Shown: piece by piece, positions 1-64,000 of the stretch
How the letters are laid out: the number at the start of each line of letters is the position of its first letter
How positions within the stretch are numbered: the stretch's first letter is position 1
DNA from: Macrostomum lignano
Lineage: Eukaryota
Reading direction: 5' to 3'
Assembly: GCA_002269645.1 (NCBI GenBank)
Contig: NIVC01000620.1
Span: 372,001 to 436,000 of the forward strand
Length of the DNA stretch: 64,000 nt
Position numbers and translations under genes: made by a program
The notes under the pieces: generated by a model
Seen by the model: the letters and a program-made list of their open reading frames with translations, nothing else
What the model was told of the DNA's origin: nothing
Databases searched by the model: none

Positions 1-773
1 AGGGGTGTCCGTGTCTAACAGATAGGGGTGTCCGTGTCTAACAAGTAGGGGTGTCCGTGTCTAACAAGTAGGGGTGTCCGTATCTAACAGACAGGGGTGT
101 CCGTGTCTAACAAGTAGGGGTGTCCGTGTCTAACAGATAGGGGTGTCCGTGTCTAACAGACAGGGGTGTCCGTGTCTAACAGACAGGGGTGTCCGTGTCG
201 AACAGATAGGGGTGTCCGTGTCGAACAAGTAGGGGTGTCCGTGTCTAACAAGTAGGGATGTCCGTGTCTAACAGGTAGGGGTGTCCGTGTCTAACAGGTA
301 GAGGTGTCCGTGTCTAACAGATAGGGGTGTCCGTGTCTAACAGACAGGGGTGTCCGTGTCTAACAGATAGGGGTGTCCGTGTCTAACAGACAGGGGTGTC
401 CGTGTCTAACAAGTAGGGATGTCCGTGTCTAACAGGTAGGGGTGTCCGTGTCTAACAGGTGGGGGTGTTCGTGTCTAACAGATAGGGGTGTCCGTGTCTA
501 ACAGATAGGGGTGTCCGTGTCTAACAGATAGGGGTGTCCGTGTCTAACAGACAGGGGTGTCCGTGTCTAACAGACAGGGGTGTCCGTGTCTAACAAGTAG
601 GGATGTCCGTGTCTAACAGATAGGGGTGTCCGTGTCTAACAGACAGGGGTGTCCGTGTCTAACAGGTAGGGGTGTCCGTGTCTAACAGGTAGGGGTGTCC
701 GTGTCTAACAGATAGGGGTGTCCGTGTCTAACGGGTAGGGGTGTCCGTGTCTAACAGGTAGGTAGGGGTGTCC
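1..773. repeat. 23-bp minisatellite, about 33 copies, probably intronic; runs off the window start
   Basis: Head-to-tail AGGGGTGTCCGTGTCTAACA(GAT/AGT/GAC/GGT) with no unique spacers. Confidence 0.97.
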
Positions 774-855
774 AATTTATGAGTTTGTTCGTCTGGTTAT
801 TCATTTTGGGTGTCCGGTTGTTCAGGTTGGGTGTCCGGTTATTCATGACTAATAA

Positions 856-1515
<660 letters not shown>

Positions 1516-1662
1516 TTGAAAATGAAAGAATATCGCTAGCTTGGTTTTCATGATACTACTGATTGTTATCTTTAGTAGGGGGTCCCCTCTTCAAAAGTAG
1601 AATTATCGTGCAAAAATTGAAAATGAACGATTATTTATGATCTAGTCTATGAATTCATCAGC

Positions 1663-1675
1663 TCAGTTAGTTAGC

Positions 1676-1722
<47 letters not shown>

Positions 1723-2170
1723 CTAGTTAGTCAGTTAGTTAGTCAGTTAGTCAGTTAGTTAGTTAGTCAGTTAGTTAGTTAGTCAGTCAGTCAGTTAGTC
1801 AGTTAGTTAGTCAGTTAGTCAGTTAGTTAGTTAGTCAGTTAGTTAGTTAGTCAGTTAGTTAGTTAGTTAGTCAGTTAGTCAGTTAGTTAGTTAGTTAGTT
1901 AGTCAGTTAGTTAGTTAGTCAGTCAGTCAGTTAGTCAGTTAGTTAGTCAGTTAGTCAGTTAGTTAGTTAGTCAGTTAGTTAGTTAGTCAGTTAGTTAGTC
2001 AGTCAGTTAGTTAGTTAGTCAGTTAGTCAGTTAGTTAGTTAGTCAGTTAGTTAGTTAGTTAGTCAGTTAGTTAGTTAGTTAGTTAGTTAGTCAGTTAGTT
2101 AGTTAGTCAGTTAGTTTGTTAGTCAGTTAGTTAGTTAGTTAGTTAGTTTATTTATTAGCTAGCTAGTCAG
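1663..2170. repeat. (TTAG)n/(TCAG)n tetranucleotide microsatellite
   Basis: About 500 bp of interleaved GTTA/GTCA units. Confidence 0.97.
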
Positions 2171-2650
2171 CAGCGGCTGATTTTTGCACCGTAAGACGGA
2201 TTAACACATCCTGAGGTTTGCACTCTTGTCTCCTTTTACGAGTAGCATAAAAAGAACAAATAACGAATATAATTGTCTGTGGTCAGAAGCCATGAGTCAA
2301 TATTTTTAATTACACACCTTTTTACCTAGAAGTTGCAGTTTTTTAACGCCGTCCAATTTCATTCTCTTACGCTTGAATATATCTGTCGTGCAATTACTTA
2401 ATTCTTCTCTAGTCAGCACAGTGATTTTACTCAACTTATCAGTGCAATGCTCCACTACTTTTTGCTTGCTTATGCTTATAACAGAAAACTGTTTTATCTT
2501 AAGCAGTTGTTACCTTAACGAGACCTATTTTATCTGTTTTATACCGTCCTACTTGTTGAATGCCAACGTTAAATGTCAGACTCATTTTTTTAATTTTTAT
2601 TTAATGATTTAAGCCTTTTAAGGCAACTTAAAGCATTCCTGACCTTCAAA

Positions 2651-2779
2651 ATGGCATCCCTGACACTCAGAATGGCATCCCTGACACTCAGAATTGGCAC
2701 CCCTGACACTCAGAAGTGGCATCCCTGACACTCAGAAGTGGCACCCCTGACACTGAGAAGTGGCACCCCTGACACTCAA
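2651..2779. repeat. 21-22 bp minisatellite, 6 copies
   Basis: TGGCA(T/C)CCCTGACACTCAGAA(G) repeated. Confidence 0.9.
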
Positions 2780-3199
2780 AATTGTTACTAACACCCTAAA
2801 GTGACGTATCCAACATTACCATTTTTGCAACTTTTTAAGCGTTAACAAACGCGCTACTACTTAAAGTAGCTCATAGGTACTCAGTGATTTATATATTCAT
2901 TCAATTTATCAGGACGCACAGCTTAAGTCAAAATTATTTTACTTTGAGGCCCGTCTTTGGAGTTTTTTGTAGAGTCTATTTTATTTTTACTCAACTGTAA
3001 GCTTTTGTAAGTATAGAAATAAATTGGCACAAAATTTTTTATTGCTTTTAAAAACTCGCTAATCCGTCCTGAGCATGCCCTGCTATTAAATTACACAGAG
3101 TGTTCTTTTTATTGACATGCTTATTTTTGAGAGTTATGTCATAACTTTGAGGACAGGAGGACGGACTACAGTAAAACCAGGCAGTAACGTGTACTAAAA

Positions 3200-3520
3200 C
3201 ATGGGGTCGCACTTCTTCACATACTCGTAGTTGCCCTTCAGCTGTACACACATGTGATGCCTCTCTGGCAGACAGCTCCCTGATCCCATCAGCAAAGAGT
3301 TCTGTGAGAATCTCCTGTAGATTGCGGAACTCAGCCTAGACAGACTGCACATCTGCACATCGTTTGCACATCTGTCAGCAGCTTTAGCACCCAGCCAGCA
3401 ATTCGACGCGTGTCCTTCCCCAGCTGCTCCACGAAAATGCGGTGAACGCCCAAGATGTCCTCGAGAACGCCTTCTGTTCCAAAAGCAGCTTGCGAAGAAT
3501 TTTCGACAGCGCTTTCACCT
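3200..3520 (-). pseudogene. Degenerate coding-like exon fragment with frameshifts, product unknown
   Basis: Acceptor-like ...gaagacag, then codon-biased stretches in changing frames: VKALSKILRKLLLEQK, EDILGVHRIFVEQLGK, EFRNLQEILTELFADGI, QLKGNYEYVKKCDPMF. Confidence 0.3.
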
Positions 3521-3620
3521 GTCTTCACAAAAAATAAAATCGAGCTGCGTTTTATAAATGTTTTTCCATAGCGTAAGGTAGCTTACAAAGATGAAGCTAT
3601 GCCTGCTGGAACAATAGAAA

Positions 3621-3728
3621 AGCCACGCTGACGACCTCGCCCTAAAGTTGGACAAGCTGGTTGCTGATGCGGTCAGGCTCTGCGTGCCGGAAAACATCGA
3701 GACTAAAGAAAATAGACTGCAGGATTAA
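3621..3728 (+). mobile_element. Short degenerate non-LTR RT-like fragment
   Basis: SHADDLALKLDKLVADAVRL resembles YADDLALL...LDRLVGVAASVGL of the RT fragment at 38.86 kb. Confidence 0.3.
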
Positions 3729-4335
3729 GTAGAAAAGATAAATGTATTTTGTAGTTGTGTGTTTGTTATCGAATATTACAATACAATTCATAGTAATTTA
3801 TGAAATGTTGCTTAGGCGGTTGCAAGCACAAAATACCACAGAATGATCATTCAGCCACCCTGAAGAAAAAATCTCAATGCGAAATTTTCGATGTGTGCTA
3901 CTCTTCCTGTGAAGCTGTGGGAAAGTAGTATGGAGAAGAATCACCATAGACGATATCACTCGCAAGGGCTTGTGATTTTTGTCTTCGTTTTTTTAATATT
4001 CATACGTCGTAGATCAACGAATATTCTTTTATTCTGAGGCAAAGAGCAGTGCGGTGCTATCATGACAAAATCTCGAGCCCAGTGCGCAGCTTATAGCTGC
4101 AATTCCTATGCCTATAAGTGCCCGCATTTGACGCGATTTCATGCATTTCCTTCTGGAGACAGTGCAAGGTATGCAGTTCAGAGAACACATAGTTGACTCC
4201 TGTGGTAGGAGTTTTCTTTTTTGATTTCAGAATCACTTTAGTGTTCAAACTCTTGCATCTTTCAGGTGCGAAGACTTGGCTCGGCGATTGTTTCAGTCAT
4301 TGCAGGATTTCAAATTCAGTTCTTGTAGATTTTCA

Positions 4336-5655
4336 CGCCCGCCCGAGCAGCGCGGGGGGTGCGGGCGCAGCGCCACGGGGGAGGCGGGTGGATCTCGGGC
4401 CGCCTCGCCCGAAACTCTCGGTGCAGCGGTCTGCGTCTGGGCGCCGGCGTCGGCGAAGTCGGGGCTGACAACTTTGACTGCCGTGCAGTGCCGCCAGCAG
4501 GTCATGTCGTCCCGGCGTAGCAGCAGCGAGTTGCCGGCCACCCGCTGGACTGTCCAGGCACCGCTCTCGAATGGCGTCTGCGTCTTGCTGGCACCGACCC
4601 GCCGTCGAAGCACCGAGTCGCCGACCTGGACGTCGTGCCGCCGTGGTCGCCTTTTTGCGTCCGCGTGCTGCTTCATCGCCGCCTTGGCGCCAGCGTCGGC
4701 TTCTCTCAGCCGTTGCTCGTTGATGCGGACTCGCTGGGACGGCCGGGCGGCAGGGATGATGTCGTTTGGCCGCCGGCCCATCAGCAGCTCGGCTGGTGCG
4801 CGCCCGGTGGCCGCGTGCGGCGTGTTCCTGTAGGCCAGCAGCCACTCGTCCAGAGCGGCCCTCCAGTCCCGCCGCTCCTCGATGGCTGCTCGCACGACTT
4901 TGTTGATGAAGCGGTTCAGTCGCTCTGTCATGCCGTTGGCCGCTGGGTAGTAGTGCGTGATGAGGCGGTGCTTGATCCCGTAGCTCGCCAGGATACCGGC
5001 CGAACTCCTTGGACGAGAAGGGTGGTCCATTATCTGTCACGAGCTCCTGTGGGATCCCGAAGCGGGCGAACATCTCTCTCAGGCGGGGAATCAATGCCTC
5101 GGCCGTCGTCGTCTGCATGAGCTGCACCTCCGGAAACCTTGAGTAGCGGTCCACGCACACCAGCAGCATGTTGTTTTTGATGGGTCCCACAAAATCGGCG
5201 CCGATCGACAGCCAGGCGCCCGCGGGGATCGGCGTCGGCTGCAGAGGCGTGGCCCGGACGGCTGGCGTGTGCGACGTGACGGCGCAGCTGCGGCATCGAC
5301 GGACGAAATCCTCCGCTTGAGTTGCCATCCTCGGCCACCAGACCTTTGTGCAGAGTCTGGCGATCGTCTTCTGCGAGCACTGGTGCCCTTGATGCGCTAA
5401 TTCGAGCATCTGCTGCCGCAGATCAGCTGGCACGACGATTCGGTGGTGTCGAAGGAGGACCCCGTCAACTGCAGACAGCTCCTCTCGCAGCGCGTGGAGT
5501 GAGCGCATCTCGGGGTTGGAGCGATCCCACCGGCCGCCTTGCGTCGCCGCTATCGCCGCCCCGATGACTGGGTCGCTGGCAGAGCTCTTGCGGATGTCTT
5601 GGAGCGTCAGCGTCAGCCACCTCGTTGATGTAGGCCTCCCTCCGCTGCTCGCCAA
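4336..5655 (-). pseudogene. Gypsy integrase split over two frames (ORFs 4333..5655 and 4293..5030)
   Basis: Zinc region AHQGHQ...CRSC; core motifs IGADFVGP, VCVDRYSRFPEV, LVTDNGPPFSSKEF; after a frameshift, HYYPAANGMTERLNR...WLLAYRNTPHAATGRAPAELLMGR. Confidence 0.93.
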
Positions 5656-7660
5656 AACTTCCGTCGTGCTCGCTTAGGGGCTGCCTGCTTAGTACATCTG
5701 CAGCATTGGAGGCTCCCGGCTGATACTCGACCTTGAACACTAGGTGCTGGATCCTCAGCGCCATTCGCTCGACTCGTGGAGGCGGCCGCGACCCAGGCGC
5801 GAACATGGCCGTCAGCGGCTTGTGATCGGAGACCACTGTGAATTCGGGCGATCGATGCAGGTAGTACTCGAACTTCAGGCAGCCGAACTTCACGGCCAGT
5901 GCCTCCTTCTCGGTCTGCGAATATCGCCGCTCGACATCGGAGAGGGTCCCGCTGGCGTATGCAACCGGCCTTGAGCTGCCGTCGCGCTGCACCTGCGCTA
6001 GGATGGCGCCCAGTCCGGTCGGCCCCGCGTCCACGATCAGCTGCGTGTGTAGCCGCTTGTCGTAAAAAGCCAGCGTTGTCGGCTCCGCCACCTTGGCCAG
6101 CTGTAGCGTGAACACGGCGAGGTAGTTCACAAGGCCCAGGAATGAGCGAAGCTGTCCGATCGACTCGGGCTCCTTGAAGTCTTGAACGGCGGCGACCTTG
6201 CTCTCCGTGGCCTGGACCCCTTCCGCCGTAAGCCGCATTCCCATGAACTCGATGCTGCTGCGCGCCAGTCGGCATTTCCGAGCGTTCAGCGTGATGCCGT
6301 GCTGCGCCAGGCGGGCCAGACATGACTCGAGGCTGCTGTTGTGCTCCGCCATCGTGCGGTCAAATACGACCACGTCGTCGTGGATCCATTTGACGTTGGG
6401 CAGGCCTGCCAGCACTCGACTCATCACATTCTGCAGGATCTCCTGGGAGGTGGACAGGCCCATGCACAGCCGGGTGAGACGGCGAAGCCCGCGAGGCGTC
6501 GAGAATGTTAGCAGGTTGCGGCATTTCTCGGCGACAGGCACCTGGTAGAACGCCTTCGCGATGTCCAGCTCTGAGAACACAGTGCTGCCAGCCATGTCCC
6601 CGGTCACCTCCTCGAAAGTCGGAATCTGGTGTCGCTCGCGAATGATAAAGCGGTTGACATCGCGGAGGTCCTGCGTGATGCGCACCTCGCCCGGCTCCTT
6701 CTTGGGCACGACGACCATCCGCGCGACCCACGGCGCCGGACCATCGACGGGCTCAATGATCCCGAGCTGCTCTAACAGCTGCAGTTCCTTGTCCACCGCG
6801 TCTGCCAGGTGGATCGGCACCTTCGAAGGCGCATGGCAGACCGGGCGGGCACTGTCGGTGAGGTGGATGTCGGCAGGCGGCCCGGTGAAGCAGCCGATTC
6901 CGCTGAACACGCTGGTGTGCTTGCGCAGCACCCTGCCGATGTCCTCGACGTGTCCTTGAGGCACTCCGCTCGATCTCGTGCCGCTGAGAAGGCCATCGAC
7001 CGCCGCCTCCGCTTCAGCGACCTGCAGCACCTGCTGTCCGGCTGTCGGTGGTGGCCCGACCCGCAGGATGTCCATCTGAGTGGCCGTCTGCCTGCCGATG
7101 ATGGTGATGCCTCTCCCTTCGACGACGTGAAACGTGGCGACTGCCTGCCGGCCGAAAATGCGGACGTCCATCGCCGCCTTGCCCAGCAGCTGCATCGGCC
7201 GGTCCGACCCGTACGCGAACAGCCTGTCCGAGGTGGTCTGCAGGTGCGGCCGCTGTCTCAGACTCTCGAACGTGGCCCGGTTGATCACATTTCGAGCCGC
7301 GCCGCTTTCGATCAACACCGACAGTCTGGAGCCGTTGATCTCGGCTATTGTGTGGGCCGACTGCTCATTCTGATCGACCTCGAACACGCCTTCTGTGTAG
7401 CTGATCTCGCCTTGCAGCGTTGCGACGGCGTCGGCGCGGCTCTGCGGGGCGCCCTGCTTGGACCTGCAGGCTCGCGCGAAGTGGCCCGGCTTCGCGCACT
7501 TTCTGCAGCTCTTGCCCTGCGCTGTGGTGCACGTGAGGTGCCCTGGCCTGCCGCAGCGATCGCACGATGCGTGCTGCGTTGGTGTCTGCGGCATCTGTGG
7601 CTTCTGGTCTCTTCTGACTGCTACAAGCTGCTGCGGTTTCCGTGGTCTGTCGCTCTCCAT
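5620..7660 (-). pseudogene. Gypsy gag C-terminal zinc knuckles plus protease, RT and RNase H
   Basis: CDRCGRPGH and CRKCAKPGHFARAC; protease LIESGA; RT DLRDVN, FSELDIAKAFYQ, IHDD; RNase H LIVDAGPTGLGAIL, YSQTEKEALA, SDHKPL. Confidence 0.93.
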
Positions 7661-7672
7661 TGCGGTGGCCTG

Positions 7673-8191
7673 CTAGACCGCGGCTTCTTTCGCCCTCGCC
7701 TTTTTGAGCACATCTGCCAGGGAGATATTGTTGGTCTGCAAGAAGTCTCTCCTGAGTCTCTCAGACTCGCGAGAGACTTTTTTGTCACGGATCAGCGAGT
7801 CTCTGAGGGTGCCGAACTCGCACGGCTCTGCCGCCTTGCGCAGACGCTGATACCACTGGTCGATCGGCTCGCCAGGCTGCTGTCTGTAGGTCTCAAACTT
7901 GAAACGCAGGAACACAATGTTATTCTTTCCGTCCCAGAACGTCTGGATGTTTTTTGCGAGGCTGCTGTAGTCCTCTCCAGAGGCGATCTCGTTCTCTTCG
8001 ACAACAGCCTGCAGCTCCTCTCCTGCGGCGTACAGCAGCAGCTGCTGCCCTCGAGTCTTGTCGGTGATTCCAGCTGCATTGATGTACGTGGCGAAGCGAC
8101 GAGTCCATGCAGTCCAGCGCTGTGCTGTGGAGTGGCAGTCGCTATCGATTGTAAACGGCCCGGGTGGCGCGAGTGAAATTTGCTGAGTCAT
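7673..8191 (-). pseudogene. Gypsy gag N-terminal part, ended by a premature TAG in frame with pol
   Basis: W..W..RF..Y, LLLYAAGEE, FLRFKFETYRQQPGEPIDQWYQRLRKAAEPCEFG, LIRD. It is in the same frame as ORF 5465..7660 and separated only by TAG 7673-7675. Confidence 0.9.
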
Positions 8192-8210
8192 GATTTTTAA
8201 AGGTTCAGTT

Positions 8211-8222
8211 CTTGCGACGCCA
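8211..8222 (-). promoter_or_regulatory. Primer-binding site TGGCGTCGCAAG; priming tRNA not assigned
   Basis: Starts with TGG one base after the LTR-terminal CA. Confidence 0.75.
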
Positions 8223-8223
8223 T

Positions 8224-8437
8224 TGTAGTAACTGAGTCAGAGGCCGTGTTTGCTGTGTAGCCAAACTCTTATAAATCTCGCCGCGCTGGGCACGCGTCTA
8301 TATATTATGGAGTTAGAATTGGGGTGGCGGCACCCACCCCACTCCGCAGCCAATCAGACTGCCCGGGCGTACCATACTGTGCGTACGCACACTACACTTT
8401 GCAGTTGTTTTCGCCCCCGTTCCAGTTGCTTACATCA
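8224..8437 (-). repeat. 214-bp LTR
   Basis: Begins TGATGTAA and ends TTACTACA (short terminal IR), contains ATATATAG, and lies between the PPT GGGGCAGGGGGGG (8438-8450) and the PBS. Confidence 0.8.
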
Positions 8438-8565
8438 CCCCCCCTGCCCCACGTTGTCTGGCTTACGCCAGGCAGCCTAAATACAATATAATGAGAATCG
8501 CTGGCGCTGAGCAGGGGACGCGCAGGCTTGCAACTTAAACGAGACCATCAAACAGATTACTTATA

Positions 8566-9185
8566 CTCAGCAACAGTCAAAAGTTCCACCCCACTAAGCG
8601 AGATGATTTTTTTCACTTATTGCGAGTGACGCAACCTACGGCACGCGCAAAGCTTATTGCCGCTTGGGGGTGGCTTGGGTCTGCTTAATGGTCCAGGCCT
8701 GGACATTAAGCAGACCCAAGCCCAGGAACAACGCCCCGACACACCAAGCCGATGCTGGTAGTCTACTGAAGGAACAGCTACAGCTGCGCACTCTGCGCTG
8801 GGCTACCCGGTCCCCAGACATGAATCCCATCGAGCATGTCTGGGACTTCCTAAAACGTAGCATTCGAAAAGAGAATCCACCATAGAATGTTGCGGAGAGC
8901 TCTGCGTCATGCCATTGAAAACGCTTCGGAGCGGCTTCCCCAGGACTTTCTGCACCGCCTCATCATTGGGATGCCCCGCAGAGTCGTCGCACTTCTGCGT
9001 GCGAGGGGATCCCACACGTATCGCGATTCTAACTGAATATTGCATAAATTTATGATTTTCCTACGAGTATTGATAGTCAATCAACTTTCCCTTCCTCGCG
9101 GCGGCTTAGTTGCGTAACTTGAGGGTTGAATTGTGAGTGTAAAGTTTTCGCAATTTGGAGGGTGGAACTTTTGACTGTTGCTGAG
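8566..9185 (+). mobile_element. Internally deleted Tc1/mariner element, 620 bp, with the transposase C-terminal fragment
   Basis: Perfect 26-bp TIRs CTCAGCAACAGTCAAAAGTTCCACCC (8566-8591 and 9160-9185) flanked by TA. Internal NNAPTH...WATRSPDMNPIEHVW and LRHAIEN...LIIGMPRRVVALLRARG. Confidence 0.93.
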
Positions 9186-10460
9186 TATACTACTGAAAAC
9201 TATCCACTTAGCTGGTTACGCCACCTGCTCTCCGCTGAGTCGTTCATACACTGAGTTGATCATCGCCAGTAAGTTCGCGTGTTTGAGTTACTACTTTCGG
9301 AATAGTTCTGGACTTGGGAAGTTTAAGGACGGACTGCCGACGCTTCGTGACGCGACCTCCGCTCAGAATTTAAGTTCAGTCCGGCCAGCGGACTGAAGCG
9401 AACTCGCGCTCGCCCGTTGGGGAGTTCTTTTAGTTCGATCAGACGGCTCGACACGACAGATCTACGACCATTGAGACAAATTTAACTTTGTCTCATTGAG
9501 ACAAAGAGAATCATAATCAGTTATTTCATTTAGCTGGTTTAAATGCATAATAATTTTGCATACAAATATTTACAAATCTTATTGGCTTTAAAAAATTACA
9601 CTATTTTGGCCATGCTTTTTTTAATATTTGTCAAATAATATATTCAGATTGCATACTAAGTAATATATAAATCCTTCCGGCTTTCTAGGGCAGAAAGGAG
9701 GAGAATCCGAGGGCCGCCCTAGATAACCTGCTGGATTTGTATTCCTTCTTGATTTTGCGGGCGGGCCGAGAAACGACATTCTTCGGCTCGCGAGTCAAAC
9801 TGCATTTGCTTCAGTCTAAGTTCAGTGCAAGTCCTGATTCTCGGCCCGCAAGAAAATGGAATTTGTCTATGGCACAAAATGCAAACTGTATTTCATTTTA
9901 GCTCTGAGCCTAAAAGAGCGACTGACAAAGTAATACACTCGTAATTAGTCTAACTTTTTATTAAAACTGAATTTCATTAACTCCTGACCCGAGCGTTCTG
10001 AGAACATGACATCGCCTCCTTCTGACTCCTGTATAGAAGGAGGCGAGATTTCTGGATTGCAGCGCGAAGAAATCGACTTTGTATGCCAACTCCGTGGCCG
10101 TGGGCGAATGTTCAATCAGTACACTGGCTTGCCTGTGCCTGGAATTGGAGTCAGCAAGGCGCTCGACAACGGCCTGTTGGATGATCTTATAAGTGATTTT
10201 CCTATAAGTAAATACCTCTGAACGCCATGTACTGTAAAGACGGCGTGGGTTGCACCACAAGACTATATTAAATCGTTACTGTTGTCCTCTTTGTAATGTA
10301 ACGATATATACCGATTTTTTACGCAATTACGCGCTTACGCAATTGCTGCCGAAAAAAATCGGTACATGTCATTATTGTACCCTTTTGACTTCCCTTGTCT
10401 ATGGCCCAGACATAGTGCGGATGCTGAGTATGAAATGCGATTGTTGCCGGAATGCGCTTT

Positions 10461-10556
10461 GAAAGGGTTGTAGAGATAATCAATCGTCTATGGCAAATTT
10501 AGTTGCTCTCTAAATGAAAGGGTTGTAGAGATAATTAATCGTTTATGGCAAATTTA
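10461..10556. repeat. About 41-bp direct duplication, 55 bp apart, each copy containing a TATGG site
   Basis: TGAAAGGGTTGTAGAGATAAT(C/T)AATCGT(C/T)TATGGCAAATTT occurs twice. Confidence 0.9.
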
Positions 10557-10762
10557 AAGGACAGTGAAGACAGCTAGCCTGGCTGCCATAAGTTTATTCT
10601 CAAGTTGATTTTGAGCTTGAATTAATTCTCCTATTCGGAGTGCAAATAGGAAAAGTAGCTATGATTCGCTACGCAAACATTCCTGGCGGAGAAATATGTG
10701 GACTCTCCACGGACGAGTTGGCTTTTGTCACCTGAGAGTCGAGCACGCGCTACGTTCTGGAG

Positions 10763-11154
10763 ATGGACAACCTGGATGCGTCGTCCAGTTCCAACGGGCT
10801 GCCTGAGCTAGGTAGCGAAGATCTGGAAATGTTGGACCGACTTGAGAGTGACTCAGTGCCGAAATCGACCGAGACGCAACGGAAGCTTCAAGTGGCAAGG
10901 TTCCGACAGTTCCTCAACGAGAAGGGGCTCTGCCAGGAGACATGGACTGTGTGGCCCGAATGAGCGCTTGTCTGGCTGCCTATGGGTCCAAAGTCACCAA
11001 GATTGACGACGATGCGGAATCCACCATCGAAAGTGTGACAACTGGGTCTGATAGAGGCGAGCTGATGAAAGCACCCGAGGGCGGCCAAGACCTGCCGAGA
11101 AGCCTCTGTGGTGGTCAGTTCCACAACTGCACATTCAACTTTTACGGAAAGTAA
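10763..11154 (+). pseudogene. Crypton-like (DUF3504-type) tyrosine recombinase remnant: N-terminus joined to C-terminus, catalytic core deleted
   Basis: SVPKSTETQRKLQVARFRQFLNEKGL resembles the Crypton N-terminal helix motif. The tail GGQFHNCTFNF resembles the F.NCTFNF C-terminus of Crypton-type proteins. Assigned by motif recall only. Confidence 0.6.
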
Positions 11155-14100
11155 AACAATTGATTCGATCGGTTTGTTCTTAAGAACTTTTTGTGACTAT
11201 GAAACACTTTCGCCGTGTTGCTATTGTTGTTCCTTGTTTTGATAGCCAAATACATTCGTCTGAAATCCGGCAACAATCGAAAAAAGCCGACAAACAATTA
11301 AATTGTTACCGCAAGTATGAATGCCGGAAACCATAGACAAAAGGGTACAATGTTAACGTTGTACGTTGTCGTACTTTTAAAGTTTTAAATACAATCGTTT
11401 CGGCTTCGTCTATGGCCCAGCCCGATATCGGGCAGAGAATGGGCCATTTCTAAGCAGTCTTGCCCGCAAAATCAAGCAGGAATTATCAATAATCTATGCC
11501 CATCGGACAGAAAACCTGCTATTTCATTAAAATTTGATACTTACACTACTCTACAATAGTTTCATAGTATAATCTTTTATCAAATACTGATAGACAATGC
11601 CTGTAGGAGTACTTGGGATACTGCTGCCGGTAGAAGCTTTTAATCACCTGGCAGAGCGACTTATTGGGAATTCTCTGCCCTTACAGCCATGAGACCATGA
11701 TTATATGCTAAATTCTCGTTCCCATTTTTTTAGCCTTAATATGAAGCAGCAGGGAACTACTTTGTAATGTTAATATTTCTGCAGTGTTTAATCGCGATAA
11801 ATTCCTAAACTGACAACTATGACAATTATCAGTGACTAAGAAATTCTTTGCGTTTTCGGGTGAGCTCATAGAACTTAAAAAAAAACTGGTGCGGATATCG
11901 AGTAGTGAGTTTGACAAACTTAAAACATGTAGAAAGTCACAGTGACAAGCGCAGGGCACTGTTGCGCTGTTTGACCGTAATAAGGGGATTTGGTGGGCGC
12001 GTTAAACTCTCTACCAAGCGCTTTAAAAAAATTGAATTGCGAAAGCATTACAGAAGCGGTAGAGGCGGCCCATCGCTAATCCACCGCTGCAGCACCTGTG
12101 TCTGTCTGGCCTTTAAAAAAGCTTGGCATGCATGCGCTAAATCAAACGCACGTTTCCTACCAGTGCATTTTCCAATGCTTTTAGGCATGACAATTTAATG
12201 AGGCTCAAAGCTCTCCTGCTTGAGTATGGCTTTAGACGGAGCTTGCCGACGTCCAGATTCGGCAGATCCCCAACCCTCATCAGTTATATTAGGCCATGGC
12301 CTTACTTATTGAGGTAATTATGCCCAGAGTTTTATAAATATCCTAATGATTGATTCTTTGAAAAACCATTAAAAAGCTATTTAGAGGCTTCCATGTGGTC
12401 TATTTTAATAAACAAAATGGATCAAACATGTCAAAATTATTGCCAAATAAATATATCATTAGTATGGCTAGCCTTACTCACAATTACTTTGCATATCCTT
12501 GAAGGCTCGTCCATATCGCTGTCGAATAAGCTGTAGCAGTATTGTCCAAGCTGGTTAACAATCAATCATTCGTTAGTTACTTCATTTGTGTACAATTATA
12601 ATGCGTATATTCCGTAGAGAAACTACCACAATGATAGATTGTGTAAATGGTTTTGGAGGCAGACAATGATTATTTAAGGCTGCTAAAGATACATTCATGA
12701 AACATTCGCCACTCGTAAAAAGTAGTGATTTCGAAGTGTTGAATAATAAGCGTACAGCATGGGACAATGTCTTGTCTAGGACTTTTGTATCCTGGTTGCT
12801 TCTGACGTCTATGGCTATGTTAACTTAAAAAACAGGTCAGAAGGCAAGTTGAGAAGCATGAGCGGTCTTCTTTTATCGCTATAGCTTCACCCCGTTTTCA
12901 CCCCAACTGCAATCAACTCTTGTTCTTAAATGTAGCAGCCGCTACATAGCATCAAACCGTGCACACCACCGAAAATTCTGCATCTGATATAGAAACACAT
13001 TGACCCTACTCATCGTATTTGACGGCCGAGCAACGAGCTTTATACAAGCGTAGGGTACCCCTTGATACAGACGCTCAATTCAACCAGTGGCTTGGATGCG
13101 CATCATTCCACAGAACTTACCCAGAATGCTCAATCAGCGATTTTATGAAATTAAACTGCGTAGAAATAGAGATGCGTACAAACTACTAATCCGGTGAAGA
13201 AACATAAGTAGCCATAGATCTCACAAGAAGTAGGAAGAAACTAGAAGTGGGAAGCAGAAATGGAATAGCGAGCAGCGTTGGACAAAGGTTTGTTAAAAAT
13301 GTTGCTTGTATTTCTTTACTACCAATGTAAAAAAGTTGTTTGAACTTTTATCGCGTAGTTTTGGTAAACGATTCGCAGGAAAATGATCAGTTCTACAATG
13401 CGCCGACCCAAACCCAAAGCCGGTGACCCATGACCTGCAACACGCTGCACCCACGCATTAACTGTGACTTGTAGTTCTACAATTATAAATCAATGATAAG
13501 AGCTAAAGTGTATCAAAAACGTTTATTCGATTAGGTTGGGCAAATATTCAGTATTTAAAAATGTAACTAAATTCGTTAAATACACTCAAGCAGTTATAAT
13601 TTGATTTATAATGAACTTACACAGATTCTTAGTTTCTGAAATTCTGAGCTGGTACTTCTCCCTGCTGCAGCTTTTCTTCGGTGGAAACTTTCCGGCTAGC
13701 AACTTAAGACCCGATCTACATGTATTTGGCTTGTCTTGAAAAAGCATTATTGACATTGCTGTTCGCGTGCTGCTATCTCTCACTCTTTTGTGCGCTTCCC
13801 TTCCTCTTGCTGATAGGCATTCAAAGTTATCGGGTTGCCAATTCCATCTCATTGAATGTAAGTTTGCTAGTTAAATATAAAACATCGGAGCTGGCTCACT
13901 TAAGAGCTTTCTGATTCTTAGGATACTAGCACTTGTCAAGGATCTCAGCCGTTGCGCTTCGTAATCACAGACTAGTTTTGTCTCGGCTCTCTTAAATGTA
14001 AGTGACACATCTATCTGTGTTATCCGCACAGTTGCACATATTCCGTTTGATTTAGCGTACCGGTTTGCTGAATTTCCTATCCTTGCGACATGATTGGCAG

Positions 14101-14489
14101 AAGACAATGGTGTGGTGTTTCAATTGACAAGAACTTTTCGTTTTTAAGGAAAATGTTTGATTAGCTACTTAAGACCTTATCGATTCTCTGAGAGAACAAA
14201 CACTTGCTTTTGAGACTCGAGGTGGTTGAAAAAGAATGGCGAAAGCTGACAAATACTATACAGTACGTCAATCTCTACATGCATGCCCTGCAGCTGATAT
14301 AACCTACTGGCATCGGTAAAGCTGTGGGCAGCTGTTGCCAAGGCAGAGAGTTATTTGATACGCTAAAAAATAAACTCTTAGAAAGAAAGCAACGCTTTTA
14401 AAAATTATCTGCCTTAAAATAAGCCATAAATTCTGAGCTGCAACTCTCGTGAACACAGTTGCTGTGAATTTACCCTCGTTAAGCAGACA

Positions 14490-15227
14490 ATGAGCATTAA
14501 TCTCTTGATATTCATGGCTCTGGGCCTCACGCTCGGCAGTGACAACCAGCAGCTGTATGTCCTCATCAACGGATATCTCTGCATCAACGGCGAGTTTGTT
14601 GAGACCTACTCAAGCGAACTCAATAAAGTCGGGTGCGCCGCTCTGTGCGCCCAAAACCAGCGCTGTCAGGCGTTCAGCCTGGCTGACGGTCCGTGCCAGC
14701 TGTTCGTGTTCGACAAGTGCAGCAAGTCGGTGAGGAGCTGCGGCTGCTCCAGGAGAGGCCGGGTGTTCGTCAAGCAACGGCCGGGACTCGAGGCGGGCGC
14801 GCTGTGTCCGTCTGGCTACGGCATGGACCTGTGCGGAGTGAAGTACAGGCTGTACTCTGGCATCGGGACGTGGCGGTCTAGCAAGCAGAAGTGCGAGTCA
14901 GAGAGCGGTCTGGTCATCATGGCCGACGTGACCAGCGATCAGGAGATGAGCCATGTGAACTCCATCTACTCGAGTTACAGCTCTGGACAGTCGATTTGGC
15001 TCGGAGGCCTCCAGCCAGCAGGCAGTGCTGAGCCGGCTGGCGGCTGGTACTGGGTCGGCTGCAATGACACCGTGGACGCTGCTCTGTGGGCCAACAATGA
15101 GCCAAACAATAAGGGTAACGAAAATGCTATAACTAGATATCGTACTTTAGCTGGTCTGACCGACTGTAGCGAGACAACCTCTGCCACGTCTACCGTCTTG
15201 TGCGAGTGCATCTCGCCCTTCACCTAA
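14490..15227 (+). CDS. Secreted PAN/apple-domain plus C-type lectin-domain protein, 245 aa, apparently intronless
   Basis: Signal peptide MSINLLIFMALGLTLG. PAN-like CAALCAQNQRCQAFSLADGPCQL. CTLD motifs CPSGY, W..SK..C, IWLGG, WYW, WANNEPNN, terminal VLCE. AATAAA near 15286. Confidence 0.88.
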   Translation: MSINLLIFMALGLTLGSDNQQLYVLINGYLCINGEFVETYSSELNKVGCAALCAQNQRCQAFSLADGPCQLFVFDKCSKSVRSCGCSRRGRVFVKQRPGLEAGALCPSGYGMDLCGVKYRLYSGIGTWRSSKQKCESESGLVIMADVTSDQEMSHVNSIYSSYSSGQSIWLGGLQPAGSAEPAGGWYWVGCNDTVDAALWANNEPNNKGNENAITRYRTLAGLTDCSETTSATSTVLCECISPFT

Positions 15228-15477
15228 CGCCCGGATGTCGCGCCGTCACAATTAGCTGATGTCAACTGCAGAAATCGATCTTTAGAATAAATCTGTGTAA
15301 AAACTGTTGTTTAGAGGATGGGATTTATCAAGAGGATAAGTAGCAACGAATTAGCTTACCGTTTTTTACAAGCAAAAGAGCCTTCCTTAATGCCAGTAGT
15401 GGCTTAATATTTGTCAAGTGTTTTAAGCGCTAATAAGGCACTTAAACATGCCTTCAGCCTGTGAGATGAGATGAGAT

Positions 15478-16087
15478 CGCTTCCGGACATTTGCCCTCCG
15501 GCACTTCCCCTCCGGCACTTGCCCTCCGGCACTTCCCCTCGGCGGCGTTTGCCCTCCGGACATTTGCCCTCCGGGACATTTGCCCTCCGGACATTTGCCC
15601 TCCGGACATTTCCCCTCGGGGACATTTGCCCTCGGGGACATTTGCCCTCCGGACATTTGCCCTCCGGACATTTGCCCTCCGGACATTTCCCCTCCGCACA
15701 TTTGCCCTCTGCAAATTTACCCCCTCGCACATTACTCACCTCACCTCCTCCTGTACCCACCCGTCGTTCCTCCAGCACCAACCTCATCCTCCCGCCTCTT
15801 GCATCCATCAGGTTCTTCTCCAGCCAACAACTCATCCTTTTCTAGTAAGCAATATATACCCGCGCCCTACCCTATCCCCAGCCTTACCTGTACTTTTCCA
15901 GACGGGAAATGTCCGGAGGGCAAATGTCCGGAGGGGAAATGTCCCCGAGGGCAAATGTCCCCGAGGGCAAATGTCCGGAGGGCAAATGTCCGGAGGGCAA
16001 ATGTCCTCGAGGGCAAATGTCCGGAGGGGAAATGCCGGAGGGCAAATGTCCGGAGGGCAAATGCCGGAGGGCAAATGTCCGGTAGCC
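15478..16087. mobile_element. Foldback-type MITE, 610 bp, with inverted arrays of a 15-bp subrepeat and an 8-bp TSD
   Basis: Ends (C/G)GCT(T/A)CCGGACATTTGCCCTCCGG in inverted orientation. GACATTTGCCCTCCG arrays at 15478-15715 and 15900-16087. GATGAGAT duplicated at 15470-15477 and 16088-16095. Confidence 0.85.
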
Positions 16088-16832
16088 GATGAGATAAATG
16101 TGGTATGAGGGATGTGGAAGAGAGAATAAGAGAGGTGACAGAAGTGAGGAGAGACGAGAGGAGGATGAGAGGAAAGTAGATAAGAGGAGAGAACTTAGAA
16201 GAGACACTAACTAATAGGCCGGATTGCAACAGCAAAGTTTCAAAGGACTCGAAGGCAGGATAGAGAGGCTTCACTGGCCGCAGCATACAGTAACAGTACT
16301 ACAGCGGCGACGTGTAGTACTTTTCTTTAAAAAAAATTTCATCACTTTAGCAACAAACTTAATGATCACTTCAGCTGTCCATTTTTACTGTCCAGATAGC
16401 TTAAAGCCGTAGGAGCGATGAATGCTAAAAATTGACTGTTCCAATCTCATTGCTTTAAATAGTAATTGTTTCGACACAAACTGCAGATCATTGCAACTAT
16501 TCATAAAAAAACTATTTTCCATAATTTTCTTGAGTGTCATTTTAAGAAATAGTTTCCAAATTCATAACTCAGCGCCGACGAACAAAAAGTGAACTAAAGT
16601 TTCTAAATGAACTAGAGAACTAAACTACTGAGTTAAACTATTGAGTATTGAACTAAAGTGAGCACGGAGCAGGTTAGGGGAGCTTGTCGAACTGGGCTAA
16701 TAGAGCTCCTGAGGGGATGGGATGGCCCAGGAAACCATATTCCGTCCCTGACTATAGCATAGTAGGGGACAATTTAGTCCCATAATCTGCTTTGTTTACT
16801 TTAGCAAAGGGCAAAGTCCAAGGGTGCCGAGT

Positions 16833-17575
16833 ATTGTAGGGAGGAGAGAGGCGGCAGAGAGAAGGACAGGTCGTAGGGAGAAAATAGGGGGCAGAGAGGA
16901 CAAGGTCGTAGGGAGGAGAGAGGCGGCAGAGAGGACAAGGTCGTAGGGAGGAGAGAGGCGGCAGAGAGGACAGGTCGTAGGGAGGAGAGAGGCGGCAGAG
17001 AGGACAAGGTCGTAGGGAGGAGAGAGGCGGCAGAGAGGACAAGGTCGTAGGGAGGAGAGAGGCGGCAGAGAGGACAAGGTCGTAGGGAGGAGAGAGGCGG
17101 CAGAGAGGACAAGGTCGTAGGGAGGAGAGAGGCGGCAGAGAGGACAAGGTCGTAGGGGGAGAGAGGCGGCAGAGAGGACAAGGTCGTAGGGAGGAGAGAG
17201 GCGGCAGAGAGGACAAGGTCGTAGGGAGGAGAGAGGCGGCAGAGAGGACAAGGTCGTAGGGAGGAGAGAGGCGGCAGAGAGGACAAGGTCGTAGGGAGGA
17301 GAGAGGCGGCAGAGAGGACAAGGTCGTAGGGAGGAGAGAGGCGGCAGAGAGGACAAGGTCGTAGGGAGGAGAGAGGCGGCAGAGAGGACAAGGTCGTAGG
17401 GAGGAGAGAGGCGGCAGAGAGGACAAGGTCGTAGGGAGGAGAGAGGCGGCAGAGAGGACAAGGTCGTAGGGAGGAGAGAGGCGGCAGAGAGGACAAGGTC
17501 GTAGGGAGGAGAGAGGCGGCAGAGAGGACAAGGTCGTAGGGAGAAGATAGGGGGCAGAGAGGACAGGTCGTAGGG
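16833..17575. repeat. 35-bp minisatellite, about 21 copies
   Basis: AGGACAAGGTCGTAGGGAGGAGAGAGGCGGCAGAG head-to-tail. Explains ORFs 16752-17531. Confidence 0.97.
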
Positions 17576-17618
17576 AGTATCAGAGTATCAGAGTATCAGA
17601 TTACCTGAGTATCAGAAT

Positions 17619-18755
17619 TTGCCAGGTTATGTGCGCCAGTTCGAAGACAGAATTAATGAGACCACCGCCCTAGCAAAAAAGAGAATCCGTGCTCAGCAGG
17701 ATTTGCGCGAAGATCACTTTGCCGGGAAACCACAAGTGAAGCCGCTGCAGCCAGGACAATTAGTGTTCTTGGCGAATCCAGTGCTAGAGGCAGGTGAGGC
17801 ACCAAAATTCCTAGACCGCGGGAGGCCGTCTATGAGGTGATCGAGCAGAAAGGCCAGTTGGTCTACAAGATCCGTCGCCAGGTCAAAAACACTCGAAAAA
17901 AGTGCTCGTAGTGTACCGGAAGAATCTGCACCCCGTGCAAACTGCTGACTATCTGCCACAGGTCGTAGACGCATTGAACCCAACGTACAAACAGCGACGT
18001 CAACCGGCGCCGTCAACCGGCGCCGTCAACCGGCGCCACAGGCTACTACCAAAGCGCCCGGCTGCCACGCTGAGCCCTGCACTGAGAAATCCGACGAGGA
18101 TGAATACGAGAGCATCGTCGACTTGAATAGGGCGCACCCAGCTGGCGTCGCCGCGGCGCTGTGGACAACTCGCTTGCCGCTGCAAGCGCGATCGCGAGGC
18201 GCCAATGTCAAAACCGTTGAACAAAGAGCTGAAATGGAGAGCGGAGATTTTGCGCCAATTGAGGTTGCAAAATTGCCATTACGCGACCCGAACCCATGCG
18301 AATCTCCTGATCCCACGATATGCGTCTCGCCTGTCCAGGTTAATTAATCGAATCTTTCGCCGAAAATGAATTGCCTTACAGCGACAGAAATGTCATCCGA
18401 AATCAATAATCTTGAAGCTCCTGACCGTGTTCCGATCCGGCCCAAGCTGCCGGCAGGCGCTAAGGCCACGGTCGCCGGCAGGGTAGCTGACCTCAAAGGG
18501 CAAGGAAGACTCAAACTGAAGATCTTGGTGGTGACTCCGCCGCCCAGCGAAGTGCCAAGAATGACCTACATGGAGGAAGAGCTGGTAGTCCATGCCCCAG
18601 GTTCGCCGCCACGCCTAAACCGGCTAGTGTCAACAGGCAGCAGCATCGCCTTGGTGCAGCGAGCCGGTAGCTCGCACCCAGTGGACTATGGCGCTGACCA
18701 GGCGGCGCGCTGTCGAGAAAAAGGAAGCGATCCCATAGGTCTCTCAACGAGATGA
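17619..18755 (+). mobile_element. Degenerate 3' fragment of a second Gypsy pol (integrase C-terminal region plus extension)
   Basis: YVRQFEDRINET..LAKKRI..QQ, LQPGQLVFL..P......PKF, then after a frameshift YEVIEQKGQLVYKI and VYRKNLHP, typical of the post-core integrase region. Confidence 0.65.
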
Positions 18756-19800
18756 GATTGTAAAGATGAGAGAGATGAAAGGAAAGATTAGAGAGTAGAG
18801 TAGAGATGAGAGATGAAGGAAGAGAGAGCAGAGTGCAGAGAGACGAGAGAAGAGAATAGAGGGGAGAGAGTATAGAAGAGGGAAGAGAAGAGAGGAGTAA
18901 GGAAAGAGAGGAGTCAGAAGAGGGAAAAGAGAAGAGTAAACAGGAGAGAAGAGAGTAGAGATGACAGAAGAGAGAGGGGGATGAAAGAGCAAAGATGAGA
19001 ATGAACAGACGATATAAGAGAGGAAAGAGGAGAGTGGATAGAGAAGAGAGAAGACAAGAGAGGGAAAGAGTGTACAAGAGGGAAGAGAAGAGAAGAGAAA
19101 AAAGGAGAAAGGTAAGAGAGGAGTCAAAAGAGAGGAAAGAGTACAGAGGAGAGAGGTGACAGAATATACGAGTGTAAGAGAGTAAAGATAACAGATGAGA
19201 GAGGGGATAAGAGATGACAGATAAGAGAGCAGAAACGAGAATGAACAGACGAAAGATGGGTGAGTAGAGAGAAAAGAGAAGAGTTAAAAAATAAAACATG
19301 AGAGATGAGAGGTGAGACAAGGGGGAAGAGAAGTGAGTGAGGAGAGAGGAGAGGAGAGGAGAGAATCGAGAGGACGGGGAAAGAGGGGAAGGACGAAAGA
19401 GTGAGGAAAGAGACGATAGAAGAGATGAGAGAAGAGAGTGGAGAGGAGAGAGGGGAGAGTTGAGAGAAGAGAGGAGAAAGGAGAGAAGAGAGATGAGGGA
19501 AGTGTTGAGAGGTTAAAGTAAGGAATGAGAAGAGAGAAGAGGGAAGAGAGAGTAAAGTGGAGAGAGGAGAGGGGAGAGTTGAGAGGAGAGGAGAAAGGAG
19601 AGAAGAGAGAGCAGAGGCTAGAGAGAAGAGAGAAGAGGAGACAGAGAAAATAATAGAGGGGAGAGGTAACAGATGAGAAGAGGGGAGAGAGGAGAGAAGA
19701 AAGAAGAGATGAGAGAAGAGAGAAGAGACGAGAGACAAGAGAGAAAAGAGGAAACAGAAGAGAAAATAGAAGTTTCAAAGGATTCAAGGGACATAGGGAG
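18756..19800. repeat. GA-rich low-complexity tract
   Basis: About 1 kb of purine-only mosaic. Similar shorter tracts lie at about 16100-16215, 20905-21055 and 41755-41955. Confidence 0.95.
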
Positions 19801-20058
19801 AGGCAGAGGTAGAGGCCAGTGTTTGCCTGACATTCTACGCAGCACCCCAGCTAACAATATCAATGTTTGCCTCAAATCCTAATTTTACACAAATGTACTC
19901 GATTTTATGTTTAACTATATCCTAACTATTAACAAGTTTTTTGTTTGAGTTTAACCTAAGATTTTAGAGTACATACAAAAATAGTTCTGGGGATTGGAAT
20001 TCCCCGGGTTCAAAATCCGCGCGTTTCAATAGCTTGTTTTAATATAATAATATTTTAA
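19790..20058 (+). repeat. Dispersed non-autonomous repeat, copy 1
   Basis: Shares GAGAGGCAGAGG..CCAG.GTTTGCC, CTGACATTCT.CGCAGCACCCCAGC and GGGGATTGGAATTCC...TAGCTTGT with 29430-29627. Confidence 0.75.
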
Positions 20059-20824
20059 GCATATTTATCGTTTGATCAATAAATTTAGCCTATCTTGAAT
20101 AATTTGCCCGTGGGGCATAAAACAACCAATTAATCTTAACTCCGAACCAGCTCTGAGAAATCAACGTCCCGAAATACGTAAATTACGGTGGTGGCAGCGC
20201 TACTCTACTGTTAGTAAGCAACTAAGAAAATCGACGTACATTGAATTTGCGGTGTCTAAGGACCCAATTGAACGACCGTGCCTGTTAACGACCGCTCGAC
20301 TACGATTACGACTACCCCCCTCCCCCCACCCGGAATTAAGGACCCAGCAGACGGAGTATTCAGGAGAAATTCGTTGAGATTCGACTGCGTGATTTTCCGG
20401 TATTATTCCTGCGAACTCAGCTCCGGCGGCAATTCAAATTTTTTCATCCGCCCAACCACCAAAGCTCTCTTTTTTTCTCCACCTTTATACTCGTAAATTT
20501 CATCATAGATTTATGATTTTTAAAGTTGATATGAGAATGCAGCGAATTACTATTAAGTTATTGTGATTCATTTAACACAGTATTGAAGTAAAGCAAAAAT
20601 TATCCAGACACCACAAATTTTCTCAAGACCTCTGGCAGTAAATTATGACGCTACACTGGAAGAACGAAAAAAAGTAATTTTTTTAGGCTGATATCCATCA
20701 AATATTGCTCTGCGGAAAGAGGAAAAAGTCATTTATTGATCACAAAATCAATGATGCATTTGATGTCGGTTAATGAAGATTACCATACTTCTAATTTGTT
20801 TGTTTGTACCACTAACTCAGCCCT

Positions 20825-21120
20825 CAGGGGTCGGCAAACTTTTTTAATTCAGCCGTCAAGGGCCAGATTGATAACTTAGCACATGACTGCGGACCATAGT
20901 GGGGAGAGACGAGAGAAGGAAGAGGAAAGGAAATGAGAGAGTAGAGAGGAGAGGAGAGGAGAGAATATAGAGAGAGGAAGGGAAAGAGAAGAGATAGGAA
21001 ATTAGAGAGAAAAGAGAAGAGATAGGAAATTAGAGAGAAAAGAGAAATGAGAGAGGCCGGATCGCTATTGTGAATTTTCAATGGACCCGAGGGCCGGATG
21101 GAGAAGTTTCTTTCTCCATT
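20825..21120 (+). mobile_element. Left end of a hAT/Charlie-type non-autonomous element, other end not found
   Basis: Starts CAGGGGTCGGCAAAC followed by GGGCCAGAT and later GGGCCGGAT motifs, as in hAT/Charlie ends. Confidence 0.6.
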
Positions 21121-21621
21121 CTCCACGATTTTAACAAAATTGAAAGAGCTTTTTTGAAAGGGATTTTCAGAATATAGTTGGGAGCTGTTAAAATGCTCAA
21201 GTGGAATTTGAATCTAACAAATATCTAAATAGATTTCTCAGGTAAACTTAGTGTTAGAAGAAATGGAATTTCTAGAATAAAGAAGCCTAACTGATTTGAA
21301 TCGGGTGCAGTGTCGCCACCCCAGCGAATTTGAATCGCTGGGCGATTTTAAATGGCTACGAGCTACTAAGCGATATTTGTCATATTCAGCAAATTTCAGT
21401 GATTTTTTTATATTGGGCCTTAAAATCGTGAAATATGACTGGAACTCTATGATCTAAATAATTAAATATTTCAAAGTCTATGAATAAAACTCTATGATTT
21501 TCGTAATAATCACAGAGATTCTAGGGATAAGAATCATGGTCAAAAGTTTTTGTGTTGTGTTGTGTTGTTTATAACAGTTGTACACTCTTTCTAAGAACTT
21601 CCCTATTTTTGCCTCTCAGAT

Positions 21622-22602
21622 ATGTTTCACACGGCAGCCTAACCGTTTTTGAGCGAGCACGGAGTTCTAAGTGAGTAACCTTTTATTAAAAGCGCTAACA
21701 CCCACCTTATTAAACTGTTTGTACAAGTTTGTAGCACCTAGCACGGACATTAGCATTTAGTCTGGTCAAATATTTCTGGTTATCCCTGTATGTACGCAGG
21801 ACGAGAAAAAACGCTCTGAGGCAGAGGGCTAAAGATCGTCCGAGATATTTAAAAGCAGCCTTCTGGTCGACTTGAAACGAGTTAAAAAAATTTCTGTGTC
21901 GTTATTCCTCCAGCCATACCAACAGATAAGCCCGAATGTTACGTTTCTGATGGAGTATCTTCCAGAGTTCAAGAGGAATTAACTGCAGCGGTGAAACAGC
22001 TTTCTGATATCATCAAGAAAGGAGAGGAATATTATCGAGAAGAAAAAATCGCTTCTCAAGCCCGAATGGAAGCTACGACAGAAGCAGCAGTTCCAGCTGA
22101 ACCTACCGGACCTTCCAACGCTTTTCGCGATGTGAAGAAGCTGAGACGGTCAATCCAGGAGAGAGCAACGACTGCTTTCAAGAGAAGTGGAAACAGAGTC
22201 CCGATTCCATGGAAGCAAATGGAGAGTGACAAGCAAAATAAAACCAGATTTGCACGCGGAAGATTTTCTCTTGATTTCAAGTCACCCCATCATTTAAACA
22301 GGGCGGAATGTGTTCAGTTGGCCGAAAAGTTGGAAAATACGTATTTGGTATTTGTCAACTACCAACATTCTGACCTTGTTGCAGATGCAGTGCATTCGGC
22401 CCAGCCGGCCCCAGAGACGGCCCAGCCGACACCAGCCACGGCCGCTGCAACAATAGCCACGAGTGCTAAAATGAACATCCCGGCAGACAAACCTGATGAG
22501 TTTGATAACTACGAGCTTGGATCTGGAACCAGCGCTTATCAAGAATTTTTCACAAGGACCAAAGCAGTGCAACAGTGCCAGCACAGCCGCAGGGAGCTGC
22601 TA
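21622..22602 (+). pseudogene. Exons of an unknown host gene interrupted by the Chapaev element; continues at 25813-25839
   Basis: AG/GT-bounded exons at 21622-21671 and from 21800, and a large exon from 21914 (acceptor ttattcctccag) open through ORF 21991..22611. Internal repeat IPTDKPECY / IPADKPDEFDNY. Donor CAG|GTATGT at 25839. Confidence 0.45.
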
Positions 22603-25600
22603 CACGGTTAGGCTGGGCACTGATATTGAGGAAAAAATTGCCACAAGACGGCACCTATGTGCCATTAAACTACTGCCTTTCTGTAGTTTGGAAAGCCCAC
22701 TCATTAAAATTCATGTGCCTATCTTTGCTGTGTATGGCACTATATGTTTCGGTACACTTTAAAACAAAATATTTTATTGCTCTAATAGAATTTTTGCTAA
22801 TCAGATGATAATTATGAATAGACCACAAAGGACTTTGGGAGTAAATATTGCCCCATATCTGCTTGAGCAATAAAACGCTGCACCACAGGTAGCTTATGCC
22901 TTATAATTGCAGTCATAAAGAGGAATTTATCAATAGTAATAACACAGTAGTATCTTATCTATAATTGCTTTGTAATATTTCTGCCAGGTGCGTTAACTTG
23001 GTTATCATACTGCTCAATTTACTTATAAAGGTTTGATCTAGTTCTATTTGATCTAAAACAAGCGAGTGCCTGAACTGAAAGAGCTGTTTGCATAGCTTGT
23101 ACTGTCTACAATGCCAACGACAAAAAAAACTCATAACGAGAACAGGCAAAGTTTGTGCCTGCTCTGCTTGAGACGAGCTTCTGCGCTGATTTCTTCTTGC
23201 TCTAATTTCGAATCCGTGGCAGCCGACTTGTTCCAGGACTACGAGGCAGTGCGGCACTTTCTACCTGAAGGAGTTTGCCAGGGCTGCAGGCGCGTTTTAT
23301 CGTCACTAAGAAGTCTGACGCCTCGTGCTCTGCCACCGCGACCAGATTACGAGAAGATAATAGCCGACATGAAGAGTCTGCCTCCAGCCACCAGAAGCAG
23401 ACCGGATTGCAACTGCCAACTGTGCGAAATGGCTCGTGGCAATCACCACAAAGGCAGCGATCCAAAGACGCCTTACACAACAGGTCCTGCTCGAGCCCCA
23501 CCTGGTCGACCACGCGAAAGATCCCCAGCACCAGCTGAAGGAGCAACGGCTGTGCTTTCCTGCTCATACTGTCATTCTCCAGTTGGGCGTGGCAAACAGC
23601 ACAAATGAAACTCGACAGCTAAGGTGACTAACATCGAGCAAACAGTCAGCCCAAGGACAAGGGAGATGCTGGCCAGCAACTGCATTGCCGAAAAGACGGG
23701 TGGGTCGACGGCGGATTCGAATTCGATCACTCTGGCCAGACATCGAGGCGGCCATCCGATTCGAGTTGCTGTGCATGTTGCTCAAAACAGCAGTGCGAGC
23801 TTTCCTCCAACGAGGACGGACACTATGATGCACTTGAAAACAACTCTGAATCTGAGCAACAATCAAGTGCTACAGGCTGCTCAAGTGCTTCGTGCTGGCG
23901 CGAGCTCATCTCGTGCAGTCGAGTCAAACTTGAAGAAAATTTTGGTACAGCAAAATCGAGCATTAGAGGATTACTTCGACATCCAGAATCTCCAGTTCTC
24001 GGAGCTGACCTCGACTGCCGCAACAGCCGACACTATTTGCCGCCCGACTGTTGTCTGCAACGACTCGGTCAAACTCATTGCACATGTTGCTCAGCAACGC
24101 AGTTTCAATGATTTTCACTGTCTGCTGGGTCTCGATGGTGGCGGCGGATTTTTTAAAGTTTGCGTTTCGATAATTGGCTCTAACGCAAAACCCGAAATCG
24201 GAACTCGAGGAGCCAACAGCAGGAAATTCTGTGACACGGGTGTCAAGAAGATCCTGTTGCTTGCGATCGTCAACGACGTTCCTGAGACTTACGGAAATAT
24301 TCAGGCTCTGCTAGAGGCGATCGCTGTCAACGAACTTCAAATCCCAGTCACTGCAGATATGAAAGTTGCAAACATCATCTGCGGACTGCAACCTCATTCC
24401 TGTACACATCCGTGCCCCTATTGCGAAGCTCTGGCTCCTCTTACAGAAAATGGTGTGCCAAGAACTCTTGGGAGAATTCGGCAGTTTGCTCAGCAGTTTC
24501 AAGCAGCTGGCCAAGTTCGTGCAAAGGCAAAGAACTTTAAAAACTGTGTCAACATGCCACTGCTACCAGGCGATGATGACAAAGAAGTTTTGATGCTTCT
24601 GCCGCCACCTGAGCTGCACCTGCTCCTTGGAGTCAGCAACCGACTGCTGGACAAGCTCAACGAAGCTTGGGGTGCGAATCGCGCGTTCGAGTGGGCTCAT
24701 CAGCATGGCATTATTCGAGCTGATTACAGAGGTGGCATGATGGAAGGAAACGCCTGCCGCCAGCTGCTCCGCAAATCACCGCAGCTTCACGCTGATCTGC
24801 CTCCACCATTACAGCCGTACGGGGCGTGTCTGATGGCGTTCGATCGGCTGGTCAGCAGCGCCTTTGGAACCGAATTGGCGGCAGACTTTGAAGAGGCAAT
24901 TGAGAATTTTCGACTGGCCTACATGAGCTTAAGCTTACCTGTCACCCCAAAAGTTCACGTTGTCTTTTGCCATGTTGGAGAGTTCTGCCGGCGGACAGGG
25001 CAAGCGCTTGGCAGCTGCAGCGAGCAAGCAGTGGAGAGTGTTCACTCTGATTTTGCCAAAACGTGGTCACGGTACAGCCTGCCAGCGCACCATGCTGAGT
25101 TTGGCCAAAATCTTTTGCGCGCCGTGGTTGCTTACAACAGCCACCACATTTAATCCCGGTAACTCGGTTTTCTGCTTTACTGGTAAAAGAAATGGCAGTG
25201 GTTGTTAGTCTTACAGTAAAGTAGTATTCAAAGGACCCTATAAATTTAAAATACTAAAATTTTTGCAAGCTCCCGTACTGTAGAAAGCTTTCATACTTTT
25301 GCTACTTTATATGCTAATACGAGCGTACCTTGCAATATTATTGCAGAAATGCATGTAGTTCTGGTTAATATTTGAGGAACTTGCTACACAAAAAGAATAT
25401 AGTTATTTCGAAATTTTTCTATAAAACCCATGCTGTTTCTGAGTATTTAAATGTAAACAATTTGTAATGTTAGAAATCGTAAAATTATTTAACTTACTAA
25501 CTTACAAGCTAGTTAACAAGTAAAACAAGCAATAATACTACACAAACATTAACCTAAATAAACTTCTTGTAATCTTGTACTCTTTTTTGTACAAGTATAC

Positions 25601-25808
25601 ATTAAGTCTGTCACTTGCTAAAAATTTCTGCTTGTCTTATTAACGAGAGCAATTAATGAGAGCAATTGTACACAGATTGTACACAAAGATAGGCACATGA
25701 ATTTTAATGAGTGGGCTTTCTGAACTACAGAAAGGCAGTAGTTTAATGGTACATAGGTGCCATCTTGTGGCAATTTTTTCCCCAATATCAGTGCCCAGCC
25801 TAACCGTG
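22603..25808 (+). mobile_element. Full-length Chapaev (CMC superfamily) DNA transposon, 3206 bp
   Basis: About 125-bp TIRs (22603-22727 and 25684-25808) starting CACGGTTAGGCTGGG, CAC..GTG termini, and a 4-bp TSD GCTA (22599-22602 and 25809-25812). Confidence 0.9.
23111..25153 (+). pseudogene. Chapaev transposase, 680 codons, one in-frame TGA at 23606-23608
   Basis: ORFs 23111..23608 and 23624..25153 are in the same frame. Chapa zinc domain THNENRQSLCLLC...GVCQGCR...TRSRPDCNCQLC. Catalytic-region motifs LGLDGGGG, TADMK, CPYC, PELHLLLG, TPKVHVVFCHV, SEQAVESVHSDF. Confidence 0.88.
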
Positions 25809-26252
25809 GCTACTGTACTGACTAACAGTAATCAAACAGGTATGTCTCATTCAGCTTTAGAGACGAGAGCCAATCCGACTACTATCAGTTTATTCGGCTG
25901 CTTGGATGCTTCTCGCTATAGTTAAGCATGTATTTATATTTATTCGAATTAAAAGCCAAAAAAGTATCTGTTTTAAACTTTACTGATTTTATACAGTAGC
26001 AACCCTCAGTCTCTTTGCAAGACTGGCCACTTTGCAGAAAATGCTGTGGCAGAAGATCTGGTTCACTGCTGTGACTTTGCCCACTTTGCAAATCAATTCT
26101 GTATACTTTGCTGGGGTAATTATTGTCACTTTGCATACATCCAGATCCCCACTCCTGCGTTGTGATGACCTCTGCGTGGTGCAGGAGAGGCAACAACCCT
26201 GTTCACAAAAACACGGTTGGCTAACAATCACAGTTAGTATATAGCTAGTTAA

Positions 26253-26372
26253 ATCCCAGATCTCCCAGATTTCAGATCTCAGATTTCATATATCAGATCT
26301 CAGATCCCAGATCTCAGATCCCAGATTTCAGATCTCAGATCCCAGTCTCAGATTTCAGATCCCAGATCCCGG
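26253..26372. repeat. Short array of the 7-bp CAGATCY/CAGATTC satellite
   Basis: TCAGATC/CCAGATT heptamer runs. Confidence 0.9.
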
Positions 26373-26460
26373 GATTCTAAACTTTTAAATATACAAAATA
26401 CAACAGTCATTACCTATATTGTGCATATATTCTTAATGTCTTGTTTTCTCATGAAAATAC

Positions 26461-29244
26461 CTGTGTATTAGAACTCCCACGACTCCAACTCCCTCTTCTC
26501 TTCTCTGTCTCCTCTTTCTTTCTACTGACTCCCTCCTCTATCGTGTATCATCTCTCTCCCATCTCCCAATGCACCCCAGCTCTCACTTCTCTCCCATTTC
26601 TTTTCCCTATTCACCCTATAGGTCACTTCTCTCCCATTTTTCCCTATTCACCCTATCTGTCACTTCTTCCATTTCTCCCATATTTAGTATATAAAAATAT
26701 AAATTTCGAAAGGATTAGAATTTTATATAATAGAATTTCTGTAATCATTTGCAGCAATGGCAAAAAAAAAGTAGAAAGAGGCCGCGGAGACCGGCGGAGG
26801 CAGCACCGGAGGCTCCGGCGGAGGCAGCACCGGCGGAGGCGGCTGCCAGAGTTGACTGGGCCGCGGAGGTGGAGGCTGCGGCGGAGGCAGCTCCGGCGGC
26901 TCCGGCGGAGGCAGCACCGGCGGAGGCAGCACCGGCGGCTCCGGCGGAGGCAGCACCGGCGGAGGCGGCTGCCAGACGGCGGGCGGGCCGCCGCTGGGCC
27001 CGCGTCCGCAAAAGAGAAACATTAGTACGTGCATTTGCTGCCTAAATCATTTCTATATATATCTTTGCTATCTAGATCTCAGATTCCAGATTTCAGGTTC
27101 CAGATCCCAGATCTCAGATTCCAGATTTCAGGTTCCAGATCTCAGATTCCAGATCCCAGATCTCAGATCTTAAATCTCAGATTCCAGATCCCAGATCTCA
27201 GATTCCAGATCTTAGATTCCAGATCCCAGATCTCAGATTCTAGATCCCAGATTTCAGATCTTAAATCTCAGATTCTAGATCCCTGATCTCAGATCTTAAA
27301 TCTCAGATCCCAGATTCCAGATCTCAGATTCCAGATTCCAGATCCCAGATCTCAGATCTTAAATCTCAGATCTTAGATCTCAGATTCCAGATCACAGATT
27401 CCAGTTTTCAGGTTCCAGATCCCAGATCTCAGATTCCAGATTTCAGGTTCCAGATCTCAGATTCCAGATCCCAGATCTCAGATCTTAAATCTCAGATTCC
27501 AGATCCCTGATCTCAGATTCCAGATGCCAGATCTCAGATTCCAGATCTCAGATCTTAAATCTCAGATTCCAGATCCCAGATCTCAGATTCCAGATCTCAG
27601 ATCTTAAATTTCAGATTCCAGATTCCAGATCCCAGATCTCAGATCTTAAATCTCTGATTTTAGATCTCAGATCCCAGATTCCAGATCTCAGATTCCAGAT
27701 TCCAGATTCCAGATCCCAGATCTCAGATCTTAAATCTCAGATTCTAGATCCCAGATTCTAGATCCCAGATCTCAGATCTTAAATCTCAGATTTTAGATCT
27801 CAGATCTCAGATTCCAGATCCCAGATCTCAGATCTTAAATCTCAGATATTAGATCTCAGATTCCAGTTTTTAGGTCTCAGATTCCAGATTTCAGGTTCCA
27901 GATCCCAGATCTCAGATCTTAAATCTCAGATTCCAGATCCCAGATCTCAGATTCCAGATCCTAGATCTCAGATCTTAAATCTCAAATTCCAGATCCCAGA
28001 TCTCAGATTCTAGATCCCAGATCTCAGATTTTAGATCTCAGATCTCAGATTCCAGATCTCAGATTCCAGATCCAAGATCTCAGATTCCAGATTTCAGGTT
28101 CCAGATCTAAGATTCTAGATCTCAGATCCCAGACACAGTCTCAAGTTAGAATAAGCTTTACTGAGCTTTCAGATTGATGGTCAGGCACTAGGACATTACA
28201 TTACACAGAATTAAATTCAGCAAGCTTATTTGTGTAAATATTAATTTATTTCCAGATGCAAACCGTCGCCCGCTTGCAGCTGCTGCAAGCCCAGCTGCTG
28301 GGCCAGCTGGCTGGGTGATATTTTTCAAATATTGAATGCTAAAATGTATACTCCTAAATATGCAGTCTAATTTCTTTCATTTACGATTTAAATCGTAACT
28401 AGATCGGCTTCGTCTCGGCCCATCAACACAGTCCTCAGTCTTGTATGTGGTCCAGATAAATCAGTCCATGGGGTGATACCTTATACATATGCAGGCTAGC
28501 AAAAGAAGGCTATAGGGCTGCAGGGATCAGAAGTGAAGCTGCTGGCAGATCGTAGGAGATTTCAGATTTTCAGGTGTAAAATCCCTCCCCCTCTATGCTA
28601 AAGACCTCATTAATTCTCAGCACTGTCAAACACCTTTTAGATGCCCAGCAGTTCCTTCAGTGGCTGCACTGGCTGGTCCCTCAGGTCCTTCAGTGGGTGC
28701 CCCCTCAGATCCTTCAGTGGATGCCCCTTCAGAACCCAAAATCTAAAATCTAAAATCGACACATTTCGTAGCTGTCTACTTGGAGTAGCTGGTCAGAGAA
28801 GGCATCCCCGAATCTCCAGATTTCCTGATTCTCACATCCTTATCCCTGAATGTTATATCTTCCTATCTGATTTCCTCATGTTAATCTCAGAATAGCCTCA
28901 TACACAACACAACTATAGTTTATGTATAACGTCTCTGTGCATCAAAAGCTGAGCAGTTTAGAGTTAATAAGCAATTTACTATAAATGAAAAAAACAACAG
29001 TTCTCAGAGTAAAACTTACACTTGTTCTCTGGTTCTAATGTTCTCGCTATCAGAGACCTTATTCACGTCCCATCCCCCCCCAGAAATATCTTGATAGAAC
29101 AAATTGCGCGCCTCTCAAAAAAACTTACATTGCGACTTTTGAACTTTACAGAAATACTGGATTCGGCTTGCGGGGCGGAGGGCGAGGCGGGGGACGAGGG
29201 CGAGGCGGGGGACGAGGGCGAGGCGGCCAGCCCTTCCATCATTG
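26461..29244 (+). other. Low-complexity exon cassette, copy 1 (Ala/Pro/Glu-rich exon 26755-27024, QQFLQ exon from 28641, RGG-rich exon ending 29244)
   Basis: Canonical AG/GT boundaries and homology to 36010-37177 at several blocks. Confidence 0.4.
27070..28135. repeat. 7-bp heptamer-mosaic satellite, about 1.07 kb
   Basis: Units CCAGATC, TCAGATT, TCAGGTT, TTAAATC. Confidence 0.97.
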
Positions 29245-29429
29245 GTAAGTTGCCATAGGACACCATTTGTTTTTCAACACACAAAATTTAATTTTTTGGA
29301 CACATACATGTACAGTCCAGACACCTGTACAGACACACAGAGAGACAGAAAAACACGGAGAAGGACAGATAAACGGGCAGACAGACAGGTGATAAATGTG
29401 AAGGAAAATCAACGAGAGAAGAATCCGAG

Positions 29430-29627
29430 GGACGTGAGAGAGGCAGAGGCCAGAGTTTGCCAATACAGACAGACATTTCCTGACATTCTGCGCAGCACCC
29501 CAGCCATTTTAACTATTGACAAGTTTTTGTTGGGATATGACTTCAGATTTTGGAAAACATGCAAAAGTAGTTTCGGGGATTGGAATTCCACGGTTTCAAT
29601 ATACGCGGTTTTCAGTAGCTTGTGCTA
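29430..29627 (+). repeat. Dispersed non-autonomous repeat, copy 2 (see 19790)
   Basis: Same conserved blocks, also ending TAGCTTGT; preceded by GACA-rich sequence. Confidence 0.75.
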
Positions 29628-29639
29628 AGCGGGTCTATG

Positions 29640-29770
29640 AACTTTGCTAGCAGGAATTTTGCTGGCCGAAAGTTGCTAGCAGGAATTTTGCTAGCGAGGA
29701 TTTAGCTAGCCGAAATCTGCTAGCGAGAATCCAAACAAAACGGCAAGCAGCAATTTGGCTAGCCGAACTC
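29640..29770. repeat. Degenerate tandem array with a palindromic GCTAGC core
   Basis: TTGCTAGCAGGAATT / TTGCTAGCGAGGATT / CTGCTAGCGAGAAT units. Confidence 0.7.
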
Positions 29771-29892
29771 AGGAAGTTGTAATTCGGTAGAGACAATTTG
29801 CTTAGTCAAGTTTCGCAAGAATTTCACTAAATCCTCTATAGCGTCGCTCCACTTTTACCAATCCTCTTCAAATTGGACACAATCCAATTTTC

Positions 29893-30062
29893 AACTATTT
29901 TGACACAATCGTATAGTTTCGTATCTCGAAGTTAATTCTGAACGGCACTGTGTACTTTTAAAGTTAGTCTGCTTTTCGTCAGCAAGACAGCCACCCCAAC
30001 CTCCGTCTCTCTCCTTCCTGGCCACTAGACAGATGTGTGAAAGGGGTTTAAAATTGACTAAC
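29893..30062 (+). repeat. About 170-bp dispersed repeat; copies at 32130-32300 (+) and 59648-59830 (-, more diverged)
   Basis: AACTATTTTGACACAATCG...AAGTTAATTCTGAACGGCACTGTG...GAGACAGCCACC shared. Confidence 0.9.
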
Positions 30063-30093
30063 TTTCAGCTGACACAAGTATGCTCCACGTATA

Positions 30094-32020
30094 TTTCAGA
30101 TTCCAGATCCCAGATCTGATTCCAGTTTTCAGGTTCCAGATCCCAGATCTCAGATTCCAGATTTCAGGTTCCAGATCCCAGATCTCAGATTCCAGATTTC
30201 AGGTTCCAGATCTCAGATTCCAGATCTCGGATCTTAAATCTCAGATTCCAGATCCCAGATCTCAGATCTTAAATCTCAGATTCTAGATCCCAGATTTCAG
30301 ATCTTAAATCTCAGATTTTAGATCCCAGATCTCAGATTCCAGATCTCAGATTCCAGATTCCAGATCTCAGATTCCAGATCTCAGATTCCAGATTCCAGAT
30401 CCCAGATCTTAAATCTCAGATTAGATATCAGATTCCGGATTTCAGGTTCCAGATCTCAAATTCCAGTTCCCAGATCTCAGATCTTAAATCTCAGATTCCA
30501 GATCCCAGATCTCAGATTCCAGATCCCAGATCTCAAATCCTTAATTTCAGATTCCAGTTCCCAGATCTCAGATTCCAGATCCCAGATCTCAGATCTTAAA
30601 TCTCAGATTCAAGATCCCAGATCTCAGATCTTAAATCTCAGATTCTAGATCCCAGATTTCAGATCTTAAATCTCAGATTTTAGATCCCAGATCTCAGATC
30701 TTAAATCTCAGATTTTAGATATCAGATCCCATATTCCAGATCTCAGATTGCAGATTCCAGATCCCAGATCTCAGATCTTAAATCTCAGATCTTAGATCAC
30801 AGATTCCAGTTTTCAGGTTCCAGATCTCAGATTCCAGATTTCAGGTTCCAGATCTCAGATTCCAGATCCCAGATCTCAGATCTTAAATCTCAGATTCCAG
30901 ATCCCTGATCTCAGATTCTAGATCCCAGATCTCAGATCGTAAATCTCAGATTCTAGATCCCAGATCTCAGGTCTTAAATCTCAGATCCCAGATTTCAGAT
31001 CTCAAATTCCAGATCCAGATTCCAGATTCCAGATCACAGATTCCAGTTTTCAGGTTCCAGATCCAGATCTCAGATTCCAGATTTCAGGTTCCAGATCTCA
31101 AATTCCAGTTCCCAGATCTCAGATCTTAAATCTCAGATTCCAGATCTCAGATTCCAGATTCCAGATCCCAGATCGCAGATCTTAAATCTCAGATCTTAGA
31201 TATCAGATTCCAGATCTCAGATTCCAGATTTCAGGTTCCAGATCTCAAATTCCAGTTCCCAGATCTCAGATCTTAAATCTCAGATTCCAGATCCCAGATC
31301 TCAGATTCCAGTTCACAGATCTCAGATCATAAATCTCAGATTCCAGATCCCAGATCTCAGATCTTAAATCTCAGATTCCAGATCCCAGATTTCAGATCTT
31401 AAATCTCAGATTTCAGATCCCGGATCTCAGATCTTAAATCTTAGATTTTAGATCTCAGATCCCAGATTCCAGATCTCAGATTCCAAATTCCAGATCTCAG
31501 ATTCCAAATTCCAGATCTCAGATCTCAGATCTTAAATCTCAGATCTTAAATCTCAGATTCCAGATCACAGATTCCAGTTTTCAAGTTCCAGATCCCAGAT
31601 CTCAGATTCCAGATCTCAGATCTTAAATCTCAGATTCCAGATCCCTGATCTCAGATTCTAGATCCCAGATCTCAGATCTTAAATCTCAGATCCCAGATTC
31701 CAGATCTCAGATCTTAAATCTCAGATTCCAGATCACAGATTCCAGTTTTCAGGTTCCAGATCCAGATCTCAGATTCCAGATTTCAAGTTCAAGATCTCAA
31801 ATTCCAGATCCCAGGTCTTAAATCTCAGATTCCAGATCCCAGATCTCAGATTCCAGATCCCAGATCTTAGATCTTAAATCTCAGATTTCAGATCCCTGAT
31901 CTCAGATTCTAGATCCCAGATCTCAGATCTTAAATCTCAGATTTTAGATCTCCGATCCCAGATTCCAGATCACAGATTCCAGATCTCAGATTCCAGATTC
32001 AATTCAATTCAATTCAAGTT
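30094..32020. repeat. 1.9-kb 7-bp satellite block with an (AATTC)n end, flanked by a 13-bp direct repeat
   Basis: TGCTCCACGTATA at 30081-30093 and 32021-32033. Confidence 0.92.
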
Positions 32021-33504
32021 TGCTCCACGTATACAGCCATTGACTACAAACTTTATACCATTCTTCAATGACTCATTATTTGTCTAAATATAAAGTCTAA
32101 ACTTTGTACTTTTTGACACAACTATTTGAACAACTATTTTGACACAATCGTATAAAGTTTCGAGACTCGAAGTTAATTCTGAACGGCACTGTGTACTTTT
32201 AAAGTTAGTCTGCTTTTCGTCAGCGAGACAGCCACCTCAACCTCCGTCTCTCTCCTTCCTGGCCACTAGACAGATGTGTGAAAGGGGTTTAAAACTAACT
32301 ACTGTCCTACTACGAGCTATCTGATTGCGACTTGAGAGTATTCTGTCCCCACAATGACAAACTGACTTTCCAAGCACTTGAACTGATGAGCCAGCAGATT
32401 TGTCTGTCTTGTGTGTCTGACCATACGCTCGTATATATTCTATATGTACTAATATACATTATAAATTTCAATTCTAAATTCTAGTATATTATATATAGTC
32501 GAATAGTTTTCCCATAAAAGTTTGAACGCTGACTTGCAAGCAGCCTACTAGGAGTTATCGTACATTGAGAGAGGGCCACCGTTCTACACCCACCCCAAAA
32601 CTGAGCACGCGGGCCAATGAGAATTCTCCCACGGTGAGTTAGGCAAGCCAACCCCTCCCTTTGATTAATGAGCCTCTCGCTTTTTGATTCAACGACGGCC
32701 ACCACCCACGGTGTAAGTTAATTTGTGGCTTTATTCACCAGTATCAAGGAGCTTATATAAAGAGCTGGAAAGAAAATTCTATCCTTGTCTCATTTTAAGC
32801 ATAGGCCTGCATAGAGTATAAATATTTGAGCGCAAGCCTAACGGCTTTACTTGGTTATTTTTAATTTGTCTTTAAATACAGGTAAGTTCAAGGAATCGAA
32901 TAATTTTAAAGCGAAAATGCCACTGTTTGAATAATTCTTAGTAAAATTCAGTTTTGCTGCAAGCGCACGATATCAAGTTTTTTCAATGGAATATATTAGA
33001 TTATTCTTTCAACGAGCGTCATAAGACTTGGCGCCAAGTTTTTTGATTGTGATTTTCGCTTGCAAAAATTGTGGATGGCATTTTGAACTATAAAATTGTT
33101 CGACTTCCTAGAGTCTTACTCTGATAATACGCTTTATAATAACCAATATTTGCTTAGTTTTAAGCATATATAGTGAGTTTTAAGCTATGCGCATTTAGTT
33201 ATAACAGACTTAGACATTTATTATAGGTAAATATTTACAGTTCATAATAAGCTATATATATATATTTAGTAATAAGCTATATATAGTTATTTCTGTCATA
33301 TCTGTTATCTATCCTAGTGTCTATCTTAGTGTCTGTCCCAATGTCTTTCTTAGTGTCTGTCTTACTCCACTTCTCTCCCGTTGTCTCTCCTCTGCTCTCT
33401 CTCCCGTCTTCTTTCCTCTGCTCTCTCTCCCGTCTTCTTTCCTCTCTTAGTACTCTCATGGCTGTTCTCATGCTTTGATCACGTCTTCTTTCTTGCCAAT
33501 TTGC

Positions 33505-34245
33505 AGTCCTGAAAGGAATTTGTGTATTTTAATCTCCACTGCAGTCTGCAGCAGTTTAACAACAAAGGAAATACGCATTTCTTAGGAGGAAATTTAAAAT
33601 TCAAAGCACTTTTAAGAGAAACCTAAAATTTCCATGGTGTGACTAATTTAGTAGGGTTGTATTGCATTGCATCGCCTTTTCATAAATCTTTCGCTTTTAC
33701 AAACCATGCTGAATTCCCTCGATTTGCCATCCACTGTTAAACTGCTGCAGAGTTTTCCAATACAGACGACAGTGGTTAGAATTTCTCACTAAACTGTCAT
33801 GGCTAAACGTAGCCTCTCCACGCGCGGGGGTACAGAGAAGGCTATTAAAAAGTTATTCCAAAACACTGTACATTTGCTATGTACATGTACATTCAGTCCT
33901 ATCGCCTGACCCTTCGTCTGGCTCTGGGGGAATGAGTGAGTGAGTGGCACAAACAACAGAAAAAGCAGACAAACTTCACATGCTTACAGTTTCTTTTTCG
34001 GTTGAGTTACAGAGTTGAAACTTCCTATTTCAACTTGAAATTAAAACTTAAATATTGAAACTAATCAATCAGCAGCCCTAAGAGGAATTTGTGTATCTCC
34101 AGCTCCATCACAGTCTGCGGCAGTGTAACAACCAAGGAAATATGCATTTTTAGGAGGCCATTTAGATTTAAAAAATTACCTTATGCGAATCTTAATGTTA
34201 AAATCTTCATGGCGTAACTAATTTAGTAGGATTACATAGCCATCC
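33505..34245. repeat. Diverged direct repeat pair of about 170 bp (33505-33670 and 34075-34245)
   Basis: GGAATTTGTGTAT...CAGTCTGC.GCAGT.TAACAAC.AAGGAAATA.GCATTT...CTAATTTAGTAGG in both. Confidence 0.75.
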
Positions 34246-34539
34246 ACTTTTCTCTTTCCCACCGTTTCTAGTGCTCCCAAAGCACACAAATTTTTCCTAT
34301 ACACAAGCAATATACTGAACACAGACCTTTAAATCCAGGAGGTTCACCCTGAGTATCTGAGTGACCTGCGAGACAACTAGGAAGAGTAGGCTACTAAAAG
34401 TAGTATGAGGAGGACATGTGCACTATGGTTTCTAGACATACACTAGCATCACGAATCCGGCGCCTTAGAAGCAGCGGCTTACGGCTGTAACGGCTTACTG
34501 CGGCTTACGGCTTACTAACTGAAATTGCGCTGGGCGGGC

Positions 34540-34608
34540 GGGCTGGGTTATCTGATTGTGGGGAAAGTCTTCGGAATTTTTTAAAATTTTTAAACGGACA
34601 GACATTTT

Positions 34609-34646
<38 letters not shown>

Positions 34647-34880
34647 TACATACAGAAGGACAGACAGGCAGACAGACCGATACAGACAGACATACAGAAG
34701 GACAGACAGACTGACAGGCAGGCAGACCGATACAGACATACAGAAGGACAGACAGACAGACAATTCCGAGAACTTTCCCTACAATCAGATATGAACCCTC
34801 GGGGCGAAATAGTTGGATGTGCCTATGTATATATTGTATTTAAATAAAAATGGTTCGCCCCGAGGGTTCTTACCCAGCCC
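34540..34880. mobile_element. Dumbbell non-autonomous element with nested inverted repeats and a (GACA)n loop, copy 1
   Basis: Outer IR GGGCTGGG. IR1 ATCTGATTGT.GGGAAAGT (34550 and 34772-34790). IR2 GAACCCTCGGGGCGAA (34793-34808 and 34854-34869). Confidence 0.65.
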
Positions 34881-36009
34881 CCTTTTTGGATTAAAAATCT
34901 TTGCCTTCAATTTCTTCCTTATTTATTGATCATACCATAGTATAAGCTTGGCAGGTTGTAATCAGTAAAAAAGCATTGCACACTGTTCCGATTTACATTT
35001 AAAAAAATATTACTTAGGACTGCCGTTCAATGCAACCAATTAAGTTCAATTCCAGCACCCCAGCAGCCTGGCTGGCTAGCCCTGGTTTGGCCACTCGGCT
35101 ACGTTCTGATACTTGGCGGCACTGCATCCTACCATCCTACGAGTTATTGCATCCTACTACAACAGATAAGTACATTCCATCCACAATTGACTCGTTCGTC
35201 TTAAGCAAATACCCTCCAGAATCCACCCTGGGTCTTTACCCTCCAGAATCTTCAGCAATATGTAACGAAGACAAAACTAACCAGTTAAAAACATTTTGCA
35301 CTCTCATTCAGATTCTGCCCGATCGCTACGAGGGCTTCGAGCGCGCTCTGCCGTTGCCGGAGCTCTGGGCTGCCGGCTTTTTAATCTAGCCGGACCTGGG
35401 GCCCAGGATATGGCCTGGCCGCTGCGATGCCATAGGGGCACCACAAATCTGCACCTGGATACCTGGATACTTTTGTCACCATAGCAAAACGAGTTGAAAG
35501 TGAGAAGCATATGAATGCTTATTTAAAACCAGTTTAATTATTGGTTTAGTAACTTTAGTTTAGTGAAAACAGAATTAACTGACTAACATTGACAATTTTA
35601 ATATCTTCGCTATAGCTACCATAAAGCTCTCTAGTCATGCTACGCTATAAATTTACACTGAATGTTGACTGTTTACATACGTTACTAATTATTGAGCAAT
35701 TAACTGATATCCACAGTCACTTATTACTCTGTATCCATGACAATACCTGTAAACTATTTTTACTACTTAAATCCATCACAATAGTAATCAATATTTTATT
35801 GCCTAATAACTGAGATATCTTTTAATTCTATAATGTCAAATCCTATTTTACAATTCAATACATATCAGTTTTCAAATATCAATTCTCTACTTTTATTCGA
35901 TTTATTTTATACTGTACTTCGATTTATTTATATTGATGCACTGCTTTATTACTGTTCTTATACTACTGTTCTTATTAATGTTCTTGTAGTTGTTTTTTTA
36001 AGAGAATAA

Positions 36010-37177
36010 CTGTGTATTAGAACTCCCACGACTCTCAACTACCCCATCTCTCCTCTTTCTACTGACTCCCTTCACTATCATGTTCACGTACCCTCTCCCA
36101 TCTTCCCATGCACCCCATCTGTCATTTCTCTCCTCTTTTTCCCCATGCACCCACTTCTCTCCTATCTTTTCCCCTATCCCCCTCTCTCTAAAAAGTAGCC
36201 TTAGGTAACTCAGAATCAATTCATTTACTATTATTTATCTAATTTTCAATTTTTAATTTATCTAATTTTCAGATGGGCAAAAAAAATCGATAAAAAAAAC
36301 GTCCGGCCGTCCAGCTCCTGCCCGCCCGAACCCTCCCAACCCTGCTGCATCGGCCCCGGCCCCGGCGCCTAACCCTCCTGCCCGCCCGAACCCCCCCAAC
36401 CCTGCTGCATCGGCCCCGGCGCCTAACCCTCTTGCCCGCCCGAACCCCCCCAACCCTGCTGCATCGGCCCCGGCGCCTAACCCTTCCGGCCGCCAGGGGC
36501 CTACAACTCGCCGCTCATATGCGGCTGTTGTAGGCTCCAGGCCAGCCCCTCCAGCCCCTGCCCCACGCCCTCCCCCCCGCTGCTCAGCCTCACCCTCCGC
36601 CAACCCCGTCCCATCCCCTCCAATCCCTGACCCACGCCCTCCACCCCCCCTGCCGGATCTCACCCGCCGGCCCCACCTGCTGCCGCCAGATTTATTCCAC
36701 CCCCTATCCATCGGGGTGGAAGGAAATGGCGAAATTATAACAGAAATGTAAGTTATTAAGTTATCGCATCAGTCTTTTATTCTTTTTCTAGTTTTTATTC
36801 AATTCAATTACAACTAATAGAACCCTCAACATTTTTTTTAGAGAGCCGCTGTGCGGCAGTTCCTACAGCTTCAGCAGCAACTGCAGCTGCTACAGCTGGA
36901 AGCCTACTGCAAAGGGTATGTATTCAACTTAATACTTATACAGATCTAGAAATAACTATTTCTGATGGAGCTTTCTCCGCCAGAAAGTAGAGTAGGTTCG
37001 GGTTCTTAGAGGTTCGAATCCTTAGAGTTTCAGGTTCTGAGAGTTTCAGCATCTCAAAGTTTCGGGTTCTTAGAGCTCTCGCAACCTCAATCACCCACAC
37101 TACAGCTTCTACAACACCAACGGGCGAGGCCCACGAGGCGGAGGCGGCCCTGGTGGCGGCCAGCCACTCCAAGCCTA
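36010..37177 (+). other. Low-complexity exon cassette, copy 2 (Pro/Ala/Asn-rich exon from 36273, RQFLQ exon 36842-36915, Gly-rich exon ending 37177)
   Basis: Shares CTGTGTATTAGAACTCCCACGACT, cagATGG.CAAAAAAA, C.GCAGTTCCT.CAG and GGCGGCCAGCC...GTAAGTTGCCA with copy 1. Confidence 0.4.
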
Positions 37178-37282
37178 GTAAGTTGCCACACTACACAGGC
37201 TGTATTACATATAATGTACATGTCCCACTTCTTTCCAACCGTGGCTTGCACCATCAGTACACCACATACCAGATAAATAAAC

Positions 37283-37284
37283 GA

Positions 37285-37342
<58 letters not shown>

Positions 37343-37622
37343 TCTCAGTAACCCTAATCTATTCTCTGTGTAATAAATCTATTCTCAGTGTCCTAAATCT
37401 ATTCTCAGTGTCATAAATCTATTCTCAGTGTCCTAAATCTAGTCTCAGTGTCTCAAATCTATTCTCATTGTCTTAAATCTATTCTTAATGTCCCAAATCT
37501 ATTCTCAGTAACCCCAATCTATTCTCTGTGTATTAAATCTATTCTCAGTGTCATAAATCATTTCTCAGTGTCCCAAATCTTTTATCAGTGTCTCAAATCT
37601 ATTCTTAGTGTCATAAATCATA
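37283..37622. repeat. (GATA)n microsatellite followed by a 20-bp minisatellite
   Basis: (ATAG)n to about 37340, then ATTCTCAGTGTC(C/A)TAAATCT units. Confidence 0.9.
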
Positions 37623-37884
37623 GATGGTAGATAGTAGGATAGTATCCTACTAGTAGATAGTAGATAGTAGGATCTCTAGTAAGATACTAAAAGTAGTATG
37701 AGCGAAACATGTGCACTATAGTTTAGGGATATACACTAGCATAATGTTGTAAGGTCGCAATTTATCATTATTTTTTAAAGATGGCCCGAAGAAATGGTCC
37801 TTTTCCACTCACACGTCTGATTTCTTTTCCAGATGGAAGTTGATTTTCTGCAAGGAGGGGGCCTGCCCCCGCCGCCGCCGCCGC

Positions 37885-37927
<43 letters not shown>

Positions 37928-37992
37928 GCCACCGCCTCGCCGGCTGAGGCGACTGCGGAGCGGCCGGCTGCGCTACTTTAAGACTTTAAGCA

Positions 37993-38542
37993 GGGCTGGG
38001 CTACAAATCTGATTGTAGGGAAAGTTTGTATATATAGATAGATAGGATAAAGGAATGGATAAAAATTTTACTGTTTAAGACATTTGGAATTAATTATTTA
38101 GACAGGCAGACAGACAGACAGACAAACTTTCCCTACAATCAGATACGAACCCTCGGGTCATAATTAATAATAAATAATTTAAATAATAAATTAAATAATA
38201 GAAAGTAATAAATAATAAGTAATAAATAATTAAATAATAAATAATTTAATAATTTAAATAATTTAAATAAAATTTGAGTAATTTAAATAATAAATTAATA
38301 ATAAATTAATAAATTAGTAATAATGTTTATTGTTTATTGTTTGTTAATGTTATTGTTATTGTTATTGTTATTGTGTTGTTATTGTAATGTTGTTGTAATG
38401 TTGTAATGTAATGTAATGTTGTAATGTTGTAATGTAATTGTAATGTTATTGTTAATGTTTATTTATGTTTATTAAATGGTAAATATTTAATAATAATTTA
38501 ATAATGTATTAAATTAATCGGCCCGAGGGTTCTGCCCAGCCC
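37993..38542. mobile_element. Dumbbell element, copy 2, inside a diverged duplication of 34400-35170 (37686-38835)
   Basis: Same three IR pairs. The loops are replaced by GATA/GACA repeats and about 360 bp of AAT/TTG low-complexity DNA. Confidence 0.65.
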
Positions 38543-38835
38543 AATTTTTGGAATAAAAATCTTGCGCTTCAATTTCTTCCTTATTCAATGATCATAACAT
38601 AGAGTTTAAAACAGTAGAGCTCAGTGGTAGATGTTTCAGAAAAGTGTCATTATCAGCCAGTAGGCTTGGCAGGATAGTACTTAGGAATGCTGTTAAATGC
38701 AACCAATTGAGTTCAATTTCAGCACCCCAGCAGCCTGGCTGGCTAGCTGTGTTTTCGCCACTCGACGTTCTGATACTTGGCGGAGGTGCTTAGCGAGTTA
38801 TTGCATCTTGCGACAACAGATAAGCACATTCCATC

Positions 38836-39228
38836 TAAAGCGTCGCCTCAGCATCCTGGGCTACGCCGATGATCTCGCCCTGCTGTCCTCAACCGTCAAG
38901 GGCGCCCAACGTCAGCTGGACCGTCTGGTTGGCGTTGCTGCGAGCGTCGGCCTGGTGATCAACACGCAAAAGACCGTCGTGCTCACCATGCCCACCAACA
39001 TCCAAGCCGACATCTACTGCCGAGGCGCTGATGGGCAGGCAACGCTGTTGCCGCGCGTTCAGCAGTTCGTGTACCTCGGCGGCCTGGTCGACGCGGCGCA
39101 CGCCGGCCTGCTGCGCGCTGCCTTCAAGATCGGCGGCGGCGAGCATGTCACTAGCGCGGCGCTGTACGCCCGAGCTCGCCTGGCCCGCCCCAGCGATCTG
39201 CTTCGCCGCCGGCGGCTCCAGTGCTGCT
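38836..39228 (+). mobile_element. RTE-like non-LTR retrotransposon RT fragment, truncated and internally deleted
   Basis: LSILGYADDLALL...GLVINTQKT...QQFVYLGGLV joined directly to DAAHAGLLRAAF...LLRRRRLQ. Confidence 0.88.
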
Positions 39229-39789
39229 GGCCATGCAGCAGACAAGATTTCGCGTGGAGCTGCGCGTCCAATGAGAACGTAGCTACTCGAAGAAGTATAG
39301 GGCAAATGGCAGCTTCCCTTTCCTCTCCTCTCCAAGTTTTGGGGATATATATGGCACATGTTGGCACCTTTTGCGTTCCTAATTGGTCACATTTCTATTT
39401 TTCATTGTCCCTACTAAAAGTAAAAATTGTTACTGAATGAGCAAAAGTGCTCAACAATTTGGATTGTTAAAAGTAGTTTATAATTAAACATGTCTATTAG
39501 GCATATTTTTTATGCAGTGTCCTATTCCCTTAAAAATGTCCCATTCCCTATAAAATTTGGCAACTTTATAATTAAGGCAAAAAATAATTAAATCGGTGCT
39601 TGACTTGTCCGCCATATTGTTTTTTAATCAGATTAACAAATTAATGTTTTTTATTCACTACGTATTTTGCTTTTTACTAAATACTACCCTTAGGGTATCT
39701 ATTCAATTTTGATCAATAATTTTTTAGGACAAGTACAGTTTTACATATTGGAAGTATAAAGTTACTTTTTAGTTACCATATTAACGTTA

Positions 39790-40321
39790 CATTGAAAACT
39801 TATATTTAACAAGAATCTAATGTTAGTCATGTTAGCAAGGACTAGGGCAGTACTGGCTGTTGCAATCTGTACACTTCTACACTTCTGGCTGTACAGCTTG
39901 AAGTGAATGTAGCCCTCGTTTTTGGCGTTGTCTTTGTATACCCAGAAGACCACTTGGCCGCCTATGCTAGTCCAGGCTTTCTGGCATTTCTGCAAGTTAA
40001 CAAATTTTTAAATTTACTGTTAGTATGCATAATAGCATATCTGGCATAGCATAGCAAATGGGATTTTTTTATTTCTCAAAAAATATTTTTGTTTCATTTA
40101 GCAATGTATTCCTAATCTTAACACCTTAAGATCTGAAAGCCTTAACACTTACCTAGCAGGTAAAGCAGACTTCGGCTTGATCCTTGAAGTAGCACCACTG
40201 ATTTCTAGGGATACCGGTGTTGTGCACATCCAGCAGGTTGAACTCTAGGTATAGGTGCCAGCTGCCGAACAAAAATTGGCTGAAAAAATCCACGAAACGT
40301 TTGTGCCAGACAATTTCCATT
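39790..40321 (-). pseudogene. RTP-like (receptor-transporting protein, zf-3CxxC) two-exon pseudogene
   Basis: Exon 40153-40321 (WHKRFVDFF..W.L...QWCYFKDQAEVCFTC), a GT-AG intron of 163 bp, and an exon from 39989 (KCQKAWTSIGGQVVF...EGYIHFKLYSQKC). Lesions: TAG inside the first CxxC and an 8-bp duplication at 39871-39886. Confidence 0.72.
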
Positions 40322-40922
40322 CTGAAAAGAAAATAAAAAATTGACATGATATTTCGTCAGAACGCTATTAATTTGGATGTCAGGATTTCAGATAGTTTAC
40401 AGAGTAACGGTAATTTGACTATAAATTTTTAAATACAAGCCATGCTTATTGAACAAAAAAGCCTTACAAAGACAACAATATATTCATGCCAATATTTTTG
40501 CAGCAAGCAAATTATATATACTGCCAAGAAAAAAGACAGATTAACAGCAGTAGCAGGAAAAATTGTTTGTAATACGGAAATTATAAACAGTGGATATTTT
40601 TCGAAGAGTAAACTCTGAGCACATAATAATAAATCGTTGAAGAAGTATTGCACAATGGTGGAGAGGGATGAGGGAGTAGGGTGGAGTTATAGACAAAGTT
40701 ATAGACAAACAAGTTGACTTTGTTTTTTATTATTAATATTAGTGCGAACCGCTGCTGCGAAGTATCGGGCACTAATTGCAAACCAGGCTGTCCGCTGTTC
40801 CGCTGGCAAGGTGCCGAGCCTTGCCACGCTGGCCAGTCTGGCAACACGCAGCAGCGTTTGTGGTTTGGGAAAGGTCTTGGTCACTGAACTGTAAAAACGT
40901 GATCCCTTCTGAACGTTTAAAC

Positions 40923-40938
40923 GTCCCTTTTCTGGGCC
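40923..40938 (+). promoter_or_regulatory. Degenerate histone-type stem-loop
   Basis: AAAC-GTCCCT-TTTC-TGGGCC-A; two mismatched stem pairs. Confidence 0.35.
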
Positions 40939-42333
40939 ATTAAATTTGTGATTCTTGCGTTTAGTCAACTCTTTTAACTCCGCCATTGCCGGTCCCCAGC
41001 CCGGATGAAAAAGGAGGGAAAGAAAATATGCATATGCTCACGTTCGTGTCACTGTTTTTCTGTTTTCATTTTTGATAAAACTGTCTTGCCATTTTCCACT
41101 TGAAATGTTTTTTTATGCTTTGTCTTTCTTATTTTCCGCATAATGGTATTTTGACATGGTGGACATTGTGTGTAGTATTTACAACGTAAATTACGTTGTA
41201 AACTAACGAACGTAGTCAACTAAAAAGTCAACGTCAAAAGTCAAAGGCTTTAACTAAAATGCCGCCGGGAAGCCTGGCTCTGGGCCGTGACCCGGTCGGA
41301 GCTGGGCATTCTTTAAGCTGTCGGCTGACGCTGCCGCGCCAGCACCTGGGAAGCCAAGGAAGGCAACAATCGTGCAAAGGCCTCCAAAGCACGCTTACAA
41401 ACACCCTATAGAGCAGTGTCAGACACGCTGGCAAACACCCTGCAGTTTCTGCAAGTAAAGCCAGTTGCTCTCGCAACTTACAACTAATCAAAACGACTAA
41501 AGTGAATTTAGTGAGTTTAGTAGGCCAAAAAAGGTGAATTTACTACCTAAAAATTTGGTACACTGTGGGTATCTATTTTAGATACGTAGTCAAAACATTT
41601 CACTACCCATAGACTTCCGTATCAGCCTCGCACAGTGCCTGTACTGGGTTGTACTATCAGTGTGAGCGGAGTATCATCGTCTCTCATCACGCTCAGGAGC
41701 CTCGGTGAGTCTGGTCATGCGACCTTTTCTTTTTTAGAGCGCAAATTAAGACCAGAGAGAAGAGAGGTGAAGGAAAAGACGAGAGAAGAGTGGGAGGAGA
41801 GGAAAGAGAAAAGAGAAAAGAAATGAGATAAGAGAGATGAAAAAGAAGAGAAATGAGAGAAGATACGAGAGAAGAGGGGAGAGAGGAGAGAGTAAAGAGA
41901 AGAGAGGAGAGAGCAGAGAGGAGAGACGAGGGACGAAACAGAAGAGAGGAAACCTCTCTCCTAATAGCTGTGGGAATTATTTATTTTTACTATTTTCTGT
42001 TATTTACTATTTACTATTTACTGTTATTTTTACATTGGCGGCCCTGTCGGTGGCAATGGTGGCGGCCATGACGACGGTGGCCCTGGCGGCGGTGGCCCTG
42101 GCGGCGGTGGCCAGTTTTGATATCAGAATACACATACAGGAGCAGTAAAACGGTTTTTGCCAAATTATTAAGACAAGTTTGTGGACAAGTCATTCACGAT
42201 GTTACATTTTTGAGAGTTTGACTTACGTTTATGGTTTGAGTTTTTTTACCTTGTACCGAATAACGATTTTAAAGGCGTTTAACCCTTAAAAAGATGCCAT
42301 ATAATGTTTGCGGACACTACATGTATAGTTTAG

Positions 42334-42607
42334 CAGGGGCGCGACTAGAGGTTTCAGGGGGGGCGCTAAAATGAGTGCCTGTGGCGCAAAAATGAGTGCC
42401 TGTGGCGCAAAAATGAGTGCCTGTGGCGCTAAAATGAGTACCTGCGGTGCTAAAATGAGTGTCTGCGCCGCTAAATCGAGTGGCTGGGCCGCTAAAATGA
42501 GTGCTGACAACACTGATTCTGATAATAATGTACGTGTAGAAATTTCGTCGTGTACATGTAGAATTCTTGGCTTTGTCCCCCATTATAAAATCCATGGCGA
42601 CGCGCCT
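42334..42607 (-). mobile_element. hAT-like MITE of the 21-bp GGCACTCATTTTAGCGCC family
   Basis: Head TAGGCGCGTCGCCATGGATTT...GGGGACAAAGCCAAGAATTC read leftward; internal 21-bp repeats. Confidence 0.7.
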
Positions 42608-43008
42608 AAGTAAGAAAAATCAAAATTAGCTATACAGCTTCCTTCTGTTATACGATTGCCATGTAGCTGCAGTATATAATATAGGCTTTTTAACAAAACA
42701 TTAGCAAAAGCTAGGGTACTTGCACAGTTCCACTCTCATGCCTTATAAATTGATAGCTGACCAGACCATTCAGTCTATCTTGCATCTCGAAAAAGGTGCT
42801 ATGAGCCATATATAATCCCTAAAACTTACACCATAACTCTCTGATCTCTTGATCTTTTTACTTCTCTGCTCTGCTCTCTGCTTTCACAATATTTAAGAAA
42901 CTCGATTTTTACTGGGCCCTATCATCCTGTAGCCTCTGGATGCGCCCCTGGTACATGATAGCCGCGTAGATGCATATTTAAAGCAATTCCGTGTTGTAGT
43001 TATGTACT

Positions 43009-43180
43009 CAGGCGCGTCGCCATGGATTTTATGGTGGGGGGACAAAGCCAAGAATTCTACATGTACATGTACACGACGAAATTCCTACACGTACATCATA
43101 ATCAGAATTGGTATTGTCAGCACTTATTTTAACGCCGCATGCACTTATTTTAGCGCGGCAAGCACTTATTTCAGCTCCGT
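43009..43180 (+). mobile_element. Truncated copy of the same MITE family, back-to-back with 42334-42607
   Basis: CAGGCGCGTCGCCATGGATTTTATGGTGGGGGGACAAAGCCAAGAATTCTACATGTACA. Confidence 0.7.
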
Positions 43181-45290
43181 GTGAAATGGTGTCTTAGCTT
43201 TTGTGACCTCGGAAGCATTTATTTGATCCTTTGAGGTCTACAGAGAAGCACTAGAGCGAAACTTAAGCTAGTCTGGCAGCAACCTACTATTATTAGTAAG
43301 ACACTCGACAAATTTAGCTTAATTTGAAGCCCCTATTTCGGCTACAAAGATCTGCATTCGGCATTCTGAACATCGGCAAAACTAGACCACTAAGCCGCGA
43401 CCACAGCTACCCTCCCCCTGAGCTTGAGGAACTCAGCAGCGGAGCTCCCTATCATCTGCAAGCCAAAGTTCTCATTGAAGTTTGTTTGAAATGTCAAAAC
43501 GCACTAATTAGAATGGCTAGAACGAACAAATTAAAACCGGTCACCTAATACAAATTAGTCCTCCTAAACCCCTTTGACCTCAGTAGGATTAATAATTAAT
43601 ATTTGCAGTAAGAAGCCCTAAAATTTTATTAAAAACTGAAAAAAGAATAGAATATAGTAACAAATAGAACAATATTATAACCTAGACTATAGGTTACATG
43701 TATGCCAAAAAATTGATCTGTTTAAAAGTAGGCTTATAAATTTATGCCAATCTTTTTTGCATATAAATATTAATTAATTTATTCATGCCAAGCATGAAAA
43801 TTGCAAGGTAATGGAACATTTTACGTGAAAAAAAGAAAATTTGTATAGTTATAAAAGTCAATTATAGAAGTTTTGTTTTAATAAAATAAAGAATAAATAA
43901 AATTAGTAAATTTTAAATAAAATTAGGCTTAATGATAGAATTTATAATTTAACTTTGAGAGCCTAGCTTAGGACTAGGTAGGAGCCTGATATATTTTATC
44001 TAACATTAGTAACAAGATGTCAAGATTCTTTTGTATACTAACAGTTTAGCCTAAGTAGACAAGATTGACCAACTTGACCTTTTGACTAATGGGTTTTCTT
44101 AGCTAATAAAACAGCCCTTAAAAGGGCAGTTTTAACAAAATTCTACCTTTGCTTCAGGCTTAGAAACTTGCTGGAAGTCATAAATAGCCTAGGCCTATAG
44201 AGCAGAGATCTAAGGAATAAAGATAAATATATTTCAGTTTTAGTTAATTCTGTACATTTGTAGTATTACAGCACAACTGATTCAGTGAATCAGTGATTCC
44301 TCTATTATGCTGTATTATATATAGACCTATATATACCACTATCAATACAGGATATCAACGCCTATGGCTATGTATCTACTGTAAAAACTGAAATGCCTTC
44401 GCGAAAAAAGCTTTCATATAGAAATGGCAGACAGTAGTCAGTCAGAAATCAAACTTACCGTCCAAGTCCAATGCTTAGACTCCTAAGACGCATTAAGTCA
44501 TTAAGTCTTAAGTCCACATTAACTTACCCAGATAAATTTATGACCCATCTGGTCTATAGAGTTTATTCTACAGGCTGGGTTCCCACTCAAGGGTGGATCC
44601 ATATCTTATGGCCCCGTTTTAAATTAATTTAAATCGGGTTGAATTTACCAAGTAGAAAAACTCACTAATCGATAATTTTAAAAACGAGTGCAGACAATTT
44701 TTATTGGACGCGGCAAAAATTCCTCCTATCGCCAAGTGCCATACCATGTCATTTACGTTACTGGCTACTCATAGTAAAAATGCAACAAAACATTGAGATA
44801 ATTTTCGCTTTAACTAATCATTTTTATTGAGCTAAGAGCTTACTTTTCCTTGTTTAAAAGCTAACAGCTAACAAAGCTAACAAAAGCTAACAAAATGAAT
44901 AATCAATAATTAGACAATTCTTACAAGTTAACAAGTTCATACCATTAGTAAGGTGCCAAAAATTAGCAATTCGATTTAATTATTTTCCAAAATTATCAAA
45001 CAGTTTTAAAGAGTTATACAACAACACAGTCTAAAAATGTTGGTGCTAGTGCTAGCGCTCCCGTTTGTGGCTGGCGCTCTTTGATACGCTGAGTATGCTC
45101 TAATCTTATCCTAAGTAAGTTATTAACTAAACAATTTAATTTGACAGAAAATTCTAAACAGGCTCTAAGAAGCAGTAGACTCCAGTTAGCAGTCCATAAA
45201 AACTTAAAGTTTTAAAAAGTTTTTGAACGCGTTTGATGAGAAATAAATTACAAAGAATTCCCCGGGTCGTCAAGCAGAAAGTTTCTTGCT

Positions 45291-45630
45291 TGTCCTGAAA
45301 AGGGCCGTTTTTAAACATTTACTAGTTACTACTGCTTTTGCTCGGTCAGAACAGGGTCATGCAGGCACATTAAAATCAAGAATTCATGTTAAAAGAGTTT
45401 TGAAGCATTCGAATAAAAGTTCAATAAAATCAATTCCCTTGGTTATAGTTATAGTTTGTGTGTTGGTCCTGAGCTGAAAGAACGGTTTTGAAGAATTACT
45501 ATTTACGTTGATCTGCCGGTTCAGAGCAATGCAGTTACATGAAATTCAATAGTTCATGCTAAGAGTTTTGCTGTGCTCTTTAAATACCTGTCCCCAAGTG
45601 AGAGTTTGAGTGGTTGCCCTGAAAAGGGCC
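45291..45630 (-). promoter_or_regulatory. Orphan histone-type 3' stem-loop cluster A (45291-45306, degenerate 45465-45490, 45615-45630)
   Basis: Minus strand AAAAC-GGCCCT-TTTC-AGGACA and AAAAC-GGCCCT-TTTC-AGGGCA-ACCAC. No histone ORF upstream. Confidence 0.7.
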
Positions 45631-46229
45631 GTTTTATCGATTACTATTTACTTCACTGTTTACCCATAGCGGGCTTTTGCCATTTTGCTATTTATAGCTT
45701 ACTTAAGCCATTATCCTAACTGGCTTAGTAGGTAATATATAAATAATTACCTATTATTTCACTAAGATTAATAATTTAAATCTTCCATTTATATATATAG
45801 TCTTCCTAAAAGCTTTAAACAGCAGAATCAGTCACAAATGGAGTTTTACATACCCACTGCCACTACCCAGTCATCATGTGACAGCTGATAGGTCCATTTA
45901 TAGTTATATTACCTTAATTAACTTATCTGGGCATGACATCGTCAAATCAAATCCCCTTCTTGAGGGGAACCCCTTCTCCCCCCAGACCCCTTACCCTTAT
46001 GCATGTAATATTCCAGCAACATTGGAAAGTCGGTTCGGCATGCACCGGCAGAGGTCGGCACTCTATATATGCAGTAATGTCTGTTGGACTATTCTGAAAT
46101 CAAAATCAAATATGCGAGAAAAAGCTCTGCGGCTGCGGGCTGCGGGCAAATCTGGGCGGAAAATCTCTCTGTGCCGTCGGCGGGCAATTCGACTGCAGGT
46201 GCTACTCGTGCTCGCGCTGCCGCCTTCCC

Positions 46230-46540
46230 TCTTCTCCCTTCACTCTAACCCCATCTCCCTTCACTCTAACCCCATCTCCCTTCACTCTAACCCCATCTCC
46301 TTTCACTCTAACCCCATCTCCTTTCACTCTAACCCCATCTCCTTTCACTCTAACCCCATCTCCTTTCACTCTAACCCCATCTCCCCTCACTCTAACCCCC
46401 TCTCCCTTCACTCTAACCCCATCTCCCTTCACTCTAACCCCTCTCCCTTCACTCTAACCCCTCTCCCTTCACTCTAACCCCATCTCCTTTCACTCTAACC
46501 CCATCTCCCTTCACTCTAACCCCCTCTCCCTTCACCCTAC
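46230..46540. repeat. 21-bp minisatellite, related to 54160-54570
   Basis: CTTCACTCTAACCCCATCTCC units. Confidence 0.95.
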
Positions 46541-46744
46541 CTTTATATTTCACTATACCACGCACCCTCTCCCTTCAATTTACTCTCTTTCTCCCTTTAC
46601 TCTACCCCTTGTCCCTTCACTCTATCCCCTCCCTCCCCCATTTCACACGTCTCACTCCCCTCTACCGGTGGGAGAAAAGGAGATAGGAGAGAAAAAGGGT
46701 ATGATGAGATAGGGGGAAATAGTAGAAGAGAGAGGGAAATAGGG

Positions 46745-47300
46745 GAGGGAGGGAAAGAGGGGAGAGAGGGAAAGAAGGGAGAGAGGGAAAGAGGGGAGAG
46801 AGGGAAAGAGGGGAGAGAGGGAAAGAGGGGAGAGAGGGAAAGAGGGGAGAGAGGGAAAGAGGGGAGAGAGGGAAGAGGGGAGAGAGGGAAAGAGGGGAGA
46901 GAGGGAAAGAGGGGAGAGAGGGAAAGAGGGGAGAGAGGGAAAGAGGAAAGAGAGGGAAAGAGGGGAGAGAGGGAAAGAGGAAAGAGGGGAAAGAGGGAAG
47001 AGAGGGAGAGAGGGGAGAGAGGGAAAGAGGGGAGAGAGGGAAAGAGGGGAGAGAGGGAAAGAGGGGAGAGAAGGAAAGAGGGGAGAGAGGGAAAGAGGGG
47101 AGAGAGGGAAATAGGGGAGGGAGTGAAAGAGGGGAGAGAGGGAAAGAGGGGAGGGAGGGAAAGAGGGGAGAGAGGGAAAGAGGGGAGAGAGGGAAAGAGG
47201 GGAGAGAAGGAAAGAGGGGAGAGAGGGAAAGAGGGGAGAGAGGGAAAGAGGGGAGAGAGGGAAAGAGGGGAAAGAGGTGAGAGAGGGAAAGAGGGCAGAG
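46745..47300. repeat. 17-bp purine-only minisatellite
   Basis: AGGGAAAGAGGGGAGAG units. Confidence 0.95.
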
Positions 47301-48580
47301 AGGAAAACAGAAACCTCAAACTTTAAAGTACGGAAGCTCTAACAAAAAAGTTTGAACAAAGTGCATATTTCAAACATTAATAATGCTTCAGGGCTATCGT
47401 CAATATTATGAACGCAAATTTTTTTTGAACAAAATTTTCTCCGATACAAAGTCAAGAAGTGATTTAAAAGATCCATTGTGAGTGAGTGGTGAGCATGCAA
47501 ATGTGAATAAAAAATATGGTTGATTTTCTACAGATTTAACACAAAAAACGCAAATTATACTACTGATATTATACTTCTAAAATAACATGCATGTCAAAGA
47601 AATTATGTAATGGTAATAATATAAAATACGCTATCTTACGAGAGCGAAATTTAATCTACAATCTCTGTGTGTGAAGTATATCTACTTCTCTATCTATATT
47701 TTTTAAATATCATCCACTTCTGCCCATCTTACTTCCGGGAGTTCTGATATGCAGAGTCGATGTACATGATGCATGCACACATGCAAAATTTATTGCAAAT
47801 TATATTGAACACCGCGAACCTGAGCCAAAGGAAATTTGGGGTTGTTGGATCACTTGGATTGGCACAACACCATATATTGCATTTATCAATATACACAGCC
47901 AAATGCAGTATTACTGGAAGTAGTGCACGCAGTCTGCCTAAACCACTATTTAAATGCTGCCATGCAAATTTTACTTCTCCACTATGACCTCTCCTTTCAT
48001 CAGTAATTTCCCATAGTATTCCCATGGTAACAGCTCTATCTCACCCAGTCTAGCGCGTATCTCAACCAGTCTGGCACATCTCATAGTCTGAAAAACACTG
48101 AGACTTATGCTGGGTGGCCAATAGTTACTTTAATTTAAATACATGTATCAAACTGCATTTATATTGGAAGCTTTATTGCTATTTTTTCACAGAGTTTACA
48201 CGATTCTAGCTAAGATTTTATCCCTAATTCTTAAATTATGAAAAATGTCCTTTATGACTCAATCCTATTATGCAGATCAGGGGTCAGACAGTCTCTTTTA
48301 CTTCAAGAGCCTCGTTTTGATGATGATGAGTTCAGCTCATGACTGCGGCACGGATAAGAGTGGAAAGGCGAGAGATAGGATGAGACTGGTCGGAGAATAG
48401 ACAAAACAGCAGATAAGAGAAGATAAAAGAGAAGAAGAAAGGAGAAAGAAAGGTGAGAAGTGAGAAGTGAGAAGTGAGAAGAAAGGAGAACTGGAGAGAT
48501 CCAAAGGGTAGAGAGTGTATACTCGTAGAGAAGAGTGGGGAGGAAGGAGAGGGGAGAGAAGAGAAGAGAGCAGAGAAGAG

Positions 48581-49076
48581 TAGGGATTGCAATCCCGGGA
48601 TCCCGGTATCCCCAAATCCTGGGACTAATTTTTGTTAATTTTTACAAAAAGTGCTGTAATCTAAACATAATTAGGCCCACAAGTAGTTTATTATATACTG
48701 CACTAATTTCCGTTAATTGCCTCACGTCACGTGGCACCTTTTTAAACCCCGCATCACAGATTTAAATGTGAAATTGATTCCAATTTAAATTTTGATATGA
48801 TTTGCTTCTTTACTACTAATTAGTACATTTATACTACTTACTTCAATAGGTCACAAGATAATGCTGTTTTTCATCTACAAATAGATCATTATCTCTATAA
48901 CAATAAAAAATTAAGCAAAAAAGCGTTTAGCGCATATTTTGCCTTAAAATTTTAACCTAGAAGCATAAAAATCTGTATTATTCTGATCCCGGGATTCAAT
49001 CCCGGGATTGGCCAAATTCCGGGATTAAATCCCGGGATGCCGGGATCACAAAAATCCGGGATTTTGCAATCCCTAG
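48581..49076. mobile_element. hAT-type MITE, 496 bp; duplicate at 51535-52017 has a damaged left TIR
   Basis: TIR TAGGGATTGCAA, 8-bp TSD GAGAAGAG, subterminal CCCGGGAT repeats. Confidence 0.9.
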
Positions 49077-49314
49077 AGAAGAGACACAAACCCTAAGCAC
49101 GAACGATCAGCGCATTATAAATGCGATTTATAATTAGATTCGAGGTGGAGAGAATATCAGTGCGAGAAAGAGACCAATGGACGACAGATAATGCCTTTTA
49201 CAATAAATAAATAAATATATATATATATGTGCATGTGCTTTTCGATGCCTGTGCTTTTCACAGCACCCCCCTCGGTCACCACCCCCCAGGTAAGTCTGTG
49301 GGAGCTTTCCAATT

Positions 49315-49810
49315 TCAGGGGGCGTCGCCATGGATTTATGGTGGTGGGGGACAAAGCCAAGATTAAGAATTCAATTAAAGTTCCCATATTGTTTAGGGAA
49401 TCAGTGTGTTTTTAGCATTCATTTTGGCGCCGCAGGCACTCATTTATTGGCATTGACACCATAGGCAGGCACTCATTTAGACTCCACAGGCACTCATTTT
49501 GGCGCCGCACGGCCGCAGGCACTCATTTTGATGCCGCAGGCACTCATTTTAGCGCCGAAGGCAGGCACTCATTTTGGCGCCGCAGGTACTCATTTTGGCG
49601 CCGCAGGCACTCATTTTGGCGCCGAAGGCAGGCACTCATTTTGGCGCCGAAGACAGGCACTCATTTTGGCGCCGAAGGCAAACACTCATTTTGGCGCCGA
49701 AGGCAGGCACTCATTTTGGCGCCGAAGGCAGGCACTCATTTTGGCGCCGAAGGCAGCTGCACTCATTTTGGCGCCGAAGGCAGGCACTCATTTTGGCGCC
49801 GAAGGCAGGC
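49315..49810 (+). mobile_element. 21-24-bp-repeat MITE family copy with about 12 TTTTGGCGCC motifs; duplicate at 52257-52750
   Basis: Head CAGGGGGCGTCGCCATGGATTT; array of GGCAGGCACTCATTTTGGCGCCGAA. Confidence 0.8.
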
Positions 49811-50208
49811 AGGCCAGGTAAATTGAAAATACATGTAACCTTAACATAGCCAGTTAACAACTTTGCCTTAACACTCTGCAGTGACAAAGGTGACACAGTC
49901 TATAAATAACTAAAGACACTGGCTTTATTTAACTCAGGATCAAGCTTCATATATATGCAGTTTTTCTTACAAATCAATCAATATTTCGGCTTTCAATTTT
50001 TGATCAATTTTTGAAACTTTAGGAGAGCTGGCGGCCCCGCCCCCAAGCCTTACGCCCACGCTAAGCTAACAAAATCAGGTGCACTCAAAGAAGGTTGAAT
50101 TTTAAGAAAAATTTTAAGAATTTTAAGAATCATCAATTCGATTTACAATTCTTTTCCAAAATAATCGAACAGCTTAAAAAGAAAGATTTAAAGAAAATGA
50201 ACTTTTGT

Positions 50209-50877
50209 GACCCTGAAAAGGGCCGTTTTAAAGATAAATTTTTTAATTTGCTGCCGGAACAGGAGCAACAAAGGCACATAAAACGCAGGCACAACTAAGT
50301 GCTAGCGCCCCCTGCGACGGAGTCCTCAGTGATGGCGCCCGTTTGTGGCTGGCGCCTTTTAATGCGCGCATTTTGAAAAAATTAATTTGGCAACGAATTC
50401 TAAATAAAAAGGTTTTAAACAGCAGTAGTAGTGAATGCAAAATTAAATAAAGAGTTTTGGTGTGTTCAAATAAATAATTGAATGAATTAAAATTAACTTC
50501 CAAGGTCCCCAAAAAATGTGTGGTAGCCCTGAAAAGGACCGTTTTATACATATACTATTTTCTTTGCTCTGTCAGAACGGAACAAGGCAGGCACAAAGAA
50601 CACACGCTAAAATAATGTTTGCTGCGCACATTAGTGCTAGCGCCCCTAGCGATGGCGCTCGATTGTTGGTGGCTGGCGCCCTCTAGTGCGCGCGTTAATT
50701 TTAGCAAATAGTTTATTTAGTAGCAAATCCTAAACAGCAAGGTTCTAACTAAACATTAGTAGTAGAGCAAATGCAAAATTTAAAGTTTAAAAATAGTTCA
50801 ACGCGTTGGTTGAAAAATAAATTAAAAAGAATTCCCCTGGTCGCCATGCAAGTAGTGTGCTGGACCTGAAAAGGGCC
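50209..50877 (-). promoter_or_regulatory. Orphan histone-type stem-loop cluster B (50209-50224, 50525-50540, 50862-50877)
   Basis: AAAAC-GGCCCT-TTTC-AGGGTC-ACAA, AAAAC-GGTCCT-TTTC-AGGGCT-ACCAC and AAAAC-GGCCCT-TTTC-AGGTCC-AGCA. Confidence 0.75.
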
Positions 50878-53150
50878 GTTTTAAGTATTTACTTCTTACT
50901 TTGCTTGGCCAGAACAGGGTAATGCAGGCACATTAAAAAATACACACGAAAAGAGTTTTGAAGTGCTCGAATTAAATGACGTAACAGCTCTATCTCACCC
51001 AGTCTAGCGCGTATCTCAACCAGTCTGGCACATCTCATAGTCTGAAAAACACTGAGACTTATGCTGGGTGGCCAATAGTTACTTTAATTTAAATACATGT
51101 ATCAAACTGCATTTATATTGGAAGCTTTATTGCTATTTTTTCACAGAGTTTACACGATTCTAGCTAAGATTTTATCCCTAATTCTTAAATTATGAAAAAT
51201 GTCCTTTATGACTCAATCCTATTATGCAGATCAGGGGTCAGACAGTCTCTTTTACTTCAAGAGCCTCGTTTTGATGATGATGAGTTCAGCTCATGACTGC
51301 GGCACGGATAAGAGTGGAAAGGCGAGAGATAGGATGAGACTGGTCGGAGAATAGACAAAACAGCAGATAAGAGAAGATAAAAGAGAAGAAGAAAGGAGAA
51401 AGAAAGGTGAGAAGTGAGAAGTGAGAAGTGAGAAGAAAGGAGAACTGGAGAGATCCAAAGGGTAGAGAGTGTATACTCGTAGAGAAGAGTGGGGAGGAAG
51501 GAGAGGGGAGAGAAGAGAAGAGAGCAGAGAAGAGTAGGGATTCCCATCCCGGTATCCCCAAATCCCCTAATTTTTGTTAATTTTTACAAAAAGTGCTGTA
51601 ATCTAAACATAATTAGGCCCACAAGTAGTTTATTATATACTGCACTAATTTCCGTTAATTGCCTCACGTCACGTGGCACCTTTTTAAACCCCGCATCACA
51701 GATTTAAATGTGAAATTGATTCCAATTTAAATTTTGATATGATTTGCTTCTTTACTACTAATTAGTACATTTATACTACTTACTTCAATAGGTCACAAGA
51801 TAATGCTGTTTTTCATCTACAAATAGATCATTATCTCTATAACAATAAAAAATTAAGCAAAAAAGCGTTTAGCGCATATTTTGCCTTAAAATTTTAACCT
51901 AGAAGCATAAAAATCTGTATTATTCTGATCCCGGGATTCAATCCCGGGATTGGCCAAATTCCGGGATTAAATCCCGGGATGCCGGGATCACAAAAATCCG
52001 GGATTTTGCAATCCCTAGAGAAGAGACACAAACCCTAAGCACGAACGATCAGCGCATTATAAATGCGATTTATAATTAGATTCGAGGTGGAGAGAATATC
52101 AGTGCGAGAAAGAGACCAATGGACGACAGATAATGCCTTTTACAATAAATAAATAAATATATATATATATGTGCATGTGCTTTTCGATGCCTGTGCTTTT
52201 CACAGCACCCCCTCGGTCACCACCCCCCAGGTAAGTCTGTGGGAGCTTTCCAATTTCAGGGGGCGTCGCCATGGATTTATGGTGGTGGGGGGACAAAGCC
52301 AAGATTAAGAATTCAATTAAAGTTCCCATATTGTTTAGGGAATCAGTGTGTTTTTAGCATTCATTTTGGCGCCGCAGGCACTCATTTATTGGCATTGACA
52401 CCATAGGCAGGCACTCATTTAGACTCCACAGGCACTCATTTTGGCGCCGCACGGCCGCAGGCACTCATTTTGATGCCGCAGGCACTCATTTTAGCGCCGA
52501 AGGCAGGCACTCATTTTGGCGCCGCAGGTACTCATTTTGGCGCCGCAGGCACTCATTTTGGCGCCGAAGGCAGGCACTCATTTTGGCGCCGAAGACAGGC
52601 ACTCATTTTGGCGCCGAAGGCAAACACTCATTTTGGCGCCGAAGGCAGGCACTCATTTTGGCGCCGAAGGCAGGCACTCATTTTGGCGCCGAAGGCAGCT
52701 GCACTCATTTTGGCGCCGAAGGCAGGCACTCATTTTGGCGCCGAAGGCAGGCAGGCCAGGTAAATTGAAAATACATGTAACCTTAACATAGCCAGTTAAC
52801 AACTTTGCCTTAACACTCTGCAGTGACAAAGGTGACACAGTCTATAAATAACTAAAGACACTGGCTTTATTTAACTCAGGATCAAGCTTCATATATATGC
52901 AGTTTTTCTTACAAATCAATCAATATTTCGGCTTTCAATTTTTGATCAATTTTTGAAACTTTAGGAGAGCTGGCGGCCCCGCCCCCAAGCCTTACGCCCA
53001 CGCTAAGCTAACAAAATCAGGTGCACTCAAAGAAGGTTGAATTTTAAGAAAAATTTTAAGAATTTTAAGAATCATCAATTCGATTTACAATTCTTTTCCA
53101 AAATAATCGAACAGCTTAAAAAGAAAGATTTAAAGAAAATGAACTTTTGT

Positions 53151-53982
53151 GACCCTGAAAAGGGCCGTTTTAAAGATAAATTTTTTAATTTGCTGCCGGA
53201 ACAGGAGCAACAAAGGCACATAAAACGCAGGCACAACTAAGTGCTAGCGCCCCCTGCGACGGAGTCCTCAGTGATGGCGCCCGTTTGTGGCTGGCGCCTT
53301 TTAATGCGCGCATTTTGAAAAAATTAATTTGGCAACGAATTCTAAATAAAAAGGTTTTAAACAGCAGTAGTAGTGAATGCAAAATTAAATAAAGAGTTTT
53401 GGTGTGTTCAAATAAATAATTGAATGAATTAAAATTAACTTCCAAGGTCCCCAAAAAATGTGTGGTAGCCCTGAAAAGGACCGTTTTATACATATACTAT
53501 TTTCTTTGCTCTGTCAGAACGGAACAAGGCAGGCACAAAGAACACACGCTAAAATAATGTTTGCTGCGCACATTAGTGCTAGCGCCCCTAGCGATGGCGC
53601 TCGATTGTTGGTGGCTGGCGCCCTCTAGTGCGCGCGTTAATTTTAGCAAATAGTTTATTTAGTAGCAAATCCTAAACAGCAAGGTTCTAACTAAACATTA
53701 GTAGTAGAGCAAATGCAAAATTTAAAGTTTAAAAATAGTTCAACGCGTTGGTTGAAAAATAAATTAAAAAGAATTCCCCTGGTCGCCATGCAAGTAGTGT
53801 GCTGGACCTGAAAAGGGCCGTTTTAAGTATTTACTTCTTACTTTGCTTGGCCAGAACAGGGTAATGCAGGCACATTAAAAAATACACACGAAAAGAGTTT
53901 TGAAGTGCTCGAATTAAATGACGTAAAATTAATTCTCAAAGTCCCCCCTAAAGTAAGCTTTGTGCTGGCCCTGAAAAATGCC
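53151..53982 (-). promoter_or_regulatory. Orphan histone-type stem-loop cluster C (53151, 53467 and 53804 are duplicates of B; 53967-53982 is unique)
   Basis: Same motifs plus AAAAC-GGCATT-TTTC-AGGGCC-AGCA. Confidence 0.75.
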
Positions 53983-54159
53983 GTTTTGAAGATTTACTAT
54001 TTGAAGATTCAGATCGAAATCATTAACGATAGACCATAGACAGAATAGACACTATTCTCCTTTTCCTCGACCCCCTTACCCATCAGTTTACCCTCTCCAC
54101 CCTTCAGTCTACCCCCTCTCCCTTCACTTTACCCCCTCCTCCCTCCACTCTATCCACCC

Positions 54160-54572
54160 TCTCTCCATTCACTCTACCCCTTTCCCTTCACTCTACCCCT
54201 CTCCCTTCACTCTACCCCTTCTCCCTTCACTCTACCCCTCTCCCTTCACTCTACCCCTTCTCCCTTCACTCTACCCCTTCTCCCTTCACTCTACCCCTTC
54301 TCCCTTCACTCTACCCCTCTCCCTTCACTCTACCCCTTCTCCCTTCACTCTACCCCTTCTCCCTTCACTCTACCCCTCTCCCTTCACTCTACCCCTCTCC
54401 CTTCACTCTACCCCTCTCCCTTCACTCTACCCCTCTCCCTTCACTTTACCCCCTTCTCCCTTCACTCTACCCCTCTCCCTTCTCACATAACCCCCTTCTC
54501 CCTTCACTTTACCCCCTTCTCCCTTCACTTTACCCCCTTCTCCCTTCACTCTACCCCCTCTTCCTTCACTCT
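54160..54572. repeat. 19-21-bp minisatellite
   Basis: CCCTTCACTCTACCCC(T)TCT units. Confidence 0.95.
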
Positions 54573-55319
54573 ACTGGAGTGGCGGATCTACATGTAGAAT
54601 TTCATTTTGGGGCGGGGGGCGGTCCAAGTGAGTATGAGGTGCTCCAATTTTTAAGCTAGGGGCGCAAATAAGCGTGTAGCTAGGGGAGGGGGCAAAAAAT
54701 CACGATTAGGGGCGCAAGCTTAGGTTTTTGGGAGCTCAATATGTTCTATCAAAGTATTTCCATGGGCGAAGAGAATGTTAGAGGGGGGATGGGAGAGGCA
54801 CTGCAAGCAGCTGCACTCATGGTGGAGACGACGAAGATGGAGCGCAGATTCTGAAGATCTTGTCGATCTGCAAAGCCAACCAGAGCTTTTGTGAACGCTG
54901 TCTCGGAGGACCGACATGACGCAGTGTCGATCGAGTCGCTCTGATCTAGTGGGTCGCCACTAACTGGAGGAATTGGTGGCGGGCGTTGGCGCTCTCAGGA
55001 GTCTCCACACGGAGCCGGAGGTGCATGTAGATGAAGATCGGGCGTCAGCGAGGCGTACCTTGAAGCATTTTTATTGCTGGTATTTTATAGATTGGACTAG
55101 CAATCTAGTTGCCCCCTCTTTTGGGGGCGCCCAATGAGGAAGGACCAAATTAAAAAAATCCATTAAAAAAGCACATTTTCTTCGGAACCTTATTCGTGTA
55201 AAATTGTCACGGACAAAAATGTTCTCTATGAATCTCTTTTTTTCTAAAATTAACAAAAGTACACAACAAAATAAAGACTTCGCAAAGATAACAGGCATTC
55301 CCACTGAATAAAAAGTATC

Positions 55320-55617
55320 CCCAAAACAGCAAGCATCCCCCAGAAAGCAAGCATCCCCCAGAAAGTAAGCATCCCCCAGAAAGCAAGCATCCCCCAGAAA
55401 GCAAGCATCCCGCAGATAACAAGCATCCTCCAGATAGAGGCCAAGGCTAAGGCCAAGGCTAAGGCCAAGGCTAAGGCCAAGGCTAAGGCCAAGGCTAAGG
55501 CCAAGGCTAAGGCCAAGGCTAAGGCCAAGGCTAAGGCCAAGGCTAAGGCCAAGGCTAAGGCCAAGGCTAAGGCCAAGGCTAAGGCCAAGGCTAAGGCCAA
55601 GGCTAAGGCCAAGGCTG
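55320..55617. repeat. 18-bp repeat (about 6 copies) followed by a perfect 12-bp (AAGGCCAAGGCT)n tract
   Basis: AAGCATCCCCCAGAAAGC units to about 55430, then strictly alternating hexamers 55437-55617. Confidence 0.95.
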
Positions 55618-55710
55618 AGAACGCTTAATTCACTGTAAGTCAAGCGCTACTTTAACAAATAGACTTACCAAGAAACTGTAATTAAAACTTTAAGTGTCCT
55701 ACTAAGGTGT

Positions 55711-55957
55711 CTAAACCGAGCCATTGGTGTCATATTTGATCCTCAGCCATCGAATACCGAATGTACCCGAGCATGTGGCCGTCGCAAACAGTGGTGCAAC
55801 GATAAGAAAGGCAAAGCTTCTGATGGCAGCAAACAGACAGCAGTTAACTATGATAGCCACCAAGCTGATCCAGAGGCAAAGGTGAAAAATCAAATATAAT
55901 CTCTTGTCTCGGAGCGACATTGTCTCCACAATGCTTGATTTAATACATGGGTTTGCT
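55711..55957 (-). CDS. Possible terminal exon or small ORF of a membrane protein with two hydrophobic segments
   Basis: Acceptor tttcattttccacag, then ...MSLRDKRLYLIFHLCLWISLVAIIVNCCLFAAIRSFAFLIVAPLFATATCSG... to a stop. No family recognised. Confidence 0.3.
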
Positions 55958-56165
55958 GTGGAAAATGAAAGTAGGTGAACCATTCTAACAGACAGTTTTA
56001 ATGTCTTCTTGTCTAGTTTTTTTAGTTTCTTTGACAGCTCCATTGCATAAAACAAAACTCCATTGCATGCATGTAGTTAATTTTTTTGATAAATCGCAAT
56101 TGCGCGCTTCAAACACAGCTCGAAAAAAGCATTTGTCGATCGAGACCTACATGTACGAATTCATG

Positions 56166-56735
56166 CAGTGGCGTCGCCATATGGGTTTGGCGGGGGTGAC
56201 AACGCCAAGAATTCTATATGTACCTACAACTAAATTCCCATGTACATTATTTTAAGAAACTGCTCATTTTAGCGTCGCAGGCCCTAGCACCGCAGGCACT
56301 CATTTTAGCGCCGCAGGCACTCATTTTAGCGCCGCAGGCACTCATTTTAGCGCCGCAGGCACTCATTTTAGCGCCGCAGGCACTCATTTTGGCACCGCAG
56401 GCACTCATTTTAGCGCCGCAGGCACTCATTTTGGCACCGCAGGCCCTCATTTTGGCACCGCAGGCACTCATTTTAGCGTCGCAGGCACTCATTTTAGCGT
56501 CGCAGGCACTCATTTTAGCGCCGCAGGCACTCATTTTAGCGCCGCAGGCACTCATTTTGGCACCGCAGGCCCTCATTTTGGCACCGCAGGCACTCATTTT
56601 AGCGCCGCAGGCACTCATTTTAGCGCCGCAGGCACTTATTTTAGCGCCACAGGCACTCATTTTTGCGCCGCAGGCACTCATTTTAGCGCCGCAGGCACTC
56701 ATATTTTAGCGCCGCAGGCACTCATTTTGGTGCCA
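56166..56735 (+). mobile_element. 21-bp-repeat MITE family copy with about 21 units
   Basis: Head CAGTGGCGTCGCCAT...GCCAAGAATTC; array of GCAGGCACTCATTTTAGCGCC. Confidence 0.85.
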
Positions 56736-59344
56736 CAAGCGTTATATTTTGTCGCTCTGAAGCAAAATTATTGATTTTCATAACGGGTCGCAAGCTATAA
56801 GGTGCAGGGGTGGGGGGGCAAAGCATTAGCATATGTCTCCCCCATAGCTTGTTACTGGGCGGACATGTCCCCTGTCCTCAGCCCGCGGTGATCATACGCT
56901 ATATAGCAACTCAGATTGAGCTTTATTAATGAAACCAATTTAATTAAGCCTAAGGTGCAAACGAAAGTTACTTGCCAAAATTCCAACAATTCACCTCATC
57001 TGAAAACAGGCAGTAAGGTTCATTATTGGTCGCGACAATGGACAATAAAGTAAGTCAGTTTGAGCTTATATAGGAAGAGCAGTTGACCTTGCGATCGTCT
57101 TAATTGGGCCGTTTCATAACTCCAGTCGTTATCAATTCGTTTTCCTAGCTCATATTGTTGCTGATTTGTAGGTTGACAGAGCGATTGTAAGCCTAATTTT
57201 AGCAGAAATGAACAGACTAAGTTATGAGAGGAAGATGCCGTTATGAATAAAGAGAGCTCGTAGCCCTCTCTGACTTACAAAATCTCAACTCTGATGAATA
57301 AATGGAGCTGTGACTTCTAAGCAACAACCCTCTGGAGAATTTCTTATTCCCAAAGAAAGACAAGTTTATTGAGGCAATTCCATCTTAATTCATGTGTGTT
57401 CTTCAGGCTGTAGTCTTTGTCTTCAGTTTAGTATAGGACTGATCGCTAGTTCTGAGTCTCTGTGCATGTACATTAGAACCTGGCTTTGAGTCCTATAAGG
57501 CTAATTTTATATTTATACTGTGTGACAGTGTGATTCGTAGTGTATCGTATTTCTTTATTTTCATATGCATACCGTATTCTTTCATTTATTTTAACAATAT
57601 TCGTACGTATTATTATCGCGCTATTTTTACTGTTAATTGCTTTGTTTTTGTAGCCTCGTATGTATTTATTCTATTATTTGTATTTCATTCATATCGTTAT
57701 TATTTCTCGTAAAGTAAGTTCTACTTATGTACATGTACTGACGTATGTTATTCTTGCATGATATATTTATCGATTAATTTGTATATGTACATTGCGCGCC
57801 GCGTGGGGGGGTTGTTTGTCTGGGTTTTGGATTAAGGGTGTTGTTGTTATCTGTTTACCTTTAAATATATGCTTACACTACAGTCAGCAGCCGCTCTCGC
57901 CCTTCCCCTTGCTTCGCTCTTCTAGACCTAGGCTCGCTAACCCTTAGCTGTGACGACGCTGTCTGGCCTCCTTACACCAACTCTTCCGCCGTTTACCTTG
58001 GCCCACCAATTAGTTAATTAACTGATCCAGCAATTTTAAGTAGCACTAGCAAAAGTCTAAGGGTTGAAGCGGCTTGCCGATCTGCTAACTAATCGTGAAC
58101 TATCTAAATTAACCGCTACACAAATCCGTCTTATTCGCCTTATTCGTCACAACTGACTTTGAGCTGCTGTTCAAATTCAGAGAAAATTTAATTCTCAGAC
58201 TTGAGCAACTTCAACTTGCGCCAGCACTATCTCAGAGTTTGATGCGGAATTGCATGTACTCGCCATCCCTCACTAATGACTGTGTAGGTCGCGCGTTAAA
58301 GTCCGCCACGGGCTGCGCGCGACAGCTTTGCATGGCACGTGCGATCGAACCGCGCCCCTGCCACCCTTGCAGCCCGTGGCGTGAGGACAGTAAAATGATG
58401 GAGGAGATAGCTAAAAACTTTCTCTCCCCGTAAAGTTAAATAAACATGCACATCGGCCAGAAACTCCACCGATCTTTACGCTACGGACCTGAGCTCGACC
58501 GTAGGCTCGTGCATGGCTACGGAAAAATGTAGCCCGCGAGCATTGAAATTGGTTTTTGTGTTCCATTGCTGTCGTAGAGAGAAGGTAGTGGATAGCCAAC
58601 AACAAAAATAACCGCTAAACTTTTCCACACGGTCTATTAACGCCCCAAAGGTTTACGTTTAAGGACCACTGTATAGAGCAGTAGTCAGTACGAGTTTTTT
58701 TCGCTCGTAGAGCATAGCTGCTGCTACATAAAGCATACATACAGCTTGGTCAATAGTTCAACTTAGATGCCTGCAAAAAAGCTATATAAAACGTTTCTGG
58801 ATATCCCCGTGTAATTTTATTTTGTGATTTTTCTTTCTAGTTGCTAAAATTTTTTTAGTTGTTGCTTTCAGTTGTTAAAACTAAAAGTAAAAAGACAGAA
58901 AAGTAACAGAAAAAATTATCGCACATAAAGAAGTCAGAAAGAAGCTGAGAAGCTAAAAGGAACATGTGATTTAAGTTACTTGACGATGAGGCCTCAGTCC
59001 ACATAAACACAAACATTTATTTCTCAGAGTTGAGGACCCTGACCAGTCACAGCTTATATAGTTAAAAAAGACTTTGTTTTAAATGAAAAAAATGCAGGCG
59101 CAAATCCAAAAATCACGAAGTGCCGAGTTATTTCTTTTTTGAGCAAATTTCAAGAGCTTAACTAATTATTTTAGACAAATTCAAAAAGCGGCAGATAAAA
59201 TGACAACTAAGAAAATATAAAAATATAATCATTTTAGTTGCATAACTTTTAATATTTTCGTCACTTACAAGTTACAAGCTATAATAGGTTTATAATTAAA
59301 AATAATTACCAAATTAGGCCTCTTTTTATTTGGCTTGCAATCAG

Positions 59345-59545
59345 AATGAGGCTTTCACCTTTGCAATGAGCAGCGTTGTTGCTGTAAATCCTAACGAGGA
59401 TGTACCAGATGGCCAAAGTAAGCTTTGTTTTATTTTTAATTCATGCCTAGGCATACTTACCATGTTTAGCTGTTTTTTTATTTAATAGACCTAATTGACT
59501 CTGATTCTGAAGGAAGTTCCAAACTTGTCTTAGTTTAGAAGTCCC
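59345..59545 (+). other. Two small putative coding exons (59345-59417 and from 59489) joined by a 71-nt GT-AG intron
   Basis: Spliced frame NEAFTFAMSSVVAVNPNEDVPDGQ-NLIDSDSEGSSKL; canonical splice signals. Confidence 0.3.
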
Positions 59546-59992
59546 TGGGTTAAAACAGGACAATCATACTAATGGAAACAGAAACAGGGATAATAGCACT
59601 TGAAGTTTTAGGAAAGAGTAATTACTAAATATGAGTAAATATTTTATCTATTTAAACTCCATTATCCCCTTTTTTACATATTGATAGATAAGAAGAAAGG
59701 CAGGCAAAAGTTGAGGTGGCTGTCTCACTGACAAAAAACAGCCTAACTTTAAAATTGCACATTGCTGTTCAGGATTAACTTTAAGACTCAAAATTTTACA
59801 CAATATGTCAAAATAGTTGAAGATTGATTGTGTCAAATTTGAAGATCAGTAGAAGTGGGTGGCATTATAAGGGATTTAGTGAAAAAAATGCATATTTTAA
59901 GCTGTTTTTGTACTTTTAGATAGGAAGACTCAAATTTTGTAAATTTAAAGGTAGCCTAGGGCCTAAGACATTTTCCATAGCAAGTTTAGAGT

Positions 59993-60832
59993 CAGTGTTG
60001 GGCAAGTTACTCAAAAAAAGTAACTTGCGTTACTGTAACTTAAGTTACCAATTTTTAAAAAGTAACTTACGTTAGCCTAGTAACTTTAGACAAAAACCCG
60101 GTAACTTTTAAGTTACTGTCCGTTACTCACTTCCGTTACCCATGTTATTAACAAAATTTTCTGCTTTTTTCACATTGCACATTTTTTCACATTGTTGTTA
60201 CCAAAATTTGCCATTGGGCATTGGGATTAACCGATTAACAGACAGAGACAGGAATTGGCGACACGATGTGAGGCAAGTAGAAGGACCAATGGGCAATGGC
60301 AATTAATAATTAAAATTATAAATGATAAAATAAACGAATATCAATAATTTAATAGAGTAAAATAAATAGAACTGTATAAAATGGTGTAGTGTACTGCAGT
60401 GCCAGCGGAGGGACTTGTGGAGGCTACAGATGAATTTCTTTCTTTGGTTGTTTGTTTGAATCAAACTTGAAAATTTTTAGTAACTTGAAAATGAAAGGCG
60501 AAAATATTTTACCGAAATTAACAAAGTATAACATGTTTCAAGTTTTTCTTCATTACTTAAGCGCAATACCATATGATCTATTCACTTAATTTTGAATTTA
60601 GGAATGAAAAATGCAAAAACATGTGATAACCGGCGTAATAGCTAAGCATTTCAGTTTTAAATTTAAATATTGCGATTGTTCCAAAGTAACTGTAACGGAC
60701 TTCCGAAATTAGAGTAACTTACCGTTACTCCGTTACTAAAATAAAAAAGTAACTTGCGTAAGGAACGCTTTACGAAAAAGTAACTTGCGTTACCATTTGC
60801 AAGTTACTCGGTAACGGAAGTGCCCAACACTG
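59993..60832. mobile_element. hAT-type MITE, 840 bp
   Basis: TIR CAGTGTTGGGCA, 8-bp TSD TTTAGAGT, clustered AAGTAAC/GTTAC subterminal motifs at both ends. Confidence 0.92.
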
Positions 60833-60970
60833 TTTAGAGTGAGTAGGTGCAAAATTTGGTGTAATTTGGTTGAACAGTTATGGAGTCTATAGCTATAGGC
60901 CTAGGGAACAAAATTATAACATATACATCATACATGCTTGGGCGCAAACTAGGGATTCACCCGACCATTT

Positions 60971-61068
60971 CTATTGGCAACATACACATGTAAGTTGCTA
61001 TTGGACAGAATATTGGTCACGTGACTACTCTTAGCCAATAGCGACTTACATGTATATGTTGCCAATAG
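60971..61068. repeat. 98-bp hairpin with 34-bp arms and a palindromic GTCACGTGAC in the spacer
   Basis: Arms 60971-61004 and 61035-61068 are reverse complements with 2 mismatches. Confidence 0.9.
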
Positions 61069-61077
61069 ATATTTAAA

Positions 61078-61119
61078 CTGCCAATATGTTTCATCCAGAG
61101 CAGACATCTTCAGGGCAAA
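61078..61119 (-). ncRNA. Degenerate minimal hammerhead ribozyme
   Basis: UUUGCC-CUGAAGA-U-GUCUG-CUC-UGGAU-GAAA-CAUAUU-GGCAG. Stem III is damaged. Confidence 0.5.
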
Positions 61120-61609
61120 CCAGCATGGAATTCTTGCATCTGGCATATAAAATGGAAAATTGCGACTTTTTTTCGGTGCACAATTCTATATTGAACCAAA
61201 CGCAATTTTACAATCCTAAACAAAATTTAGTTGTGAAATTTTTAGCAGTACCAATTGTCAAAATAATGTTTTGCAATAGTGTTATACTTGCATTTTTTGA
61301 CGACTCGTTACAATAAATATTAAACTGATTATCTTTGTTTTTTTAAGTAGAGAATTTTAAATTTGAACAGTTCGTAAATAACAAACTATAAATGTTACGT
61401 TTTTGTAGTAATTCTAGATTTAATACAGTAAAGTCAGTAACTATTTATAAATTTAAACTGTGCAAACAGTCGCAAAATAATTTGCAATTTTTCTCGCATT
61501 TTTTGCAGCCCATACAGGTGCGCAATTTTTTTGCATTGCACAATTTTTCGCAATTTTTTTCCCGAACGCAAAAACGTGTTGCAATTTTTGTGCAAGAATT
61601 TCATCCTGG
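61120..61609. mobile_element. hAT-type MITE, 490 bp, inserted in the pseudo-LTR
   Basis: TIR CCAG(C/G)ATG(G/A)AATTCTTGCA and 8-bp TSD AGGGCAAA (61112-61119 and 61610-61617). Confidence 0.88.
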
Positions 61610-62059
61610 AGGGCAAACAAACCATTAAAAACACAAACAAGAATGTATTTAAATTAAATTGAAAAAATTGAGCAAACAAAAAACAGAAAGAACAAAAAAA
61701 CATATACATGCAACATGCTATAAACCTTTAACTAACAAACCAATCAGTTAAGAAGGTGCACCCACCTCACCATTGCGCACAACGAGATAAAAAATTCTGA
61801 GTTGTTGCTCCATACCTTTAATCACAAGCTGAACATTTAAGCTAGGATTGTACTTCCCAATGTATGTAGCCTCCAACAATTTTAGTTTTCTATCGTTGTT
61901 ACATCCATCTATCACCTTGAACAACTGCATAGGCTCACAGTCACAACATGCCTTGCACATGAATAGGTGGTTTTTAATGGCCAAAGACCCAAGCCAGAAA
62001 GAAAGGTGAAATGTGTCTGTTTCATAGGGCTTATGTTGTTTGCAGTTCTTGGGCACTCT

Positions 62060-62885
62060 TCTATCAGGAAGTCAGTTCTCTGACTAGAATCCTTAAATCA
62101 AATGGCTATCCATTTGAGTTTGTTAGCCATATTGTTAACAAGTTTGTTTCTGAAAAAGTGTCCAGTGTGCAACATGGGAAAGGTTTGGAGACGGACTCTT
62201 TGGTCTCGCTGATGATTTTACCATTTCTTGGATCCGCTTCGATTGATATTAAAAAGAAGTTAAGAGGTTTTTAGACTGCTCAATTGCAAAATTAGAATTG
62301 TGTTCAGGACTGAAAAGATTGCGAGCAGACTCAAATCTAGTGTTCCTCTCCTACTTAAGGCTGGTGTCGTCTATCAATTTCAATGCTTTCTGTTGATCAG
62401 GGTGTTTCCTATATTGGAAAAACTAAACAGCATCTGCACCAGAGGGTGAGGGAGCACTGGCTTGGGTCTTCGGCCATTAAAGAGCACCTATTCGTGTGCA
62501 AGGCATGTTGTGACTGTGAGCCTATGCAGTTGTTCAAGGTGATGGATGGATATAACAATGATAGAAAACTAAAATTGTTGGAGGCTACGTACATTAGGAA
62601 GTACAATCCTAGCTTAAACATTCAGCTTGTGAGTAAAGGTATGGAGCAACAACTCAAGAATTTTTTGATCTCGTTGTCCGCGGTGTTGAGGTGGGTGCAC
62701 CCTCTTAACTGATTGGTTTGTTAGTTAAAGGTTTACAGCATGTACATGTTTTTTCATTCTTTCTGTTTTTTGTTTGCTCAATTTTTTCAATTTAATTTAA
62801 ATACATTCTCATTTGTGTTTTCAATGGTTTGTTTGCCCTGAAGATGTCCACTCTGGATGAAACGCGTCGGCAGTTTAAATAGATT
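62060..62885 (+). mobile_element. 5'-truncated Penelope-like element (RT C-terminus plus GIY-YIG endonuclease), disrupted
   Basis: ILKSNGYP, ILPFLG, GVVYQFQC, YIGKTKQHLHQRVREH, SAIKEH, LKLLEATYIRKYNPSLN. Confidence 0.9.
62834..62872 (+). ncRNA. Minimal type I hammerhead ribozyme of the Penelope pLTR
   Basis: Stem I UGCC/GGCA, core CUGAAGA plus an extra U, stem II GUCCA/UGGAU, GAAA, palindromic stem III ACGCGU, GUC cleavage triplet 62866-62868. Confidence 0.85.
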
Positions 62886-64000
62886 AAATGTTTGTTTTGA
62901 TGTTTGCTCTTTTGCTAATGCTATATAGAAATTTGTATATACAAAGCTATTTATACTATCAATTATAAGACTTCAAAAATGTGCTAAGTGTATGCCTGAT
63001 CCTAAGTATGGTACTAAAGCTTAAGCCAAGGGTAACTCTTATGTCCATCATGTCAGGTTATTAATAGTTTTTAAACTTATTTTAATATAAAAAAATGTTT
63101 TCTTGTTATACTCATATTTCATTTTTTCATGTAAAAATTACAAACTATTTCATTTCAGTTTCTAGGTGCTAGATCAAAATACAAGGGTAACAATAATCTT
63201 AAATCTTAATGCTTTTTTTAATTATAATTGGTATAGTTCATTTGTTTTTAACTATGTAAACAGATTTTGTTATGTTGACTTTAATTGGATGAAGGTTAAT
63301 ATTTATTTCAAATTTGATTGTTTATAATAATATAGTATACAAAACATATACATATAGATACATTATATTTAACAATGTTTCATATTGGGCTGGTTTTTGC
63401 CACTTTTTAATCCTAGCACAGATTTTGGTAAACTTTTTTACTTTAAGTGCCTGTAGTTAGAGAACCTATGCATGACTGTAGTCTGAAAGGAAGGAAGATA
63501 ATGATAGGAGACAAGATAAAGTAGATAAGAAAAAAGAAGCTATAGAAAGACATACATTAAGCAGAAAAGATTGTTTTTGTGAAATTTAAATGGACCCAAT
63601 GGGCAGATAGAGAGGCTTTGTAGGCAACAAACCAATTTAATGCTAGTTGGTAGCATACATACTTGACTATTCAGAAAAAATAGAAAGTGGACTGTAAACA
63701 TACCTATTTATAAATATCCAGTGTGTTTTGAATTGAATATGAATATCATTTAGGTGTGCTAACATTCTTAATAGTTAAAACTGTTCCTAAAATCATTGCT
63801 GAGTAAATAGGTATCATTTTTTAATAGTTTTTTTTCATAAAATTTGTTACTTTTTTTCCTGGAAGTTTTGGAGTGATCTAATAATCATTTATTCAGCTAA
63901 TTATTAGTCTTTGGCTAACCCATTGGCAGTTTATAAATTAACTATGTCAGACTTTCATAACAAGTTTGTAACTAAGGAATAACATATAAACAACTTGTAA

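Follow-up and report, generated by a model that had tools for sequence, protein, structure and literature searches.

Within the 64-kb Macrostomum lignano window (the whole stretch of DNA analysed), the minus strand carries ten co-oriented motifs of the form AAAAC-GGCCCT-TTTC-AGGGCC-ACCA, nine of them forming the stem-loops located in Table 1 and the tenth being a degenerate copy near 45465. All ten motifs reported in the initial annotation are present, with a search for the 22-mer consensus at ≤3 mismatches returning 10 matches in 64 kb compared with 0.00 in 100 dinucleotide shuffles. The 3′ arm AGGRYC given there is too strict, however, as the observed arms are AGGGCC, AGGTCC, AGGGCT, AGGGTC, AGGGCA, and AGGACA. 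The motifs are spaced by 163, 337, 316, 150, and 174 bp. The surrounding region is repeat-rich and gene-poor, with many satellites and transposon remnants, and satellites flank the array.

Table 1. Stem-loops, associated boxes, and repeats of the array and its surroundings, in window coordinates.
Feature	Position	Strand	Details
U1 stem-loop	53967–53982	minus	GGCATT-TTTC-AGGGCC, flanked by AAAAC and AGCAC; first unit in cluster 2b, 20-bp satellite directly upstream
U2 stem-loop	53804–53819	minus	GGCCCT-TTTC-AGGTCC; short 163-bp unit; near-identical copy at 50862–50877
U2 upstream boxes	53842–53901	minus	AAAACTCTT 53893–53901, TGTGCCTGC 53866–53874, CTGTTCTG 53852–53859, AGCAAA 53842–53847
U3 stem-loop	53467–53482	minus	GGTCCT-TTTC-AGGGCT; long 337-bp unit; near-identical copy at 50525–50540
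U4 stem-loop	53151–53166	minus	GGCCCT-TTTC-AGGGTC; long 316-bp unit; near-identical copy at 50209–50224
Cluster 2a	50209–50877	minus	Duplicates of U4, U3, and U2; stem-loops 50209–50224, 50525–50540, 50862–50877
V1 stem-loop	45615–45630	minus	GGCCCT-TTTC-AGGGCA; first unit of cluster 1
V2 degenerate unit	45420–45514	minus	Sequence AAAACCGTTCTTTCAGCTCAGGACC; model R1 47.8 bits, outside training set
V3 stem-loop	45291–45306	minus	GGCCCT-TTTC-AGGACA; unit paralogous to U2
V4 long unit	44960–45290	minus	Keeps GGGGAATTC, GCGCCAGCCAC, GCGCTAGCAC (U3/U4/V4 alignment)
Candidate extra copy, solitary, degenerate	44113–44128	minus	AAAAC-TGCCCT-TTTA-AGGGCT, AGCAAAGGTAGAA upstream; absent from the initial annotation
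Weak stem-loop-like match	40918–40939	plus	TAAACGTCCCTTTTCTGGGCCA, with CAACTCTTTTAAC ~30 nt later; 19/22, none in shuffles
G-rich downstream box (example)	53773–53779	minus	GGGGAAT; starts 14–27 nt after stem, as do others
Further G-rich downstream boxes	53941–53946, 53447–53452, 50831–50837, 50505–50510, 45590–45595, 45433–45438, 45257–45263	minus	
2.95-kb tandem duplication	48027–53926		Copies 48027–50984 and 50981–53926; creates cluster 2a from cluster 2b
20-bp satellite	54066–54574		Directly upstream (minus strand) of cluster 2b
Related satellite	46233–46539		About 600 bp upstream of cluster 1

In sequence the motif does belong to the histone mRNA 3′ stem-loop type: the 5′ flank is rich in A, the 6-bp stem begins with GG and has U-A as its closing pair, the loop is UUUC, and the 3′ flank resembles ACCA. 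The loop TTTC and the 5′ flank AAAAC are kept in all six aligned copies, and the 3′ flank A(C/G)CAC in four of the six, with ACAAA in U4 and AGCAA in V3. The consensus core is identical to that of the stem-loops of real histone genes, the same 21-mer being found after the stop codons of H2A, H2B, H3, H4, and H1 in metagenomic contigs.

The stems themselves are degraded, with none of the seven independent copies retaining the perfect consensus stem; two of the seven are fully paired, via G.U wobbles, and the rest carry one or two mismatches or an insertion. Of 36 pair-cells, five are unpaired, four are G.U, and none holds a compensatory change, with the paired fraction equal to that of shuffles and no covariation found among the stems of the copies. 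The terminal CC of the stem, described as invariant in mammals (PMC4604434), is altered in four of six copies. Computed hairpin energies range from −8.7 to −1.4 kcal/mol, compared with −11.4 kcal/mol for the consensus. The second pair of U4 (−8.7 kcal/mol) is G.U, the basal pair of V1 (−8.0 kcal/mol) is a G-A mismatch, and U3 (−6.3 kcal/mol) forms six pairs including two G.U wobbles, followed by U2 (−4.2 kcal/mol), with a C-U mismatch at pair 3, and U1 (−3.1 kcal/mol), with one unpaired position and one wobble. V2 (−2.8 kcal/mol) has a ~5-nt loop-region insertion and a 5′ arm with three changes, and V3 (−1.4 kcal/mol) has four of six pairs left. In 83-nt folds the intact six-pair hairpin is seen in only two of seven copies, U3 and U4, and the putative transcripts of both strands show no stability beyond that of shuffled sequence (z-scores from −0.1 to +1.3).

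A search with the Rfam Histone3 model (RF00032), suggested in the initial annotation, gives 25.3 bits for U4, the best score in the window, 19.9 bits for U3, and 17.3 bits for V1, with no match for the others (U2 at E ≤ 10) and no unit passing the gathering threshold of 34 bits. Genuine stem-loops score 27.5–35.6 bits when linked to histone genes and 36–38 bits when linked to transposase genes; many real stem-loops therefore also miss the threshold, but the units still lie below the histone-linked range. Other Rfam families give no match, and there is no tRNA.

Upstream of the stem-loops, AAAACTCTT, TGTGCCTGC, CYGTTCYG, and AGCAAA follow one another in order, and are confined to the array and to the minus strand. 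The order seen in U2 recurs at 45337–45401 in V3, and also in U3 and U4, where it is interrupted by an insert of roughly 170 bp. The ordered arrangement first described stands, but the distance of 25–30 nt then given between AAAACTCTT and TGTGCCTGC fails in the long units, in which AAAACTCTT precedes the stem-loop by about 200 nt or is missing. Boxes of the U2 type show no coding signal, and the 70 nt upstream align with the 3′ ends of histone coding sequences no better than shuffled sequence does. Just upstream of AAAACTCTT an AT-rich, TATA-like stretch can be seen by eye (e.g. TATTTAAA at V2). On the downstream side, GGGGAC or GGG(G)AAT follows six of the seven independent copies, in agreement with the GGGGAC and GGGAAT boxes noted initially after most motifs, with U4 the copy that lacks a G-rich box. 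The distance between stem and box varies two-fold across units, and the box lies farther from the stem than the purine-rich 7-mer of 59 genuine histone-linked stem-loops, which starts, at the median, 11 nt past the stem (interquartile range 9–13).

Neighbouring units are 62–69% identical (about 65%), with many indels and lengths of 150–340 bp. The best-conserved block across copies comprises the 5′ flank, the 5′ arm, and the loop; by our own estimate, positions within the stem-loop deviate from the consensus at ~9–12%, compared with roughly 20% expected from overall divergence, and the 18 nt AAAACGGCCCTTTTCAGG are unchanged in four of the seven independent copies despite an overall unit divergence of about 35%. 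The proposal that the boxes are better conserved than the spacers is weakly borne out, with conserved columns clustering in a 7-copy alignment that is anchored on the stem-loop (p about 0.0002–0.0006), whereas in pairwise alignments the matches do not cluster significantly (p about 0.1–0.15). Two more blocks, shared by the paralogous units V3 and U2, are 92–96% identical. The low divergence of the stem-loop positions, the clustering, the intact 18 nt, the V3/U2 blocks, and the TATA-like stretch would allow some constraint or a promoter.

The array has been built by repeated duplication. In self-comparison, 50159–50619 matches the next repeat at 50472–50959, and cluster 1 matches cluster 2, with 45020–45504 and 53538–54002 being 68% identical by blastn. 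In the alignment of U3, U4, and V4, the segment of V4 from TGTGCCTGC through the stem-loop is gone (~85 bp deleted), and V4 is followed by a shared tail, with 44958–45010 matching 53067–53121 at 82% (blastn). The satellite regions 54052–54471 and 46229–46666 are 78% identical (blastn), and the presence of related satellites upstream of both clusters indicates that the clusters are copies of a larger block of satellite, units, and tail. The copies of the 2.95-kb duplication are 99.5% identical, their 15 differing columns being all indels except for one substitution, with the microhomology TTAC common to the junctions and zero differences between the units of clusters 2a and 2b. Cluster 2a is thus a copy within a near-identical tandem duplication, leaving seven independent motif copies, the number counted initially. 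This duplication is very recent, unless it is an artefact of the assembly.

The degenerate motif at 45465, claimed from the outset, was found again (E about 2e-6) by a covariance model, R1, whose training set included U1 and the copy at 44113–44128 and left V2 out; U1, itself in the training set, scores 72.4 bits. The copy at 44113–44128 agrees with 18 of 22 consensus positions, at a calculated chance expectation of about 0.004 per window, and aligns with the units over 42–58 nt at 69–76% identity (blastn). It is probably an eighth independent copy, its R1 score being discounted because it belongs to the training set. The weak plus-strand match pairs at four of six positions and was not recovered in the R1 search, and its membership of the stem-loop family is uncertain.

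Consistent with the initial statement that no histone reading frame precedes the units, tblastn searches of the window with H1, H2A, H2B, H3, and H4 as queries recover no histone coding sequence (E ≤ 10 near the array). The array resembles the histone mRNA 3′ end in its flanks, stem, closing pair, loop, and purine/G-rich downstream box, but unlike that system it lacks a preceding histone gene, all of its stems are imperfect, its scores fall below those of genuine elements and the Rfam threshold, its downstream box is variably spaced, and the element sits in tandem units and not some 10–80 nt after a replication-dependent histone stop codon. Its detachment from a working gene, duplication, drift, and embedding in repeats are shared with histone pseudogenes, orphons, and tandem repeats of gene fragments, although here only a ~100–150-nt 3′-end cassette is present, with no recognisable coding remnant. 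Head-to-tail order, nested duplications, non-coding content, and a repeat-rich setting are those of a tandem repeat or minisatellite derived from a gene fragment.

The most probable explanation is a histone-type mRNA 3′-end cassette that was amplified locally into a tandem array long ago, is now decaying, and lies apart from any coding sequence. The cassette would comprise the A-rich flank, the 6-bp/4-nt stem-loop, the ACCA-like flank, and the G-rich downstream box. The source gene would have used stem-loop/U7-type processing, and could have been a replication-dependent histone gene or a transposon gene ending in such a tail; head-to-tail copying of a short segment around its 3′ end may have produced the present units within an intergenic region prone to satellites. 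Later duplication of the whole block (satellite, units, and tail) would have given clusters 1 and 2, with the 2.95-kb piece duplicated again last, and very recently. Since the early duplications, drift would have brought the units to their present identity and left every stem-loop with at least one stem defect, with one deleted and one bearing an insertion. We infer that the array does not evolve under selection as a set of RNA genes; SLBP binding and cleavage of a read-through transcript could persist, at most, in the two or three copies that are best preserved (U4, V1, and U3). An amplified histone 3′-UTR relic had been offered initially as a second possibility; the amplified relic fits better, but a histone source is not required.

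The initial view, in which the stem-loop is all but restricted to histone genes, is contradicted by metagenomic transposase genes that end in perfect stem-loops of this type. Three Tc1/mariner (DDE_3) elements (L011, L041, and L050), with terminal inverted repeats of roughly 200 bp, carry perfect stem-loops with the same 21-mer core 13–21 nt after the transposase stop codon, a piggyBac element (L046) carries eight tandem copies 70 nt after the stop codon, and two tandem copies are present in each of L050, L088, and L110, the last also a piggyBac. Histone-free stem-loops and their tandem amplification therefore occur in mobile elements. The occurrence of perfect histone-type stem-loops on intact transposase genes of two superfamilies in uncultured eukaryotes may matter more than the array itself, and suggests that mobile elements borrow S-phase-coupled mRNA 3′-end formation.

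These elements raise the alternative that the relic consists of the amplified 3′ tails of a DNA transposon with a stem-loop-ended transposase gene, and not of a histone gene. The window is rich in transposons, the upstream boxes are unlike the ends of histone coding sequences, and the array shares with these elements a histone-type stem-loop outside histone genes, tandem amplification, and a purine-rich box downstream. However, their stem-loops are perfect, lie 13–70 nt after an intact transposase frame and inside terminal inverted repeats, and recur with a period of 23–26 nt, in contrast to the degraded stems and 150–340-bp units of the array, which has no reading frame and no stem-loop placed between a transposase stop codon and a terminal inverted repeat. 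No transposase remnant was found within several kb of the array by tblastn, no terminal inverted repeats surround the clusters, AAAACTCTT has no inverted partner, and the one Tc1-like remnant in the window (8563–9189) is without a stem-loop. Furthermore, the units have no copy in the 169 kb of other M. lignano DNA searched, and none of the stem-loop-bearing transposons can be assigned to flatworms, making a transposon source for this array unlikely, if better placed than the alternatives that follow.

The headline of the initial annotation, that the units are mini-genes for small SLBP-binding RNAs, received no support from any test run, whether of stem damage, scores, divergence, spacing, or folding. 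Here each unit would be an RNA polymerase II mini-gene bearing its own promoter and producing a ~85–110-nt non-coding RNA, cleaved at its 3′ end by the SLBP/U7 pathway, with a decoy or regulatory role. The ordered, co-oriented boxes, the G-rich box kept in six of seven copies, the conserved block of 5′ flank, 5′ arm, and loop, and the TATA-like stretch are what such genes might show, and the array resembles tandem small-RNA arrays (5S rRNA, spliced-leader RNA, snRNA) in having units a few hundred bp long, arranged head-to-tail, with internal boxes in a set order. However, working tandem RNA-gene arrays (those of 5S, spliced-leader RNA, and snRNA, and also histone repeats) undergo homogenisation, and the small-RNA arrays match known RNA families, whereas these units, variable in length and about 65% identical, show neither near-identity nor a family match or structural signal. 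U7 acts as a ruler between stem and downstream box, and the two-fold variation in this spacing argues against processing of this kind, as do the lack of any intact stem, of covariation, and of excess fold stability, scores under those of genuine stem-loops, the loop insertion in V2, the missing stem-loop in V4, and the local, low-copy nature of the array. Although stem-loop-terminated histone mRNAs and U7 are in use in flatworms (PMC10954484; PMC6312358), we regard the mini-gene reading as improbable. The narrower proposal, in which AT-rich promoters of their own still drive transcription of U3, U4, V1, and their duplicates, with SLBP/U7 cleavage yielding ~90-nt stem-loop-terminated non-coding RNAs, is a long shot. 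Were it true, these RNAs could titrate SLBP in flatworm stem cells, or feed a piRNA pathway targeting stem-loop-terminated transcripts, and expressed units would be the first known non-coding genes with SLBP/U7 processing, of interest to the histone-mRNA and flatworm stem-cell fields.

That the plus strand is the functional one is very hard to credit: its GGCCCT-GAAA-AGGGCC-GTTTT would be a GNRA-type hairpin with a T run terminating a small RNA (e.g. for RNA polymerase III), and the reverse complement does form a hairpin followed by GTTTT, with AAAACTCTT also reading ...GTTTT there, but on the minus strand five separate features (the flank, the base of the stem, its U-A closing pair, the UUUC loop, and ACCA) fit an element of histone type, the plus strand yields no Rfam match, no A/B boxes, and nothing tRNA-like, internal T runs would shorten any polymerase III transcript, folds are no more stable than shuffles, and the stems are equally damaged on both strands.

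If the array is a decaying relic, it would document a histone-type 3′-end cassette that came free and was multiplied as a tandem repeat, and would mark this region of the M. lignano genome as prone to tandem-repeat generation. Scans for the histone stem-loop motif will, in that case, also catch dead copies.

The motif that recurs on the minus strand of the array is, judged by its sequence, a histone-type stem-loop; exact matching of its 21-mer core against public metagenome contigs returned 120 loci. In 61 of 138 metagenome matches a recognisable gene for H2A, H2B, H3, or H4 lies upstream of the core within 150 nt, its stop codon typically being 11–59 nt away, and H1 genes in these contigs also carry the core. 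All ten minus-strand motifs of the initial annotation were recovered by strand reading and stem-loop scanning (see table), and the consensus 22-mer AAAACGGCCCTTTTCAGGGCCA matches the window ten times at up to three mismatches, compared with no match in 100 dinucleotide shuffles. The degenerate 45465 unit scores 47.8 bits with a covariance model trained on seven other copies. As originally claimed, seven of the motifs are independent; the other three are recent duplicates, because the 2.95-kb segment holding those three is tandemly duplicated at 99.5% identity. The duplicates differ by indels (48588-48624 and two of a single base) and one substitution, with TTAC common to both junctions, and represent either a very recent event or an assembly artefact.

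Comparison of the units with the Rfam Histone3 family RF00032, as proposed in the initial annotation, returned no match in the window at Rfam's 34-bit threshold, and in E-value mode gave sub-threshold matches for units U4 (25.3 bits), U3 (19.9 bits), and V1 (17.3 bits) and nothing for the other copies. The threshold alone is not decisive, because genuine histone-linked stem-loops with the same core score 27.5–35.6 bits (transposase-linked ones score 36–38 bits), yet all copies in the window fall below the genuine range. The absence of a histone reading frame before the units was borne out, with no histone coding sequence present in the window. A search with H2B protein for M. lignano histones placed no Macrostomum sequence among the best 120 of 7,824 matches, and the "Histone"-domain gene of contig L125 was rejected as a real histone, being an NF-YC-type factor with a histone fold and no stem-loop.

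Cluster 2b comprises, in order, a 20-bp satellite, units U1, U2, U3, and U4, and a tail common to both clusters, with cluster 1 running through units V1, V2, V3, and V4 into the same tail. The long units U3 (337 bp) and U4 (316 bp) correspond to a short unit, such as U2 (163 bp), with an insert of ~170 bp between AAAACTCTT and TGTGCCTGC; V4, also of the long type, has had ~85 bp deleted, stem-loop included, and the loop region of V2 contains an insertion. Identity is 63–68% between clusters 1 and 2 and 62–66% between neighbouring units, and related satellites, 78% identical, lie 5′ of each cluster, adjoining cluster 2b and ~600 bp from cluster 1. With unit, block, and 2.95-kb repeats nested at the locus, the array thus has a history of three layers: the units were amplified long ago, the block was duplicated, also long ago, and the 2.95-kb segment was duplicated very recently. 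Within the window, the boxes AAAACTCTT, TGTGCCTGC, and CYGTTCYG, together with the GC-rich GCGCCAGCCAC and GCGCTAGCAC, are confined to the array and to the minus strand. The family of stem-loop units is local: neither the model nor blastn found a further copy elsewhere in the window or in another 169 kb of M. lignano DNA. Exact look-ups of window ORFs, seeking annotated genes overlapping the array and other copies, returned no record.

Features of the array, the window, and comparison contigs
Feature	Position	Strand	Basis or remark
Stem-loops, cluster 2b	53967, 53804, 53467, 53151	minus	strand reading; 6-bp stem/4-nt loop scan
Stem-loops, cluster 2a (recent duplicate of U2-U4)	50862, 50525, 50209	minus	strand reading; 6-bp/4-nt scan
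Stem-loops, cluster 1	45615, 45291, degenerate near 45465	minus	strand reading; 6-bp/4-nt scan
Probable eighth independent copy	44113-44128	minus	AAAAC-TGCCCT-TTTA-AGGGCT, AGCAAAGGTAGAA before it
Weak stem-loop match	40918-40939	plus	19/22 to consensus
Cluster 2b	54010-53060	minus	
Cluster 1	45660-44950	minus	
2.95-kb tandem duplication	48027-50984, 50981-53926		
Satellites 5′ of clusters	54052-54471, 46229-46666		
21-25-bp satellite	42362-42560, 43064-43179, 49487-49811, 52429-52753, 56285-56728	both	
~490-bp element	~48585-49073, ~51525-52017		
TTTTGCAT	53713-53720, 53377-53384		duplicates 50771-50778, 50435-50442
Tc1-like remnant	8563-9189		30-bp terminal inverted repeats 8563-8592 and 9160-9189; transposase 8724-9015
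680-aa ORF	23111-25153	plus	
Retrotransposon	4293-8191	minus	
Tandem stem-loops behind piggyBac	L046:1203-1475	minus	
Further Tc1/mariner-type contigs with stem-loop	L002, L030, L038, L039, L042, L065, L086, L088, L100		

The surroundings of the array are repeat-rich: mini- and microsatellites are numerous, alongside a pol region from a retrotransposon, a Tc1-like remnant, and a small element with inverted repeats. The 21–25-bp satellite GGCGCCAAAATGAGTGCCTGC(CTTC), found around the clusters, has GTGCCTGCCTT in common with U3 and GGCGCCA in common with the long-unit insert, and may, because of these common strings, have been born from the stem-loop units. Bounded by the terminal inverted repeats GGGATTGCAA(AA)TCCCGG and containing a cluster of CCCGGGAT palindromes, the ~490-bp element looks like a miniature inverted-repeat transposon, one of its termini being different in the two duplicated copies. 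Situated ~230 nt 5′ of the stem-loops of two long units, TTTTGCAT agrees at 7/8 positions with the octamer ATTTGCAT, a likeness spotted by eye only; this octamer is known from H2B and snRNA promoters. Elsewhere in the window, a 680-aa protein with no Pfam domain is 100% identical to BOX15_Mlig012066g1, encoded in reversed orientation on NIVC01000105.1 (GCA_002269645.1), and the window is thus genomic DNA from Macrostomum lignano, a free-living flatworm. Calculated from that locus, the array would fall at roughly 249,476–259,410 of NIVC01000105.1, whose plus strand corresponds to the minus strand of the window. A few relatives of the 680-aa protein carry PF06918, and several contigs of M. lignano hold 59%-identical paralogues and identical copies of it (L122–L129), with many 30–40%-identical relatives in metagenomes and Hydra; its gene behaves like that of a mobile element. 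A GC-rich retrotransposon has long overlapping frames that by eye resemble gag, protease, reverse transcriptase, and integrase, the parts being set off from one another by frameshifts.

The motif has its origin in a histone-type 3′-end signal, and the array is probably a decaying, locally amplified 3′-end cassette, this being the best-supported explanation. Across six aligned independent stem-loops (36 pair cells), 86% of stem cells are paired, with five of the 36 unpaired and four G·U, and there are no compensatory changes, pairing being no better than in shuffles. The consensus stem GGCCCT/AGGGCC is present in no copy, and the terminal CC of the stem, described as invariant in mammalian histone stem-loops (PMC4604434), is changed in four of the six. 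Hairpin energies of seven copies are −8.7, −8.0, −6.3, −4.2, −3.1, −2.8, and −1.4 kcal/mol, compared with −11.4 kcal/mol for the consensus, with only two of the seven (U3 and U4) forming an intact six-pair hairpin in an 83-nt fold and V1 keeping five of the six pairs. The downstream GGGGAC or GGGAAT box described previously does follow six of the seven independent stem-loops, but this G-rich box starts 14, 19, 20, 24, 26, or 27 nt past the stem, whereas the purine-rich 7-mer of 59 distinct genuine cases lies at a median of 11 nt (interquartile range 9–13). Putative transcripts of 120–140 nt fold no more stably than shuffles on either strand (z −0.1 to +1.3), and no tRNA or other RNA family matches at the array. 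A tRNA-like origin of the GC-rich insert in the long units was rejected, with nothing found, as was a plus-strand terminator reading, for which family search and folding gave nothing. Whilst working tandem RNA-gene families are near-identical through concerted evolution, the array units are ~65% identical with a two-fold range in length.

The description of ordered boxes set in very diverged spacers stands in part, with conserved columns clustered in a seven-copy alignment anchored on the search motif itself (p ~0.0002–0.0006), but match clustering over ungapped columns of pairwise alignments not significant (p ~0.1–0.15); much of the impression of diverged spacers stems from indels in AT-rich sequence. 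The stem-loop block reaches 84% identity between copy pairs, compared with ~65% overall, and AAAACGGCCCTTTTCAGG is identical in four of seven copies, which, like the column clustering, may point to some constraint. The paralogous units V3 and U2 agree best not over the stem-loop but over TTTTAATGTGCCTGCATNACCCTGTT (25/26) and CGACCNGGGGAATTCTTTNTAATTTA (24/26), and neither block has a coding signal or resembles the ends of histone coding sequences. A reading of the boxes TGTGCCTGC..CTGTTCTG..AGCAAAGTAA as remnants of the C-terminal codons of H2A (GVLPNIQAVLLPKK) or H2B (..SSK*) was rejected as unsupported: against the 3′ ends of 59 real histone coding sequences they align no better than shuffles, the H2B-end maximum reaches z ~2–2.6 in three units before multiple-test correction, and U2/V3 differences fall at first codon positions.

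A transposon source for the cassette is conceivable, because the same element follows transposase genes in metagenome contigs, but is unlikely. Perfect histone-type stem-loops lie 13–21 nt past the stop codon of Tc1/mariner-type transposases, inside the element, with a purine-rich box next. Contigs L011, L041, and L050 have terminal inverted repeats of ~200 bp, with the L050 transposase ORF scoring 32.9 bits against Pfam DDE_3 (cut-off 28.6) and that of L011 just under at 25.9 bits; with RF00032 the stem-loop of L011 reaches 37.9 bits, over Rfam's threshold. The other Tc1-type contigs were recognised only by a common ...GGHFEHQL*-type ORF ending. In L046, a full-length piggyBac transposase gene (585 aa, PF13843 and PF13842) has, starting 70 nt past its stop codon, eight histone-type stem-loops arranged in tandem at a period of 24 nt, with GAAGGAA next; two occur in the related L110. 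Among named sequences, those closest to this piggyBac (44–45% identical) are from Patiria (starfish) and Haliotis (abalone), the Patiria copy having no stem-loop, and the 72%-identical contig stops 116 nt past the stop codon. Within the literature searched, nothing relevant turned up on histone-type stem-loops in transposons, repeats, or Macrostomum, and no account of the Tc1/mariner case. Near the array, however, there is neither a Tc1/mariner or piggyBac remnant nor a pair of enclosing inverted repeats, and the sole Tc1-like remnant of the window, a degenerate element with a broken transposase, has no stem-loop after its reading frame.

Unlikely is the proposal of the initial annotation that each unit would be a mini-gene for a small RNA binding SLBP, perhaps as a decoy, which is supported by none of the tests run, whether of stems, scores, spacing, folding, or homogeneity.

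Non-histone frames ending 9–26 nt before the same stem-loop occur in L036, L064, L016/L068/L089, L029, and L083/L102, and include a Tpt1/KptA RNA 2′-phosphotransferase domain, a protein kinase, and several without a family. These frames and the transposases contradict the earlier statement that the stem-loop is essentially confined to histone genes. In some eukaryotes the histone-type stem-loop is not restricted to histone genes, and the metagenome scan has shifted the prior that such stem-loops mark only histone genes.
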